NCBI GenBank assembly: GCA_021789435.1
Contig: JAJYJO010000002.1
Coordinates: forward strand, 3,713 to 67,712
From: Chloroflexota bacterium
GTDB taxonomy: Bacteria > Chloroflexota > Limnocylindria > Limnocylindrales > CSP1-4
DNA: 64,000 nucleotides
Direction of reading: 5' to 3'
Shown here: positions 1 through 64,000 of the stretch, one piece after another
Layout: each line of letters starts with the position of its first letter
Position numbering within the stretch: position 1 is the stretch's first letter
Translations under genes and position numbers: made by a program
The notes under the pieces: model-generated
The model's database searches: none
Told to the model about the DNA's origin: nothing
Seen by the model: only the letters and a program-made list of their open reading frames with translations

Positions 1-90
1 AGGCCGCGGAGCCGCAGGGTCAGCCAGAAGCGGCGTCCTGCCGGCCGTCGCCTTCTTCAGAGGGCGCTGGCCGCGCGTGCTCGGCCCCGC

Positions 91-927
91 TCAAGTGGCC
101 GGCTGCACCTGGCCCGCCAGCCACGCCCTCCAGGGCTGGACGCGATCGCAGAGCCAGGGAAGCGCGCCGAGCGCCAGCACCGGCCACTGACCCAGTGAGT
201 AGCTCAAGGGAAGGTGGGCGTTTGCCACGACGATGACGTAGTCCGGCCACAGCGGGAGGGTGAGGAGCACCGGGATGGCCGCCACCGCCAGGGTACGGCG
301 TGGCTGGCGCCAGCCGACGAGCACCAGCGGGCCCAGCGACGGCTTGAGGGCGATGAGGCCGGCCGGCCAATCGAGCCGCAGGCCCCAGCCCAGGAAGGCG
401 GCCATCCAGAGCGTGCTGTTCCCGTTCAGGACCGTGTACTCCATCTCGCTGTGCACGAGCAGACCGGCGGCGAACGGGTAGGCCCACCAGGGCGATCGCC
501 GGAGGAGCAGGGCCAGCAGCACCAGGGGCACGCCGACCCAGAGGATCCCATCGAGCGGGAACGGCAGAAGGGCGAACGGCGCCACGAGCGGGAGAAAGGA
601 CGGCGGGTGGATGAAGTCGCCGTACTGCGCGTGGAACGCCCCGACCAGCTCGAAGCGGGCGTACGGCGTACCCGTTTCGAGCCAGCGGAAGAAGCCCTGC
701 CGATACCCCTCCCAGTCGTGACCGATCGGCGGCCTCGCGCCCAGCCAGTCAATGGCGATCGCCGCCCAGACCGCCAGGACAACGGCCGTGCTCGCGAGCG
801 GAACGACGAGATACAGCGGCGGGACCGGCCGAGATCGCCTGAGGTCGCGTCGACCGCGTGCGACCAAGGCGGAGGTTTGCTCCATGATCAGGGAGCCTAG
901 AAGGCGGCCGGGAGAGCGACAAGTCAC
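91..927 (-). CDS. DUF2029 / GT87-type membrane glycosyltransferase (GT-C fold, polyprenol-P-sugar dependent mannosyltransferase-like); alternative start at 885
   Basis: Multi-TM protein with the family-typical 'LIALKPSLGPLVLV' (K-x-P) loop motif, as in the other four DUF2029 paralogs in the window. Stop at 91-93; lies downstream of the 990..2234 gene on the same strand. Confidence 0.55.
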   Translation of the reverse strand: MTCRSPGRLLGSLIMEQTSALVARGRRDLRRSRPVPPLYLVVPLASTAVVLAVWAAIAIDWLGARPPIGHDWEGYRQGFFRWLETGTPYARFELVGAFHAQYGDFIHPPSFLPLVAPFALLPFPLDGILWVGVPLVLLALLLRRSPWWAYPFAAGLLVHSEMEYTVLNGNSTLWMAAFLGWGLRLDWPAGLIALKPSLGPLVLVGWRQPRRTLAVAAIPVLLTLPLWPDYVIVVANAHLPLSYSLGQWPVLALGALPWLCDRVQPWRAWLAGQVQPAT

Positions 928-989
928 CCGATAGTGCTGGTCAAGGCCATAGGCGGCGGCCGTGGCTCAGGCGCTCCCGCCCGCCGCTG

Positions 990-2234
990 CTACAGGTGGT
1001 ACGCCCAATAGACACCGCCCAGGTTGACCAGGACGCCGATGGCGATCAGCAGCCTCCAGAACCAGTCGACGCCGTGGCGGGCGGCGGCCAAGCCGCAGAG
1101 GGCGAAGGCGAAGGGGATCGCGTCGAGCGCGTAGCGGTAGCCGTACTGCAGCCAGCCACCGCCGTAGTAGAGCAGGTCCGGCAACAGGACGATCGCGAAG
1201 GTCAGGGCCAGGGCCCAGCTCTGGCGGGAGCGCCAGTCGGCCCGCAGGGCGAGCAGCAGGCCCGGGCTCGTCAGGAAGATCGACAGGCCGAGCCCGTCCG
1301 GCTTGAACCAGGGGAATTCCGGGATGAGCTTCGGCAGGTGCAGGAACAGGTAGTCGATGTTCATGCCGAGATGGCTGATCGAGAAGAGACCCTGGTCGCG
1401 CAGCGCGGCCAGCCAGCCCGGCAGGGTCGCCAGCTCGTAGCCGGACTCGAGCGGTGAGCCGAAGCGGACGGCGTTGTACCAGAAGAAGAAGGCGACGGCC
1501 GGCAGGACGCCGAGCCCCAGGGCGATCCAGCGCCGCCAGGGCCAGCGCTCGGGCTCGAGCCAGGAGGGAAGGCGGAAGCCGGCGGGAGTCGCCTCCAGGC
1601 CGAGGTCGACCGCCGGCGGAGCCCCGACGGCCCAGGCAAAGTAGGGCACGGCGAAGGCCAGCGGCGGACGGGTCAGGAAGGCGGCCCCCACGAGCAGGCC
1701 CAGCAGCCACGGTCGGCGGGCGCCGAAGACCTCGATCAGGGCACCGAGCGTCAGCATCACCGCCATCAGGTGGCCGGTGTGCCAGACGCCGCCGCGGGTG
1801 GTGACCCACCAGATCGGCGTGCTCAAGGCGAGCAGGACGGTCAGCCAGAACCGGTCGCCGAGCCGGACGACGCCCAGGCGGCCGAGCAGCCACCAGGCCA
1901 GGCCCACGTCGGTCGCCGCCAGGCTGCCGTTGATGAGGGGCTCCCACTGGTGGGCGACGGCCGGCCCGGTGACCGCGACCAGCGGCAGGAAGGCGATCGA
2001 CGGAAAGGGTGGGAACGGCACGTAGTAGTGGCCGTTGTAGAAGATGACGTCGTACGGCCCCAGCGGGACGGAGAGCCAGGTCCGGCCGTGGAGAAAGGCG
2101 TCGGCCAGATAGAAGAGGTCCGGCCGACCGGCATCGAAGGCATGGGCGCTGGCCCAGTAGATGGCGAGGGCCACTGCCGAGAGGAGCAACCCCATGGCCC
2201 GAGCCCGCAGAACATCACGCATGGGCGTAGTCAA
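990..2234 (-). CDS. GT-C membrane glycosyltransferase, PMT_2/ArnT-like (GT39/GT83-like)
   Basis: 414 aa, about 10 TM helices, N-terminal periplasmic loop with acidic motif (RPDLFYLADAF), aromatic-rich loops. Non-GC-biased composition (Y, W, F) argues it is real versus the antisense ORFs 967..1947, 996..1457 and 1770..2276. Confidence 0.55.
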   Translation of the reverse strand: MTTPMRDVLRARAMGLLLSAVALAIYWASAHAFDAGRPDLFYLADAFLHGRTWLSVPLGPYDVIFYNGHYYVPFPPFPSIAFLPLVAVTGPAVAHQWEPLINGSLAATDVGLAWWLLGRLGVVRLGDRFWLTVLLALSTPIWWVTTRGGVWHTGHLMAVMLTLGALIEVFGARRPWLLGLLVGAAFLTRPPLAFAVPYFAWAVGAPPAVDLGLEATPAGFRLPSWLEPERWPWRRWIALGLGVLPAVAFFFWYNAVRFGSPLESGYELATLPGWLAALRDQGLFSISHLGMNIDYLFLHLPKLIPEFPWFKPDGLGLSIFLTSPGLLLALRADWRSRQSWALALTFAIVLLPDLLYYGGGWLQYGYRYALDAIPFAFALCGLAAARHGVDWFWRLLIAIGVLVNLGGVYWAYHL

Positions 2235-2541
2235 CGGATGCCCGGGCAGCGATCATGGAGCCGCCGCCACAGATGAGCATGGTCACGTACGGCGGTCCGT
2301 ATACCGAGGCTGCCCGGACGCTGACACGACCGCTCCGACCCACCTGCTCCGGGCCGGGACCCGGTCTTGCACTCACTCACCCTTCCTGGAGTCTAGGTCT
2401 TGCGGTTACTGTCCCGCCAAAGCAGTGATCGCGGGGTAACCATCGGGCTCCCCGCGGAGATCACCACTCTCCCACCTGCCGCACCCGACCGGTACCGCCC
2501 CGAAGACGTCAAGGTCAGGCCGCTCCAGCGAGGTAAGACCC

Positions 2542-3609
2542 GTGAGCCCGCGATGGCGACGCCCGGCGATGGTCTACAACTCGACCGCATGGCGGTGCTG
2601 GGCTTCCTGGGCACTCGTCGCCGGCGCCTCGGCAGTGCTCCTTGGCTCGCTCGTGCTCGAGGCGCAACGGACACTCAGCGCCCACTACCTGTTGGTCGAC
2701 TGGCGCACCTACGCGGCTGCCTTCGATCGGCTGGCCCAAGGCGCGAGCCTCTACGATCCGCGCCAGCTTCATGGGCCGTATGACCTACCGTCCGTAACCC
2801 TGACCGGGTACGCGTATCCACCCGTTGCGGCGCTGTTGTTCGCACCGTTCGCCTCGGTGCCATTGGGTCTGGCGACCTGGATCGCCCTGAACGTGGGCCT
2901 TGTCCTTGCCGGTCTCGCCGCAGCCATTCACTCCGCGTTTGGGCGGGTGCGGCCGGAAGCCGTGGCGTTCGCCCTGATCGCGCTCAGCGTATTCCCACCG
3001 TTTCGCGAAGGCGTTGCGGTCGGGAACATCAACGTGGGCTTCTCGGGACTGCTGGCCCTCGCCTGGGCCTCGGGTCGAACGGCTGGCTGGCTCGGCCCGG
3101 TCAGTGGACTCGCTGCGGCGCTGAAGGTCTTCCCTGGGTCCCTCGTGGCGTGGGCCGGTCCCGGCTACCGCACTCGGGCCCTTCTCTCCGCGACGTTGGT
3201 GGGAGCCGCCTTGGTTCTCGTGACTCTGCCTCTGGTTGGCGGCGCCAAGAGCTGGGAGGATTGGCTCACGGCTCTCGGCAACGCCCAACCCGCTTGCGCC
3301 CGGTGGAGCAACCTCTTGCCGTCGATAGCCTGCTCCCTGTCGCCATACGTCGGCTCGGACGTGGCCAAGCTGCTCGGCGGCGCTGTCGGCGCCACCCTCG
3401 CTCTGGCAGCCCTTCTCACGAATCGGACGCAACTCTCGCTGGCCTTGCTGACCGCGGCCTGGCTAGCGCCCGTCATCGACATGGATCCCTACTACCTCCT
3501 GACCCCGTTTGTCGTGGGTCTCGCCCTTCTCTTCCATCGTTTCGGGCGAGCCTCCAGCCGCGCCGTGAGTCCTGTGCCCCAAGAGGCCGAAGGCGACCGA
3601 GGAGGGTGA
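2542..3609 (+). CDS. DUF2029 / GT87-type membrane glycosyltransferase
   Basis: GTG start with GAGGT RBS 8 nt upstream. Multi-TM with the 'AALKVFPGSLVAW' K-x-P loop; divergent from the 990..2234 gene across a ~300 bp intergenic region. Confidence 0.6.
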   Translation: MSPRWRRPAMVYNSTAWRCWASWALVAGASAVLLGSLVLEAQRTLSAHYLLVDWRTYAAAFDRLAQGASLYDPRQLHGPYDLPSVTLTGYAYPPVAALLFAPFASVPLGLATWIALNVGLVLAGLAAAIHSAFGRVRPEAVAFALIALSVFPPFREGVAVGNINVGFSGLLALAWASGRTAGWLGPVSGLAAALKVFPGSLVAWAGPGYRTRALLSATLVGAALVLVTLPLVGGAKSWEDWLTALGNAQPACARWSNLLPSIACSLSPYVGSDVAKLLGGAVGATLALAALLTNRTQLSLALLTAAWLAPVIDMDPYYLLTPFVVGLALLFHRFGRASSRAVSPVPQEAEGDRGG

Positions 3610-3716
3610 GCCGGGAGTCTACCTGGCGGGCCTAGGGAGCCCGTACGAATGGTTCGCTCCCGCCGGTGATCGATCTCCTCTATGCTGCCCGGCACCCAAG
3701 TGGGACGAGGGGCGAA

Positions 3717-4430
3717 ATGAGGGATGACCGGCTCGGCGAGGCCGAAGCGCACGCCGTGGGACGACTGGCACTCCACGAAGGCACGCCCGCATGGGCTGAG
3801 TGGGTCAAGGACTACTACCGAGAAGTGGAGTCGTACGACTGGGTCGACGTCGCCGACCACTTCCGGGGCCCGGAGGCGTTCTTCCATAGAAATCGAGCCA
3901 GGGCCGTCCGTCACCTGATTCGAGAGCACGTCCAAAGGGGTCCGATCCTCGACGCCGGGTGCGGGACCGGACTGAACCTTCGTTCTCTTCCTGAAGGGTC
4001 AACGGGTCTTGACATCAACCCACGGAACATCGCGGTCATCAGAACCCGCCTTCCTCGCCACGAGGCAGTCCTTGGAGACATCGAAGCGATGCCCTTCGCC
4101 GATGGCACATTCCAGGCTGTGCTTTGTACCGAGGTCCTCGAGCACGTTCCCGATCCGAACAGAGCCCTGGCCGAGATCTACCGGGTGCTCGCCCTCGGTG
4201 GAGTCGTGATCGGCTCTGTACCCGCAAGAGCGCTGATATGGCGTCTGCGGTTCCTGTCCAGCACGTGCCCACATTCGGAGCCATTCCACCACGAGTACCT
4301 GCCGGCCGAGGTCGCGTCAATGCTCGACGGGTGGACGATCCGGGTCCTGCGCTACTCGCTCCTGCATTTCAACGTGTTGTTCGTCGCAGAGAAGGCCGGG
4401 CGGGAGGCGGCGGCTCGGCACCCATGGTGA
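3717..4430 (+). CDS. Class I SAM-dependent methyltransferase (alternative GTG start at 3666)
   Basis: Motif I 'ILDAGCGTGLN', acidic post-I 'LGDIEAMPF', 'VLCTEVLEHVPDP' and 'LALGGVVI' are canonical Rossmann MTase motifs. ATG 3717 has a GAGGGG RBS and a TATGCT -10-like hexamer at ~3681-3686. Confidence 0.7.
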   Translation: MRDDRLGEAEAHAVGRLALHEGTPAWAEWVKDYYREVESYDWVDVADHFRGPEAFFHRNRARAVRHLIREHVQRGPILDAGCGTGLNLRSLPEGSTGLDINPRNIAVIRTRLPRHEAVLGDIEAMPFADGTFQAVLCTEVLEHVPDPNRALAEIYRVLALGGVVIGSVPARALIWRLRFLSSTCPHSEPFHHEYLPAEVASMLDGWTIRVLRYSLLHFNVLFVAEKAGREAAARHPW

Positions 4431-4500
4431 TGAACTGGGCCAGTCGAACACCTTCCGGTGTCGTCGGCAGAACCGCTCGTTTGGCGGTCAGGGCATGCGG

Positions 4501-5613
4501 TCACGCTCCTGACCCGACATCGACGGACCCTGGGCAATCCGAGCTTCCGGTGAGCAATGGCCCCACAAGACCTGGCGCGAACGCCACCGGAATGATCCAC
4601 GGCAACGGCAACCACGCCGAGAGCGGGATCAGGACCGCCCACCACTGGCGCCGCTGGAGCAGCAGGGCGGTGGGGATCAGCAGCAGCATCGCGTAGTGGT
4701 CCCAGAGGAGCGGCGAGAGCAGCTGGCTGGCCACGGCGGTGACGACGTAGGCGGTCTCCGCATCCGAGCGGAGCCAGGCATAGGCCGTGATGGCGATCGT
4801 CAGCGCCATGCTCGCCCACTGGACCAGGCTGGCCGCCGCCTCGCTCGCTCCCATCTGGTAGGCGACCGCGCCCGGCGTGAAGTTGTGGGGCGTGGTGACC
4901 GGGGCGCTCACCCGCCGCAGGATGGCTACATAGTCGGACCAGGCGGCGAGGCCCGTGACCAGCGTCCCCGCGAGGGCGCAGGCCGCGATTGCGATCACCC
5001 CGATCGCGATGGCGCGCCGGCGACCGCCGGCGAGCGCCCAGCCGAAGAGGAGGCCCGGCTGGAGCTTGATGAGCGTGCCGGCGGCCATCGAAAGCCCCAG
5101 CGGCCCCGGCCGGTCCAGCCAGCGCCAGCCGGCGGCGAAGGCGAGGAAGAGGAGCGGGCCAACCTGGCCCAGCTTGATCGAGTAGAGGAAGGGCCACTGG
5201 AGAGCCGCCAGCAGGACCACCAGCCAGCGGACCTCGCGGCGGACCGGCAACAGGGCGACGCCTGCCAGGAACGCCAGGGCCAGCAGGACCGTCCAGGCGG
5301 TCACGGCGATCGTCCCGGGCAGCAGGGCGAACGGCACCATCGCCAGGGCGAAGGGCGGCGGATAGAGGAAGATCGCGAACCCGCCGGCGACATTCACGGC
5401 CGGGTCGTACAGGCGCGCTCCGTCCAGGAGGCGCTGCCCGGCGTGGAGATAGGCCTTGAAGTCGTAGCCGAGGGTCGGGCCGGCGGCGACGGCGATCACG
5501 GCGATCGCCGCTCCGTACGCCAGCAGGGCCACAAGCGGGATCAGCAGCGCCGGCGCCCACGCGGGGCGGCGCTCCTCAGGCCGGGCGATCGCCGTCGGCA
5601 AGGGCCGCGCCAT
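4501..5613 (-). CDS. DUF2029 / GT87-type membrane glycosyltransferase
   Basis: 370 aa multi-TM with the 'GTLIKLQPGLLFGW' K-x-P loop. Its start overlaps the 3' end of the upstream GT2 gene by ~38 nt. Confidence 0.65.
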   Translation of the reverse strand: MARPLPTAIARPEERRPAWAPALLIPLVALLAYGAAIAVIAVAAGPTLGYDFKAYLHAGQRLLDGARLYDPAVNVAGGFAIFLYPPPFALAMVPFALLPGTIAVTAWTVLLALAFLAGVALLPVRREVRWLVVLLAALQWPFLYSIKLGQVGPLLFLAFAAGWRWLDRPGPLGLSMAAGTLIKLQPGLLFGWALAGGRRRAIAIGVIAIAACALAGTLVTGLAAWSDYVAILRRVSAPVTTPHNFTPGAVAYQMGASEAAASLVQWASMALTIAITAYAWLRSDAETAYVVTAVASQLLSPLLWDHYAMLLLIPTALLLQRRQWWAVLIPLSAWLPLPWIIPVAFAPGLVGPLLTGSSDCPGSVDVGSGA

Positions 5614-6397
5614 GCCGGCCCACCCCCCGATGGACGAGCGGGATGCGGAACAGGTCCCAGGCGACCCTGGCCGCCAGCCCGGGCCGCATCCGCATGTGCG
5701 AGCCGGCCCGGTCCGCCCAGTGGATCGGAACCACCGCCAGCCGGTAGCCGCGGCGCCGGGCCAGGTAGATGATCTCCACGTCGAAGACGATGCTGGTCAC
5801 CCGCTGCCGGCCGAAGAGGTCCTGCGCCGCCGACCTGCGGAAGCCCTTGAAGCCGCACTGCGTGTCGCGGATCGGCCCCGTCACCCACAGCGAGGCCAGC
5901 GCCCGGAAGAGTAGGCCGATCAGGCGCCGGTAGAGCGGCTGGCTGGCCCGCATGTCGCTCCCGTCCGGCTGGATCCGGCTGCCCAGCGCCACGTCGGACG
6001 TCTCCAGGGCGCGGGCCAGCAGCGGCAGCTGGTCCGGCGGGGTGGCCATGTCGGCATCCATGAAGACGACCAGGTCGGTCTCCGCCGCGAGCATGCCCGC
6101 CCGGACGGCCGCGCCCTTGCCACCGTGGGGGACCGCCAAGAGGTCGAGCTTCGGCCAAGCGCCCGTCGTCTCCCCGGCTTCGGGCCGGCCGCGGACCAGC
6201 GCCGCCGTGCCGTCCGAGCTCCCGTCGTCCACGACGAGCACCCGGACCCGGCCCGGCAGCGCCTCCGGGCCGGGCGATCCCTCCCGGGCGCGGTCGCCGG
6301 GCCGGCGGAGGTAGCCGAACAGCTCGTCCAGGGCGCCGCCGAGGCGCGCCTCCTCGTTGTAGGCGGGCAGGACGATCGTGAGCGACGTGCCGGTCAT
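5576..6397 (-). CDS. GT2 polyprenol-phosphate sugar synthase (Ppm1/DPM1/GtrB-like)
   Basis: Motifs 'LTIVLPAYNEE', 'VLVVDDGSSDGT', 'GKGAAVRAGM', 'DADMATPPDQL' and 'DTQCGFK' match dolichol/polyprenol-phosphate mannose (or glucose) synthases. Start ATG 6397 (MTGTSL) chosen; the upstream 165 codons of ORF 5576..6889 are a low-complexity extension. Confidence 0.75.
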   Translation of the reverse strand: MTGTSLTIVLPAYNEEARLGGALDELFGYLRRPGDRAREGSPGPEALPGRVRVLVVDDGSSDGTAALVRGRPEAGETTGAWPKLDLLAVPHGGKGAAVRAGMLAAETDLVVFMDADMATPPDQLPLLARALETSDVALGSRIQPDGSDMRASQPLYRRLIGLLFRALASLWVTGPIRDTQCGFKGFRRSAAQDLFGRQRVTSIVFDVEIIYLARRRGYRLAVVPIHWADRAGSHMRMRPGLAARVAWDLFRIPLVHRGVGRHGAALADGDRPA

Positions 6398-6408
6398 CGG
6401 GCCGAAGT

Positions 6409-7458
6409 CTAGAGCCCGCCGGGACCGGCCGGAGCGACGGCCGGCTGGGGAACCTCGGCGGTGGCAACCACCGCCGCCCGGCGACGGGTCAGCCGGCGCC
6501 CGAGCGCGATCGCCGGGCGCTCCACCACGAGGTAGGAGACCGCAGCGACCACCAGCGTCAGGGCGAGCGCCAGGACGGCCGCCGGCGCGCCGGTCGGGCC
6601 GAGCCGGAGCACGGCCCGGATGACGTCCTCGTGCCACAGGTAGATTGCATAGGAGAGCCCGCCCGCCCAGGCCGCCCACGGGCCGAGGGCGGGCCGGCGC
6701 GCGACGCACCAGGCCACGAGCAGCATCGCCCCGGCCGTCGTCACCAGGTCGACCGACGCCCAGATGGCGAACGCGACCCCGAGGAGCACCAGCTGGGCCC
6801 CGGGAATGACCCAGAGCGGGTTGCGGAAGATGCCCAGGCGACCTCGCACGTCGAGGATGGCCAGGAGCATCCCCGGCACGAATGCCCACAGGAAGAAGGG
6901 CAGGAGACTCACGACCTGCGCCCGGTTGGCCAGCCCTCCCGAGAGGTCGTACAGCACCACGACGCTGGCGCCGAAGGAGACGAGGCCCAGGCCGGCCACG
7001 ACGCGAAGCTCCCGACCGCGGGCGAGGAGGGCGATGCCCGGCAGCAGGAGGTAGAAGCCCATCTCCAGCTGCAGGGTCCAGCTGACGCCCAGGAAGCCGT
7101 TGAAGAGCCGGGGATCATAGTTCTGGGCGAAGAGCAGGAACTCCGCGGGGTGATCCAGGAAGGCCTGGCTGCCGCTCAGCAGGGTCACCCCGACGAGGGC
7201 CACCAGGTAGGCCGGGTAGATCCGCAGCAGCCGCCGCACCAGGTAGGACCGGACGTTCCAGTCGCCGGCCACGAACGGCCGGTAGAGCAGGTAGCCTGAC
7301 AGGACGAAGAAGACGAGCACACCGACGCGACCGCCGGCGGCGAAGCCGGCCGCGGGGCCCAGGGCGGCCGGGTCCAGGATCGCCACGTGGCAGACGAGGA
7401 CCATGAGCGCGGCGATGCCGCGGAGGGCGTCGAGCGCCTCCAGGCGACGGCCGCTCAC
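6409..7458 (-). CDS. Acyltransferase family 3 (OafA/OatA-like membrane O-acyltransferase)
   Basis: Motifs 'RRLEALDALRGIAALMVLVCH', 'VLVFFVLSGYLL' and 'LGVSWTLQLEMGFYLL' are acyl_transf_3 signatures. GTG start at 7458 overlaps the stop of the upstream GT87 gene (GTGA). The listed 786-aa ORF 6409..8769 is a fusion artefact. Confidence 0.7.
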   Translation of the reverse strand: MSGRRLEALDALRGIAALMVLVCHVAILDPAALGPAAGFAAGGRVGVLVFFVLSGYLLYRPFVAGDWNVRSYLVRRLLRIYPAYLVALVGVTLLSGSQAFLDHPAEFLLFAQNYDPRLFNGFLGVSWTLQLEMGFYLLLPGIALLARGRELRVVAGLGLVSFGASVVVLYDLSGGLANRAQVVSLLPFFLWAFVPGMLLAILDVRGRLGIFRNPLWVIPGAQLVLLGVAFAIWASVDLVTTAGAMLLVAWCVARRPALGPWAAWAGGLSYAIYLWHEDVIRAVLRLGPTGAPAAVLALALTLVVAAVSYLVVERPAIALGRRLTRRRAAVVATAEVPQPAVAPAGPGGL

Positions 7459-8669
7459 CGCGCGAACTCCGCGTGGACCGCGGCGCGAGCCCCGCCGGCG
7501 ATCGCCGCCAGGACGAGGCCGACCGCCAGCCAGACCAGGACCGGGGCCACGATCGAGACGATCGCGGCCAGCACCGCCAGCCCCAGGACGACCTGGACGG
7601 CGAGGGCGCGGCGCCCCCCGGTCGCCAGCAGCCAGGCGGCGACCCCGAACGGGATCAGGGCCACCGGGTAGTGGAACCAGGTCACCGGCAGGACGGCGAG
7701 CGAGGCGACCGCCGCCCAGGCCAGGCTCTCCAGGGGGTCCGCCCGCAGCCATGCGGCGGCCACCGTGACCGCCACGGCGACCGCGGCCACGACCACGGCC
7801 AGCGGCCGGGCCACGGCCGGGCTGCCCAGCAGCAGGGCCAGCTGACTGGCCGGCCCGATGTTGAGCCGGGAGGCGAGGTCGGCCCCGGAGCTGGTCCGGA
7901 GCATCGCCACGTAGTCCGCCCAGGGCCCCGTCCCGAAGGCGGCCAGGCTCCCGCCGAGAACCGCCGCGGCCGTGACGACCGCCGCTCCAAGGACCGTCCA
8001 GGCCGGGCCGCGGCCGCGCAGGGCCCGCACCAGGAACCAGAGCCCCAGGACGGCGGGATGGACCTTGATGACGCTGGCCAGGCCGAGCGCGACGCCGCCG
8101 CCGATGAGCGTGGCCCGCCCGGCCCCGCCCGCCTCGGCCAGCGCCGCCAGGAGGACCAGCCCGTAGAGGAGGCCGAACCAGGCGTCCACGTTGCCGAAGA
8201 GGAGGGCCACGGCGAAGGGCGACACGAACGGCGCCAGGGCCAGGAGCGGCAACAGGACGGCGGGCGCCGGCCGCCCCGGGGCAAGGCGACGCGCCAGCAG
8301 GACTGCGACCAGGCCCAGGCCCGCCGTGGCGCCCACGCCCCACAGCGCCAGTGCCGCACCGGACGGAAGCCCGGCCACGGGGGCCAGCGCCTGGGCCAGG
8401 GGCGGCGGGTAGGAGTAGAAGAGGTCGCTGGCCTGGAGGCGGCCGGCCACGGCCGCCGGGTCGTAGGGGGAGCCACCGCCGGCGACGCGGCGGGCCGCGT
8501 CCAGGATCAGCTGGAGATCGAAGCCGGCCTGCGGCGGATGCTGGGCCAGCATCGTCGCCCCGAGCTGGAGCAGGCCGAGCCAGCCGACGCCTCCGAGCAC
8601 GGCCCAGCCGAGCAGCCCGGGACGACGGGCGACCATCGGCGGCGCCGCGGTGCGATCCATCCGCGGCAT
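7455..8669 (-). CDS. DUF2029 / GT87-type membrane glycosyltransferase
   Basis: Start ATG 8669 (MPRMDRTAAPP...). Multi-TM with 'LASVIKVHPAVLGLWFL' K-x-P loop. It is the real C-terminal part of the artefactual 1110-aa ORF 7455..10787. Confidence 0.65.
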   Translation of the reverse strand: MPRMDRTAAPPMVARRPGLLGWAVLGGVGWLGLLQLGATMLAQHPPQAGFDLQLILDAARRVAGGGSPYDPAAVAGRLQASDLFYSYPPPLAQALAPVAGLPSGAALALWGVGATAGLGLVAVLLARRLAPGRPAPAVLLPLLALAPFVSPFAVALLFGNVDAWFGLLYGLVLLAALAEAGGAGRATLIGGGVALGLASVIKVHPAVLGLWFLVRALRGRGPAWTVLGAAVVTAAAVLGGSLAAFGTGPWADYVAMLRTSSGADLASRLNIGPASQLALLLGSPAVARPLAVVVAAVAVAVTVAAAWLRADPLESLAWAAVASLAVLPVTWFHYPVALIPFGVAAWLLATGGRRALAVQVVLGLAVLAAIVSIVAPVLVWLAVGLVLAAIAGGARAAVHAEFAR

Positions 8670-8723
8670 CGTAGACCCCCGCCGAAGCGCCAACAGGCCG
8701 CCGACCGGCGGTCGGGGCGTGGG

Positions 8724-8765
8724 CCATTCGTACCGGTCGGAGGCGCCGGGACCCGGTGCTAGACT
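8724..8765 (+). promoter_or_regulatory. Promoter-like element CCATTCGTAC-N13-CCGGGACCCGGTGCTAGACT (extended -10 TGcTAGACT at 8757-8765) in the divergent GT87/GT-C intergenic region
   Basis: The -10-like TAGACT lies 9 nt upstream of the GTG start at 8775, so the transcript is probably leaderless. An almost identical element (CCATTCGTA-N..-CCGGGACCGGTGCTACAGT) occurs upstream of cpaB at 16610-16649. Confidence 0.45.
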
Positions 8766-8774
8766 GCACCGGCC

Positions 8775-10433
8775 GTGCGGAGACCCATCGCCCTCTATGC
8801 GTTCGCCCTGCTCGTCCGGCTGGGGTTGATTGCGGCCTTCCCTCATCCGGCCTATGTCGATTCCTACTACTACGTCAACGTGGCGCAGGCGCTCCAGGCC
8901 GGCCACGGCCTCAACATCGACTTCATCTGGGCCTTCGTGGATGTGGGCGGCCGGCTGCCGGCGAACCCCCACCTCCCGATCCCGAGCAACGCCCACTGGA
9001 TGCCGCTGGCGTCCCTGGTCCAGGTCCCCTTCCTGGCCCTCTTCGGCTCGGCCTCCTGGGCTCCCCAGGTCCCCTTCGCCCTCTTCGGGGCGCTCGCCGC
9101 GCCGCTCACCTGGGCGATCGCGCGCGAGGCCGGGGCGAGCCGGTCGGTCCAGCTCGGCGCCGGCCTGCTGGGCGCGGTTCCGGCCGGGGCCACCATCTTC
9201 ATGAGCCAGCCCGACAACTTCGGGCTGTACGAGGTGCTGGGCGCGGCGGCCCTCTGGCTGACGGCGCGCGGGCTCCGGGGGGACAGCCGCGGCTTCGCCC
9301 TGGCGGGCCTGCTGGTGGGGTTCGCCACGCTGGCCCGCAACGATGGCGTGCTGATCGGGCTGGTGGTGGCCCTTGCCTTCTTCTGGGACCGCTGGCGGGC
9401 CTGGCGTTCCGGCGGCGGCCGGCGACCGGCCATCCCGTTCTGGTCCGCGGTCGCCTGCGCGGCGCTCTTCGCCGTGGTGATGGTCCCCTGGTATGCGCGC
9501 GAGCTGGCCGTCTTCGGCAGCATCTCGCCCTCGTCCTCGTCCGGCCGGATCCTCTTCATCCGGGATTTCGCCGAGATGAACAGCATCACCACGCCCACCA
9601 CCCTGGCCTACTTCCTGGGCCAGGGGATCGGGCCACTGGTCACGAGCCGCGTCCTGGGCCTGGTGGCGGCGGCCGCCAACTTCGCCGTCATCATCTGCTC
9701 GCTGGTGCTGGCCCCGTTCCTGGTGGTGGGGGCCTGGCGAAGGCGCCGATCCGGTGATTTCGGGCCGTTCCTGGTCTACTTCGCCGTCCTCTTCGCCTTC
9801 TCCGCCCTGGTCTCCGCGGTCCACGTACCGTACGGGACCTTCCTCCACTCTGCGGTGGCGCTCGCTCCGCACACCTACGTCCTGGCGCTTGAGGGCGTGG
9901 TCGCCGCCGTCGGCTGGGTGGCCCGTCGCCGTCGGTCCTGGCACGAGGAGCAGGCGGTGCCGGTCTTCCTGTGGGGCACGGTGGGCCTGACGATGCTGAC
10001 CGCGGCGGCCTTCACCGTGAGCGTGGTCAACGGCTGGACGGTGGAGCGGAACTACCAGCTGGCGGTCGCCGCGAAACTGGACCGCCTGGGGGTGCCGGCT
10101 TCCGACCGGCTGATGACGATCGACGCGGGCGGCTACCGCTACACGACCGGGCACGGCGGGGTGGTGACGGTCAACGACCCACTGCCGACGATCGAGCAGG
10201 TGGCGAAGGCCTACGACATCCGCTGGCTGGTCCTGGAGCGGGGCCACATCGTCCCGCCGCTGGTCCCGGTCCTGGGCGGCCAGGTCCACCAGTCCTGGAT
10301 CGGGCCGCCGGTGCTGACGATCCCCTCCTCCGTGGCGGCCGGCACGTATCCGGAGCTGGCGCTGTACCCGGTCTGCGTGGCGCCGGGCGACGCGCGCTGT
10401 GCCGCGTCGACAGCGGCCGGGGCCACGCCATGA
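8775..10433 (+). CDS. GT-C membrane glycosyltransferase, PMT_2/ArnT-like (GT39/GT83-like)
   Basis: 552 aa; N-terminal TM then loop 'HPAYVDSYYYVNVAQAL' (acidic/aromatic loop-1 motif), ~11 TM helices and a C-terminal periplasmic domain. It is a paralog of the next gene. Confidence 0.65.
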   Translation: MRRPIALYAFALLVRLGLIAAFPHPAYVDSYYYVNVAQALQAGHGLNIDFIWAFVDVGGRLPANPHLPIPSNAHWMPLASLVQVPFLALFGSASWAPQVPFALFGALAAPLTWAIAREAGASRSVQLGAGLLGAVPAGATIFMSQPDNFGLYEVLGAAALWLTARGLRGDSRGFALAGLLVGFATLARNDGVLIGLVVALAFFWDRWRAWRSGGGRRPAIPFWSAVACAALFAVVMVPWYARELAVFGSISPSSSSGRILFIRDFAEMNSITTPTTLAYFLGQGIGPLVTSRVLGLVAAAANFAVIICSLVLAPFLVVGAWRRRRSGDFGPFLVYFAVLFAFSALVSAVHVPYGTFLHSAVALAPHTYVLALEGVVAAVGWVARRRRSWHEEQAVPVFLWGTVGLTMLTAAAFTVSVVNGWTVERNYQLAVAAKLDRLGVPASDRLMTIDAGGYRYTTGHGGVVTVNDPLPTIEQVAKAYDIRWLVLERGHIVPPLVPVLGGQVHQSWIGPPVLTIPSSVAAGTYPELALYPVCVAPGDARCAASTAAGATP

Positions 10434-12121
10434 GCGCCCCGCGCACGCCCGCGCCGGACGCCTTCGTCCTGTCGCCCCGCGAGGCCTGGCTGAGTGCCGG
10501 CCTCGTCTTCCTGGTGGCGCTGGCCGTCCGGGCCGTCTCCGCGGCCGGGGTGCCGTTCCCGGTCCCGGAGGACACCGCCTACTACGTGGAGGTGGCCCGC
10601 AACCTGGTCCAGGGCCGCGGCCTGGTGAGCGACGCGCTCTGGAGCTACCAGACACCGGCCCTGGACCCGGCGACGGGGACCTTCGGGCTCTTCTTCCCGC
10701 GGCCGGCCTTCGAGGTCTGGCTGCCGCTGCCGAGCCTGCTGATGGCCGTCCCGATGCTGCTCTTCGGGCCGACCTTCCACGCCGCACAGGTCATGTCGGT
10801 CCCGGTCGGGGCGCTCGTGCCCGTGCTGGCCTGGCGCCTGGGCGCCGACGTGGCGGCGGAGCTGGGCCTGCCGGCGGGGCGGGCGCGGACGATGGCCCTG
10901 GGCGCCGGCCTCTGCGCCGCGGTGTTCGGGCCGCTCGTCCTGCACAACCTGCTGCCGGACTCCACGATGGTCTTCGCGGTCCTCGCTCTCTGGGCCTGCC
11001 TGCTGATGGAGCGGCTTGTCCGGGACGCAAGCGGGGGACGGCGGATCGCGTCGCTGGACCGCCGGCTGCTGGGACTGGGCGTCCTGCTGGGGCTGGCCGC
11101 CGTGACCCGCAGCGAGGCGGCCTGGGTCGCCCTGACCTGGGCGCTGCTGGCCTGGCTGGCCGTACCGGGAGCGCGCCGGGAGCGGCTCCGCCTGGTCGCG
11201 GTCCCGGCGGTCGTGGCGCTGGCGGTCTTCGCTCCCTGGGGGATCCGCGACTGGCGGATCTTCGGCTCGCCGCTGCCCGGTCAGACCGCGGCCAATGCCT
11301 TCTCCGTGACCGGCTTCGACATCTTCGCCTACCAGGTCCTGCCCACCCTCCAGCGCTACCTGGCGCAGGGTCCGGCGGCGCTGCTCCGGATGCGCGTGGA
11401 GGGCTTCGACCACAACCTCTTCTCCGTCCTCCTGATCCCCGCCGTGCCGGTCGGGCCGCTCGGCCTGCTGGCCCTGCCCTGGACCGGCCGGCTGCGGTCG
11501 CTCCGGCCACTGCTGATCGTGAGCCTCCTCACCTTCACCATCACGACCCTGGTCTTCCCGGTCGCCACGACCTGGGGCACCTTCCTCCACGCGGCCGGGC
11601 CGGTGCACGTCCTTCTGCTGGTCAGCTGCCTGGTGGCGCTCGACGCGGTGATCGCCCGGGTCGGGCGCTGGCGCGGCTGGACGCGGCCGGTCGCCTGGCT
11701 GGGCCCGGCCCTGGTGGCAGGGGTCGCCGCGCCCTTCCTGCTTCTGACGGTGACCGGGATCGGCAGCCTGGCAGCGGACACGCAGGCTCGCTACGCGGCC
11801 CTGCCGGGCCGCCTGGCGGCCGCCGGCATCCCGCTCTCGGCCGACGCGCCGGTCGTGACGGACTTCCCGATCTGGCTCTCCTACGCGGACGGCGTCCCGA
11901 CCCTGGCCCTGCCCGACGAGTCGCCGGCCAGCGTGCTGTCGCTCGCCCAGCGGTTCGGGGCCCGGCTGCTCGTGGTGCAGAGCAGCGGCCACGGCGCGTG
12001 GCCCCAGGTCATCGAAGGCCCGAACGCCCCGCCCGGGGCGGCCTGCTTCCAGGCGGTCCCGCTGCCGCCGGCCGGGGCCGCCCTGGCCGAGACGCGTGCG
12101 TACCTCATCGTCTGCCGCTGA
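10430..12121 (+). CDS. GT-C membrane glycosyltransferase, PMT_2/ArnT-like, tandem paralog of 8775..10433
   Basis: ATG 10430 overlaps the upstream stop (ATGA). Loop-1 motif 'PVPEDTAYYVEVARNL', many TM helices. It is in frame with the tail of the listed ORF 9971..12121. Confidence 0.6.
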   Translation: MSAPRTPAPDAFVLSPREAWLSAGLVFLVALAVRAVSAAGVPFPVPEDTAYYVEVARNLVQGRGLVSDALWSYQTPALDPATGTFGLFFPRPAFEVWLPLPSLLMAVPMLLFGPTFHAAQVMSVPVGALVPVLAWRLGADVAAELGLPAGRARTMALGAGLCAAVFGPLVLHNLLPDSTMVFAVLALWACLLMERLVRDASGGRRIASLDRRLLGLGVLLGLAAVTRSEAAWVALTWALLAWLAVPGARRERLRLVAVPAVVALAVFAPWGIRDWRIFGSPLPGQTAANAFSVTGFDIFAYQVLPTLQRYLAQGPAALLRMRVEGFDHNLFSVLLIPAVPVGPLGLLALPWTGRLRSLRPLLIVSLLTFTITTLVFPVATTWGTFLHAAGPVHVLLLVSCLVALDAVIARVGRWRGWTRPVAWLGPALVAGVAAPFLLLTVTGIGSLAADTQARYAALPGRLAAAGIPLSADAPVVTDFPIWLSYADGVPTLALPDESPASVLSLAQRFGARLLVVQSSGHGAWPQVIEGPNAPPGAACFQAVPLPPAGAALAETRAYLIVCR

Positions 12122-12146
12122 TAGCCGCCCGTATACTCGATCGACG

Positions 12147-13271
12147 ATGGACGCCGGACGGACGGGGACGGACGCGCGCGAGGGCCGCTTCGACGAGCTC
12201 TATGCCGAGGCGAAGGCGACCCTGGGCTATGGCGCCAACACGCTCCGCTCGATCAGCGAGCGCTACCGCGAGGTTTACCGCGACGCGCTCGCCCGCTGGC
12301 ACGCCCTGCGCGACGAGCTGGAGGCGGTGGATCGCGCGACGCCCGGCGCCGCCCCTCCGACAGACGCGGGTGACGCGGCCGCTGTGGACGGCCTGCCCGG
12401 ACCTGCCGGGGCGCTGGCGGCCGAGGCCGGCGCCGAGGATGCCCGCCGGCGGGCGCTGCGGTCGGACGTGGAGCGGATGACCGGCGACCTGGGCCGCCAC
12501 CAGGGCGAGCTCTCCAAGCTGGAGCTGACCGTCCGGAGCATGGAGAGCGGCTGGCTCTTCCTGGAGCGCGGCGACGTCAGCCTGCTCACCGAGCGCGACG
12601 TGCCCTGGTTGCCGACGGACATCCAGATGCGGATCGTGGAGGCCCAGGAGGCCGAGCGGTCGCGCCTGGCCCAGGAGGTCCACGACGGGCCCGCCCAGGC
12701 GCTCTCCAACGCGATCTTCCAGGTGGAATACATCGAGCGGGTGCTGGACCAGAACACCCGGCTGGCGCGGACCGAGCTGCGCTTCCTCCGGGAGCTGCTG
12801 CGCCGCGAGCTGGGCGACGTCCGGACCTTCATCAGCCAGCTCCGGCCCCCGCTCCTCGACGAGCTGGGCCTGGACGGGACGATCCTGGACGCCGTGGAGA
12901 ACATGGCCGCCCTCGCCGGCATCACCATCGAGACGGAGCTGGCCGCGCCGGGCGACCGGCTCTCCGACGTGGAGCAGGCGGGCGTTCTCCGGATCGCCCA
13001 GGAAGCGCTCCAGAATGTGCGCAAGCACGCCGGGGCCCGGCGGGCCGTGGTGGCCACCCGCCTCGAGGGGACCGACTGGGTCCTGGAGGTGCGGGACGAC
13101 GGCCGGGGCTTCGACATCGGCCAGGTGGCCACCCGCGGCCGCCGCAACTTCGGCCTCCAGTTCATGCGGGAGCGGGCCGACCTGATCGGCGCCCGCTTCG
13201 AGGTTCGTTCTCGCCCCGCCGGGGGCGCCATCGTCTGGCTCGCCATCCCGATCGGAGAGGAGGGTTCATGA
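12147..13271 (+). CDS. Cytoplasmic sensor histidine kinase, HisKA_3/DegS-like
   Basis: No TM; coiled-coil N-terminus. H-box 'LAQEVHDGPAQALSNAIFQVEYI', N-box 'QEALQNVRKHA', G1 'VRDDGRGFD', G2 'GLQFMRERA'. TATACT -10-like hexamer at 12132-12137 lies 9 nt before the ATG (leaderless). Confidence 0.75.
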   Translation: MDAGRTGTDAREGRFDELYAEAKATLGYGANTLRSISERYREVYRDALARWHALRDELEAVDRATPGAAPPTDAGDAAAVDGLPGPAGALAAEAGAEDARRRALRSDVERMTGDLGRHQGELSKLELTVRSMESGWLFLERGDVSLLTERDVPWLPTDIQMRIVEAQEAERSRLAQEVHDGPAQALSNAIFQVEYIERVLDQNTRLARTELRFLRELLRRELGDVRTFISQLRPPLLDELGLDGTILDAVENMAALAGITIETELAAPGDRLSDVEQAGVLRIAQEALQNVRKHAGARRAVVATRLEGTDWVLEVRDDGRGFDIGQVATRGRRNFGLQFMRERADLIGARFEVRSRPAGGAIVWLAIPIGEEGS

Positions 13272-14011
13272 GCGCAATGGAGTACCAGGGCCCGGAGCGG
13301 CGGCGCGGCGGCCCGGACCGTCGCGGCGGGGAGAAGACCCGCATCCTGCTGGTGGACGACCACGCCCTCTTCCGGGTGGGCATGCGCAACATCCTCGAGC
13401 GCGAGCCCGACTTCGTGATCGTGGGCGAGGCGGACGACACCCGCAGCGCCTTCGACGGTGCCGTGGAGAACGCCCCGGACATCATCCTGATGGACCTCTC
13501 GCTCCCGCCTCCCGGCGGCATCGAGACGACCCAGCGCATCAAGCGCGAGCTGCCCGCGGCGGGGATCATCGTCCTGGCCGTCAGCGAGGACGAGGACCTG
13601 CTCTTCGACGCGATCAAGGCCGGCGCGGCCGCCTTCATCCTCAAGGACATCGGCCCCGACGACCTGGTGACGATCATCCGCCGGGTCGCGACCGGCGAGT
13701 TCCTGATCAACGACAAGGTTTTCTCGCGGCCGGCCGTCGCCAGCCGGGTCCTCAAGGAGTTCCGCGAGCTGGCCATCTACGGCCAGGAGGCCGCCCCGAT
13801 CTTCGCCCCTCTCTCGCCGCGGGAGGTCGAGATCCTGGACAACATCGCCCAGGGGATGACCAACAAGCAGGTTGCCTATGCCCTCTCGATCAGCGAGCAG
13901 ACGGTCAAGAACCACATGAGCTCGATCCTCCGCAAGCTGAGCGTCAACGACCGGACCCAGGCGGTCGTCTACGCCATGCGCCAGGGCTGGATCCGGATGC
14001 CCGAGGACTGA
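13268..14011 (+). CDS. Response regulator, NarL/LuxR family (DegU-like)
   Basis: ATGA overlap with the kinase. Receiver 'RILLVDDHALFRVGMR ... IILMDLSLP' plus C-terminal LuxR HTH 'LSPREVEILDNIAQGMTNKQVAYALSISEQTVKNHMSSILRKL'. Confidence 0.8.
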   Translation: MSAMEYQGPERRRGGPDRRGGEKTRILLVDDHALFRVGMRNILEREPDFVIVGEADDTRSAFDGAVENAPDIILMDLSLPPPGGIETTQRIKRELPAAGIIVLAVSEDEDLLFDAIKAGAAAFILKDIGPDDLVTIIRRVATGEFLINDKVFSRPAVASRVLKEFRELAIYGQEAAPIFAPLSPREVEILDNIAQGMTNKQVAYALSISEQTVKNHMSSILRKLSVNDRTQAVVYAMRQGWIRMPED

Positions 14012-14017
14012 GGCAGG

Positions 14018-15244
14018 GTGAGCGACCCGCAGCCGGCCTCCCCGGCCTCCCCGGCCGGCCTGGCCGACCTGGCAGCCGGCACGCGCCGGCAGGTCGACCT
14101 GCTCGGGGTGGAGCTGGCGGAGATCGACCTGCTGGTCGCCCAGGCCAGGTCCGAGGCCGGCCGGCACGAGCAGAGGCGCGTCCAGGCGGCCGAGAAGAGC
14201 AAGGCGGCGACCGACCGCGGCGCCGACGCGGCCGAGCTCGCGGAGCTGGGCCGCCAGCTCGTGGCCGCCACCCGGCGGGCGGCCGTCATGGAAGCCCAGG
14301 TGGACGTGCTGGAGGGCAAGCAGAAGGTCCTGGGACGCTTCCGCGACAGCCTGGCCGGCGAGGCGGTGGTGCTGGAGCGGCTGGCCGGCGGTGGCGGGGC
14401 ATCCGGCGGCGCCGCGGCGGGCGCGCTCGGGCCGGCTTCGGCCACGGAGGGCGAGCCGGGCGTGCTGCCGGCCGGGGTCTCCCGGCTGCTGCTGAGCGCC
14501 CAGGAGGACCTCCGCCGGGACATCGCCCGGGCGATGCACGACGGCCCGGCCCAGAGCCTGACCAACATCGTCCTCCAGGCCCAGATCGTGGATCGCCTCC
14601 TGGGCCGCGACGCGGCCGCGGCGGCGGCCGAGCTGCGCCAGCTGGTGGCGATGGTCCAGGCGACGCTGGAGGCCACAAAGTCCTTCATCTTCGACGTCCG
14701 GCCGATGGTCCTCGACGACCTGGGGCTGGTGCCGACGATCCGGCGGGCGGCCCTGGAGCGATCCCGCCGCGCCCGCATCCCGGTCGCGTTCGAGTCGGTG
14801 GGACTGGACCGCCGCCTGCCGATGGACGTGGAATCGGGCCTCTTCCGGATCCTGGACGAGGCGACCGAGGCCTATCTCGGCCTCGAGCCGGACCGGGTGC
14901 TGATCGACCTCGACTGGTCGGAGCGGCTGGCCGCCCGGGTCCGCGCGGTGCGCGACGCGGCGCCACAGGCGGAGGAACCGGCCGCGGCCGGCGGGGCGTC
15001 GGGCCGGCGCCGCCTGCGCTGGGGACGCGGCCGCGACAAGGAGCCGGAGGTGCCGGCTGCTCTCGCCGCCATGATCGAGGAGCGCCGGAGCGCGGAGGAG
15101 GCCGCCCGGACACCGGCCCCGATCGGCCTGCCCGCGCCCGCCTGGCGAGCCATCCAGCAGCGGGCCGCGGTGATCTCGGTGAGCGTGGAGCTCGCCGATG
15201 AGGGGCGCGACCTGCGCGTCGGCTTCGAGCCCGGCCGGGCCTGA
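14018..15244 (+). CDS. DegS-like histidine-kinase paralog with degenerate catalytic (CA) domain, a putative pseudokinase or phosphatase
   Basis: Coiled-coil N-terminus and intact DHp H-box 'IARAMHDGPAQSLTNIVLQAQIV'. The N-box is replaced by 'LDEATEAYLGL' (no Asn/Lys/His), there is no DxGxG, and there is an Ala-rich insert. Confidence 0.55.
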   Translation: MSDPQPASPASPAGLADLAAGTRRQVDLLGVELAEIDLLVAQARSEAGRHEQRRVQAAEKSKAATDRGADAAELAELGRQLVAATRRAAVMEAQVDVLEGKQKVLGRFRDSLAGEAVVLERLAGGGGASGGAAAGALGPASATEGEPGVLPAGVSRLLLSAQEDLRRDIARAMHDGPAQSLTNIVLQAQIVDRLLGRDAAAAAAELRQLVAMVQATLEATKSFIFDVRPMVLDDLGLVPTIRRAALERSRRARIPVAFESVGLDRRLPMDVESGLFRILDEATEAYLGLEPDRVLIDLDWSERLAARVRAVRDAAPQAEEPAAAGGASGRRRLRWGRGRDKEPEVPAALAAMIEERRSAEEAARTPAPIGLPAPAWRAIQQRAAVISVSVELADEGRDLRVGFEPGRA

Positions 15245-15246
15245 CC

Positions 15247-15459
15247 GTGGGGACGGCGCTCCTTCGCGACGGCCGGGAGGCCCCGGCCCGCCTGCTGGCG
15301 GCCGCGCGCCGGCTCTCCCGGGAAGAGGCCCAGGGCCTGGTGGAGTACGGCCTGATCCTGGCCCTGATGGCCCTGGTGGCGGTCGTGGCCCTCACCTTCT
15401 TCGGCGGCGAGCTCTCGACCCTGCTCAGCGTGGTCGGCGGAGCGGCCAGCGCCGGTTGA
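15247..15459 (+). CDS. flp: Flp/Fap family type IVb prepilin (flp1); start uncertain
   Basis: C-terminal '...EEAQG|LVEYGLILALMALVAVVALTFFGG' matches the Flp processing and hydrophobic-core motif. GTG start immediately after the upstream stop. Confidence 0.6.
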   Translation: MGTALLRDGREAPARLLAAARRLSREEAQGLVEYGLILALMALVAVVALTFFGGELSTLLSVVGGAASAG

Positions 15460-15566
15460 GGGTGGTGCGTCCGCTCCTAGGACGAATTGCCTAATGGATT
15501 CTGCGGTCCGTGCCGCCTACAGTCCTGATGCCCCGCTCTGGGGTCCGCTCTCATCGGGAGGCTTGT

Positions 15567-15746
15567 ATGGCGCTCGTCAATCGGCTCTACGCGTTCCTCG
15601 CCACCTTCGGTCACGACGAGGAAGGCCAGGGTCTCGCCGAGTACGCGCTGATCCTCGCCCTCATCGCGATCCTGGCGATCATCGCCCTGCTCTTCCTGGG
15701 CGGCCAGGTCAAGACGATCCTGAGCAACGTCGGCAACTCGATCTAG
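15567..15746 (+). CDS. flp: Flp family prepilin (flp2)
   Basis: ATG 15567 with GGGAGG RBS. 'MALVNRLYAFLATFGHDEEGQG|LAEYALILALIAILAIIALLFLGGQVKTILSNVGNSI'. The last 132 nt (15615..15746) are 131/132 identical to flp4. Confidence 0.75.
   Translation: MALVNRLYAFLATFGHDEEGQGLAEYALILALIAILAIIALLFLGGQVKTILSNVGNSI
15615..15746 (+). repeat. 132-bp direct repeat (copy 1; copy 2 at 16372..16503), 131/132 identical, covering the mature-pilin-coding part of flp2 and flp4
   Basis: Direct sequence comparison; single C/T synonymous difference. Confidence 0.8.
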
Positions 15747-15768
15747 CTCGCCGTCTGCGACCGACAAC

Positions 15769-15801
15769 GTGAAGGCCGCGCCCGGTGGGCGCGGCCTTCA
15801 C
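15769..15801 (+). terminator. Perfect 15-bp stem / 3-nt loop GC-rich hairpin after flp2 (intrinsic-terminator-like, no U-tract)
   Basis: gtgaaggccgcgccc-ggt-gggcgcggccttcac, 23 nt after the flp2 stop. Confidence 0.5.
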
Positions 15802-15966
15802 GCGTCGGGACGCCGTTGACGGCGCCTCGCCGTCGCCACGAGCGTTCCCAACTGCCCGGCTGCGGGAGGGCCGCCACCGGTTCATCGCCGTCATCCCGGG
15901 TGCCGCGCACCACTGCCCTCGCCGGGGGAGAGGCGGGGAGCCTCGAAGGAAAGGAGGTGGTGGAGC

Positions 15967-16140
15967 GTGTCCAGCGCAGTCGCACTCATCTCATCCATCA
16001 TCCGGCGCGACGACCGCGGCCAGGGCCTGGCCGAGTACGCACTCATCCTCGCCTTGATCGCGGTCGTGGCGATCGTCTCGCTCATGTTCCTGGGGCAGAA
16101 CGTCCAGACGCTGATCAGCACCGTGGGAAGCTCGGTCTGA
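15967..16140 (+). CDS. flp: Flp family prepilin (flp3), 57 aa, below the ORF-track length cut-off
   Basis: GTG start preceded by AAGGAGGTG SD (15951-15959). 'MSSAVALISSIIRRDDRGQG|LAEYALILALIAVVAIVSLMFLGQNVQTLISTVGSSV'; stop TGA 16138-16140. Its 5' leader is homologous to that of flp4. Confidence 0.7.
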   Translation: MSSAVALISSIIRRDDRGQGLAEYALILALIAVVAIVSLMFLGQNVQTLISTVGSSV

Positions 16141-16180
16141 GCGGGCGGAGCAGGAAAGCACCGATACCGGCCCTGACCCC

Positions 16181-16209
16181 TTGACAGCCCGCGGACACGC
16201 GCATAGGGT
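16181..16209 (+). promoter_or_regulatory. Sigma-70-like promoter TTGACA-N17-TAGGGT upstream of flp4
   Basis: TTGACA at 16181-16186, 17-nt spacer, TAGGGT at 16204-16209. Confidence 0.4.
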
Positions 16210-16329
16210 GGCGCGGCCAGTCGACCAGGGAGGCGGTGGGAGCCAGCATCGGGCTCGGAAGCCTGCCCGGCCGTGACGGCAACCCCCGCCCGGGGGCGGG
16301 GAGTCTCGAGGAAAGGAGGTGCCCACCCC

Positions 16330-16503
16330 ATGACCTATCTCATGGCTCTCATCTCGTCCTATCTTCATCGTGACGAGGAAGGCCAGGGTCTCGCCGAGTA
16401 CGCGCTGATCCTCGCCCTCATCGCGATTCTGGCGATCATCGCCCTGCTCTTCCTGGGCGGCCAGGTCAAGACGATCCTGAGCAACGTCGGCAACTCGATC
16501 TAG
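16330..16503 (+). CDS. flp: Flp family prepilin (flp4), near-identical duplicate of flp2
   Basis: ATG 16330 with GAAAGGAGGTG SD. Sequence from the DEEGQG|LAEYAL processing motif to the C-terminus is identical to flp2; the DNA differs at one synonymous site (ATC/ATT). Confidence 0.75.
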   Translation: MTYLMALISSYLHRDEEGQGLAEYALILALIAILAIIALLFLGGQVKTILSNVGNSI

Positions 16504-16526
16504 CGAGCGCCGTCGTTCTCGATCCA

Positions 16527-16552
16527 AGGGGCCGCGCCTTCGGCGCGGCCCC
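16527..16552 (+). terminator. GC-rich hairpin (11-bp stem, ttc loop) after flp4
   Basis: ggggccgcgcc-ttc-ggcgcggcccc, 24 nt after the flp4 stop; it separates the pilin array from cpaB. Confidence 0.5.
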
Positions 16553-16603
16553 TCCGTGTCCCGGGGGATCCCTCCTGTCAGCCGGGCGATTCGTCCCGCG
16601 CGT

Positions 16604-16649
16604 CCTAGGCCATTCGTATAGTCGCGGGCCCCGGGACCGGTGCTACAGT
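16604..16649 (+). promoter_or_regulatory. cpaB promoter-like element: CCTAGG-CCATTCGTA-N..-CCGGGACCGGTGCTACAGT (extended -10 TGcTACAGT at 16641-16649)
   Basis: Shares CCATTCGTA and CCGGGACC(C)GGTGCTAnAnT with the 8724-8765 element. A related CCTAGG-N36-TACAGT architecture sits upstream of flp2 (15476-15531). Confidence 0.45.
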
Positions 16650-16683
16650 GGTGCCACCTGTCACAAGGCTGGGGAGAGGGTGT

Positions 16684-17571
16684 GTGAAGCGATCTAACCG
16701 TCTGATCCTGCTCATCGGGGTCTTTCTGGCCGTCGTCGCCTTCGTCGGTATCGTCTTCATCATCGGTTCGGGGACCGGCGGCGGCGGTGGAGGCACACCG
16801 ACGCCTCCCACCACGGTCTCGGTTGTCACCGCGGCGCGCGACATCCCGCTGGGGAACCAGATCGTCAGCGCGGACCTGGCGACCACCACGATCAAGACCA
16901 CCGACGAACCGGCCGATGCCTTCACCGACAAGGCCCTGGTCCTGGGCCAGATCGTCCGGACCACCGTCACCCAGGGCCAGATCCTGACCCGAAGCCAGTT
17001 CCTGACGACCACCAACGCGAACAGCATCGTGCCGAGCCTCCAGAAGGGCTTCCGGGCGATCGCCGTCCAGGTGGACCAGGTGACCGGCGTGGGAACGGTG
17101 ATCCAGACCGGCGACCGGGTGGACGTGGTCCTGGGCATCCGCATCCAGACGCTGGTACCGGCACCCGGCCCGAGCGCGCTCCCGCAGCCCTACCCGGGCG
17201 GCCCCCAGCTCTCGGTAAAGACCGTCCTCCAGAACCTCCAGGTGGTGGGAACCCTCCTGCCGCCGGCCACGCAGAGCCAGCAGCAACAGCAGGCCCAGCC
17301 GTCGCCGAGTCCGAGCGGCGGGAACGCCACCACGGGGCCGACCGTGACCCTGAACGGCCAGCAGGAGATCGTGATCCTGGCGGTCACGCCCCAGCAGGCC
17401 GAGGTGATCCGCTACGCCCAGCTGGGCGCCGAGCCGATCACCCTGACCCTCCGCTCCACGGCGGACAAGGACAGCCCGCCTGACGCCACGACCGGCATCG
17501 TCCTCAAGACCCTCATCGACCAGTACGGCGTCATCCCGCCCTTCCCGATCATCTCCAGCGTCCCGAAGTGA
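16684..17571 (+). CDS. cpaB: Flp pilus assembly protein CpaB/RcpC (SAF domain)
   Basis: GTG 16684 with GGGGAGAGGG RBS. 'MKRSNRLILLIGVFLAVVAFVG' TM anchor, Gly/Thr/Pro linker, SAF-like 'VVTAARDIPLGNQIVSADL'. The upstream in-frame GTG at 16648 overlaps the -10-like hexamer. Confidence 0.75.
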   Translation: MKRSNRLILLIGVFLAVVAFVGIVFIIGSGTGGGGGGTPTPPTTVSVVTAARDIPLGNQIVSADLATTTIKTTDEPADAFTDKALVLGQIVRTTVTQGQILTRSQFLTTTNANSIVPSLQKGFRAIAVQVDQVTGVGTVIQTGDRVDVVLGIRIQTLVPAPGPSALPQPYPGGPQLSVKTVLQNLQVVGTLLPPATQSQQQQQAQPSPSPSGGNATTGPTVTLNGQQEIVILAVTPQQAEVIRYAQLGAEPITLTLRSTADKDSPPDATTGIVLKTLIDQYGVIPPFPIISSVPK

Positions 17572-17671
17572 ACCCGGGGGACGGCCGCGGCCGCCCCTTG
17601 ATCCAGCAGAAAGCGGCGGGCTCGGTCCCTGACCGGGCCCGTCCCCATCCGGAGCTCCGACCGCAACACCC

Positions 17672-18910
17672 ATGGCCGACCAGATCCGCGTCCTGATCGT
17701 CGACGACATCCCGGAGACCCGGGACCACCTCGCCAAGCTGCTCGGCTTCGAGAGCGACATCGAGGTGGCGGGTTCGGCTGCGTCCGGCGCGGAGGCCCTG
17801 GAGATGGCCGCGCGCCTGCTGCCCGACGTGGTGCTGATGGACATCAACATGCCGGACATGGACGGCATCGCGGCCACGGAGCTGCTGTCGGCCCAGGTGC
17901 CGACGGCAGCGATCGTGATGATGTCGGTCCAGGGCGAGGCGGACTACCTGCGGCGTTCCATGCTGGCCGGGGCGCGCGAATTCCTGGTCAAGCCCTTCAG
18001 CTCCGACGAGCTGACGGCCGCGATCCGCCAGGTCCACTCCCGCGAGCGGCAGAAGCTGGACCGCCTGGTGCCGGTCGCCCCGACGCCGGGGAACGGGACG
18101 CCGGCCGGCGAGCGCGGGCCCGGCGAGATCCTGGCGATCTTCAGCCCCAAGGGCGGCGTGGGCCGGACGACGATCGCGGCCAACCTGGCCATCGCCGTCG
18201 CCGAACGCGGCAAGCGGGTGGTGGTGGTGGACGCGTCCTTCCAGTTCGGCGACATCGGCGTCCTCTTCAACCTCAACCCGCGCAACAAGTCGATCGCGGA
18301 CCTGGTCCCGGAGCTCGAGGCCGGCGAGCCCGAGTCGCTGGACACCTTCGTCATCACCCACTCCTCCGGGGTCCGGGTGCTGCTTGCCCCGCCCTCGCCG
18401 GAGATGGCGGAGCTGATCACGACCACCGCTGTCAAGCGCGTCCTGGAGGCCCTCCGGGCCAGCCACGACCTGGTGGTCGTCGACTGCGCCGCCTCCTTCA
18501 ACGACACGACGCTGGCGATCCTGGACCTGGCAGACGTCATCCTTTCCGTGCTGACCCTGGAGATCACCTGCATCAAGAACACCCGCCTCTTCCTGGAGGT
18601 GGCGGACCAGCTCGGCTACGAGCCGTCCAAGGTCCGGCTGGTGCTCAACCGCGCCGACACCACGCTCGGCATCCGGGTCGCCGACGTGGAGCACTCGATC
18701 GGCCGGAAGGTCGACTACACGGTGGTCAGCGACGGGCGGAGCGTGGTCTACGCATTGAACCGGGGCGTACCCTTCGTCCTGAGCAATCGGGAGAGTCAGG
18801 TCACGCAGGACATCATCCGGCTGGCCACCGGGCTCGCAGGCGAGCGCGCGGCGGCCGGAGGTGCCCGCAAGGCTGTGGCTCCCCGCAAATCACTGTTCGC
18901 ATGGCGATGA
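17672..18910 (+). CDS. cpaE: CpaE/TadZ-like pilus assembly ATPase: N-terminal canonical receiver domain plus ParA/MinD-type P-loop ATPase
   Basis: Receiver 'IRVLIVDDIPETRD ... VVLMDINMPDMDG ... LVKPF' and ATPase 'IFSPKGGVGRTTIAANLAIAV'. Confidence 0.8.
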   Translation: MADQIRVLIVDDIPETRDHLAKLLGFESDIEVAGSAASGAEALEMAARLLPDVVLMDINMPDMDGIAATELLSAQVPTAAIVMMSVQGEADYLRRSMLAGAREFLVKPFSSDELTAAIRQVHSRERQKLDRLVPVAPTPGNGTPAGERGPGEILAIFSPKGGVGRTTIAANLAIAVAERGKRVVVVDASFQFGDIGVLFNLNPRNKSIADLVPELEAGEPESLDTFVITHSSGVRVLLAPPSPEMAELITTTAVKRVLEALRASHDLVVVDCAASFNDTTLAILDLADVILSVLTLEITCIKNTRLFLEVADQLGYEPSKVRLVLNRADTTLGIRVADVEHSIGRKVDYTVVSDGRSVVYALNRGVPFVLSNRESQVTQDIIRLATGLAGERAAAGGARKAVAPRKSLFAWR

Positions 18911-18933
18911 GACCTGTTCGCATGGCGATCAGA
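18893..18933 (+). repeat. Tandem ~21-bp direct duplication (ctgttcgcatggcgatGagac / ctgttcgcatggcgatCagac) spanning the cpaE stop codon
   Basis: Two adjacent copies; the first contains the cpaE TGA, and in the second the stop is altered to TCA. Confidence 0.5.
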
Positions 18934-19001
18934 CCGGATCTGCCCAACCATCCGGTCGTCGGTGGAGCGACCCCAATCGGGGGCGAGAAGGGGTATAGGC
19001 G

Positions 19002-20411
19002 ATGTCCCTCCTGAAGCGGATCGAGAGCGCCCGACCGGGCTCCGGGCCGGGCCTGCCCGCACCGGCGCCCGGGGCGCCGGCCCCCGGCGGGCCGGGCGCG
19101 CCCGGCGGACCGGTCAGTCCCTCCCAGCGGCTGCTGACGCAGGCTCCGGTCCGCGAGTCGTTCCGGGACGTCAAGTTCCGGATCCAGAGCCGGGTCATCC
19201 AGGACCTGGATCCCAAGCTGGACCTCTCCAACCAGGTCGAGGTGCGCCGCCAGATCGAGGAGATCTTCGGCAAGGTCATCGACGAGGAGGGCCTGGCCCT
19301 GACGCGCGCCGAGCGGGTCAGGATGCTGGAGCAGATCACCGACGAGATCATCGGCCTTGGCCCGCTGGAGCCGCTGCTCCGCGACGAGAGCATCACCGAG
19401 ATCATGGTCAACGGCCCCCGCCAGGTCTACATCGAGCGCTCGGGCAAGCTGGAGCTGACCAACGTCGTCTTCCAGAACGACGACCACGTCATGCGGATCA
19501 TCGACCGGATCATCGCCCCGATCGGACGCCGCGTGGACGAGTCGTCACCGATGGTGGACGCCCGCCTGACCGACGGCTCCCGCGTCAACGCCATCATCCC
19601 GCCGCTGTCGCTCGTCGGCCCGGTGGTCACCGTCCGGAAGTTCTCCGCCTCGCCGTTCACCGTGGACGACCTGATCCGCTTCGGGACCGCGACGCCGGAG
19701 ATGTTCGACTTCCTGCGGGCCTGCGTGGAGGCGCGGCTCAACATCTTCGTCTCCGGCGGCACCGGCTCGGGCAAGACCACGACCCTCAACGTCCTCTCCT
19801 CGTTCATCCCCAACGACGAGCGGATCATCACGATCGAGGACGCGGCCGAGCTCCAGCTCCGCCAGGAGCACGTGGTGACGCTCGAGTCGCGGCCGCCGAA
19901 CATCGAGGGCCGCGGGGCGATCCCGATCCGGGAGCTCGTGCGCAACGCCCTCCGGATGCGCCCCGACCGGATCATCGTCGGCGAGTGCCGCGGCGGCGAG
20001 GCGCTGGACATGCTCCAGGCGATGAACACCGGCCACGACGGCTCGATGTCCACCGGCCACGCGAACAGTCCCCGCGACATGCTGGCGCGCCTGGAGACGA
20101 TGGTCCTGATGGCCGGCGTGGACCTGCCGCTGCGGGCGATCCGCGAGCAGGTCGCCTCCGCGGTGGACCTGATCGTCCACCAGTCCCGCCTCAAGGACGG
20201 CACCCGCAAGATCGTCAACATCACCGAGGTCCAGGGCATGGAGGGTGATGTGATCGTCATGCAGGACGTCTTCGTCTTCGAGCAGACGGGCATCGTGGAG
20301 GGCAAGATCCAGGGCCGCCTCAAGGCGACCGGGATCCGGCCGAAGTTCGTCGAGAAGTTCGAGGTCATGGGCATCCACCTGCCGCCTGGCCTCTTCGGCT
20401 TCGTCTACTAG
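19002..20411 (+). CDS. cpaF: Tad/Flp pilus secretion ATPase CpaF/TadA (type II/IV secretion NTPase)
   Basis: Walker A 'VSGGTGSGKTTTLNVL', 'ITIEDAAELQL', Asp/His boxes, 'ECRGGEALDMLQAMNTGHDG'. Confidence 0.85.
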   Translation: MSLLKRIESARPGSGPGLPAPAPGAPAPGGPGAPGGPVSPSQRLLTQAPVRESFRDVKFRIQSRVIQDLDPKLDLSNQVEVRRQIEEIFGKVIDEEGLALTRAERVRMLEQITDEIIGLGPLEPLLRDESITEIMVNGPRQVYIERSGKLELTNVVFQNDDHVMRIIDRIIAPIGRRVDESSPMVDARLTDGSRVNAIIPPLSLVGPVVTVRKFSASPFTVDDLIRFGTATPEMFDFLRACVEARLNIFVSGGTGSGKTTTLNVLSSFIPNDERIITIEDAAELQLRQEHVVTLESRPPNIEGRGAIPIRELVRNALRMRPDRIIVGECRGGEALDMLQAMNTGHDGSMSTGHANSPRDMLARLETMVLMAGVDLPLRAIREQVASAVDLIVHQSRLKDGTRKIVNITEVQGMEGDVIVMQDVFVFEQTGIVEGKIQGRLKATGIRPKFVEKFEVMGIHLPPGLFGFVY

Positions 20412-20429
20412 GCCGCCGAGGAGGAAGCC

Positions 20430-21443
20430 ATGAACCCCGTCACCGTCGCCGTCGCGGCCGTCGCGGCCCTGGCGATCGTCCTCATCGCGGCCGGCATCGC
20501 CTTCTCCGGCGGGTCGGGGATCAGCGCCCGCCTGGAGCGGTATGCGGCCGGCAGGCAGGACCAGCCCAAGCCGGCCTCCACGGGCCAGGGCCCCATCTCG
20601 GACCTGCTGGCCCAGAGCCAGGCGCTGGCGCAGCTCAACAAGGCCGTCGAGCAGCGCGACTTCGGGGCCAACCTGGCCCGGGAGCTGGCCCGGGCGGACC
20701 TCAAGCTGAAGGTCAGCGAGTACCTGGCCATCTGGGCCGGCTCCACCGTCGGGCTGCCGATCCTCTTCCTGATCCTGTCGATCGCCCTGCCGACGCTGGG
20801 CAACCCGCTGGTCCTGCTGGTGGGAGCCTTCCTGGGCTTCCTGCTGCCGCGCTTCTGGCTGGGCCGCCGCAAGAGCTCGCGGCTCAACGCCTTCAACAAG
20901 CAGCTCCCGGACACGATCACCCTGATCGCCAACGCCCTGCGAGCCGGCTCGTCGTTCCTCCAGGCGATCGAGCTGGTGGTCCGGGAATCGCGACCGCCGA
21001 TCTCGCTCGAGTTCGGCCGGGTCATCCGGGAGGTCAACCTGGGCCTGCCCTTCGAGCAGGCGCTGGAGAACATGGTCCGCCGGGTCCGCTCGGACGACCT
21101 GGAGTTGATGGCGACGGCCATCTCCATCCAGCACACGGTCGGCGGCAACCTGGCCGAGATCCTCGACTCGATCGCCTACACGATCCGGGAGCGGATCCGG
21201 ATCAAGGGCGAGATCCGGACGCTCACCGCCCAGCAGCGACTCTCCGGCTATGTCGTCGGCTTCCTGCCGATCGGCATCGCACTCTTCCTCTTCATCGCCG
21301 CGCCGACCTTCCTGGAGCCGATGTTCAAGAACCCGCCGGGGATCATCGGCCTGCCGGCCGGGGTCATCATCCTCGCCTTCGGCGGCTTCATGATGTTCAT
21401 CGGCTTCATGGCCATCCGGCGCATCGTCGACATCGAGGTCTAG
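20430..21443 (+). CDS. tadB: Tad pilus inner-membrane platform protein TadB (T2SS-F domain)
   Basis: N-terminal TM, cytoplasmic domain, then GspF-like repeat 'PDTITLIANALRAGSSFLQAIE'; follows cpaF. Confidence 0.75.
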   Translation: MNPVTVAVAAVAALAIVLIAAGIAFSGGSGISARLERYAAGRQDQPKPASTGQGPISDLLAQSQALAQLNKAVEQRDFGANLARELARADLKLKVSEYLAIWAGSTVGLPILFLILSIALPTLGNPLVLLVGAFLGFLLPRFWLGRRKSSRLNAFNKQLPDTITLIANALRAGSSFLQAIELVVRESRPPISLEFGRVIREVNLGLPFEQALENMVRRVRSDDLELMATAISIQHTVGGNLAEILDSIAYTIRERIRIKGEIRTLTAQQRLSGYVVGFLPIGIALFLFIAAPTFLEPMFKNPPGIIGLPAGVIILAFGGFMMFIGFMAIRRIVDIEV

Positions 21444-21445
21444 CC

Positions 21446-22381
21446 ATGCCGACGTTCATGCCCATCGTCATCGCCGCCATCGCGGCGGGCTCGATCCTGC
21501 TGATCTTCCTGGGCCTGGCCGGCAGCCGGCCGGTGGACCCGGTCCAGGCCCGGCTGACCCAGCTCGGCTCGATGCAGGCCAAGAACCTGGAGGAGCTGGA
21601 ACTCCAGCAGCCGTTCGTGGAGCGGACGCTGCGCCCGCTGGCCCTGCGTCTCTCCGGGTCCGTCTCCCGGCTCACGAGCCAGTCCTTCACCGAGACCACC
21701 GAGAAGCGGCTGGCCCTGGCCGGCAACCCCGGCGACCTGCGGGTCGCAGACTGGCTGGGGATCAAGGCCGTGGCGGCCATCGTCTTCGCCATCGTCTTCG
21801 TCGTGCTGGGTGTGCTGCTGCTCGGCTTCCCGCTGATGATCGGCCTGATCATGGGCGTGGTGGGCCTGCTCTTCGGCTACACGATTCCGGAGTTCTGGCT
21901 GGGCCGCCGCGTGCGGGCCCGCCAGAAGGCGATCCTGCTGCAGATCCCGGACGCGCTGGACCTGCTGACGATCTCCGTCCGGGCCGGCCTGGGCTTCGAC
22001 GCGGCGCTGGCCAAGGTCGTGGAGAAGATGAAGGGCCCGCTGGTGGACGAGTTCCGGCGGGCGCTGGCGGAGGTGCGGGTTGGCAAGGCGCGCCGCGACG
22101 CGCTGCGCGACATGATCCCGCGGACCGAGGTACCGGCCCTCACCAACTTCATCGGGGCAATCATCCAGGCCGAGCAGCTGGGCGTCTCGATCTCCAAGGT
22201 GCTGCAGGTCCAGTCGGAACAGCTGCGGATCGAGCGGCGCCAGCGGGCCGAGGAGATGGCGGCCAAGGCGCCGATCAAGATGCTCTTCCCCCTGGTGGGC
22301 TGCATCTTCCCGTCCCTCTTCATCATCATCCTGGGCCCGGCCATGATCCTGCTGGTCCTGAACCTGGGGGCGGCGCACTAG
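21446..22381 (+). CDS. tadC: Tad pilus inner-membrane platform protein TadC (T2SS-F domain)
   Basis: GspF-like 'PDALDLLTISVRAGLGFDAALAKV'; paralog of tadB immediately downstream. Confidence 0.75.
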   Translation: MPTFMPIVIAAIAAGSILLIFLGLAGSRPVDPVQARLTQLGSMQAKNLEELELQQPFVERTLRPLALRLSGSVSRLTSQSFTETTEKRLALAGNPGDLRVADWLGIKAVAAIVFAIVFVVLGVLLLGFPLMIGLIMGVVGLLFGYTIPEFWLGRRVRARQKAILLQIPDALDLLTISVRAGLGFDAALAKVVEKMKGPLVDEFRRALAEVRVGKARRDALRDMIPRTEVPALTNFIGAIIQAEQLGVSISKVLQVQSEQLRIERRQRAEEMAAKAPIKMLFPLVGCIFPSLFIIILGPAMILLVLNLGAAH

Positions 22382-22395
22382 GCCGCGTCCGGAGG

Positions 22396-22824
22396 GTGAT
22401 CGCTCGCAACCTGGAGCGCGGCACGCTCCTCGGCTCGTCGCTGGAGGCGGCCTCATCCTTCGGGGCCCGCTTCCGGGGCCTGATGGGCCGGCCTCCGCTC
22501 CCCGATGATGGCGGCCTGTGGCTGCCCGGGACGAACGGGATCCACATGATGTTCATGCGCTTCGCGCTCGACTGTGTCTTCCTGGACCGGCCGGATGCGG
22601 CGGGCCAGCGGCGGGTGGTGGGGCTGCGACGGGCGCTGCCGCCCTGGCGCGGCGTGGTCTGGTACGTCCGCGGCGCGGACGGCGTCCTGGAGCTGCCCGT
22701 GGGAGCGATCGACCGGTCCGGGACGGTGGTCGGGGACCGGGTCGTCGTGGGTGTCGCGGACCCGATCGTCGCGGACGACGGGGCCGACCGGGCCACCGAC
22801 GAGGCCACCGGCCCGCCGCCGTAG
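22396..22824 (+). CDS. DUF192 domain protein (COG1430), a frequent accessory of Tad loci
   Basis: 'FRGLMGRPPLPDDGGLWL...GIHMMFMRFALDCVFLD' matches the DUF192 R-G-L-M-G-R / M-x-F motifs. The GTG start has poor SD spacing, so the start is uncertain. Confidence 0.55.
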   Translation: MIARNLERGTLLGSSLEAASSFGARFRGLMGRPPLPDDGGLWLPGTNGIHMMFMRFALDCVFLDRPDAAGQRRVVGLRRALPPWRGVVWYVRGADGVLELPVGAIDRSGTVVGDRVVVGVADPIVADDGADRATDEATGPPP

Positions 22825-22914
22825 GCGCCGCGGCCGGCCTCATCCGCCGTTGCCCCCCGACGAGATGCGGCCTGCGGCCCCGCGGGCATCGGTGAAGCAG
22901 CGGCCAAGGGCGGG

Positions 22915-23634
22915 ATGAGTGCGAGCGGGCATGCTGGAGGCGTGTCGATCGCGACGCTCCGGGTCTGCCGCCGTCTGGGCGCCCGCCTGCTCGACCTGGC
23001 GCTGCCGCCCGCCTGTGCCGGCTGCGGCGCGGAGGGAGCGGTGCTCTGCGAGGCTTGCCGGCCGGCGCTCGACGCGCGCCGTGCCACGCCGGCCGGCGTG
23101 CCGCTCGGCCTCCCGTCGGACGTCCCCGCTCCCCTGCTCCAGCTCGAGTGGTGCGCCCCCTTCAGTGGGCCGGTCCGACGGGCCCTCCACGCCCTCAAAT
23201 ACGCGGGGGAGTGCCGCGTGGCACCCGTCCTGGGCGAGGCGGTGGCGGCCCGCTGGCGCGTCGCCGGCGCCGGCGGGGAGGTCCTGGTCCCGGTTCCTGT
23301 CCACGAGGAGCGGGCACGCCAGCGCGGCTACGACCAGGCCGCCCTCATCGCGGCCGCGGCCGGGCCCGCGCTCGGCCTGCCGGTCGCCAGCGCCCTGGCA
23401 CGGCGCCGGGCGACCGTGGCCCAATACCACCTCGACCGAGCGCAGCGGGCCGGCAACGTCCATGACGCCTTCGGCCTCCGCGACGCGACGGAGGCGCGGG
23501 CGGTGCGCGGTCGATGGGTGGTCCTGGTGGACGACATCGTCACCACGGGCGCCACCCTGGCCGCCTGCGGGGCGGCCCTCCTCGCGGCCGGCGCCGAGGA
23601 CGTCTCGGCCGTCACGGTGGCCCGCGAGCGGTGA
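22915..23634 (+). CDS. comFC: ComF family protein (ComFC-like phosphoribosyltransferase with N-terminal double zinc ribbon)
   Basis: CxxC...CxxC 'PPACAGCGAEGAVLCEAC' and PRTase motif 'VVLVDDIVTTGATL'. Confidence 0.7.
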   Translation: MSASGHAGGVSIATLRVCRRLGARLLDLALPPACAGCGAEGAVLCEACRPALDARRATPAGVPLGLPSDVPAPLLQLEWCAPFSGPVRRALHALKYAGECRVAPVLGEAVAARWRVAGAGGEVLVPVPVHEERARQRGYDQAALIAAAAGPALGLPVASALARRRATVAQYHLDRAQRAGNVHDAFGLRDATEARAVRGRWVVLVDDIVTTGATLAACGAALLAAGAEDVSAVTVARER

Positions 23635-23855
23635 ATGGGGGCGCGATGGGTGCGTGGCCGGCTGGGCGGTCGGTGCGTGGGCTCGCGCCCGAGCGCCGCG
23701 AGAAACGCCATTCGTCACCCGATCGAAGGGCCGAGGGTGGGGTTCGGCCCATCGACCGGCCGGGTCTATACTCGACGCGTGACCGGCCCATCAGTCACGA
23801 GACGCGCGTCACCGCCACCAGCGGAGGCGCGCGTCATGTGTTGCGGAGGTTTGCG

Positions 23856-24455
23856 GTGAGGACGATCGTCAAGGGCAAGAACATCGACGTGCCCGATCGT
23901 GTCCGCGACTACGCCGAGCGGAAGATGCGGCGGATGGAGCGGTTCCTCGACGATCGGACGGACGCGCTCATCGAGCTCTCCAACGAGCAGCACCGGAGCG
24001 CGGCCGACGCCCACATCGTCGAGATCACCCTGGTCATCGACGGCCAGACACTCCGCGGCCGCGCCGCCGGGCCGACCTACCAGGCCGGCATCGACGAGGT
24101 GATCGACAAGGTCGAACGGCAGGCCGTCGACCACCGCGAGAAGCCCCGCCTCCGGGCCCGCCCGATCGAGGAGAAGGATCTCCTGCGCCGGATCGCCGAT
24201 GGAACGGCCGAGCCGGCCCGCGAGCGCCGGATCGTGAAGACCAAGCGGTTCGCGATCGAGCCGATGTTCGAGGAGGACGCGGTCGAACGGATGGAGGAGC
24301 TCGGCCACAGTTTCTTCGTCTTCGTCAATGCCGAGACGGAGAAGCTGTGCGTCCTCTACCGGCGGCGGGACGGGGACTTCGGCCTGATCGAACCGATGCT
24401 CGGCGGCGAGTACACGCCGGGCAGGGCGAACGGCAGGGCCCGCAGCCGCGCCTGA
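23856..24455 (+). CDS. hpf: Ribosome hibernation-promoting factor, long form (RaiA/HPF)
   Basis: GTG start with GGAGGT RBS. 'MRTIVKGKNIDVPDRVRDYAERKMRRMERF' S30AE domain plus C-terminal dimerisation domain. TATACT -10-like hexamer at 23767-23772. Confidence 0.8.
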   Translation: MRTIVKGKNIDVPDRVRDYAERKMRRMERFLDDRTDALIELSNEQHRSAADAHIVEITLVIDGQTLRGRAAGPTYQAGIDEVIDKVERQAVDHREKPRLRARPIEEKDLLRRIADGTAEPARERRIVKTKRFAIEPMFEEDAVERMEELGHSFFVFVNAETEKLCVLYRRRDGDFGLIEPMLGGEYTPGRANGRARSRA

Positions 24456-24737
24456 GGGGACCGCGGGCGACCGGGACCGCGAGACGCGGCCGTCCCGAGC
24501 GGCGCGCTCGCTACCGCCGAGAGGCGTCCTCCGTGCCGCCGGCCCCCCGCGAGCCCCATCCGGCCCGCCGGCCACACCCGGCCCCGCCGGCCACACCCGG
24601 CCCCGCCCTTATGCGGTGAGACGCACAGCGCAGATGGGCCGACCGGCTCTCGCGACCCTGACCGCCCGGCGCAGCTCTGGCCGACCGGCGCCGCTGCCCC
24701 CGAGAGCGGGGCACCGGCGCGGCTACGATAGGCGGCG

Positions 24738-25724
24738 ATGGAGACCGTCGAGCCCGCCGGAACCGCGCTGCGGCTCGGCGCCCACCTGTCGCATGCCGGT
24801 GGCCTCGTCCGGGCGGCCGATCGGGCAGGTCGGATCGGTGCCAACGCCCTCCAGGTCTTCGCCGACAATCCGACAGCCTGGCGTCGTCGCGGCGAGCCGT
24901 CGCCTGAGCTGGAGGCCTTCCGGGAACGCCTGGCCGCGCTGGACATCCGGCCCGTGGCCATCCACGCGGCCTACCTGATCAACCTGGCCGGACCGAACCC
25001 CCAACTCCGCGAACGCTCGATCGCCGTCCTGCGCAGCGAACTGGAGGTCGCGCCGGGCTACGGGGCCCGGTTCGTCAACGTGCACGTGGGCTCGCACCTG
25101 GGGACCGGTGTCGAGGCAGGCGTCGGGCGGGTTGCGGCGGCCGTCGCCCGGGTGCTCGGGGAGGTCGAAGGCGGCCCCGGCGCCGCCACGCTCGTCCTGG
25201 AGAACTCGGCCGGCGGTGGCGGTGGCGTGGGTGCCACGGTGACCGAGCTCGCGGGGATCCTCGACGCGGCGGCGGCGCACGGCGTGGACCCGGCGCGGCT
25301 GGCGATCTGCCTCGACACCGCGCACCTCTGGGGTGCCGGTTACCGGATCTCCGAGCCCGCGGAGGTGGATACGCTCCTGGCCGAGTTCGACCGCCGGATC
25401 GGCCTCGGGCGCCTGGCGATGATCCACCTCAACGATTCGAAGGCAGCCCTCGGCTCGCGGTCGGACCGGCACCAGCACCTGGGCGCCGGAGCGATCGGCG
25501 TGGCAGGCCTGGGCCATCTCCTCCGCCAGCCTGCCCTGGCCGGCGTCGCCTGGTACCTGGAGACACCGGGCATGGATGACGGTTACGACGCCGTCAACCT
25601 GGCCCGCGCCCGCGATCTGGCCGCCGGTCGGCCGCTCCAGCCGCTGCCGCCCGAGCCGGCCAGACGGACCCGGCCTGAGCGCCGGGGGATGGCCGAACGG
25701 CGCCGCCCGGCGGCCGACGCATGA
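24738..25724 (+). CDS. nfo: Endonuclease IV (AP endonuclease family 2)
   Basis: 'LGAHLSHAGG', 'FADNPTAW', 'AIHAAYLINLA', 'VNVHVGSH', 'LVLENSAG', 'ICLDTAHLWGAGY' and 'IHLNDS' are canonical Nfo metal-binding motifs. Confidence 0.8.
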   Translation: METVEPAGTALRLGAHLSHAGGLVRAADRAGRIGANALQVFADNPTAWRRRGEPSPELEAFRERLAALDIRPVAIHAAYLINLAGPNPQLRERSIAVLRSELEVAPGYGARFVNVHVGSHLGTGVEAGVGRVAAAVARVLGEVEGGPGAATLVLENSAGGGGGVGATVTELAGILDAAAAHGVDPARLAICLDTAHLWGAGYRISEPAEVDTLLAEFDRRIGLGRLAMIHLNDSKAALGSRSDRHQHLGAGAIGVAGLGHLLRQPALAGVAWYLETPGMDDGYDAVNLARARDLAAGRPLQPLPPEPARRTRPERRGMAERRRPAADA

Positions 25725-27277
25725 CCGCCGCCGGGGCGAGCCCGCCGACCGGCGATGCCAACCGGACCCGGCGGCGCCCGGCGATCGCCCCGTGGGAGTG
25801 GCTTGGCTTCGGCGCAGTCATCCTCGTCGCCGCGGCGGTTCGGCTCGTCGGGCTGGCGGGCCGCGGGACCTGGGATGCCGACCAGGGCCACGACATGCTC
25901 GTCCTGCGGGCGTTCGTCGTGGACGGCCAGATCCCGCTCGTGGGCCCGCCGACCTCGATCGGGACGTTCCACCACGGCGCGCTCTACTACGACCTGCTCG
26001 CGCCGGCAGCTTGGCTGAGCGGCGCCGATCCCGTGGTCGTCGTCGCCGAGATCGCGCTCGGCGGCGTGCTGGCGGTCGGCCTGGTCTGGTGGCTCGCCAG
26101 GGCAATCGCCGGCCCGGTCGCCGCGATCGCCGCGGCCGGCCTGATCGCGATCTCGGCCACCGCGATCGACGCATCGACCTTCATCTGGAACCCCAACCTG
26201 ATCGCCGCCTCGAGCGCCCTGCTTTTCTGCGCCGAGTGGCAGGCCTGGCGCAGCCGGCAGCCGCGCTGGTGGCTCCTGGCGGCCGCCGCTCTCGCGGTGA
26301 CGATGCAGCTGCACGTCCTGGGCAGCGTCCTGGCCGTCCCGACCGCCGCCTTCTTCCTGGTGGATCTCCGCCGCCGCCCAGCCGGCGAGCGCGGGGCGGT
26401 CCTCCGCTGGGGCGCGGGCGGCCTGGCGCTCATCGCCGCGAGCTACGTTCCGTTGCTCGTGTACGACCTGGGCCACGACTTTGCGGAGACGCGCGGGATC
26501 GTCGGCTTCTTCCTCTCGCCGGAAGGGGCGCACAGCGGGCTGGATCCGGTCTCCCGCCTGATCTTCGGGACGCTCCGCATCCTCGCCTGGCCGCTGGCCG
26601 GCCTCATCACGAACGCCCCGCTCCCGGGCATCCTGGCCGCCGTCTCCGCCCTGGCCGTCCTGGCCTGGTGGCCGCTCCGGGCCCACGGCGAGGAGCGCGT
26701 CGCAGCGCGCTGGCTCGTGGCGACGCTGGGCTTCTCCATCGTCGTCCTGGCGCTGGCGGTGGGCGGACTCTCGCTGGTCACGCCGCTCCCGAACGACCAC
26801 TACCACGCCTTCCTGGACCCGCCGGTCTTCGTCGCGGCAGGAGTCGCGGCCGCCGCCCTCTGGGCACGCGGGCTGCCGGGCCGGGTGCTGGCCGGGGCTG
26901 GGCTCGCGGCCCTCGTCGCCTGGAACGTCGCGACCTGGCCGCCGGCCACGGCAGTTGACGGAGGCTGGCCCGCCGCGGAGTCGGCGGCAGCTCGACTCCA
27001 GCGCGACACGCCCGGCTTGACGCTGGCGCTCGTCAGCCTACCGTCGTTCAAGACGGCGGAGGCCTATGCCTTCCCGCTCGTCCGGGACGGAGACCCACCG
27101 GTGGGCCCCTCCCGCGCTGGCGCCGTCGTAGTCCTCTGCGATGCCCTCTTCGTTCACGACTGCGGGGGGCCGGCGGAGGCCGTGGCCGTGGCCGACCTCG
27201 GGGTCCTCCGACTCGTCGACCGCTTCGCGCCCGCACCGGGACGCACCCTATCCGTCTACCTGCGGGGCGAACCTTGA
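25721..27277 (+). CDS. GT-C membrane glycosyltransferase, ArnT/PMT_2-like
   Basis: ATGA overlap with nfo. 518 aa, about 12 TM helices, loop-1 acidic motif 'WDADQGHD', aromatic periplasmic loops. Confidence 0.55.
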   Translation: MTAAGASPPTGDANRTRRRPAIAPWEWLGFGAVILVAAAVRLVGLAGRGTWDADQGHDMLVLRAFVVDGQIPLVGPPTSIGTFHHGALYYDLLAPAAWLSGADPVVVVAEIALGGVLAVGLVWWLARAIAGPVAAIAAAGLIAISATAIDASTFIWNPNLIAASSALLFCAEWQAWRSRQPRWWLLAAAALAVTMQLHVLGSVLAVPTAAFFLVDLRRRPAGERGAVLRWGAGGLALIAASYVPLLVYDLGHDFAETRGIVGFFLSPEGAHSGLDPVSRLIFGTLRILAWPLAGLITNAPLPGILAAVSALAVLAWWPLRAHGEERVAARWLVATLGFSIVVLALAVGGLSLVTPLPNDHYHAFLDPPVFVAAGVAAAALWARGLPGRVLAGAGLAALVAWNVATWPPATAVDGGWPAAESAAARLQRDTPGLTLALVSLPSFKTAEAYAFPLVRDGDPPVGPSRAGAVVVLCDALFVHDCGGPAEAVAVADLGVLRLVDRFAPAPGRTLSVYLRGEP

Positions 27278-28158
27278 GAACCCTGGACGAGCTGACGCAG
27301 GCCGTGCGTCTCGGGAACAACCCGGGCCCGCCAGGTCTCCGGCGCGCCGGCGTCGTGCGGATCGCCTTGTCGATGGTGGGGGCGATCACCGTTGTCGGGG
27401 TCTACCTCATCGGCGGCGGACCCGGCTGGGACACCTACGCGTATTGGCGCGCCGCCACGAAACTCGATCCCTACGGGGTGAGTGTCGCGTTTGGATCGTT
27501 CAACTACAGCCCTCCGATCGTCGACCTCCTGCGCCCATTCGGAGCGCTCCCCTGGCCCCTGTTCTATGGTGGCTTGACCGCCCTGTCGCTCGCCGCGCTC
27601 GTGTGGATGTGTCGCACGTGGTCCCTGGCTGCCCTGGCCTTTCCTCCCGTGGCAATCGACCTCTACCAGGGCAACATCCACCTGATCCTGGCCGCGATGA
27701 TCGTCGCCGGATTCCGGTGGAGCGGCGTCTGGGCGGTGCCGATCCTGACCAAGGTTTCGCCCGGTGTCGGACTGCTCTGGTTCGCCGTGAGACGGGAATG
27801 GCGGCCACTCACGCTGTCGCTGGCGGTGACGGCAGCGATCGTCGCGGCGTCTCTACTGGTCCAGCCGGGGCTCTGGGCGTCCTGGCTCCACCACCTCGCT
27901 GTCACGACGCTTCCCGCGGACGCGGTAGCGGTACCGGTGCCATTCCTGCTCCGACTGCTGACCGCGGCCGGCCTCGTCGCCTGGGGAGCGGCGACGGCAC
28001 GGCGTTGGACCGTCCTCGTCGGCGCCATGTGGGCCACCGCGTTGCTCGGCATCGGCGGCTTCGCGATGCTGGCCGGGCTGGTACCGCTCTGGCGCGAGAA
28101 CCGGAGTCGGGCCGACCGGCGAGGCGGCGAGCCGGGACCCCGGCCGGCCGCGAGATAG
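27274..28158 (+). CDS. DUF2029 / GT87-type membrane glycosyltransferase
   Basis: TTG start overlapping the upstream stop; 'ILTKVSPGVGLLWFAV' K-x-P loop; multi-TM. Confidence 0.6.
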   Translation: MRTLDELTQAVRLGNNPGPPGLRRAGVVRIALSMVGAITVVGVYLIGGGPGWDTYAYWRAATKLDPYGVSVAFGSFNYSPPIVDLLRPFGALPWPLFYGGLTALSLAALVWMCRTWSLAALAFPPVAIDLYQGNIHLILAAMIVAGFRWSGVWAVPILTKVSPGVGLLWFAVRREWRPLTLSLAVTAAIVAASLLVQPGLWASWLHHLAVTTLPADAVAVPVPFLLRLLTAAGLVAWGAATARRWTVLVGAMWATALLGIGGFAMLAGLVPLWRENRSRADRRGGEPGPRPAAR

Positions 28159-28258
28159 AGCGAACGCCGGCCCGTTGGGTCGGCGTTCGCTGTCCCCGAG
28201 ACCCGGAAGGGGAGGGGCCTCCCGGGCCGCACCCTGGAATTCTGTGGTCGGCGGCCGC

Positions 28259-28798
28259 CTAGTAGCGGGTGGAGCGCTCCGGCAGCGGCCGGGCGAGCGG
28301 CCGGCCGAACCGGCTCCCCGTCGCGCCCACCGGCGGGACGCGTCCTGCGGCCGTCGCTTCCATCCGGGGACCGCGAAGGCCTCCGGCATCCATGCCGCCG
28401 CGCAGCTCCGAGTCACCCGGGTGGACCCCGGCGGGGTAGGCGCGGGCATAGCGCCGCATCCGTACGGCCAGGTAGTACTCCATGACCTGGCGGACCTGGG
28501 CCTCGCTCAGCAGCTCGTCCGCCCGGAGCGCGTACTCGACTCGGGCCGTCGGGTTGGTGGCCGCGGCGGTGACGGTACCCAGGTACTGGGGAGCGTCCGC
28601 GTCATCCCGGATCTCCCGGAGGCCGCGAGCCAGCTTCGTCGCCGTTCCCAACGAGGGCATCCGGTCGCCGCGGATCAGTCGCGAGATCGTGGAATGGTCG
28701 ACCCCCGACTGCTGGGCGAGCTGGCGCTGGGACATCTTCTTGGCCTTCAGCTGGGTGCGAAGCCACTCGTTGAAGGCCCGTCCGTTCTGACCGGTCAT
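28259..28798 (-). CDS. XRE-family helix-turn-helix transcriptional regulator
   Basis: ATG 28798 (MTGQNGRAFNEWLR). HTH 'MSQRQLAQQSGVDHSTISRLIRGDRMPSLGTATKLARGL'. Confidence 0.6.
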   Translation of the reverse strand: MTGQNGRAFNEWLRTQLKAKKMSQRQLAQQSGVDHSTISRLIRGDRMPSLGTATKLARGLREIRDDADAPQYLGTVTAAATNPTARVEYALRADELLSEAQVRQVMEYYLAVRMRRYARAYPAGVHPGDSELRGGMDAGGLRGPRMEATAAGRVPPVGATGSRFGRPLARPLPERSTRY

Positions 28799-29200
28799 GG
28801 GCTGCCCGGCACTCCTGCTCCCGCGCGGCGGTGCCGCGATGCGCCAACTATCGCCACGGCGCGGGCCGGTCGATATGACCCGTTGGTACCGGGGGGTGCC
28901 GACCGCTCGGCGTCGCGGCTGCAAGCCGGGCAGCAAGGCGGAGCGGGTGCGGTGGCGAAAGGCGTCGTGCCCGGGGCCTCGGGGTACGGCGCATCACCCG
29001 CCGGCGGGCGGGGGGCAGCGAGTGGGGAGCGGCCGGAGTGGGGAGCGGCCGGAGCGGCCGGACGACCAGGGGCCGGGGCGCAGGACGAGGCTCGGCAGTG
29101 AACGCGGGGGCGAGTTCACCTGTCTCGCCCCCGCGCAGCGGGCCGACGGTTGCCGAGGGGGTGCAGCGGCCGACCCGAGGATCGATGGCTGTTCCCGAGG

Positions 29201-30163
29201 TTACCGGCGGCCGCCACCCCCACTGCCCACCGCCAGCACGTCGACGTAGGTGAGGTTCAGATCGGGCAGCAGGGCGGGGGTCGCCGCCGTCCCTTCACCT
29301 GCCGGCGGGGTTCCCGTGGAGAAGTCCGCGTAGTTGCCGATCTGGGCCAGGGCCAGGTTGACGCCCCCGCTGGGGACGTAGAAGGTGATGCGGTAGTAGC
29401 CGGCCTGCGTCGGCTTCCAGCCGCCCTCCGAAGCGCCGAAGACGTACTTGCCGCCGACGTTGAGTTCAGGAGCGAAGCTCACCGGGACGGGGGTGCCGGC
29501 ATCCCACTGGGTGCCAAGCCAGGTCAGCGTCGTCGGTACGCTCGCTCCGAAGTACTGGATCACCAGCTTCGGGCTGGCGGACACGACCGTCGCCCAGGAG
29601 CTCGCGTACATCGTGCCGTTCGTACCCTGGAGTTCGTCGGCGCTGCTCGGGTATTCGAGCACCGCCATCGTGTAGGCCGTCATGGGCGCGACCAGCTGCT
29701 TGTAGAGCGTCACCTCAAGTCGGAACGGCGCCCGGACCTTGGGGTTGACGGACTCGATGTTGTCGCCCCAGTCGACGTACGAGACGTCCTCGGCCGCCTG
29801 GGCGGCGTACTGCGCCTGCCAGACGTTGCCGGTGGTCTGCTGGGCGTACCACGGGCCGTTCGCCAGCAGGGCGGCGATCTCGTCGGCGGCCAATCCGGGA
29901 TAGTCGCCCGCGTACGGCACGCTGAGGGAGGGGGCGGCCAGCGGCGCGATGGCGAACTGGTCCACGGCGATGGCCGGGAAGGAGAGGTTGTTCCCGACGG
30001 CAGTCTCGCCGCCTCCGCCGCCGCCTCCGCCGCCGCCACTCGGAGGACCCTTGGCGAAGGCTGCGGCGGGAGCCAGCGTGGCCACGATGAGGATGAGGAC
30101 GAGCGACATGACCGCCGGGAGCGTGATCGAGGCGCGCTTCCGGCCGACTACCAGCGTGCGCAT
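29201..30163 (-). CDS. Secreted protein of unknown function (signal peptide plus Gly10 linker)
   Basis: ATG 30163 with GGAGGAG RBS. 'MRTLVVGRKRASITLPAVMSLVLILIVATLAPAAAFA' signal peptide then 'KGPPSGGGGGGGGGGE'. Y/W/N/Q-rich composition, unlike the antisense ORF 29150..31012 covering the same DNA. Confidence 0.55.
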   Translation of the reverse strand: MRTLVVGRKRASITLPAVMSLVLILIVATLAPAAAFAKGPPSGGGGGGGGGGETAVGNNLSFPAIAVDQFAIAPLAAPSLSVPYAGDYPGLAADEIAALLANGPWYAQQTTGNVWQAQYAAQAAEDVSYVDWGDNIESVNPKVRAPFRLEVTLYKQLVAPMTAYTMAVLEYPSSADELQGTNGTMYASSWATVVSASPKLVIQYFGASVPTTLTWLGTQWDAGTPVPVSFAPELNVGGKYVFGASEGGWKPTQAGYYRITFYVPSGGVNLALAQIGNYADFSTGTPPAGEGTAATPALLPDLNLTYVDVLAVGSGGGGRR

Positions 30164-30373
30164 ATCGGGACTCCTCCAGCCGTGAGACGTGGGCGACGGC
30201 GTCACACCCGGTCGCGATGTCCGGGCACTGGCTACGCTACGGACCTCGCCCCGGGTCGTCTGTCGGAACGGGCGCCCTTTGGCTGTAGGAGTCTTCCCAC
30301 AGCGCTCGTACGGTGGCAGAATCCGGAGGCGGTGCTTGTGCGTCTCCAGGCATCCCGGCCAGGGAGGCGCGCC

Positions 30374-31012
30374 ATGACTCGCGCCACGATTCGGGTCCTC
30401 TTCGCGGACGACCACGTCGTAGTCCGCCAGGGCGTGGAGCGCCTTCTCTCGGCGGCCGGCGACATCGAGGTCGCCGGCGTCGCCGGCTCCGGCCCGGAGC
30501 TGCGGGCCCTCCTCCTCGCGCAGCCGGCCGACGTGTGTCTGCTCGACCTCGGAATGCCTGGCGGGGGGCTCGAACTGGTCGCGGCCCTCCTGGGACTCCG
30601 TCCCGGCCTGCGCATCCTGGTCTTCTCGGGACAGGCCCAGGAACAGATGGCGGTTCGCTGCTTCGAGGCCGGGGCGGCGGGCTACCTCGAGAAGACAGCC
30701 GCGAGCCAGGAACTCATCGACGCCATCCACGCTGTCGCCGCCGGGCGCTCGTACGTCACTCCCCAGGCGGCCCAGCTCCTGGCGAGGCAGCTCAACGGCG
30801 GCCGCTCCACGGCCCCCCACGAGCGGCTGTCGCGCCGCGAGTACGAGGTCTTTCGTCGCCTCGCCGCGGGAGGGAGCCTGACCGAGATCGCTGCCGAGCT
30901 GGGGATCTCGGTCAAGACGGCGAGCACGTACCGCACGCGGCTCATGGAGAAGCTGGGTTGCTCGAGGAATGCCGAGCTGACGCGGTACGCCCTCGAGCGG
31001 AAGCTCCTGTGA
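30374..31012 (+). CDS. Response regulator, LuxR/FixJ family
   Basis: AGGGAGG RBS. Receiver 'IRVLFADDHVVVRQGVERLL ... VCLLDLGMPGG' and LuxR HTH 'LSRREYEVFRRLAAGGSLTEIAAELGISVKTASTYRTRLMEKL'. Confidence 0.8.
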   Translation: MTRATIRVLFADDHVVVRQGVERLLSAAGDIEVAGVAGSGPELRALLLAQPADVCLLDLGMPGGGLELVAALLGLRPGLRILVFSGQAQEQMAVRCFEAGAAGYLEKTAASQELIDAIHAVAAGRSYVTPQAAQLLARQLNGGRSTAPHERLSRREYEVFRRLAAGGSLTEIAAELGISVKTASTYRTRLMEKLGCSRNAELTRYALERKLL

Positions 31013-32619
31013 CGACCGCCCGGACAGCCCGGCGCCGGGTGCGGCAGCCCGTCGGCTTCGAAGGCGGTGCGCCGACGAGAGACGGAGTGCCGGCGGAGAG
31101 CGTGCCACTGGCCCTGGACGACGCGCCCGATGCCCTTGTGGTGCTCTCGCCGATCCGCGATGCCGCGGGTGGCATCCTGGATTTCCGGATCGAGTACGCC
31201 AACCGCGCCTGGCGAACCCTGTTCGGCCACGCGCACGCCGATCTCGCGGGACGGAGGGTCTACGAGGCTCTCCCCGCCACGGCGGCCCGGCGGACCATGC
31301 ACGCGACGGTCATGGAGACGGGCGAGCCGGCCGTCGGCACGCTCGAACTCTCGGGTTCTGTCCTGGAGTACCGGGTCGCGAGGTCCGCCGGTTCGCTGGT
31401 GGCGAGCCTCCGCGACATCAGCGAGCGGGTCCTGGCGGTGAAGGCGCTCCGCGCGAGCGAGGAGCGCTATCGGACCCTCGTGGAGGGCCTCGACGCGATC
31501 GTCTTCGTGGACGACGCGGAGGCGGGCACGTCGTGGGTCAGCGCGCAGGCAGAGCGCATCATGGGCTACCCCCCGGCCCAGCTCGCCGAGCCGGGTTTCT
31601 GGCGCTCGCTCGTCGTTTCGGAGGATCGCGCACGGACGGTGGCGCTCTGGGACCACGACGAGCACCTCGACGAGTACGACCTGGAGTATCGCGTCCGGCG
31701 GGCGGACGGGGCCACGATCTGGATCCACGACCGGATGAAGTGCGTGCGGGGCGTGAACGGGAAGGTGCTCCGCTGGTACGGCCTCAGCTTCGATGTGACC
31801 GACCTCCGGACCCTCCGCCAGCAGGCGATCCACAGCGAACGGCTCGAGGCGATCGGCCAGTTCGCGAGCGGCGTCGCGCACGATTTCAGCGACGTCCTGC
31901 TGGGCATCGCCCTGTACAGCGGCTTCGTGCGCGACTCGCTCCCCGACGGAGACCCTCGCGCCCAGGACCTCGACCAGGTCCAGGCCACCGTGGAGCGCGG
32001 GCGGGGGCTTGTCTCCCAGCTGCTCGCCTTCGCTCGCGGGCAGGATGTCGCGATGGCTCCGATCGACCCGGCGCTCATCGCGCGGGAGGTGGCGCCCATC
32101 GTGCAGCGCCTCGTCGGACCGACCATCGAGGTCCGCGTCACGGCCGACCGGGACCCGGGGCTCGTGCTGGGGGATCGGACACAGTACGAGCAGATCCTCT
32201 TCAACCTCGCCTCGAACGCGGCGCGGGCGATGCCGGACGGCGGTCGACTCGAGATCGAGGTGACTGAGGGGAACGCCCCGCGGGGGCGCGGCGGTTCGGG
32301 CTGGGTCCGCATCGTCGTCCGGGACACCGGCGTGGGGATGAGTGCCGAGACGGTTGCCCGCGTCTTCGAGCCCTTCTTCACGACGGCCGAGCGCGGCTAC
32401 GGGACGGGCCTCGGCCTGACCATCGTGCACAGCATCGTCCGCTCGTTCGCCGGCACCATCGACGTCACCAGCGCACCGGGCGCGGGCACCACCTTCGAGA
32501 TCCTGCTGCCGCGCATGACGGAGGAATCGCCGTCCGAGCCGATCCGGGAGACCCCGCCCGAGGGACGCCGCGTGCGCCGCAGGACGCGCCGTCCGGGCGA
32601 CGCGGCCGGGGCCCGGTAG
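31009..32619 (+). CDS. Cytoplasmic PAS/PAC sensor histidine kinase (FixL-like; classical HisKA plus HATPase_c)
   Basis: GTG start overlapping the response-regulator stop (GTGA). Two PAS-like regions, H-box 'ERLEAIGQFASGVAHDFSDVL', N-box 'FNLASNAARAM', G1 'VRDTGVGM', G2 'GTGLGLTIV'. No TM segment. Confidence 0.8.
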   Translation: MTTARTARRRVRQPVGFEGGAPTRDGVPAESVPLALDDAPDALVVLSPIRDAAGGILDFRIEYANRAWRTLFGHAHADLAGRRVYEALPATAARRTMHATVMETGEPAVGTLELSGSVLEYRVARSAGSLVASLRDISERVLAVKALRASEERYRTLVEGLDAIVFVDDAEAGTSWVSAQAERIMGYPPAQLAEPGFWRSLVVSEDRARTVALWDHDEHLDEYDLEYRVRRADGATIWIHDRMKCVRGVNGKVLRWYGLSFDVTDLRTLRQQAIHSERLEAIGQFASGVAHDFSDVLLGIALYSGFVRDSLPDGDPRAQDLDQVQATVERGRGLVSQLLAFARGQDVAMAPIDPALIAREVAPIVQRLVGPTIEVRVTADRDPGLVLGDRTQYEQILFNLASNAARAMPDGGRLEIEVTEGNAPRGRGGSGWVRIVVRDTGVGMSAETVARVFEPFFTTAERGYGTGLGLTIVHSIVRSFAGTIDVTSAPGAGTTFEILLPRMTEESPSEPIRETPPEGRRVRRRTRRPGDAAGAR

Positions 32620-32670
32620 GACGCCGCCGTCCGGGGGCGGAGGGCCGCCGGAGGCCGGAGGGACGGGCGG

Positions 32671-33744
32671 TCAGACCGGCTCCGGCTCCCTGCCCGACGC
32701 GATCCGGCCCTCGCCGCGGGGCTTGGCGGAGAGGGCGTAGGCGATCCCGCCGAAGATGATGACCGAGAAGACGCTGATCGCCCGGTCCAGCAGGGTGATC
32801 GCGGTGGCCTGCGCGACCGGCACGCCGTAGGCCGCGGTCAGGACTCCCAGGATCCCGGCCTCCACGATGCCCAGGCCCGCTGGGCTGAGTGGGACCGCCG
32901 TCAGGAGCGAGCCGATGAGGGCCACGAAGACGGAGCCGGAGAGGCCCAGGTCGACGCCGGGGAAGTCCAGCGCCCGCACCACCAGGTAGAGGCGCAGCGA
33001 CTCGGTCGCCCAGATGGCCACCGTCACGACGCCGAGGACGGGCAGGTTGCGCAGGCCGATGGCGCCGAAGACTCCCTGCTCGAAGCGGTCGTAGAGCTCC
33101 AGGAAGCGGACCGGCAGGGGCAGGCGCTCCAGGATCGGCCGGCCGAAGTTGCGCATCGTGAAGAGCAGCACGGCCAGGAGCGCGATGATCGCCACGCCGA
33201 GCAGGCCGACGATCCGGATCGTCGGCGGCAGGCCGGTCCGGAAGCTCCAGAAGCCCGCCGCCAGGCCCAGGATGGCGATGGCGAAGAGGTCCAGGAAACG
33301 CTCGATGAAGACGGTCCCGAAGGTCCGCGAGAGCGAGGCCGTGCTGTTGATCTTGAGCAGGTAGGCCCGATACACGTCGCCGAGCTTGGCCGGCACCACG
33401 CAGTTGACCAGCCACGAGAGGAAGATGATCTCCGTCGCATCGCGCGTCCGGATCTGGATCCCGGTCCCCCTCAGCAGCCGCGCCCAGCGGAAGCCGCGGA
33501 GCGGGAAGCCCAGGTAGTAGACCACGAGGGCAGCCAGCACCAGCAGCGGATTGGCCTGAAGGATGAGCGACGGGACGCTGGCCAGCTCGCGGTGGTTGAG
33601 CCAGACGAAGGCGACGATGACGACCAGCGGGACGAGGATCGAGATGATCGTCCGTGGCTGGCGGAGGCGCCCGACGAGCGAGATCTGGGCCGCCGCCGCG
33701 GCGACCTCGGCGGTCTCTCCGGCCGTCCCCCGCTCGGCGGTCAT
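32671..33744 (-). CDS. Lysylphosphatidylglycerol-synthase-TM-like / flippase-like membrane protein (UPF0104, PF03706-like)
   Basis: ATG 33744 overlaps the PHP gene stop (ATGA). Eight-plus TM helices, 'WLVNCVVPAKLGDVYRAYLL' typical of the LPG_synthase_TM family. The N-terminal 273 codons of the listed ORF are artefact. Confidence 0.6.
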   Translation of the reverse strand: MTAERGTAGETAEVAAAAAQISLVGRLRQPRTIISILVPLVVIVAFVWLNHRELASVPSLILQANPLLVLAALVVYYLGFPLRGFRWARLLRGTGIQIRTRDATEIIFLSWLVNCVVPAKLGDVYRAYLLKINSTASLSRTFGTVFIERFLDLFAIAILGLAAGFWSFRTGLPPTIRIVGLLGVAIIALLAVLLFTMRNFGRPILERLPLPVRFLELYDRFEQGVFGAIGLRNLPVLGVVTVAIWATESLRLYLVVRALDFPGVDLGLSGSVFVALIGSLLTAVPLSPAGLGIVEAGILGVLTAAYGVPVAQATAITLLDRAISVFSVIIFGGIAYALSAKPRGEGRIASGREPEPV

Positions 33745-34454
33745 GCCACGGCACCGGGACGGACACGGCCGTTGCCGCGGAGCCGCTGCAGGATCTTGGC
33801 CACCGGGCTCATCCCGCGGACCAGGTAGGTCGCCCGGCCCGGCGTCAGCTCGATCGTCCCGGCCAGCGCGGCCAGCATCCCCTCCGGGGTCGACGGGTCG
33901 CCACGGAGGATCGTGTAGGCCACGCCGACCTCCATGACCGTGTGGGCGTCGGAGACGGCCACCCCGGCCAGGTGCCGCTCGCGGGCGAAGTGGGCGGCCT
34001 CCTCGTTCGCCCGGCCGCCCAGGACGCGGGCGTTGTAGGCCTCCACCCAGTCGATCTGGCCGGCGATCCGCTCGAGCTCGTGCTCGCGCCGGGCAAAGCG
34101 CCGGAAGCGGTCGAAGGGGTGGGGGATGCCGACGAGGCCTCCCTGCTCGCGGACCGCCGCGATCGTCTCGAGGGCGGAGAGACCGGGCGCGATCGCCCGC
34201 TCGAGGAAGAGCGCGACCATGTCGCCGTCCGTGCTCCTGATCTCCTCGCCGACGATCACCTGCAGCCCGGCCGGCGCCGCCGACCGCCCCTCCAGCGCGG
34301 CGTCGATCCGGTCGTGGTCGGTGATCGCGAGATGGGTCAGGCCGCGGCCGGCGGCCGCTCGGACCACCACGCGCGGGTCGGCGAGGGAGTCGAAGCTGGC
34401 CCGCGTGTGGCAGTGGAGGTCGACGAAGGCCCGGCCCTCGTCGCCGGCGGCCAT
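33741..34454 (-). CDS. PHP-domain metal-dependent phosphoesterase
   Basis: 'VDLHCHTRASFDS', 'HLAITDHD', 'GIPHPFD', 'VSDAH' His/Asp metal-ligand motifs. Start codon overlaps the mreB stop. Confidence 0.7.
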   Translation of the reverse strand: MAAGDEGRAFVDLHCHTRASFDSLADPRVVVRAAAGRGLTHLAITDHDRIDAALEGRSAAPAGLQVIVGEEIRSTDGDMVALFLERAIAPGLSALETIAAVREQGGLVGIPHPFDRFRRFARREHELERIAGQIDWVEAYNARVLGGRANEEAAHFARERHLAGVAVSDAHTVMEVGVAYTILRGDPSTPEGMLAALAGTIELTPGRATYLVRGMSPVAKILQRLRGNGRVRPGAVA

Positions 34455-35452
34455 CAGACCGCCTGGACCAGCGACTTCTTGAAGAAGTCGAAGTGCTCGA
34501 GGGCCAGGCCGGTGCCGAGGGCCACGCAGTCGAGCGCGTTCTCCGCCACGTGGCAGGGCACACCGGTCACCTGGGTGAGCAGCTTGTCCACGTTCCGCAG
34601 CAGGGAGCCGCCGCCGGCCATCACCATCCCCTTGTCGATGATGTCCGAGGAGAGCTCGGGCGGCGTCTGCTCCAGGACGCCCCGCACGGCGGCGACCAGC
34701 TGCTGAAGCGGCGCCTCGATCGCCTCCATCACCTCCGAGCTGGTGATCGGGATCGTCCGCGGCAGGCCGGCGATCAGGTCGCGCCCGCGGACCTCCATGG
34801 TCAGCTCGCGCTCCAGCGGCAGGGCGGTCCCGATGTTGATCTTGACCTCTTCGGCCGTCCGGTCGCCGATCATCAGGTTGTACTTCTTGCGGACGTAGGT
34901 GGCGATCGCGTCGTCGAAGCGGTTGCCGCCGACGCGGAGGCTGGTGGAGACGACGATCCCTCCCAGGGCGATGACCGCCATCTCGCTCGTCCCGCCGCCG
35001 ATGTCGATGATCATGTTGCCGGACGGCCCGCTGATCGGGACGTTGGCCCCGATGGCCGCCGCCAGGGGCTCCTCGATCAGGTACGCCTCGCGCGCGCCGG
35101 CCTTGAGGGCGGCGTCGCGGACGGCCCGCTTCTCCACGCTGGTCACGCCGGCCGGGACGCTGATCATCACCTCCGGCTTGGTGAAGCCGATGCGGCCTTT
35201 CGTCGCCTTGGCGATGAAGAAGTGCAGCATCGCCTCGGTGATGACGTAGTCGGCGATCACGCCGTCCTTCATGGGCCGGATCGCCTGGATGTTGCCGGGG
35301 GTGCGCCCGATCATCTCGCGCGCTTCCTCGCCGACCGCCACGATCCGGTTGTCGTCGCCGACCGCCACGACCGAGGGTTCGTGGATGACGATGCCCTTGC
35401 CCTTGACGTAGACGATGACGTTGGCAGTCCCGAGGTCGATGCCGATCTTCAT
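34454..35452 (-). CDS. mreB: Rod-shape-determining actin homolog MreB
   Basis: '[14 protein letters not shown]', 'DGVIADY', '[10 protein letters not shown]', '[14 protein letters not shown]' actin-fold motifs; 332 aa. Confidence 0.9.
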
Positions 35453-36804
35453 GCCCTGGCCGCTGTCTCCCGTTCCGCGAGTCGCTCGATCCTGGCGCCC
35501 AGGTCGAGGAACTTGCCGTCGATGTTCTCATAGCCCCGATGGACGTGGTGGGCCCCGTGGATCGTCGTGGTGCCCTCGGCGGCCAGCGCCGCCAGGATCA
35601 GCGAGGCGCCGGCCCGCAGGTCGCCGATCTCCACCTCGGTCCCGCGGAGGCGGGCCGGGCCGTCGATCAGGGCGTGGTGGCGGTCGGGCACCTCCACCCG
35701 GGCGCCCATCCGGCCGAGCTCGCCGAGCCACTCGAGGCGGTCCTCGAAGATCGTCTCGTGGACCCGGCTCCTGCCCTCCGCCTGGCTGAGGAGGACGCAG
35801 GTCGGCGGCTGGAGGTCCGTGGCCAGGCCCGGGTAGGGCGCCGTGGCGATGTCGCACGCCCGCAGGCTGCCGGGCTCGGCGCCGGAGGCGTCCACCTCGA
35901 TGGTGTCGCGGCCGCAGGCGACGTTGAGGCCCATGGCGGATGTCGCCTCCAGGAAGGCACCGAGATGGCCGCAGGGGGCCCCTTCCAGGGTGACCCGGCC
36001 GCCGGTCACCGCGGCCGCCACGACGAACGTGCCGGCCTCGATCCGGTCGGGGATGATCCGGTGCTCCGCGCCGCGCAGGCGACGCCGGCCCTCGACCTCG
36101 ATGGTGTCGGGGGCGGTCCGCTCAACCTCGGCGCCCATCTTCTGGAGGAAGGCGATCAGGTCGTCCACCTCCGGCTCCCGGGCGGCCGGCCGGATCACGG
36201 TGTGGCCGTCGGCCAGGGTGGCCGCCAGCATGGCGTTCTCGGTGCCCATCACCGAGACGAACGGGAAGCGGACCTCGCCGCCGCGCAGCCGGCCCGGCGC
36301 CCGGGCGAAGTAGTAGCCGTCGCGGTACTCGATCTCGGCGCCCAGGGCCCGCATGGCGTCGACGTGGAGGTTCACCGGCCGGCGGCCGATCCGGTCGCCG
36401 CCCGGGTTGCTGATGATGACCCGCCCGAAGCGGCTCAGGAGCGGCCCCAGCAGGATGAAGCTGGCCCGCATCTTGGCGGCCGCCTCCAGCGGGACGAAGA
36501 GCCACTCGACGTCGCCGGAGGCCACCTCGTAGACGTTGGGCGCGGGGTGGTCCACCACCACGCCCAGGTCACGCAGGACGTCCGCCAGGACGCGCACGTC
36601 CTCGATCTCCGGGACGTTGGTCAGGCGACAGCGCTCGCCGGTCAGCGTCGCCGCGGCCAGCATCTTGAGGGCCGCGTTCTTCGCCCCGCTGATGGGCACG
36701 GAGCCGCGGAGGACGCGGCCGCCCTCCACCCGGAAGACCTCGCGGTCCACCGGGTCCGGGCGGTACTCCCACTGGAACGGGCGCGCGTCCGCCACGCGGA
36801 TCAC
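35449..36804 (-). CDS. murA: UDP-N-acetylglucosamine 1-carboxyvinyltransferase
   Basis: EPSP-synthase fold motifs '[17 protein letters not shown]', '[11 protein letters not shown]'; 451 aa; ATGA overlaps with atpC upstream and mreB downstream. Confidence 0.9.
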
Positions 36805-37235
36805 CCGCCGCCGTGGCGCCGCGGGCCTTCGCGGTGGTGCCGTTCGGCGATCCGGATCCGCAGGAGAGCGTGCTGCAGGGCGGCCCTGGCCTGGACCAGG
36901 TCGGCCGGCTCCACGAAGCCCGCCTCGAGCGCTCGCTCCGCCTCCTGCCGCGCGTGGCGGGCCCGCTCGAGGTCGATGTCGGCCGCGAAGTCGGCCGTCT
37001 CGGCCATCACGATCACCTTGTCCGGTCGGACCTGCAGGAAGCCGCCGTAGATGGCGAACGACTCCTGCTGGCCGGCCCGCTTGATGCGCAGCTCGCCGAG
37101 GCCGAGCAGGGAGATGAGCGGAACGTGGTGGGGCAGGATGCCGAGCTGACCCTCGCTGCCGGGCACCACGACCTCGTCGACCTCGCCGCGGTAGGCGAGA
37201 CGCTCCGGGGTGACGATCTCGAGCAGGAGGGGCAT
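36801..37235 (-). CDS. atpC: F1 ATP synthase epsilon subunit
   Basis: 'LEIVTPERLAYRGEVDEVVVPGSEGQLGILPHHVPL' typical epsilon N-terminal beta-sandwich. Confidence 0.85.
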   Translation of the reverse strand: MPLLLEIVTPERLAYRGEVDEVVVPGSEGQLGILPHHVPLISLLGLGELRIKRAGQQESFAIYGGFLQVRPDKVIVMAETADFAADIDLERARHARQEAERALEAGFVEPADLVQARAALQHALLRIRIAERHHREGPRRHGGG

Positions 37236-37248
37236 CAGGTCGTCCCCG

Positions 37249-41096
<3,848 letters not shown>

Positions 41097-41156
41097 CGGT
41101 TCTCCTCGGGCGCGCGCCCGGTGCTGCGCCGGCCAGAGCCGGCGAAGGTGGGGCTG

Positions 41157-41702
41157 TCAGCGCGCCCCGAGCACGAGTCGGTCGCGGAGCCGCTCCAGCC
41201 GGCCCCGCACGCTGGCGTCGATGAGGCGGTCGCCGACCCGGACGGTCAGGCCGCCGATCAGGCTCGGGTCCACCGCGGTGGCTAGCCGGACGGTCCGGCC
41301 GGCCAGGGCCTCCACCCGGGCCTGGACCGCCTCGGTCTCGGCCCGGTCCAGGGGCCGGGCGCTGGTGAGAGTGGCGCCCACGATGCCGCGGGAGGCATCG
41401 AGCAGGCGCCGGTACTCTGCCGCGACGGCGGGCAGGATCGACAGCCGGCCCCGCACCACGAGCACGAGCACGAGGTTCCGGACGTGGACCGTGACCCGGT
41501 CGCCCAGCAGCCGCTCCACGATCCGGCGGCGACTCCCGAGGTCCAGGGCCGGGTCATCGGCGACCTGCTGAACCGACGGATCCGCCGCCAGCCCGGCAGC
41601 CAGCTCCAGCCCGCTCGACCAGTCGTCGAACGAGCCGTCGCGCTCCGCCAGCTGGAAGGCGGCTTCAGCGTAGCGCCGGGCGGCGCCGGTGGGCCGGGCC
41701 AT
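41157..41702 (-). CDS. atpH: F1 ATP synthase delta (OSCP) subunit
   Basis: OSCP-like 181 aa between atpF and atpA. Confidence 0.8.
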   Translation of the reverse strand: MARPTGAARRYAEAAFQLAERDGSFDDWSSGLELAAGLAADPSVQQVADDPALDLGSRRRIVERLLGDRVTVHVRNLVLVLVVRGRLSILPAVAAEYRRLLDASRGIVGATLTSARPLDRAETEAVQARVEALAGRTVRLATAVDPSLIGGLTVRVGDRLIDASVRGRLERLRDRLVLGAR

Positions 41703-42205
41703 CAGCCGAGCGACTCCTCGGCGTCGGGCGCGCGCAGGAACTCCTGGACGAGCCGGCGTTGGCGCTCGTCGCTCATCGACTCGCCGACGACCTTGCCGGC
41801 CGCCGCGAGGGCGAGGTCGGCGACCTCGGCCCGCAGGTCGGCGATCGCCCGCTGCTTCTCCGATTCGATCTCGGCGGCCGCCCGCTCCCGGAGACGCTCC
41901 AGCTCCTGGCGCGTGGCCGCCAGGTCGGCCTGGCGCAGGTCCTCGGCCGCCTTCTGGGCGCGGGCCAGGATGTCGGCCGCCTCCCGGCGGGCTTCGCCGA
42001 GCGCGGCCGCGCGCTCCTGCCCCGCCAGCTCGCGCTCACGCCGGGCGTTCTCCGCGTCGCGCAGGCCGGCCTCGATCCGCTGCCGTCGCTCGTCCAGCAC
42101 CCGGATGATCGGCCGGAACGCCAGCCGGTTGAGCAGGTAGAGGACGATGAGGAAGTTGACCAGCTGCGCCAGCAGCTCGATCGGGTTGATGCCGAGGGCG
42201 CCCAT
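41702..42205 (-). CDS. atpF: Fo ATP synthase b subunit
   Basis: N-terminal TM plus long charged coiled coil. Confidence 0.8.
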   Translation of the reverse strand: MGALGINPIELLAQLVNFLIVLYLLNRLAFRPIIRVLDERRQRIEAGLRDAENARRERELAGQERAAALGEARREAADILARAQKAAEDLRQADLAATRQELERLRERAAAEIESEKQRAIADLRAEVADLALAAAGKVVGESMSDERQRRLVQEFLRAPDAEESLG

Positions 42206-42224
42206 CGGTTCGGGCTTCCGCTCC

Positions 42225-42503
<279 letters not shown>

Positions 42504-42522
42504 TCAGGGACAGTCGGGACGG

Positions 42523-43335
42523 TCAGCTCGGGATGGCGACCTCCGCGGGTCCGCCATCGTCCAGGCCGGAGGTGGGCGCTGCGCTCTCGGCATGGCCCGA
42601 GCCGTGCTCCATGACGGCGAGCGCGATGTAGGTCATCGAGAGCAGGGTGAAGACGGCGGCCTGGATCAGCCCGAAGAGGACTTCCAGGATGATGAAGAAG
42701 GCCGGCACCAGGAACGCTGCCGGGCCCAGGCTCAGGAAGATGATCTGGATCACCTCCCCGGCGAAGATGTTGCCGAAGAGCCGGATGCTCAGGCTGACGG
42801 TCCGGAAGAGGTTGCCGATCAGCTCCAGCAGGGCGATGAACGGGTCGAGCACCGAGCCGTAGAGGAAGGTCCTGGCGTAGCCCACCGGCCCGTGCACGAC
42901 GATGCCGAAGCCGAAGAAGACGACCACCGAGACGATGGCCATCGCCAGGGTCGTGTTCAGGTCGGCCGTCGCCGCCCGCAGGAACGGGATCAGGACGCGG
43001 TCGCTGCCGTGCTGGACGTAGACGCCGATCGTGCCGAAGCCCGGGAGCAGGCTCATCCAGTTCGCCGTCAGGATGAACAGGAAGAGCGCGCCGATCAGCG
43101 GGAAGTAGATCACTCCGTACTTCGAGTCGGCGCCCTTGACGATGTCGAGGACGTACTCAGTCGGCCACTCCAGCAGGCCCTGCAGCCGGTTCGGCACCAG
43201 CCCGGCCCGGCGCCTGACGTAGAGCGCCAGGCCGATCAGGACGGCCATGGTCAGCCACGTCGCGATCATGCTGTTGGTGACGGGGATGGGGCCGATCTGG
43301 AAGACCGTCTCGGCCGAGATCGAAACCTCCGGCAA
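42523..43335 (-). CDS. atpB: Fo ATP synthase a subunit
   Basis: 'LSIRLFGNIFAGE' conserved Arg helix; 270 aa. Confidence 0.9.
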   Translation of the reverse strand: MPEVSISAETVFQIGPIPVTNSMIATWLTMAVLIGLALYVRRRAGLVPNRLQGLLEWPTEYVLDIVKGADSKYGVIYFPLIGALFLFILTANWMSLLPGFGTIGVYVQHGSDRVLIPFLRAATADLNTTLAMAIVSVVVFFGFGIVVHGPVGYARTFLYGSVLDPFIALLELIGNLFRTVSLSIRLFGNIFAGEVIQIIFLSLGPAAFLVPAFFIILEVLFGLIQAAVFTLLSMTYIALAVMEHGSGHAESAAPTSGLDDGGPAEVAIPS

Positions 43336-43354
43336 CCCTCACCTCTCGCGGTCG

Positions 43355-43594
43355 TCAGGTTGTGCGCGTCGCGTCGTACAACTCGTAGAAAGCGATGATC
43401 GTCCCCAGGACCGCCCCGCCGATCAGGAGCCAGGGCGAGGTCCGGAAGTTCTCGTCGAGGAACGCCCCTCCCCCGATGGCCACGATCATCGGCAGGGCTA
43501 TCCTGAAGCCGAGGTTGGCCACCAGGGCCAACGCTCGCAGGTTCTGGTTGTCGCGCTCCGGGTCGGGCGAACCGGAGCCGGTGGGTTCAGCCAC
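43355..43594 (-). CDS. AtpZ/AtpI-family small membrane protein (ATP synthase protein I-like)
   Basis: 'GGGAFLDENFRTSPWLLIGGAVLGTIIAFYELY' matches the ATPase_gene1 (D-x-x-F-x-T-S-P-W) motif. Confidence 0.5.
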   Translation of the reverse strand: MAEPTGSGSPDPERDNQNLRALALVANLGFRIALPMIVAIGGGAFLDENFRTSPWLLIGGAVLGTIIAFYELYDATRTT

Positions 43595-43805
43595 CGCTCC
43601 GGCGCCGTTCGCGCAGGTACAGCCGGCGGACTCCGGCCCAGCCGATCACGTTCCCGGCCGCCAGCAGCAGAATCAGAGCCAGCGGTGACGTTCCGAGCAG
43701 CCGATCGATCACGAGGCCGAGGATCGACAGGCCGAGGATCGGCACCGCCAGGATGATGCCAACCTGCAGGACGATACCTATCACGCCGGGCTGTGCAGCG
43801 TCCAT
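43587..43805 (-). CDS. Second AtpZ/AtpI-family small membrane protein
   Basis: 'GLVIDRLLGTSPLALILLLAAGNVIGWAGVRRLY' has the same family motif; tandem paralog. Confidence 0.45.
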   Translation of the reverse strand: MDAAQPGVIGIVLQVGIILAVPILGLSILGLVIDRLLGTSPLALILLLAAGNVIGWAGVRRLYLRERRRSGG

Positions 43806-44557
43806 CAGGCAAAACCCGGCGGAGTATAGCAGGTGGCCCCGGCCCGCAGGATCGGGTCGACCGGTGCGTCCTGTCCGCTGCCCTGTCCGCCGGCCTGCCC
43901 GCCCTCCGGTCCCGGGCCGGTGCCGGTGGAGCCGGCGGCGCGCACGGCCGTCGAGGTGGCTGTGGGGGCGGGCGTGGCACTCGCCGCCGGTGTCGGCGTG
44001 GGACCCGGCGTCGCGGAGGGAGCCTCGCTCGGGCTCGCTCCGGCCGTCGGCGTCGGGGTGGACGTCGGCGTGGGCGACCGGCTGACGGTCGGCCGCGCGG
44101 TCCCCGACGGTCCCGGGGTCGCGCTCCGGCCCGGCGGCCGCGTGGTTGCCGGGCCGGTCTTGGGCGCCGGCGTGGTCCGTTCCGCCGGGGCGGCCGTCGC
44201 CGGGGCGGCCGCCGCCGAGACGCTCCCGCGCGCTCCCGTTGGGAGCACGGTGCCGGAGGCGGACGGCGGGACGGAGGCGCCCGCCGCAGCCGCGCTCGCC
44301 GCGGACGGCGGGACGGGCGCCCCCTGCGTCCCGAGCACCGCACCCTGGGGCGGGCTGGCGGGCGGCGCAAAGGCCAGCGCGAGCACGAAGAACAGGCTCC
44401 CGACGAAGAGGACCGCGGCCGTGTCCCGCCAGAGTCTCTGTCGCCGGTCGACCGCCCCGTCGATCGGCGGCCCGACCCGCCGCGCACGCACCGCGGTCGG
44501 CGGGACGGGCAGCGAACCCGACCCGACCCGGATCCCGGGCAGCGCCGGATGCACCAT
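43805..44557 (-). CDS. Pro/Thr/Ala-rich low-complexity membrane-anchored protein (hypothetical); start uncertain
   Basis: One TM segment 'AAVLFVGSLFFVLALAF' followed by a ~180-aa PTSA-rich mucin-like region. An in-frame ORF without ATG/GTG start extends further upstream and contains a second TM segment. Confidence 0.35.
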   Translation of the reverse strand: MVHPALPGIRVGSGSLPVPPTAVRARRVGPPIDGAVDRRQRLWRDTAAVLFVGSLFFVLALAFAPPASPPQGAVLGTQGAPVPPSAASAAAAGASVPPSASGTVLPTGARGSVSAAAAPATAAPAERTTPAPKTGPATTRPPGRSATPGPSGTARPTVSRSPTPTSTPTPTAGASPSEAPSATPGPTPTPAASATPAPTATSTAVRAAGSTGTGPGPEGGQAGGQGSGQDAPVDPILRAGATCYTPPGFA

Positions 44558-44824
44558 GGGCGGTCGCGGTGCGCCGTGGGGAGCGAGCGTCGCAAGGCGG
44601 GCAGCCAGGCGCGCCTGGCTGCGGCGCTCCTCCGCCAGGCGGGACGCCCGCCGCCGGCGACGGACCAGCAGCAGGATCGCGGCCGCCAGCAGGCCCCCCA
44701 GCGCGATCGCGACGATCAGGGCGACGAGCGGCTCGATCGGAGCGCCTCCCTCACCTTCCGGCGGGCGTCGCCGGCTCCTCCTGCGGGCGATGCTAGCACG
44801 CGCATGCCGGGACGCTCCCGGACG

Positions 44825-46036
44825 TCAGCCCGGACGGCTGGGGGGGCGGGCTCCGGTCGGCTCGTTCGGGGCGTGGTCGGAGGCGTGGTCGGGGGCGTGG
44901 TCGGGGGCGTCGGACGCCGCCGCGTCGGCGGGCGACTGGTAGGCCTCCGCCTCCAGGTCGTCCGCCGCCAGCCCCCGCCGAGTCAGGAGCAGGAGCACCA
45001 CGCCGAAGGCGACGGCGATGCCGAGGAACGCATAGACCTGGCCGCGACCGGAGAGGAAGAACGAGAGCACGGCCAGGACCAGGCAGAGGCCGTAGATCAG
45101 GAGGACCGTCTGGGTCTGGGACAGCCCCAGGTCCAGCAGGCGGTGGTGGATGTGGCCCAGGTCCGGTGCGAACGGCGATCGGCCGGCCAGCAGGCGCCGG
45201 ACGATGATCCAGAACGTGTCGATGATCGGCACCCCCAGCACCAGAAGCGCCACCGCGACCTTGGCCGTGCCCAGGATCGACAGGACGGCCAGGGTGTAGC
45301 CGAGGAACATCACCCCGCTCGTCCCGGCGAAGATCACGGCGGGGTGGAAGTTCCAGCGCAGGAAGCCGAGCAGGGCGCCGCCCAGGGCGAAGCAGAAGAG
45401 GGCCACGAACGGCTGGCCCACCTCGGCCGTGAGGCTGATGATCCCCAGCGTCAGGGCGGCGATCAGGCCGATCCCGGCCGAGAGCCCGTCCAGGCCGTCG
45501 ATGAAGTTGATGCTGTTGATCATGCCGACGATCCAGAAGACGGTGAAGAGGAGTGCCGGCAGGCCCTCCAGCTGGATCGAGCCCGAGCCGAGCGGGCTGG
45601 TCAGCGTGGTGATCGTGAGGCCCATGACGATCGCGAAGCCGGCCAGGACGAGCTGGGTCAAAAGCTGCCAGCGGGCCCGGATCTGGAAGTAGTCATCCAG
45701 CGTGCCCAGGGCGACGGCGAGGGCCCCGCCGCCCAGCAGCCCCACCAGCTGCCCGCCGCCAATGATCGCCGGCCGCGGGACGATGGCCGGGTCGGCCAGC
45801 GCGTTGACGACGAGCAGGCCCAGGGCGACCGGCAGGAACGCGCCCGCGACGGCCACGCCGCCGCCGCGGGCGATCGGGCGGGTGTTGACGCGACGCTCGT
45901 CGGGGCGATCCACCATCCGGATCCCGATGGCGAACCGGCGGAAGGCCGGCGTCAGGAATCGGGCCAGCAGCGCCGCCACCACGAAGGCCGCCGCCAGCAG
46001 CGGCAGGGCGGCGCCGGCCTCCGGGGCGAATCTCAT
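44825..46036 (-). CDS. wecA: Polyprenyl-phosphate N-acetylhexosamine-1-phosphate transferase (WecA/TagO/MraY family)
   Basis: 'GTLDDYFQIRARWQL', 'NSINFIDGLDGLSAG', 'GHIHHRLL' are MraY/WecA signatures. Its position upstream of the atp operon is conserved in Actinobacteria and Firmicutes. Confidence 0.8.
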   Translation of the reverse strand: MRFAPEAGAALPLLAAAFVVAALLARFLTPAFRRFAIGIRMVDRPDERRVNTRPIARGGGVAVAGAFLPVALGLLVVNALADPAIVPRPAIIGGGQLVGLLGGGALAVALGTLDDYFQIRARWQLLTQLVLAGFAIVMGLTITTLTSPLGSGSIQLEGLPALLFTVFWIVGMINSINFIDGLDGLSAGIGLIAALTLGIISLTAEVGQPFVALFCFALGGALLGFLRWNFHPAVIFAGTSGVMFLGYTLAVLSILGTAKVAVALLVLGVPIIDTFWIIVRRLLAGRSPFAPDLGHIHHRLLDLGLSQTQTVLLIYGLCLVLAVLSFFLSGRGQVYAFLGIAVAFGVVLLLLTRRGLAADDLEAEAYQSPADAAASDAPDHAPDHASDHAPNEPTGARPPSRPG

Positions 46037-46121
46037 CCCCGCGGACCCGCTCCCCGGCGACCCGGCCGCAGCGGCGACGGGCCGCCGGCCCGCGGTGCCC
46101 CGCCGACGGCGCGGGGCCGGC

Positions 46122-47402
<1,281 letters not shown>

Positions 47403-47544
47403 TCCACGTCTCCTTCCCGGCGAGCGACGCCCGGCCTGCTCCGAGGGCAGCCGCGCCGGACGCCGCGCGGCTGCGGACCTCGTGCGCGCTCCGGCCTATT
47501 GTCGCCCAAGCCTCGCCGGTCGCGCAGCCCGGCCGCCGCCCCTC

Positions 47545-48213
47545 TCATCGGGGACCCAGGTCGTGCTGCAGGCCGGCTCCGTCCAGCAGGGCCGCAAGGC
47601 GTGCCGCGGGGACGGCGCCGGCCCGTAGCAGTCGGGGCCGATCGCCGCTGCAATCGACGACGCTGGAAGGGATCCCGCCGCGAGCGGGGCCGCCGTCCAG
47701 GACCAGCCGGATCCGGTCGCCCAGCTGCGCGAGGACGCCGGCGGCGTCCCGCGCGTCCGGGGCTCCCGAGCGGTTCGCGGAGGTGGTGGGCAGCGGGCCG
47801 ACCTCGCGCGCCAGCGCCCTCGGCGCCGGGTGGTCGGGCAGCCGGACGCCGATCGTGGCCAGCCCACCGGTCAGAGCCGCCGGCAGGCCCGAATCCGGTC
47901 GCTGTCGCAGCACGAGCGTCAGGCCGCCTGGCCAGAGCGCCTCGGCCAGGAGGCGGGCCGGCGGGGAGACCTCCGCGATCCCCGCAACCTGGGCCAGGTC
48001 GTCCACCAGGAGCACGATCGCGCGATCCAGCGGCCGGTCCTTGGCCGCGAAGAGGCGCGCCAGCCCGTCCCGAGCGTCGAGCGCCACGGCGATCCCGTAG
48101 ACCGTGTCGGTCGGCAGGGCCACCAGGCCCCCCGCCCGGAGCACCACGACCGCCTCCGCCCGGGCCCCGGGCCCATCGGGGATCCGCCGGGCCGTCACCG
48201 CCGGCTCACCCAT
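47545..48213 (-). CDS. tsaC: L-threonylcarbamoyladenylate synthase (YrdC/Sua5/TsaC family)
   Basis: 'ALPTDTVYGIAV', 'AKDRPLDRAIVLL', 'TSANRSG' YrdC-domain motifs. Confidence 0.8.
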   Translation of the reverse strand: MGEPAVTARRIPDGPGARAEAVVVLRAGGLVALPTDTVYGIAVALDARDGLARLFAAKDRPLDRAIVLLVDDLAQVAGIAEVSPPARLLAEALWPGGLTLVLRQRPDSGLPAALTGGLATIGVRLPDHPAPRALAREVGPLPTTSANRSGAPDARDAAGVLAQLGDRIRLVLDGGPARGGIPSSVVDCSGDRPRLLRAGAVPAARLAALLDGAGLQHDLGPR

Positions 48214-48220
48214 CGCCCGC

Positions 48221-49162
48221 TCACGTTTCGCCTGCGCCCCGCGCGGGACGCGCGCGCCGCACCTGCGGCTCCGGCGCCGGGCCGGACGCCGCGGGATCCT
48301 CGGGAACCGGCCGGCGGCGACCGGAGATCGCGCGGCCGAGGACCAGTTCCTCGATCATCCGGGCCGCCCCCTCCTCCGCCAGGGGGGGCGCGACGTAGCG
48401 AGCGATCGACAGGACCTCCGCCGGCGCGCTCGGCATGGCGACGCCGTGGCCGACCTCCGCGATCATCTCGAGATCGTTGTACTGGTCGCCGACCGCCATC
48501 GTCTGCTCCAGCGGCACGCCGTAGCGGCGGGCCAGCCAGCGGATGGCCCGGCCCTTCGAGACGCCGGGCGCCAGGAACTCCAGGAAGCGTGGGTGGCTGA
48601 TGACGGCCTCGGCGCGGCCGGCGAAGGCCTCCCGGGCGAGCGACGTGACCGTCACCGGACGGGGCGGGTCGGCCACGGCGACGACCTTCGTCACGGGATG
48701 CCGGATCCAGTCCACCAGGTCCGGGACGAGCAGGGCCCGGCCGCCCACGTAGCGCGCGTGGGCCGCCGCGTTCGGCTCGTCGGCCCGCAGGATCAGCCGC
48801 TCCAGGTGGTTCAGGTGCGGCTCCAGCCCCTGCTCGCGGCTCCAGGCGCAGACCTCCCGGGCGACCGCGGCCGGCAGGGGCTCGTGGTGGAGCAGGCGGC
48901 CCAGGCGCGGATCGCCGGCCGGCGGCAGCAGGCGGATCAGCGCCCCCTGGCAGGCCACGAGCGGTCCGGTCAGCCCCAGCGCGTCGGCGAAGCCGCGGGC
49001 GCTGCTGGCCATCCGGCCGGTCACCAGGGCCACCGCCACGCCGCGGGAGACCGCCTCCTCCACGGCGGCGCGGGTGCGCGCCGGTACGACGAGATCCGCC
49101 CCGACGAGGGTCCCGTCGATGTCGAGGGCGAGCAGGCGGATCGGGAGGCGCGGGGCCGTCAT
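48221..49162 (-). CDS. HAD-IIB (Cof-type) hydrolase
   Basis: 'LLALDIDGTLV' motif I, 'VTGR' motif II, 'MAVGDQYNDLEM' motif IV. Confidence 0.75.
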   Translation of the reverse strand: MTAPRLPIRLLALDIDGTLVGADLVVPARTRAAVEEAVSRGVAVALVTGRMASSARGFADALGLTGPLVACQGALIRLLPPAGDPRLGRLLHHEPLPAAVAREVCAWSREQGLEPHLNHLERLILRADEPNAAAHARYVGGRALLVPDLVDWIRHPVTKVVAVADPPRPVTVTSLAREAFAGRAEAVISHPRFLEFLAPGVSKGRAIRWLARRYGVPLEQTMAVGDQYNDLEMIAEVGHGVAMPSAPAEVLSIARYVAPPLAEEGAARMIEELVLGRAISGRRRPVPEDPAASGPAPEPQVRRARPARGAGET

Positions 49163-50055
49163 CAGGGCAGCCGTTCCAGGCGCACGACCCTCGGCCGCCC
49201 CGCCAGGTCGCGGAAGAGCTCGCTCCGCCAGCCGCCCGGCAGCGTCCCCGCCAGGCCGGCCATGGCAACGGCCTGGTCGGCACCGATCTCCAGCAGCGCC
49301 AGCCCGCCCGGCTCCAAAAGATCGGGGAGCCGGGCCAGGAGCCGGCGGATCGCGGCCAGGCCATCCTCGCCGCCGTCCAGGGCGACCCGTGGCTCGAACG
49401 AGGCCGCCACGGGCAGCCGATCCACCTCTGCCGACGGGATGTAGGGCAGGTTGGCGACGACCAGGTCAGCCCGCGCTTCCGGCGGCACGAGATCGGCCCG
49501 GGCGAAGGCGACCAGGTCGGCGACACCGTGGCCGACCGCATTCTCGCGGGCCAGGTCGAGCGCGTCGCCCGAGCAGTCGGTGGCGAGGATCGTCACGTGA
49601 CTCGCCATCCGGCGCCGCCGGAGCAGGACGGCCAGGGCAACGGCCACCGTGCCCGTGCCCGTGCCGACGTCGACGACCCGCAGCGGCGGCGAGCCCGCCG
49701 GCCGGGGCGCCGACGCCAGCCGATCCGCGATCGCGCCCTCCGCCAGCTCGACCAGCAGCTCGGTCTCCGGGCGGGGGATCAGGCCGCGCCCGTCGGTGAC
49801 GAAGACCAGCCCGTAGAACTCCTTGATGCCGCGGATGTAGGCGACCGGCTCGCCCCGCTCGCGGCGAGCGAGGCCGGCGGCGTACGTTCGGGCCGGCCCG
49901 CTGCCCACCTCCGCCTCGGGGTGGGCGATGAGGCCGGTCCGCTGGACCCCGAGGGCGTGGCCGAGCAGCAGCTCGGCGTCCAGCCGCGGGGTCTCCGAAC
50001 CCGCGGCACGCAGCCGCGCGATCCCCTCCTGCAGGAGCGTGGCGACGGACGACAT
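49162..50055 (-). CDS. prmC: Release-factor glutamine N5-methyltransferase PrmC/HemK
   Basis: 'LIPRPETELLVE', 'VVDVGTGTGTVAVAL', 'VVANLPYIP' (NPPY-type motif). Confidence 0.8.
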   Translation of the reverse strand: MSSVATLLQEGIARLRAAGSETPRLDAELLLGHALGVQRTGLIAHPEAEVGSGPARTYAAGLARRERGEPVAYIRGIKEFYGLVFVTDGRGLIPRPETELLVELAEGAIADRLASAPRPAGSPPLRVVDVGTGTGTVAVALAVLLRRRRMASHVTILATDCSGDALDLARENAVGHGVADLVAFARADLVPPEARADLVVANLPYIPSAEVDRLPVAASFEPRVALDGGEDGLAAIRRLLARLPDLLEPGGLALLEIGADQAVAMAGLAGTLPGGWRSELFRDLAGRPRVVRLERLP

Positions 50056-50070
50056 CGGGGCCGGCGGGCG

Positions 50071-52464
50071 CTACGGGCGGACGGTGACCGTCAGGTCGCC
50101 GACTCGGCGGGCGACCTCGACCCCGGTCGTGACGCCGGCGCGCCGGAGGACAAGGTCCGCCGACGCCTCCCCGACGCGGAGCCCGTGGACGACCATCCGC
50201 TCGACGCCGTCGGGCAGGCGCGGCTGCCGCAGCTCCAGCGCCGCGCGGTCGGCGTGCGCCTTCAGCCCGAGGATCGCCTGGAGCAGCAGGAACGGCGCCC
50301 CGGCCGACCAGGCCTGGGGCGAACAGGCGACGGGGTACGGGACCGGCGGCGATCCCGCCTCGCGCTCGAAGCCGCAGAAGAGCTCCGGGAGGCGGTCGCC
50401 CGGGAACGACCGAGCTGCCTCGAAGAGGCGGTCGGCGAGCAGGGCCGCCCGGTCACCGAAGCCGCGGGCCTTGAGGCCGGCCGCGATGAAGGCGGTGTCG
50501 TGGGGCCAGACCGAGCCCACGTGGTAGCTCATCGGGTTGTAGCCCGGCTGGCCCGCGGCGTGCGTCCGGACTCCCCAGCCGGAGAAGAGCCCCGGGGCGA
50601 GGAGCCGGTCCGCCACGCTGCGGGCCCGTGCCGCCGGGACGATCCCGCTCCAGAGGCCGTGGCCGGGGCTGGAGGTGATGGCGCCGGCCCGGCGCTTCCG
50701 GCCGTCCAGCGCCCCGGCGTAGTAGCGGCGATCGGGCATCCAGAATGCGGCGTCGAAGTGCCGCTGCAGCTCGACGGCCTCCCGCTCGAGACGCGCGGCC
50801 AGTTCCGGCTGCCCGAGGAGCCCGGCCAGGCGGGCCAGCCGGCGCTTCGCGTCGTAGACGTAGCCCTGGACCTCCGCCAGGGCGATCGGGAGCTCGGCCG
50901 GGCGGCCGGCCGCATCCAGGATGGCAGCCGTGGAATCCTTCCAGCCCTGGTTGCGGAGCCCCTCCTCGGTGCGGCGGCCGTACTCGACGAGCCCGTCGCC
51001 GTCCCGGTCGCCCCAGCGGTCGATCCACTCGAGGGCCCGCAGGGCGGTCGGCCAGTGCCGCTCCACCAGTCCCCGGTCGCCGGTCCAGTCGTACGTCGCG
51101 CCGAGCAGGACCAGCCAGAGCGGCGTGGCGTCCACGCTCCCGTAGTAGGGCGTCTGGAGGAGCTCGCCCGAACGGGCCATCTCCCCCACGCGGAGCTCGT
51201 GCAGGATCTTGCCCGGCTCGGCGTCGCGCCGGTCGTCCACCTCGCGGGCCTGCCGCGCGCCGAGGACGGCCAGCGTCTCGACGGCCAGCCCGGGCCGGAA
51301 GGGGAGCAGCTGCAGGGCGGTGACGATCGCGTCGCGGCCGAAGAGCGCGGAAAACCAGGGGATGCCGGCCGCCAGGTAGCGCTCCCCCGGTCCCGGGCCG
51401 GGGGTCAGCAGCAGGCGCAGGTCGGCGTCGCTCCGCTCGAGGATCCGGTCGAAGGACGCGTCGTCGGTCGAGACGGCGGTGCCGTCGTCCCGCCAGGCGC
51501 GTTCGGCGGCGGCCGGGATCTCATCGTCGACCACCGGGGGAGCGGGGAAGACGGTCGAGGCCGGCCGACGGGCGGACGGCTCGGCGACGGCGGGCGCGAG
51601 ACGACGGGCTCCATTCGGCCCGGCCGCCGTCGACTCCGATCCCGGGGTCACCACTCGGTCACCACCCACGCCGACCCGCCAGCCCGGGTGGCGCCGCGGC
51701 GCCTCCACGCGCTCCTCGTCGCCCCAGACCAGCCACCCGAGCGAGCGTCCCTCGCCCGGGGCCAGCCGCCATCGCCAGGAGGCAACGGCCCGGCCTCCGC
51801 CCGCGTCGCCGGCCGGGCCCGTCTCGCCCGGCTCGTCGAAGGCCACGTACGTCCGCCGCCGCCAGCCGTCCAGACCGACGGAGCCGAAGGTGATTCGGTC
51901 CGCCGACAGGGCGATCGGCTCCGCGGCCCCCCGCCCGGGCCGCGAGTAGCCGCGGACCTCGAAGATGTCGGCCAGGTCGGCCGCCAGCTCCAGCTCGAGC
52001 GTGACCGTCTCCGGGCGGTCGGTGTAGTTCACGACTTCCAGCCGCTCCCGGAGGGCGCCCGCCAGCAGGCGTTCCCGGCTGAGCCCAAGCGAGCCGCGGA
52101 TCGGCGGGCGGGCGGCTCCGGCCGCCGGCGCAGCCCCGGCTCCGGCCGTGGCGTCCGGCGGATCGGGGTTGGTGAGCCGGATCCGGTCGCGATACGCGCC
52201 GCCGGCCGAGCCCTGGAGGACCGTGGGGCGGAGTCCGTTGAGGCGAGCGGAGGAACGGGAGAGGAGGCGCGTGTCGTCGCGATAGAGGCCCAGGCCGCGC
52301 GCGTCGGGCAGGATGTCGCCGCCCCGGTCCGTCACCAGGTAGAGGTTGTCGTGCTTGAGGACCGCCACGCCACCCAGGTGGGTCGCCGGCACGATCGCCT
52401 CCCGGCCGGCCGGCAGGAAGCGGATCCCGGGCGGCGTTCCCGGGCCGGCGGAGGCTTCAGCCAC
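50071..52464 (-). CDS. Glycogen-debranching-enzyme-like amylo-alpha-1,6-glucosidase (GDE_N_bis plus six-hairpin GDE_C); start uncertain (GTG 52464 or upstream 52542)
   Basis: 'ERYLAAGIPWFSALFGRD', 'GKILHELRVGEMA', 'YYGSVDATPLWL', 'EGLRNQGWKDS', 'NPMSYHVGSVWPHDTA' are typical of archaeal-type GDE/GH63-like glucosidases. The 5' end overlaps the prfA stop. Confidence 0.7.
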   Translation of the reverse strand: MAEASAGPGTPPGIRFLPAGREAIVPATHLGGVAVLKHDNLYLVTDRGGDILPDARGLGLYRDDTRLLSRSSARLNGLRPTVLQGSAGGAYRDRIRLTNPDPPDATAGAGAAPAAGAARPPIRGSLGLSRERLLAGALRERLEVVNYTDRPETVTLELELAADLADIFEVRGYSRPGRGAAEPIALSADRITFGSVGLDGWRRRTYVAFDEPGETGPAGDAGGGRAVASWRWRLAPGEGRSLGWLVWGDEERVEAPRRHPGWRVGVGGDRVVTPGSESTAAGPNGARRLAPAVAEPSARRPASTVFPAPPVVDDEIPAAAERAWRDDGTAVSTDDASFDRILERSDADLRLLLTPGPGPGERYLAAGIPWFSALFGRDAIVTALQLLPFRPGLAVETLAVLGARQAREVDDRRDAEPGKILHELRVGEMARSGELLQTPYYGSVDATPLWLVLLGATYDWTGDRGLVERHWPTALRALEWIDRWGDRDGDGLVEYGRRTEEGLRNQGWKDSTAAILDAAGRPAELPIALAEVQGYVYDAKRRLARLAGLLGQPELAARLEREAVELQRHFDAAFWMPDRRYYAGALDGRKRRAGAITSSPGHGLWSGIVPAARARSVADRLLAPGLFSGWGVRTHAAGQPGYNPMSYHVGSVWPHDTAFIAAGLKARGFGDRAALLADRLFEAARSFPGDRLPELFCGFEREAGSPPVPYPVACSPQAWSAGAPFLLLQAILGLKAHADRAALELRQPRLPDGVERMVVHGLRVGEASADLVLRRAGVTTGVEVARRVGDLTVTVRP

Positions 52465-53554
52465 CCGTCCCCTCGGCGACGAGGAGCCCCCGGAGCCGCT
52501 CGGCCTGCTCGCTGGTGGCCAGCGCGTCGATGAGCCGGTCAAGGTCGCCGTCCATGATGCCGGGCAGGTTGTGGAGGTCCAGGCCGATCCGGTGGTCGGT
52601 CAGCCGATCCTGGGGGAAGTTGTAGGTGCGCACCTTCTCCGATCGCTCGCCGCCTCCGACCAGGCTCCGCCGCAGTGTCGAATCGGCCTCGCGCTGCCTG
52701 GCCTGTTCGAGCTCGAGGAGGCGGGCTCGCAGGACGGCCATCGCCTTGGCCTTGTTCTTGATCTGGCTCCGCTCGTCCTGGATCTCCACCACCAGGCCGC
52801 TCGGCCAGTGCGTGATCCGAACGGCCGAATCCGTCGTGTTGACCCCCTGGCCGCCCGGCCCGGACGAGCGCTTGACCTCGATCCGGAGGTCCTTCTCCTC
52901 GTCGATCTGCACCTCCACCTCGTCGGCCTCGGGCAGGACGAGCACGGTGGCCGTGGAGGTGTGGATCCGGCCGCTCGATTCCGTGACCGGGACCCGTTGG
53001 ACACGGTGGACGCCCGCCTCGTACTTGAGGCGGCTGTAGGCGCCCTCCCCGGTCAGCCGGAGGATCGCCTCCTTCACTCCGCCGATGCCGGTCTCGTTGA
53101 GATTCATGAGCTCCGCGCCGAAGCGGTGGCGCTCGGCGTAGCGGAGGTACATCCGGAGCAGCTCGGCGGCGAACAGGGCGGCCTCCTCGCCGCCGGTGCC
53201 GGCCCGGATCTCCATGATCACGTTGCGCTCGTCGTTGGGGTCGCGGGGCAAGAGCAGCATCTTGAGTGCCTCGACCAGGCGCTCCTCCTCCGCTTCCAGG
53301 CGGTGGACCTCCTCGCGCGCCAGGTCGTGCAGCTCCTCGTCCTCACCGCTCCCGTCCCGCAGCTCGCGGGCGCCGGCCAGCTCGACGCGCACGTCGGCCA
53401 GGTGGCGGTAGGCCGCGACGACCGGTTCCAGCCGCGACAGCTCCCTGCCGAGGCGGCGGAGGGCCGCCGGGTCGGAGGCGCTCTCCGGCCGGGCCAGCTC
53501 GGCCTGGAGGGCGTCGTACTGCCGGGTGACGTCGAGCAGCTTGGCGTCGATCAC
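52457..53554 (-). CDS. prfA: Peptide chain release factor 1
   Basis: PxT-region, 'SGPGGQGVNTTDSAVR' GGQ motif; GTG start 53554 overlapping the DUF1385 stop. The listed 674-aa ORF has a spurious N-terminal extension. Confidence 0.9.
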   Translation of the reverse strand: MIDAKLLDVTRQYDALQAELARPESASDPAALRRLGRELSRLEPVVAAYRHLADVRVELAGARELRDGSGEDEELHDLAREEVHRLEAEEERLVEALKMLLLPRDPNDERNVIMEIRAGTGGEEAALFAAELLRMYLRYAERHRFGAELMNLNETGIGGVKEAILRLTGEGAYSRLKYEAGVHRVQRVPVTESSGRIHTSTATVLVLPEADEVEVQIDEEKDLRIEVKRSSGPGGQGVNTTDSAVRITHWPSGLVVEIQDERSQIKNKAKAMAVLRARLLELEQARQREADSTLRRSLVGGGERSEKVRTYNFPQDRLTDHRIGLDLHNLPGIMDGDLDRLIDALATSEQAERLRGLLVAEGTGG

Positions 53555-54666
53555 GGCCGACCCCGCGGAAGGTCGCCCTCGGCGGGGCGACCGGGCGCCA
53601 CGGGCGGGGGGTCGGGCACGAAGGGCGCGGGGGCGAGCGGCGGGCCAGGGACGCCCGCAGGCTCGGGGGCGACGAGCGGCTCGGGCCCCGCCGGGGAAGC
53701 CGTCCTGGCCGCCGCCTCCGCCGCCCAGCGCGCCCGGGTGCGCCGCTCGGCCTCGTCCAGCGGCTCGCGCTCCAGGTCTGCCGAGCCCGCCGGCACGGCC
53801 TCGCCGTCGGCCAGCAGGGCCTGCTCCATCGAGACGATGGCCACCTCGATCATGTCGTCGGTCGGCTGGCGGGTGGTGATCATCTGGACCCAGATGCCCG
53901 GCGCGGCGAACCAGCGGACCAGCCGATGGTCGCGATGGCGAGCGGTGAACCGCAGCAACTCGTAACTCACGGCGACGATGACCGGGATCAGCAGGATCCG
54001 GCTGACGACCATGGCCAGGGGATCCTGGCTCCCCACCAGGGAGAAGGCCAGGATCGACAGAATGATGACCACGACCAGGAACTCGGTCCCGCAACGCGGG
54101 TGAGCCGTCGGATATCTGCGGACCGCCGCCGGGACGAGTGGCTCGCCGTGCTCCAGGGCGTGGATCGTCATGTGTTCGGCGCCGTGGTACTGGAAGACCC
54201 GCCGGACATCGGCGGTGCGGGCCACCAGCAGCAGGTAACCGATGAAGAGGCCGACGCGGAAGGCGCCCTCGGCCAGACGCTCGCCGAGCCCGCTGTCGAC
54301 CCGCCCGACGGTGACGGCGGCAAGAAAGAGGGGGAGCAGGAAGAAGATGCCGATCCCGGCCGCGAGCGTCACGACGAGCATCAGGGCGACGGCGGCGCCG
54401 CCGAGCTCGACGCCCTCCTCCGAGGCGGCCACGCTCGCCGAGCGGACCAGCCAGCGGGTTCCCACGACCACGGTGTCCCACAGGACGACCAGGCCGCGGA
54501 GAAGAGGAAGGCGGGCCCAGCGGCCGGATCGAAAGCCGGTGTCGAGGCGCTCCGTGGCCCAGACGATCCCCCCGTCCGGATGGCGGAGGGCCACGGCGAG
54601 CGCGTCGCGACCGCGCATCAGGACGCCCTCGATGAGCGCCTGGCCGCCGTAGGAAGTGCGGGCCAT
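53551..54666 (-). CDS. DUF1385 domain protein (YqhQ-like)
   Basis: 'YGGQALIEGVLMRG', 'QYHGAEHMTIHALEHGE', 'RCGTEF' match the DUF1385 family commonly linked to prfA/prmC. ATG 54666. Confidence 0.65.
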   Translation of the reverse strand: MARTSYGGQALIEGVLMRGRDALAVALRHPDGGIVWATERLDTGFRSGRWARLPLLRGLVVLWDTVVVGTRWLVRSASVAASEEGVELGGAAVALMLVVTLAAGIGIFFLLPLFLAAVTVGRVDSGLGERLAEGAFRVGLFIGYLLLVARTADVRRVFQYHGAEHMTIHALEHGEPLVPAAVRRYPTAHPRCGTEFLVVVIILSILAFSLVGSQDPLAMVVSRILLIPVIVAVSYELLRFTARHRDHRLVRWFAAPGIWVQMITTRQPTDDMIEVAIVSMEQALLADGEAVPAGSADLEREPLDEAERRTRARWAAEAAARTASPAGPEPLVAPEPAGVPGPPLAPAPFVPDPPPVAPGRPAEGDLPRGRP

Positions 54667-54749
54667 GGCGGGGATTCTAGCGGCGGTCGCCCGGCCGGCC
54701 GCGGCCGGTCCGCCGCGGGCCGCCGCCAGGGCGGTCGCGACGGGGCGGA

Positions 54750-54962
54750 TCAGGCGCGTTCGGCGCGCTCCAGGCGACGCTGGAACCGCTCCACCTGGCC
54801 CGCCGTGTCGATGATCGTCTGTTTGCCGGTGAAGAACGGGTGGCAGTTGCTGCAGACATCGACCCGGAGCTCGGGCCGGGTCGACCCGACGGTGAACGTG
54901 GTGCCGCACGAGGCGCAGGTGACCTGCGCCTGGAAGTACTTGGGGTGGATCTTCGGCTTCAC
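54750..54962 (-). CDS. rpmE: 50S ribosomal protein L31
   Basis: 'MKPKIHPKYFQAQVTCASCGTTF...CSNCHPFFTGKQ', zinc-ribbon CxxC...CxxC L31. Confidence 0.9.
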   Translation of the reverse strand: MKPKIHPKYFQAQVTCASCGTTFTVGSTRPELRVDVCSNCHPFFTGKQTIIDTAGQVERFQRRLERAERA

Positions 54963-55047
54963 TTGTATCTCCTCCGACGCCTTCCGTCCGGGCGGCTGGC
55001 CCGGCGGTGGCCGTCGGTCGGGTCCGGTCGACGTCCCGGCGACGAGG

Positions 55048-55314
55048 TCAGGCCTCGCCGGCGAGCGCCTCGACGCGGACGCGCTTCTTGTCTCGGGTTT
55101 CGTGCTCGATGTGGACGGTACCGTCCAGGGTGGCGAAGACGGTGTAGTCCCGGCCCAGGCCGGTCCCAGTGCCTGCCTTGAAGGTCATGCCGCGCTGCCG
55201 GACGATGATCGAGCCGGCGGTCACGAACTGGCCGTCACCGGCCTTCATGCCCAGCCGCTGGCCGACGCTGTCGCGTCCGTTCTTCGAGCTGGAGCCGGCT
55301 TTCTTGTGGGCCAT
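55048..55314 (-). CDS. rpmA: 50S ribosomal protein L27
   Basis: '[22 protein letters not shown]...GSIIVRQRG' canonical L27. Confidence 0.9.
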
Positions 55315-55319
55315 GGGGG

Positions 55320-56093
55320 CTACTCGTCCTTCTTGGCCCGACGCCGCTTGGGGGCCGGGCTGGGTGATTCATCGGCGGCCGAAGGTGGCTCGGGCTCGGC
55401 CGCGGTCTCGGGCTCGGCGTGGCCGACCGTCTCCTGGGAGGCGGGAGCGGCCCTGGCGGCCCGGCGGCGGGAGGCGGGTTTCGCGGCCGGCGCCTCCTCG
55501 GCCGGCTCGGCTGTCTCCGGCGGCTCGGGCCTCGCCGGCTTCTCGGGCGTCGCCGGCTTCTCCGGTGCGGCGGGCCGGGCGGCCGCCCTCCCGGCTCGAC
55601 TGCGGCGCGGGACCGCGGCCTCCTCCTCGCCCTCGACTGTCCTGGCCGGCGTCCGGGCGGCGAGCTTGGCCGCCAGGGCGGCATCCTCGGCGGCCTGTCG
55701 CGCGGCTGCCTCCTCGAGCCGCTGGCGCTCGGTCTTGACGGCCTCCTCCTGCCGGGCGGCCTCCTGGGCCGCGCTGCGGCCGTCGAAACGGACGTCCGTG
55801 ATGCGGAGAACGGTCTGCTCCTGGCGGTGACCCTTCTTGACCCGCGAGCGAGCCTTCGGCCGGTACTTGAAGACGACGACCTTCTTGCCGCGGTCTTGCC
55901 GGAGCACCTCGGCGCTGACGGCGGCGTCGGTTACCAGCGGCCGGCCGACCGCGGCACGGTCGCCGTCGGCGACCAGGAGGACGCGGTCCAGGGTGATATC
56001 CTGGCCGGGCTCGACGTCGAGCAGCTCCACCGCCAGCTCGGTGCCGAGCTCGACGCGGTATTGCTTGCCGCCCGTCTCGATGACTGCGTACAT
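55320..56093 (-). CDS. rplU: 50S ribosomal protein L21 with ~150-aa Ala/Glu/Pro-rich C-terminal extension
   Basis: N-terminal ~105 aa '[17 protein letters not shown]...[32 protein letters not shown]' is canonical L21. It is followed by a low-complexity AEPK-rich tail ending in 'KRRRAKKDE'. Confidence 0.85.
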
Positions 56094-56314
56094 GGGCCCT
56101 CGGGGTGGTGCCGGCGGAGGCGCCGGCCGCGGGAGATGCCGCGGAGCATGACAGAATCAGCGCCCGGCGTGGCCGGGGCGCGAAGAGGGAGTGTACGGCC
56201 CTCCCGGGCCAGCGTCAAACGCAGGCCCGGCGCCGTCCAGGGTGCGAAGGTCGGCCGAACGGCGGCCTGGGGCCGGCGGCGAGGACGCGTCGCCGGCCCC
56301 AGCGTCCGCTGCGC

Positions 56315-57802
56315 CTAGTGACCGTGGACGGCGTTCACCAGGTCCGGCAGCAGGTTGGCCGCGTTGGCCGAGCCGAGGCCGGTCACCGGGTCCCAGCCGG
56401 CCGTCGCCGGGTAGCCGGGAATCGAGGCGACCGTCTGGTTCAGGCCGGTCGTCTCGTCGAAGAAGTCGTTCGCGTACCGCGTCGGATTCGAGCCGATCTT
56501 GTAGAGCGCCGGGTTGATCAGGCCCAGGCCCCCGCCGTTGATCTGGTCGGCGATCGCGACCATGCCGGCCCACTGGGGGCAGGCGACGGAGGTGCCGCCG
56601 ATGATGAACCAGCCACCCGAGCCGGCGTTGCTCAGGCCGCCGAGGCCGGCGTTCGTGTCGTAGACGAGCGGGCCGGTCAGGGCGCTGGCCTCGGACGCCA
56701 CGTCGGGAACCCCGCGCATGGCGCCGATCGAGGTCGAGCCGGCCGGCAGGCTGTCCTGGTAGGAGGGCCGAGCGAAGACGTGGCTGAAGCCGCCGCCGGC
56801 GGCGACCCAGCCGACCTCCGCGACACCGGGATGGGCCTTGCAGGCCGCCGGCGGATCGGTGCTGTCCACGACGCGGGCCGTGGTGCTGGCCGGGTCCGTG
56901 CAGAGGTAGGTGCCGCCGACCCCGGTCACCAGCGGGTCGGAGGCCGGCCAGTTGACCGTCGGGTAAGGGATGAGCGTGCCGCCCTGGCGGACCGGCGTCT
57001 TGGTCCCGTTGGCGGTCCCACCGTCACCGGAGGAACCGAGGACGGTCACCCCGTCCGCCGCGGCGGAGACGAAGGCGTGGCGAAGGTTCATCAGCGACTG
57101 GGTGCTGCCGAACGCCTCCTCGGTGGAGGCGAAGCTCTGGCTGATCACGCTCGCCATGTGGTGGTCGACCACGTACTGCTCGGCGTTCATCATGGTCGGG
57201 AAGCCCTGCACGCCGAGCGTCTCGGCCGTCGGCGTGGTCACCAGCAGGATGTTGGCGCCGGGCGCGAAGGAGTGGACGCTCTCCACGTCGAGCGAGACCT
57301 CCAGCGACCAGGCCGCCTTGTTCTCCAGGCCCGTGCCGTTGCCGGGCTGCTGGACGGTGGCCGGGGTGCCCTGGAGGCTGATCCGCTTGAAGGTCGGCAT
57401 GCCCGGGGCGCAGGTGACGCCCTCCTCGCCGCACATCGGCGGCAGGCCGAAGGCCGCGTCGAAGACGTGCAGGTCATGGGCGATCGTGTCGCTGCCGTAG
57501 GAATCGACGATCGCCACGGTGACGCCGCTGCCGTCGAACCCACCCGCGTAGAGGGGGTTCAGGTTGTAGGCGCCCCAGAAGCCCTGGGGCGTGAAGCAGC
57601 GCCGCCCGATCGCGAGGCACTGGGCCTCGGTCGGCGGCGTCTCGCTCGAGGCGACGAAGGCGTAGTCCGAGACCGTCGGCTGCAAGACCGCGGCCTGGGC
57701 AACCGGCAGTGCCGGCGCGGCGCCGAGCGTGGTCAGGGCCAGGGCAACCGAGGCCGACAACGCCCGAACGCGGGCGAGGGATCGCGGAGGTGGCAGGTGC
57801 AT
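56315..57802 (-). CDS. Secreted S8/S53-family serine peptidase (sedolisin-like)
   Basis: ATG 57802 with GGAGG RBS; signal peptide 'LSASVALALTTLGAAPALPVAQA'. 'GVTVAIVDSYGS' (Asp region), 'LGSSGDGG', 'GGTSVACPQWAG' (Ser region). The listed 621-aa ORF has a spurious N-terminal extension. Confidence 0.7.
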   Translation of the reverse strand: MHLPPPRSLARVRALSASVALALTTLGAAPALPVAQAAVLQPTVSDYAFVASSETPPTEAQCLAIGRRCFTPQGFWGAYNLNPLYAGGFDGSGVTVAIVDSYGSDTIAHDLHVFDAAFGLPPMCGEEGVTCAPGMPTFKRISLQGTPATVQQPGNGTGLENKAAWSLEVSLDVESVHSFAPGANILLVTTPTAETLGVQGFPTMMNAEQYVVDHHMASVISQSFASTEEAFGSTQSLMNLRHAFVSAAADGVTVLGSSGDGGTANGTKTPVRQGGTLIPYPTVNWPASDPLVTGVGGTYLCTDPASTTARVVDSTDPPAACKAHPGVAEVGWVAAGGGFSHVFARPSYQDSLPAGSTSIGAMRGVPDVASEASALTGPLVYDTNAGLGGLSNAGSGGWFIIGGTSVACPQWAGMVAIADQINGGGLGLINPALYKIGSNPTRYANDFFDETTGLNQTVASIPGYPATAGWDPVTGLGSANAANLLPDLVNAVHGH

Positions 57803-57974
57803 CGGAGAACCTCCATGCGCGAAGAAGACGCAGGCATGGCGTGAGCGGACACGCGTCGCGAGGCTGGCGCGAGGCTGGCCGACGGCTCCTCCAGCGCCGG
57901 TCGACCGCTGCTCTGGACGGTGAGGCGAATGTGGTACTCCGCCGTCGGGCAGGCTGTCAAGGCGGGCCCGGGCC

Positions 57975-60900
57975 TCAGGACCCGGGCGAACTCCCACCGC
58001 CCGGAAGCTGGGTCCAGCTTCGGCCGCCATCGGTCGTGCGGTAGAGGCGGTGGTCGTTGGCGAGCATCCAGCCGTTGGCCGAATCGACGAACGAGAGCTC
58101 GAACGGCCCGCTGAAGGCCATTGGATCCGGGCTGCGGGGGCTGGCGGGCCAGACGAGGCTGGTCCACGTGGCCCCGCCATCGTGTGTCACCGCCAGCGCC
58201 CCGTCGACGACGGTCGCCCACGCGTCGGACTGCCCGGTCACCGCCGCCAGGTGCGGCAGCGTCGGCGATCCCGGGCTGAGGCTGCTCAACGAGGCGAGCA
58301 GCCGGATCCCGATGGTGCCCTCGGCGCAGGCCAGCACGTCGGAGCCCGCCGCCGGCTGCCAGGTGGCACCACCGTCCGACGTGGCCTCGAGCAGCTGGGC
58401 GCCCGTTCCGACGGATGCGGCGACACAGCCGTGCCGCGAATCGGCCAGCGCCGCCTGCGTTACCGGGCCGTTTCCGACGATCGGTGAAGAGCCGGCGGGA
58501 TCGGGCAGCTGGCGCCAGGTCGCCCCGCCGTCATCGGTTGCCAGGAGATGCCCCGTGGCGGTCACGATCCAGCCATGGGCGGCATCGGCGAAGGAGAGGA
58601 CATGCGCGTTGTAGCCCCCGATGCCGTCGGGCAACTCTGCGGCCCTCGTCCAGGTGCTCCCGCCGTCGGTCGTGCGGACGAACGCCCGAGCGTCGCCGGG
58701 CAGGCCGACGCCGTAGCCGAGCGACGTGCGGACGAAGGCGATGTCGCCGACCGGCGCGGGCGAGGCGGTCGGCCACTGCTGCCGCCAGGTCTGCCCGCCG
58801 TCCGCGCTGGCCAGGAGGTAGCCACCGAGCCCCCACCCGGTCCCGGCGATCCACAGGTGCGTCGGGTCCGGGGCGGCCAGCGCGGTCGCCTCGAGGCCGA
58901 CGCCGGTGATCGGGACGCTCTTCCAGGTGGCCCCCCCGTCACGAGTCACCGTGACCGAGACCTCCAGAGCGTTGGGGCTGGCGCCGAGCTCGACGGCCGT
59001 CGAGCCGTCCGGCGCCGCGAACGGGCCGGGCTCGGCGTCGGCGGAGCCCACACCCGCCGGGGTTCCCGGGAAGTACGGGTTGCCGAGCACCTGCGTCCAG
59101 TGGGCGCCGCCGTCCGTCGAGCGATAGCCGGCGTAGTTGACGTTGCCGGTGGCGCCGCCCAGTGCGCCCTGGAAGAGCCACAGCGCCGAACCCGAACAGC
59201 GGAGGGTGGTGTCGCCGCCGGCCCAGGCCGGGAACGTCGCGGAGACCGCCTGCCATGAGCGCCCGCCGTCGGTCGTGCGGAGGACGCGCGCCCCTGCGGC
59301 CCAGCCGTGGAGCGCGTCGGCGAAACAGACGGAGCCGACCGCGCCGACGGAGAGCGGGCTCCACGTCCGGCCGCCGTCGGTCGTATGCACCAGCGTGCCA
59401 GGCCCGGGGCCACCCGCCGCGTCGATGGCCCAGGCATCGCCGGGGCCGACGACGTCCAGGCCGGTCACCTGGCGGGTCAGCGGGAGGGCGACCCAGCTCG
59501 CCCCGCCGTCAGTCGTCACCAGCAGCCGGTTGCGGACGGATGCCCCGGTCGCTGTCGCCGACGCCGCGACGGCCCAGACATCGCGCTCGTCCAGGGCCTC
59601 GATCTCAACAACCGAATCACTCCCCGACCACTGCCGCTGCCAGGTGGCGCCCCCGTCGGACGTGGCGAGGATCAGACCGGCACCGCCCGCCCAGCCGTGC
59701 GACGTGCCGGCGAAGCCGAGGCTGAACAGGTCCGGGGCGGGCGGCCGGCTGGTCACCGTGGCCGGCGTCCCCGGCGGCGGTCCGCTGGGACTCGGTGACG
59801 GCTGCACGGACGGCGGGACGGACCACGCCCCGAACCAGAGCACGGTCTGGCCGGAACCACCGGCGCCCGCCGGCTCGACGAGAAGCGCGCCGGCCGAGCT
59901 CAGGACGCCGAACCCGGAACCATCCAGCGTGGGAGCCCCCCGCTGGGGCACGACCTGCCAGGCGCTGCCGTCACCCGATGTCCAGGCGCCCGGCGCCCCC
60001 CCCGCGTCGAAGCCGAGGGCCAGGATGCGTCCCCCATCGGACAGGAGGGTCGGCCCCGATCCGCCGAGCGCGAAGGGGACGGCCGCCTGGTCGGCCGGCC
60101 GCCAGACTCGCCCATCCTGCGACCAGACGATGGAGCGGGTCCCGGTCGAGCCCCCGGCCACCAGACCGCCCGCGGCCGCGACCACGAACGTCAGCTCGGG
60201 CGGTCCGCCCGGCACCTCCTTCGCCTCCGTCCAGGACGACCCGTCGGTCGAGAACCACGCACCCCCGAGCGCCGACGGACCCTGCCCGAACCGGCGGCCG
60301 ACTGCCACGAAGCCGAGCGACGAGCCGGCAACCGCGTCCACCACGGCCCCCGGGAAGGCGCCGGCGAACTGCGGGGCGGCGCGCCAGGTCCGGCCGTCGC
60401 CCGACGTCCACATCATCGGCTTCGGATCACCGGTCACCGGCACCTGGTCGCCGGCCGCCAGCACACCAGCCGGGCCCGCGGCCACCGAGAGGATCTGGGC
60501 CCGACCGAACGGCGCCATCGACGCGTCGGGCAGCCGCTGCCAGGTGCGCCCGTCCTTCGAGGTCCACAGCCGGATCGGGAAGGCGGGGTTGCAGCCGAAC
60601 ACGCCCCCGGCACAGGCGGAGTCGCCCGCGGTGGCCGTGCCGACCGCGAGGAGTCCGCCTGCGATGGGCACGACCGTCTGGAGCACGCTCGTCGAGAAGT
60701 CCGGTCCACTCTCGTCGCGCTGCCAGGCCAGGCCGTCGGCCGCCGTCCACACGACCGCCCGCTGGCCGCGGTCGGCATTGCCGACCAGGACGAAGCCGCC
60801 CTGCCAGGCAGTCCCGGCCATGACCGTGTCGCCGTCCAGGAAGGGCGAGTCCGGGCCGCCCGTCCGGGCCGCCTCGGTCCAGCGGATCCCCGCGAACGGC

Positions 60901-61181
60901 GCGCCAGTGGGCGCCGTTGTCGGCGCGGGCGAAGGGGCCGTCGGCGACGGCGAGACGGCCGGGCCGCTCAGGCGGCCGGGCAGCCAGGCGACGAGCAGAG
61001 CGATGATCGCGACCGCGGCCAGGCCCGTGACAAGCCGACCGACCTGGCGTCGGCGGCGGGCCGCGCGGGCGGGGCCGCGGGCGGGCAGCCCGTCGAGCGT
61101 CGTGCGGAGCGCGGGTGGCGCATCCGGCAGCGGGGCGGAGTGGAGCGCATGACGGAGGCGGCGTTCCAGGTCCTCGCTCAC
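57975..61181 (-). CDS. Membrane-anchored putative anti-sigma factor with large extracytoplasmic BNR/Asp-box (Ycf48/sialidase-like beta-propeller) repeat domain
   Basis: GTG start overlapping the ECF sigma stop (GTGA). ~44-aa cytoplasmic N-terminus, one TM 'LVTGLAAVAIIALLVAWL', then at least 11 S/T-x-D-G-G-x-T-W Asp-box repeats (TSDGGATWQ, TTDGGRTWS, TTDGGRSWQ, STDGGAHWT, TRDGGATWK, SADGGQTWR, TTDGGSTWT, TDDGGATWR, TSDGGATWQ, THDGGATWT, TTDGGRSWT). Confidence 0.7.
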   Translation of the reverse strand: MSEDLERRLRHALHSAPLPDAPPALRTTLDGLPARGPARAARRRRQVGRLVTGLAAVAIIALLVAWLPGRLSGPAVSPSPTAPSPAPTTAPTGAPFAGIRWTEAARTGGPDSPFLDGDTVMAGTAWQGGFVLVGNADRGQRAVVWTAADGLAWQRDESGPDFSTSVLQTVVPIAGGLLAVGTATAGDSACAGGVFGCNPAFPIRLWTSKDGRTWQRLPDASMAPFGRAQILSVAAGPAGVLAAGDQVPVTGDPKPMMWTSGDGRTWRAAPQFAGAFPGAVVDAVAGSSLGFVAVGRRFGQGPSALGGAWFSTDGSSWTEAKEVPGGPPELTFVVAAAGGLVAGGSTGTRSIVWSQDGRVWRPADQAAVPFALGGSGPTLLSDGGRILALGFDAGGAPGAWTSGDGSAWQVVPQRGAPTLDGSGFGVLSSAGALLVEPAGAGGSGQTVLWFGAWSVPPSVQPSPSPSGPPPGTPATVTSRPPAPDLFSLGFAGTSHGWAGGAGLILATSDGGATWQRQWSGSDSVVEIEALDERDVWAVAASATATGASVRNRLLVTTDGGASWVALPLTRQVTGLDVVGPGDAWAIDAAGGPGPGTLVHTTDGGRTWSPLSVGAVGSVCFADALHGWAAGARVLRTTDGGRSWQAVSATFPAWAGGDTTLRCSGSALWLFQGALGGATGNVNYAGYRSTDGGAHWTQVLGNPYFPGTPAGVGSADAEPGPFAAPDGSTAVELGASPNALEVSVTVTRDGGATWKSVPITGVGLEATALAAPDPTHLWIAGTGWGLGGYLLASADGGQTWRQQWPTASPAPVGDIAFVRTSLGYGVGLPGDARAFVRTTDGGSTWTRAAELPDGIGGYNAHVLSFADAAHGWIVTATGHLLATDDGGATWRQLPDPAGSSPIVGNGPVTQAALADSRHGCVAASVGTGAQLLEATSDGGATWQPAAGSDVLACAEGTIGIRLLASLSSLSPGSPTLPHLAAVTGQSDAWATVVDGALAVTHDGGATWTSLVWPASPRSPDPMAFSGPFELSFVDSANGWMLANDHRLYRTTDGGRSWTQLPGGGSSPGS

Positions 61182-61756
61182 GATCCGCCTCCTTGCCGCG
61201 GCAGGGCCATCTCGAGGTGCCGCTCCATCTGCTGGAGGGCGCGGTGCAGGCGTGACTTCACGGTGCCGAGCGGCAGGCCCAGGTGCTCTGCGACGGCGAC
61301 CAGTGTCAGGTCGGCCCAGTAGTGGAGCACGACGACGGTTCGCTCCTCGTCATCGAGGACGGCCAGCGCCCGGAGGGCCTCGTCGCGATCGATCACGGAG
61401 CGGAACGGATCGAGAGCGGCGGCGGCGTCGAGCGCCCCGTCCAGGACGATGAAGCGGACGCGTCGGACGCGTCGCAACCGGTCGCGACAGACATTGACCA
61501 GGATCCGGTCGAACCAGGCCTGGAAGCCGGCCGGTTCGCGGAGGGTGGCGGCCGAGCGCCAGGCACGCAGCAGGGCATCCTGGGTCGCGTCCTCCGCTTC
61601 GTGGGCGTCGCCGAGGATCAGGCCCGCCAGGCGGTAGGCACGGTCGAGCTCATGGCCGGCCAGCTCCAGGAAGCGGCGCTCGGTCTCCGTCGTCACGGTC
61701 CCGACCAGCCCTCCCTCCGGCCACGCGATTGACCGACCATCGAGTCGCGCTCGCAT
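61178..61756 (-). CDS. ECF (sigma-70 family, group 4) RNA polymerase sigma factor
   Basis: Region 2 'DATQDALLRAWRS...AWFDRILVNVCRDRLR', region 4 'RTVVVLHYWADLTLVAVAEHLGLPLGTVKSRLHRA'. Confidence 0.8.
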   Translation of the reverse strand: MRARLDGRSIAWPEGGLVGTVTTETERRFLELAGHELDRAYRLAGLILGDAHEAEDATQDALLRAWRSAATLREPAGFQAWFDRILVNVCRDRLRRVRRVRFIVLDGALDAAAALDPFRSVIDRDEALRALAVLDDEERTVVVLHYWADLTLVAVAEHLGLPLGTVKSRLHRALQQMERHLEMALPRQGGGS

Positions 61757-61813
61757 CGACTGTCCAGACGAGCGAGCATGAGGTTTGGTTCTCCCGGCGG
61801 GATGCGGCCCGCC

Positions 61814-62644
61814 TCAGGCGTCGATCTCGATGGGCGCAGGACGGGCGGCCGGCAGGCTCCCTGGATCATCGCGCCCCGGACCTGCCTGGGGCGCCTCCCC
61901 TGCGAGCCAGAGCCGTTCGCGGACGGCCACCAGGATCTCGAGAGGCGGCCCTGCCGCCGGCAGCCGCTCGGCGAGGGCCGTGAGCACCTCCTCCGCCCTG
62001 CCGATGCCGCCCTCCTGGCGGTGTCGGAGCCGCATCCAGAGGCCTGCCCGAGCCGAGCCCGGAACGTCGGGGCGAGCCGACGCGTCCGGCTCCTCGACCG
62101 CGATCCGCTCGATCAGCGGCCGCAGGTCGTAGGCGACCGCCTTCGTCTCGCGCTGGCGCGCGCGCTCCAGCCGCTCGGCTCCGAGCAGGCCGTCCGCCGC
62201 GGCGGCAAGGGCGGCCGGCGCGGCCCCACCGACCGTGAGGCGATAGTCGGCCGCCACGAGCCGGCTCGCCAGCGACGGAGCGCCGACCCAGGCGTCCTCC
62301 AGGTCGACCAGCTCGTAGCCGCGCGGCAGGTCGCGCCGCAGCCGGCCGCGAAGATCGGGCAGCGTCAGCCGCTCCGAGAGGAAGAGGTCGGCCAGCTCGC
62401 GCTCGCCGAGCATGCCCAGCGGCAGCGGAGCCGCGAAGATCAGGCGCGGTCGCGGGTTGAACCCCTCCGTCGTTGCGATCGGGATGCGGCCGCGCCGGAA
62501 GGCCCGCTCCCAGAGCTTGACCGCGTCGAGGTGGGCCAGGAAGCGGGCTTCCTCGCCGCGCCGGAAGACGAGCCGCCAGCGCTGGCGGACCTCGCTCACC
62601 TTCCCTCCCTGACCGCCGACCGGCCGCGGCGCCGGCAAGCGCAT
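61814..62644 (-). CDS. DUF2344 / TIGR03936-like (radical-SAM-linked) protein; start uncertain
   Basis: 'WRLVFRRGEEARFLAHLDAVKLWERAFRRGRIPIATTEGFNPRPRLIFAAPLPLGM' matches the TIGR03936 family. The N-terminal part of ORF 61814..62863 is low complexity. Confidence 0.55.
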   Translation of the reverse strand: MRLPAPRPVGGQGGKVSEVRQRWRLVFRRGEEARFLAHLDAVKLWERAFRRGRIPIATTEGFNPRPRLIFAAPLPLGMLGERELADLFLSERLTLPDLRGRLRRDLPRGYELVDLEDAWVGAPSLASRLVAADYRLTVGGAAPAALAAAADGLLGAERLERARQRETKAVAYDLRPLIERIAVEEPDASARPDVPGSARAGLWMRLRHRQEGGIGRAEEVLTALAERLPAAGPPLEILVAVRERLWLAGEAPQAGPGRDDPGSLPAARPAPIEIDA

Positions 62645-62738
62645 GCCGCCCACCCCGGACCCGCGCCGCGGCGATGCGGCGGCGCGAACCGTCCTCGATC
62701 GGCCGTTGCCCTCATCCGGTCTGCTAGTCTGCCCCACG

Positions 62739-64000
62739 ATGGAGCCTTTCGCCCAGCCCCGCGCCGGCGCGGCTCCCGGATCCGCCGACGGATCGACCGG
62801 AGCCACCTCGGCGGGCCGCGCCTCAGGCCAGGTCGGCCCGGATCGCCGCCTGCGGCCGCCCACGCCGCGGGTCGCCCTGCTGATTGCCGGCCTGGCCGTC
62901 CTGGCCGGGATCCTCTATCTCGGGCGCGACGTCCTGCCGCCGTTCGTCCTGGGGCTGCTGCTGGTCTACCTGCTCGACCCGCCCGTCGAGTTCCTCTCGC
63001 GGCTCTACCTGCCCCGCTGGCTGGCGGTCCTGCTCGTCTACGGGACGGCCCTGTTCGTGCTGATCGAGGGCGCCAACGTCCTGCTCGCGCCGCTGGTCCA
63101 GCAGATGAGCGCCTTCGCCAGCGGACTGCCCCGCTACCTGAACGAGATCGATCGCCAGCTGCAGCACCTGACGGCGGCCTACCGGGGCCTGGCCCTGCCG
63201 CCCGAGATCCGCCAGATCGTCGACCAGGCCATCAGCGGCCTGGGCAAGAGCGGGAGCTTCGACCCCACCGTCCTGCTGCCCGTCTTCGGATCGATCGCCG
63301 GCCTGATCGCGTCGCTCTTCGGCTACCTGGTGATCCCGGTCTGGGCCTTCTACCTGCTGCGCGACCGGCCGGCCCTGGCGGCCAGGCTCGATCGGGCCCT
63401 CCCGGAGGCCTGGCGGGCCGACGTCTGGGCCCTGATCGGGATCACCGACCGCGTGATCGGCCAGTGGCTTCGCGGCCTGCTCTTCCTCGGCTTCACCGTC
63501 GGCGTGTTCACCTACATCGGCCTGCTGGTGCTCTCGACGGTCGTCGATCCCCTGTTCGGACGCTACGCCCTCCTGCTGGCGATCGTCGCCGGCGTCTTCG
63601 AGCTCCTGCCGATCATCGGCCCGATCCTCTCGGCCATCCCCACCGGGCTCCTGGCGCTGACCGTCTCGATCCCCGCCGTCGTCGCCGTCGCGATCCTCTA
63701 CTTCGTCGTCCAGCAGGTGGAGAACTACCTGCTGGTCCCCAAGATCCAGGGTGACGCCGTCCGGCTCCACCCGAGCGTGGTGATGTTCGCCCTCATCCTC
63801 GGCGCCGCGATCGGCGGCCTGGTCGGGGCGATCCTCGCCCTCCCGATCACCGCCGCCGGCCGCGACGTGTTCCGCTACCTGTTCCACCGGCTCAGCGAGG
63901 CGGCGCCGTCCCCGGCCGTTCCCGCGCCGACGGGCCCGCTCCCGGAGGCTGGGGCAGTGGACCGGGCGGCCTCTGTCGGCGGGCGGGGCGAGCAGGCCGC
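62739..64000 (+). CDS. AI-2E family transporter (PerM/UPF0118), 3'-truncated by the window end
   Basis: ATG 62739; not in the ORF track because no stop occurs before 64000. TM protein with 'LLDPPVEFLSRLYLPRWLAVLLVY', 'IPVWAFYLLRD', 'LLPIIGPILSAIP', 'VENYLLVPKIQGDAVRLHP' family motifs. Confidence 0.7.
   Translation, partial: MEPFAQPRAGAAPGSADGSTGATSAGRASGQVGPDRRLRPPTPRVALLIAGLAVLAGILYLGRDVLPPFVLGLLLVYLLDPPVEFLSRLYLPRWLAVLLVYGTALFVLIEGANVLLAPLVQQMSAFASGLPRYLNEIDRQLQHLTAAYRGLALPPEIRQIVDQAISGLGKSGSFDPTVLLPVFGSIAGLIASLFGYLVIPVWAFYLLRDRPALAARLDRALPEAWRADVWALIGITDRVIGQWLRGLLFLGFTVGVFTYIGLLVLSTVVDPLFGRYALLLAIVAGVFELLPIIGPILSAIPTGLLALTVSIPAVVAVAILYFVVQQVENYLLVPKIQGDAVRLHPSVVMFALILGAAIGGLVGAILALPITAAGRDVFRYLFHRLSEAAPSPAVPAPTGPLPEAGAVDRAASVGGRGEQA

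Follow-up and report, generated by a model that had tools for sequence, protein, structure and literature searches.

Four open reading frames (ORFs) with a Flp-like N-terminus, recognized from the ORF listing and by reading the sequence, lie in tandem on the + strand at positions 15247-16503 of the window, the whole 64-kb stretch of DNA analyzed here. The array sits between a two-component regulator set on its 5' side and the genes cpaB-tadZ-cpaF-tadB-tadC directly on its 3' side, and the synteny of these Tad assembly genes is kept in relatives. CpaF relatives put the locus in Chloroflexota, and its host is a high-GC Chloroflexota bacterium near the Limnocylindria lineage. The genes are listed below with the evidence for each.

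12096-13271, + strand: histidine kinase (Pfam; syntenic in relatives)
13268-14011, + strand: LuxR-type response regulator (Pfam; syntenic in relatives)
14018-15244, + strand: HisKA_3 protein without an ATPase domain (Pfam; syntenic in relatives)
15247-15459, + strand: flp1, GTG start, 70 aa, leader of about 28-30 aa, AQGLVEYGLIL (Flp_Fap E 1.5e-5, 25.1 bits)
15567-15746, + strand: flp2, ATG start, 59 aa, Shine-Dalgarno GGGAGG (Flp_Fap E 8.3e-7)
15967-16140, + strand: flp3, GTG start, 57 aa (Flp_Fap E 6.1e-5; called in the ENA assembly)
16330-16503, + strand: flp4, ATG start, 57 aa (Flp_Fap E 4.1e-7)
16684-22381, + strand: downstream Tad assembly operon as a whole, cpaB to tadC
16684-17571, + strand: cpaB/rcpC (Pfam RcpC, ENA gene calls, synteny)
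17672-18910, + strand: REC-tadZ/cpaE (Pfam AAA_31/ParA and REC, ENA gene calls, synteny)
19002-20411, + strand: cpaF/tadA (Pfam T2SSE, ENA gene calls, synteny)
20430-21443, + strand: tadB (Pfam T2SSF, ENA gene calls, synteny)
21446-22381, + strand: tadC (Pfam T2SSF, ENA gene calls, synteny)

Pfam family PF04964 (Flp_Fap) matches all four flp ORFs with E-values of 4e-7 to 6.1e-5, at scores of 23.2-30.1 bits that all fall under its gathering score of 32.2. None of the NCBIfam models is matched by the four ORFs, and the precomputed hits in ENA give PF04964 for flp2, flp3 and flp4 and leave flp1 without it. A profile of the major flp class matches the solved Tad pilins 8u1k (E 7e-6) and 8u2b (E 6e-5) with Glu5 and Tyr6 in register; flp2 itself aligns to the C. 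crescentus PilA structure 8u1k, with E25/Y26 opposite mature E5/Y6. Among the major-class genes compared, the segment GQGLAEYALIL and the N-terminal half GQGLAEYALILALIA are unchanged in 17 of 17. The predicted mature products measure 39-42 aa with one hydrophobic segment each, and GC3 of the flp genes ranges from 0.84 to 0.93. On sequence grounds, all four ORFs are assigned as Flp-family prepilins, and together they are read as the pilin array of a Tad (type IVc) pilus locus of the monoderm type. The four tandem pilin genes proposed by the first-pass annotation are thus borne out by the ORFs, by PF04964 and by the Tad genes downstream.

The two remaining members of the array are each related to the major class. 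The gene flp1, with a GC3 of 0.93, starts 2 nt past the stop codon of the upstream HisKA_3 gene, with no evident Shine-Dalgarno sequence, and a gene of its class occupies the equivalent position in four related genomes (L001, L002, L003, L006). Profile-profile comparison with hhalign relates the flp1 class to the major class at 98.6% probability (E 5.9e-16); the gene is a remote, rapidly evolving Flp-like gene, coupled to the regulators on its 5' side. Of 40 positions compared, the product of flp3 differs from those of flp2 and flp4 at 13; flp3 is a sister copy within the major class that has diverged. It had been described as missing from the ORF track and easily missed: it is absent at a 60-aa cut-off, but it is recovered at a 30-aa minimum and is also present in the public ENA gene predictions.

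A GQG|L(A/V)EY processing motif had been ascribed to all four products. The motif is present in flp2, flp3 and flp4, but flp1 reads EEAQG|LVEY (AQG), and alignment to the Caulobacter Tad pilin argues against a cut at GQG|L. By this analogy, cleavage at G|QGLAEY is the likely alternative, because it gives the Glu5/Tyr6 numbering of the Caulobacter Tad pilin structure (PMC10710030). In that register flp1 is the exception to the Flp motif, its predicted -1 residue being Ala (AQGLVEYG). The flp genes are presumably expressed and their products processed at this site. A membrane ORF scan and a GxGD motif search found no prepilin peptidase in the 64-kb window, and the window likewise yielded no minor pilins of the TadE/TadF type; processing and assembly of the flp products are therefore argued by analogy. 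The peptidase gene may lie at another site in the genome, as it does in Bifidobacterium breve (PMC6916266). The ORF following tadC was considered as a pseudopilin and rejected as a DUF192 protein. The 64-kb window holds no tRNAs.

The array belongs to a familiar class of loci and is a tidy but unexceptional case of it. Other multi-flp loci, such as flp-1/flp-2 of Aggregatibacter actinomycetemcomitans and flp1-3 of Haemophilus ducreyi, likewise encode tiny Glu5-Tyr6 prepilins and place flp directly 5' of rcpC/cpaB-tadZ-tadA-tadB-tadC. LuxR- or response-regulator-type control also occurs in other Tad loci, for example PprB of Pseudomonas aeruginosa. Pilin paralogues are found, as here, in Agrobacterium tumefaciens/A. 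fabrum, Sinorhizobium meliloti and Bradyrhizobium. Several pilin paralogues per Tad locus are common, and paralogues can replace one another (PMC10934763, PMC12918737). Compared with those multi-flp Tad loci, however, this one has a monoderm-style minimal set, with no secretin, TadD, TadE/F or TadV nearby. The Tfpc systems of B. breve and Micrococcus luteus consist of a minimal set of pilin, two platform paralogues, ATPase and TadZ, with extensive gene duplication in M. luteus (PMC6916266). The present locus is similarly minimal, but it keeps RcpC/CpaB, lacks an adjacent TadE/TadF and carries four tandem flp genes.

Whereas a start codon and a leader peptide are present in all four flp genes, a Shine-Dalgarno sequence and a promoter-like site accompany only flp2, flp3 and flp4. 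The candidate expression signals of these three genes are as follows.

15518-15523, + strand: putative -10 hexamer of flp2, TACAGT (found by eye; no good -35)
15768-15802, + strand: hairpin after flp2, 16-bp perfect GC-rich stem, 3-nt loop, no T-tract
15816-15845, + strand: degenerate promoter-like site of flp3, TTGACG-18-GAGCGT (by analogy with conserved sites in relatives; weak)
15932-15959, + strand: 5' leader repeat of flp3, with an extended Shine-Dalgarno sequence GAAAGGAGGTG at 15949-15959
16181-16209, + strand: sigma-70-like promoter candidate of flp4, TTGACA-17-TAGGGT (consensus match)
16295-16321, + strand: 5' leader repeat of flp4, with the same extended Shine-Dalgarno sequence at 16311-16321
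16527-16553, + strand: hairpin after flp4, 12-bp perfect stem, 3-nt loop, no T-tract

The pattern TTGACA-17-TAnnGT matches twice in the 64-kb window, where 0.05 matches would be expected, and in L001, L002, L003 and L006 every strict + strand match precedes a downstream flp copy. A canonical sigma-70 promoter scan returned no site; TAnnGT hexamers fall outside its strict -10 rule. The flp2 candidate is of the -10-only kind, with a motif in common with the cpaB promoter, the two occurrences lying at 15482-15493 and 16606-16617; its TACAGT aligns with TATATT upstream of flp2 in L002 and L003. The 5' leader shared by flp3 and flp4, reported earlier, is real, and its 11-nt Shine-Dalgarno sequence occurs at just these two sites in 64 kb, with none expected from shuffles. 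Folding of the flp3, flp4 and flp2 leaders is no better than that of shuffles (z +0.3, +1.0 and +1.1), and Rfam at gathering level found nothing in the whole 64-kb window. Matches at E<=1 over 14800-17000 were chance miRNA and sRNA hits on the hairpins, and structured RNA in the 5' leaders or intergenic stretches was rejected. The conservation of the flp3/flp4 leader is best read as that of an extended Shine-Dalgarno sequence.

The two hairpins are stable, folding at -48.4 kcal/mol after flp2 (z -5.24 against shuffles) and at -39.4 kcal/mol after flp4 (z -3.16); the region 3' of flp3 has no hairpin and folds no better than shuffles (z -0.39). Covariation is seen in the strain variant on ENA contig k141_234102, where a compensatory G-C to A-T double change keeps the flp4 stem, which is lengthened to 19 bp (-53.3 kcal/mol, z -6.2). 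In relatives, each major flp copy and each last copy has a hairpin behind it, many of them ending in a short T-rich tail. Lower-GC relatives often have hairpin tails of the TTTC type. The tails here read CGCGTCGGG and CCGTGTCCC, a U-tract being absent 3' of the stems, and a terminator scan of 15000-16900, whose rule demands a T-tract, found no sites. The earlier description as hairpin terminators without U-tracts is accurate for the stems and the missing tract, but the structures fall outside the canonical U-tract definition of a terminator. They may nevertheless act as terminators or attenuators, which would yield short, abundant flp2 and flp4 transcripts insulated from the assembly operon. 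A comparable "termination cascade" has reportedly been described for the tad locus of A. actinomycetemcomitans, in which stem-loops behind the pilin gene keep flp transcripts short and abundant and reduce read-through into the assembly genes. The same outcome is predicted here, although these hairpins have no U-tract and the downstream copies apparently have promoters of their own.

A block is shared by flp2 and flp4:

15615-15747, + strand: block copy A in flp2, from the last six leader codons (DEEGQG) through the entire mature pilin and its stop codon
16372-16504, + strand: block copy B in flp4, matching 15615-15747

The copies are identical at 132 of 133 nt, the sole difference being a synonymous ATC/ATT, so that the mature pair differs in no residue and in one of 40 codons. 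This is the block previously given as identical mature pilins with 131/132 nt in common, its ends counted slightly differently. Identity begins 15 nt 5' of the invariant Gly codon that precedes LAEY and runs from the DEEGQG codons to one base beyond the stop; the flanks are unrelated, with 23-33% identity, the random level. As a result, flp4 is a mosaic, its 5'UTR and leader resembling those of flp3 and of the second copy in relatives, and its mature part being that of flp2. The arrangement suggests two separately expressed genes for one mature major pilin.

The window was compared with five related Chloroflexota genomes (L001, L002, L003, L006, L012), making six in all. Each of the five carries two or three flp copies with identical or nearly identical mature parts, in blocks of nearly equal limits between flanks of random-level identity. 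Nucleotide identity of the mature parts is 0.90-1.00 within genomes and 0.79-0.94 between them; amino-acid differences number 0-1 within genomes and average 4.8 over all between-genome pairs, and the window's copies differ from those of other genomes at 6-8 residues. At codons for identical residues, synonymous differences amount to 25/277 within genomes and 421/2079 between; for cpaF, the corresponding between-genome value is 0.24-0.28. A neighbor-joining tree of the upstream 110 nt, a short and poorly alignable sequence for which no support values are given, brings all flp2 genes together and places the window's flp4 with copy f3 of L006 and copy f3 of L002. The mature parts, in contrast to these upstream and leader parts that group by gene position, group strictly by genome. 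Homogenization is not uniform, since copies f2 and f3 of L006 are just 90% identical.

Mature parts that follow the genome and 5' parts that follow gene position point to gene conversion and not to fresh duplication. Repeated conversion confined to the mature-coding block of this Tad pilin array is, on the comparative sequence evidence, the probable source of the sameness of flp2 and flp4, and we hold it with considerable confidence. The earlier choice between "recent duplication or gene conversion" is accordingly narrowed to the second by the comparative pattern and the sharp block ends. Homologous recombination between copies would repeatedly reset about 130 nt, from 5-8 codons before the end of the leader through the mature helix to the stop; the tract would end where it does because the sequences on either side differ too much between the copies for recombination. 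Every subunit built into the filament would thereby stay identical. Copies with different promoters, ribosome-binding sites and leaders could offer higher dosage and possibly separate regulation, a plausible rationale for keeping several flp genes.

Concerted evolution of this kind, with paralogues closer to each other than to orthologues, is known for tufA/tufB and for tandem flagellin and archaellin genes. There, too, the tracts are bounded by lost homology; the tract here differs in being very short (~130 nt) and in coinciding with the part of the protein left after leader removal. In S. meliloti, by contrast, the pilin paralogues are nearer to their orthologues than to each other (PMC10934763), whereas the two copies here encode an identical mature pilin behind unrelated leaders and promoters and are converted clade-wide. 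A search of the accessible literature found no paper treating flp, tad and pilin together with gene conversion, and searches there on concerted evolution and on flp duplication gave nothing specific to flp.

Conversion among flp2, flp3 and flp4 could also serve pilin switching, moving mature cassettes between differently expressed sites and so changing the surface pilin, for instance in escape from pilus-specific phages. The loose analogy is Neisseria pilE/pilS, in which silent, promoterless, partial donor cassettes produce diversification. The tract that is exactly the exposed mature part, the diverged flp3 lying between two converted copies, the 5' leader common to flp3 and flp4, and the mature parts that are uniform within a genome but different between genomes all fit such a role. 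Both systems involve gene conversion between pilin copies; here, however, every gene is complete, with its own start and leader, silent truncated cassettes are absent, and the outcome is homogenization instead of diversification. Two assemblies of near-identical strains have exactly equal arrays with no variants, and no recombination-initiating element was identified. We therefore regard switching as quite unlikely.

A young tandem duplication in this lineage, free of any gene conversion, would readily account for the near-identity of flp2 and flp4, and in some other phyla (L057, L044) tandem flp copies that are identical including their leaders fit plain duplication. Such an event should have carried its flanks along, but here identity drops to the random level in leader, 5'UTR, promoter and 3' flank alike. 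Other genomes hold positional counterparts of the flp2 and of the flp4 5' part, so both genes are older than the split of these species, and independent events with equal boundaries would be needed in six genomes; the explanation is very improbable. Strong purifying selection combined with extreme codon bias (GC3 ~0.9), acting without recombination, draws on the invariant N-terminal half of the major class and on the high GC3 of the genes. Orthologues in other genomes nevertheless differ at the 6-8 residues noted above and in 12-33% of same-residue codons, and the between-genome substitutions are common to both copies in each genome, a pattern that selection alone does not yield; this reading is highly implausible.

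An assembly artefact, in which the second copy arose by mis-join or repeat expansion, has a practically negligible chance of being correct: the MEGAHIT assembly of a near-identical strain does stop 25-80 nt 3' of flp4, but the break falls at the strain-variable hairpin and not at the repeat, each copy has unique flanks, the 133-nt repeat with exact runs of <=76 nt is shorter than the assembler k of 141, and the same architecture recurs in relatives, many of them on contigs of 0.4-1 Mb. The check for a single copy in an independent assembly came out in favor of the array. The MEGAHIT assembly ERZ27233565 in ENA holds all four flp genes on contig k141_234102 without a mismatch over 15212-16516, including both block copies and their single synonymous difference; the array is thus not an artefact.

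The locus leaves the known working of Tad pili unchanged, and its value lies in what it makes visible. Small flp genes are often overlooked in annotation, and this locus helps to annotate flp arrays; that one short-read assembly broke at the strain-variable hairpin after flp4 is a caution for such data. The identical mature pilin guides the choice of peptides for pilus preparations. It may be that the short tract is a clade-wide maintained design and no by-product, with one mature pilin written into several expression units of differing promoter, ribosome-binding site and leader, and flp3 in reserve for a one-step swap. We consider this unlikely; if true, a single conversion could exchange the pilin of all units, for instance when phages that target the pilus, or predators, exert pressure. 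Little work exists on the Tad pili of soil Chloroflexota, Limnocylindria-like lineages among them. For them, the locus lays out clearly the structure of such an array, with a promoter-like site and a strong Shine-Dalgarno sequence for each downstream copy and a hairpin at the end of flp2 and of flp4, and it offers a clear natural case in which the apparent conversion tract coincides with the protein segment destined for the filament.

Four short ORFs follow one another in tandem along the + strand at 15247-16503, ahead of the Tad assembly operon cpaB-tadZ-cpaF-tadB-tadC, and all are matched by the Pfam Flp_Fap model (E 4e-7 to 1.5e-5), in keeping with the four tandem flp genes claimed in the first-pass annotation.

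flp1: 15247-15459, + strand, GTG start, 70 aa
flp2: 15567-15746, + strand, ATG start, 59 aa
flp3: 15967-16140, + strand, GTG start, 57 aa
flp4: 16330-16503, + strand, ATG start, 57 aa

Each Pfam score falls under the curated cut-off, and no NCBIfam model matched flp1-flp4. Their GC3 of 0.84-0.93 is like that of real genes of this genome (window G+C, 72.6%). The flp1 class is homologous to the major class, represented by flp2 and flp4 (hhalign 98.6%); its genes evolve fast and match Pfam weakly. As a Tad pilin array this is an ordinary one, from a phylum that has been little studied. Tad loci with rcpC-tadZABC and flp genes are already known from Chloroflexota (PMC7332563), and the occurrence of several flp paralogues is amply documented (PMC10934763, PMC12918737).

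Downstream, cpaB/rcpC is followed by genes for a TadZ/CpaE with a REC domain, the CpaF/TadA ATPase, TadB, TadC and a DUF192 protein. The upstream genes encode a histidine kinase, a response regulator of the LuxR type and a HisKA_3 protein that lacks an ATPase domain. No secretin is present at the locus, and neither a prepilin peptidase nor TadE/TadF-like genes were found within the 64-kb window. In this reduced set the locus resembles the Tfpc machineries of monoderms, in which the peptidase gene may lie at another site (PMC6916266). The closest relatives of CpaF (91-93% identity) come from uncultured Chloroflexota MAGs, followed at 80-89% by MAGs labelled Limnocylindria or Limnocylindrales.

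Several features of these neighbours were recorded. The 408-aa product of 14018-15244 carries a HisKA_3 dimerisation/phosphoacceptor domain with no detectable HATPase_c, and has syntenic counterparts in relatives (51-60% identity); the TGA stop of its gene lies 2 nt upstream of the flp1 GTG, a spacing that suggests translational coupling. The LuxR/GerE-type response regulator (13268-14011) is 87-88% identical across genomes where CpaB, the fastest-evolving protein of the operon, is 38-44% identical, and in L012, a more distant Anaerolineaceae locus, the flp array is likewise preceded by a regulator and a kinase. The TadZ/CpaE homologue (17672-18910) has a full-scoring receiver (REC) domain (96 bits) before its ParA/MinD-like ATPase domain. 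The mechanical cpaB ORF (16648-17571) opens at GTG 16648; translation probably begins at GTG 16684, downstream of GGGGAGAGG, yielding 295 aa as in the ENA assembly gene call. The DUF192 (COG1430) gene at 22396-22824 lies directly 3' of tadC, a position kept in the related Chloroflexota loci L001, L002, L003 and L006. Membrane glycosyltransferases of the GT87 and PMT_2 (GT-C) types, six in all, are encoded on both sides of the tad locus.

GT87/PMT_2 glycosyltransferases: 91-927
2542-3609
4501-5613
8775-10433
25721-27277
27274-28158

The prepilin cut had initially been placed at GQG|L. Alignment with the solved Caulobacter Tad pilin instead sets mature E5/Y6, the conserved Glu5 and Tyr6 of Tad pilins (PMC10710030), on E25/Y26 of flp2, and therefore predicts cleavage at DEEG|QGLAEY and a mature pilin of 39 aa. 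Given a cut at G|QGLAEY, residue -1 of flp1 is Ala in both the window and L002, which is unusual and increases doubts about the role of flp1.

The shared 5' leader claimed for flp3 and flp4 was recovered by the repeat finder: the 11-mer GAAAGGAGGTG occurs in the 64 kb only at these two leaders (0 expected). AAAGGAGGTG is complementary to the conserved 3' terminus of 16S rRNA in bacteria, so that an exceptionally long Shine-Dalgarno sequence is the best reading of the leader; folding detected no RNA structure beyond chance in the leaders, and Rfam returned no match. A putative promoter, TTGACA-17-TAGGGT, precedes flp4 at 16181-16209 (2 pattern matches in the window vs 0.05 expected), and the flp3 version is degenerate only (TTGACG-18-GAGCGT). 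Strict promoter-pattern matches on the + strand of the 21-kb locus in L001, L002, L003 and L006 all lie 34-127 nt upstream of a downstream-flp start codon, and AAAGGAGG is likewise confined there to the front of downstream flp copies. The 5' region of flp2 is different and positionally conserved; in it TACAGT resembles a -10 element, and a -35 hexamer is lacking. These promoter and Shine-Dalgarno elements, like the hairpins described below, are putative expression signals. Separately, the region upstream of cpaB (16604-16665, TCCTAGGCCATTCGTATAGTCGCG...GGTGCTACAGTGGTGCCACCTGTCACA) is nearly invariant across L001, L002, L003 and L006. Its 12-mer TAGGCCATTCGT (16606-16617) recurs inverted before flp2 as ACGAATTGCCTA (15482-15493, 11/12 match), and L001 has a similar pair; the pair is a candidate shared operator, perhaps of the adjacent LuxR-type regulator.

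Of the hairpin terminators proposed earlier, the strong hairpins lacking a T-tract are evident after both flp2 and flp4, and a terminator role is likely.

Hairpin after flp2: 15768-15802, 16-bp stem, folding z -5.2 vs shuffles
Hairpin after flp4: 16527-16553, 12-bp stem, folding z -3.2 vs shuffles

No comparable hairpin lies downstream of flp3 (folding z -0.4). In relatives, one follows every major and last flp copy, frequently with a short T-rich tail. In the near-identical ENA strain, the flp4 hairpin changes G-C to A-T on both arms and lengthens to a 19-bp stem (-53.3 kcal/mol, z -6.2), a covariation favouring a functional stem. The hairpins would probably terminate or attenuate transcription and yield short, abundant pilin transcripts, a role reportedly described by Kram et al. 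in 2008 for the A. actinomycetemcomitans tad locus. The interval 16517-16560 (vs 4188-4255 in L082, the ENA contig) is a strain-level hotspot, with about 20 differing positions and none in the preceding 1.3 kb.

The mature-coding parts form one four-member repeat family, within which flp2 and flp4 share 99% identity across a 133-nt stretch (15615-15747 vs 16372-16504). Base-by-base comparison gave 132/133, the sole difference being a synonymous ATC/ATT, so that the near-identical pair is real. This block runs from codons DEEGQG to one base past the stop, with unrelated flanks on both sides. flp4 is a mosaic, in which the mature part of flp2 follows a 5'UTR, Shine-Dalgarno and leader similar to those of flp3 (period 363 nt). 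An assembly artefact is ruled out by the public MEGAHIT assembly ENA ERZ27233565, whose 6.2-kb contig k141_234102 includes the four flp genes together with the regulators. Scattered differences from the window mark this contig as a separate assembly, from a near-identical strain; over 15212-16516 it has zero mismatches, retaining both copies uncollapsed with the identical synonymous difference. The longest exact run inside the repeat is ≤76 nt, and the 133-nt repeat is shorter than the assembler k-mer of 141, leaving no graph ambiguity. The assembly breaks directly after flp4, at the strain-variable hairpin rather than at the repeat.

The pair had been attributed to recent duplication or gene conversion, and comparison across relatives favours the latter. 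Synteny is the same in five related loci: L001, L002, L003 and L006, with arrays of 4-5 flp genes, and L005, with two. L001, L002, L003, L006 and L012 each hold 2-3 major copies whose mature parts are (near-)identical and whose leaders differ, and the shared mature sequence varies from genome to genome. Nucleotide identity of mature parts is 0.90-1.00 within a genome vs 0.79-0.94 between genomes. Copies within a genome differ by 0-1 residues and in 25/277 same-residue codons; window copies differ from those of other genomes by 6-8 residues, and all between-genome pairs in 421/2079 same-residue codons (24-28% for the yardstick cpaF). Block limits are nearly equal in all six genomes, starting ~9-24 nt upstream of the invariant Gly codon and ending at or just past the stop in most pairs, with flanks of 10-47% identity. 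Neighbour-joining trees of the two partitions conflict: the upstream 110 nt group by position, with all flp2 genes together and window flp4 joining L006 f3 and L002 f3, whereas the block groups strictly by genome. flp2 and flp4 therefore predate these species. The discordant trees and shared limits argue against recent duplication and for concerted evolution by gene conversion, in which mature parts repeatedly overwrite one another.

Array order and content differ among close genomes: a distinct pilin class (...GSQISDKLS...) closes the arrays of L001 (7210-7404), L002 (7181-7357) and L003 (7283-7459), and the window lacks it, having flp3, a diverged major-class copy, between two major copies instead. 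Among 81 loci scanned, ~27 had at least two Flp-like ORFs, and in seven of the loci two copies shared ≥90% identity across the mature part, their upstream sequences having diverged. Identical products, leaders included, are also encoded by tandem copies in Bacillota and Actinomycetota loci. Bacillota/Arthrobacter loci with 2-3 tandem flp genes and (near-)identical products are L044 (5324-5699), L057 (6608-7372), L065 (5520-5835) and L062 (13761-14232). Leaders differ in L062; in the other three they too are (near-)identical, and these copies therefore look like whole-gene duplications or conversions. Our literature search returned no paper linking flp genes with gene conversion, of which the present arrays offer a neat clade-wide example confined to the mature-pilin segment.
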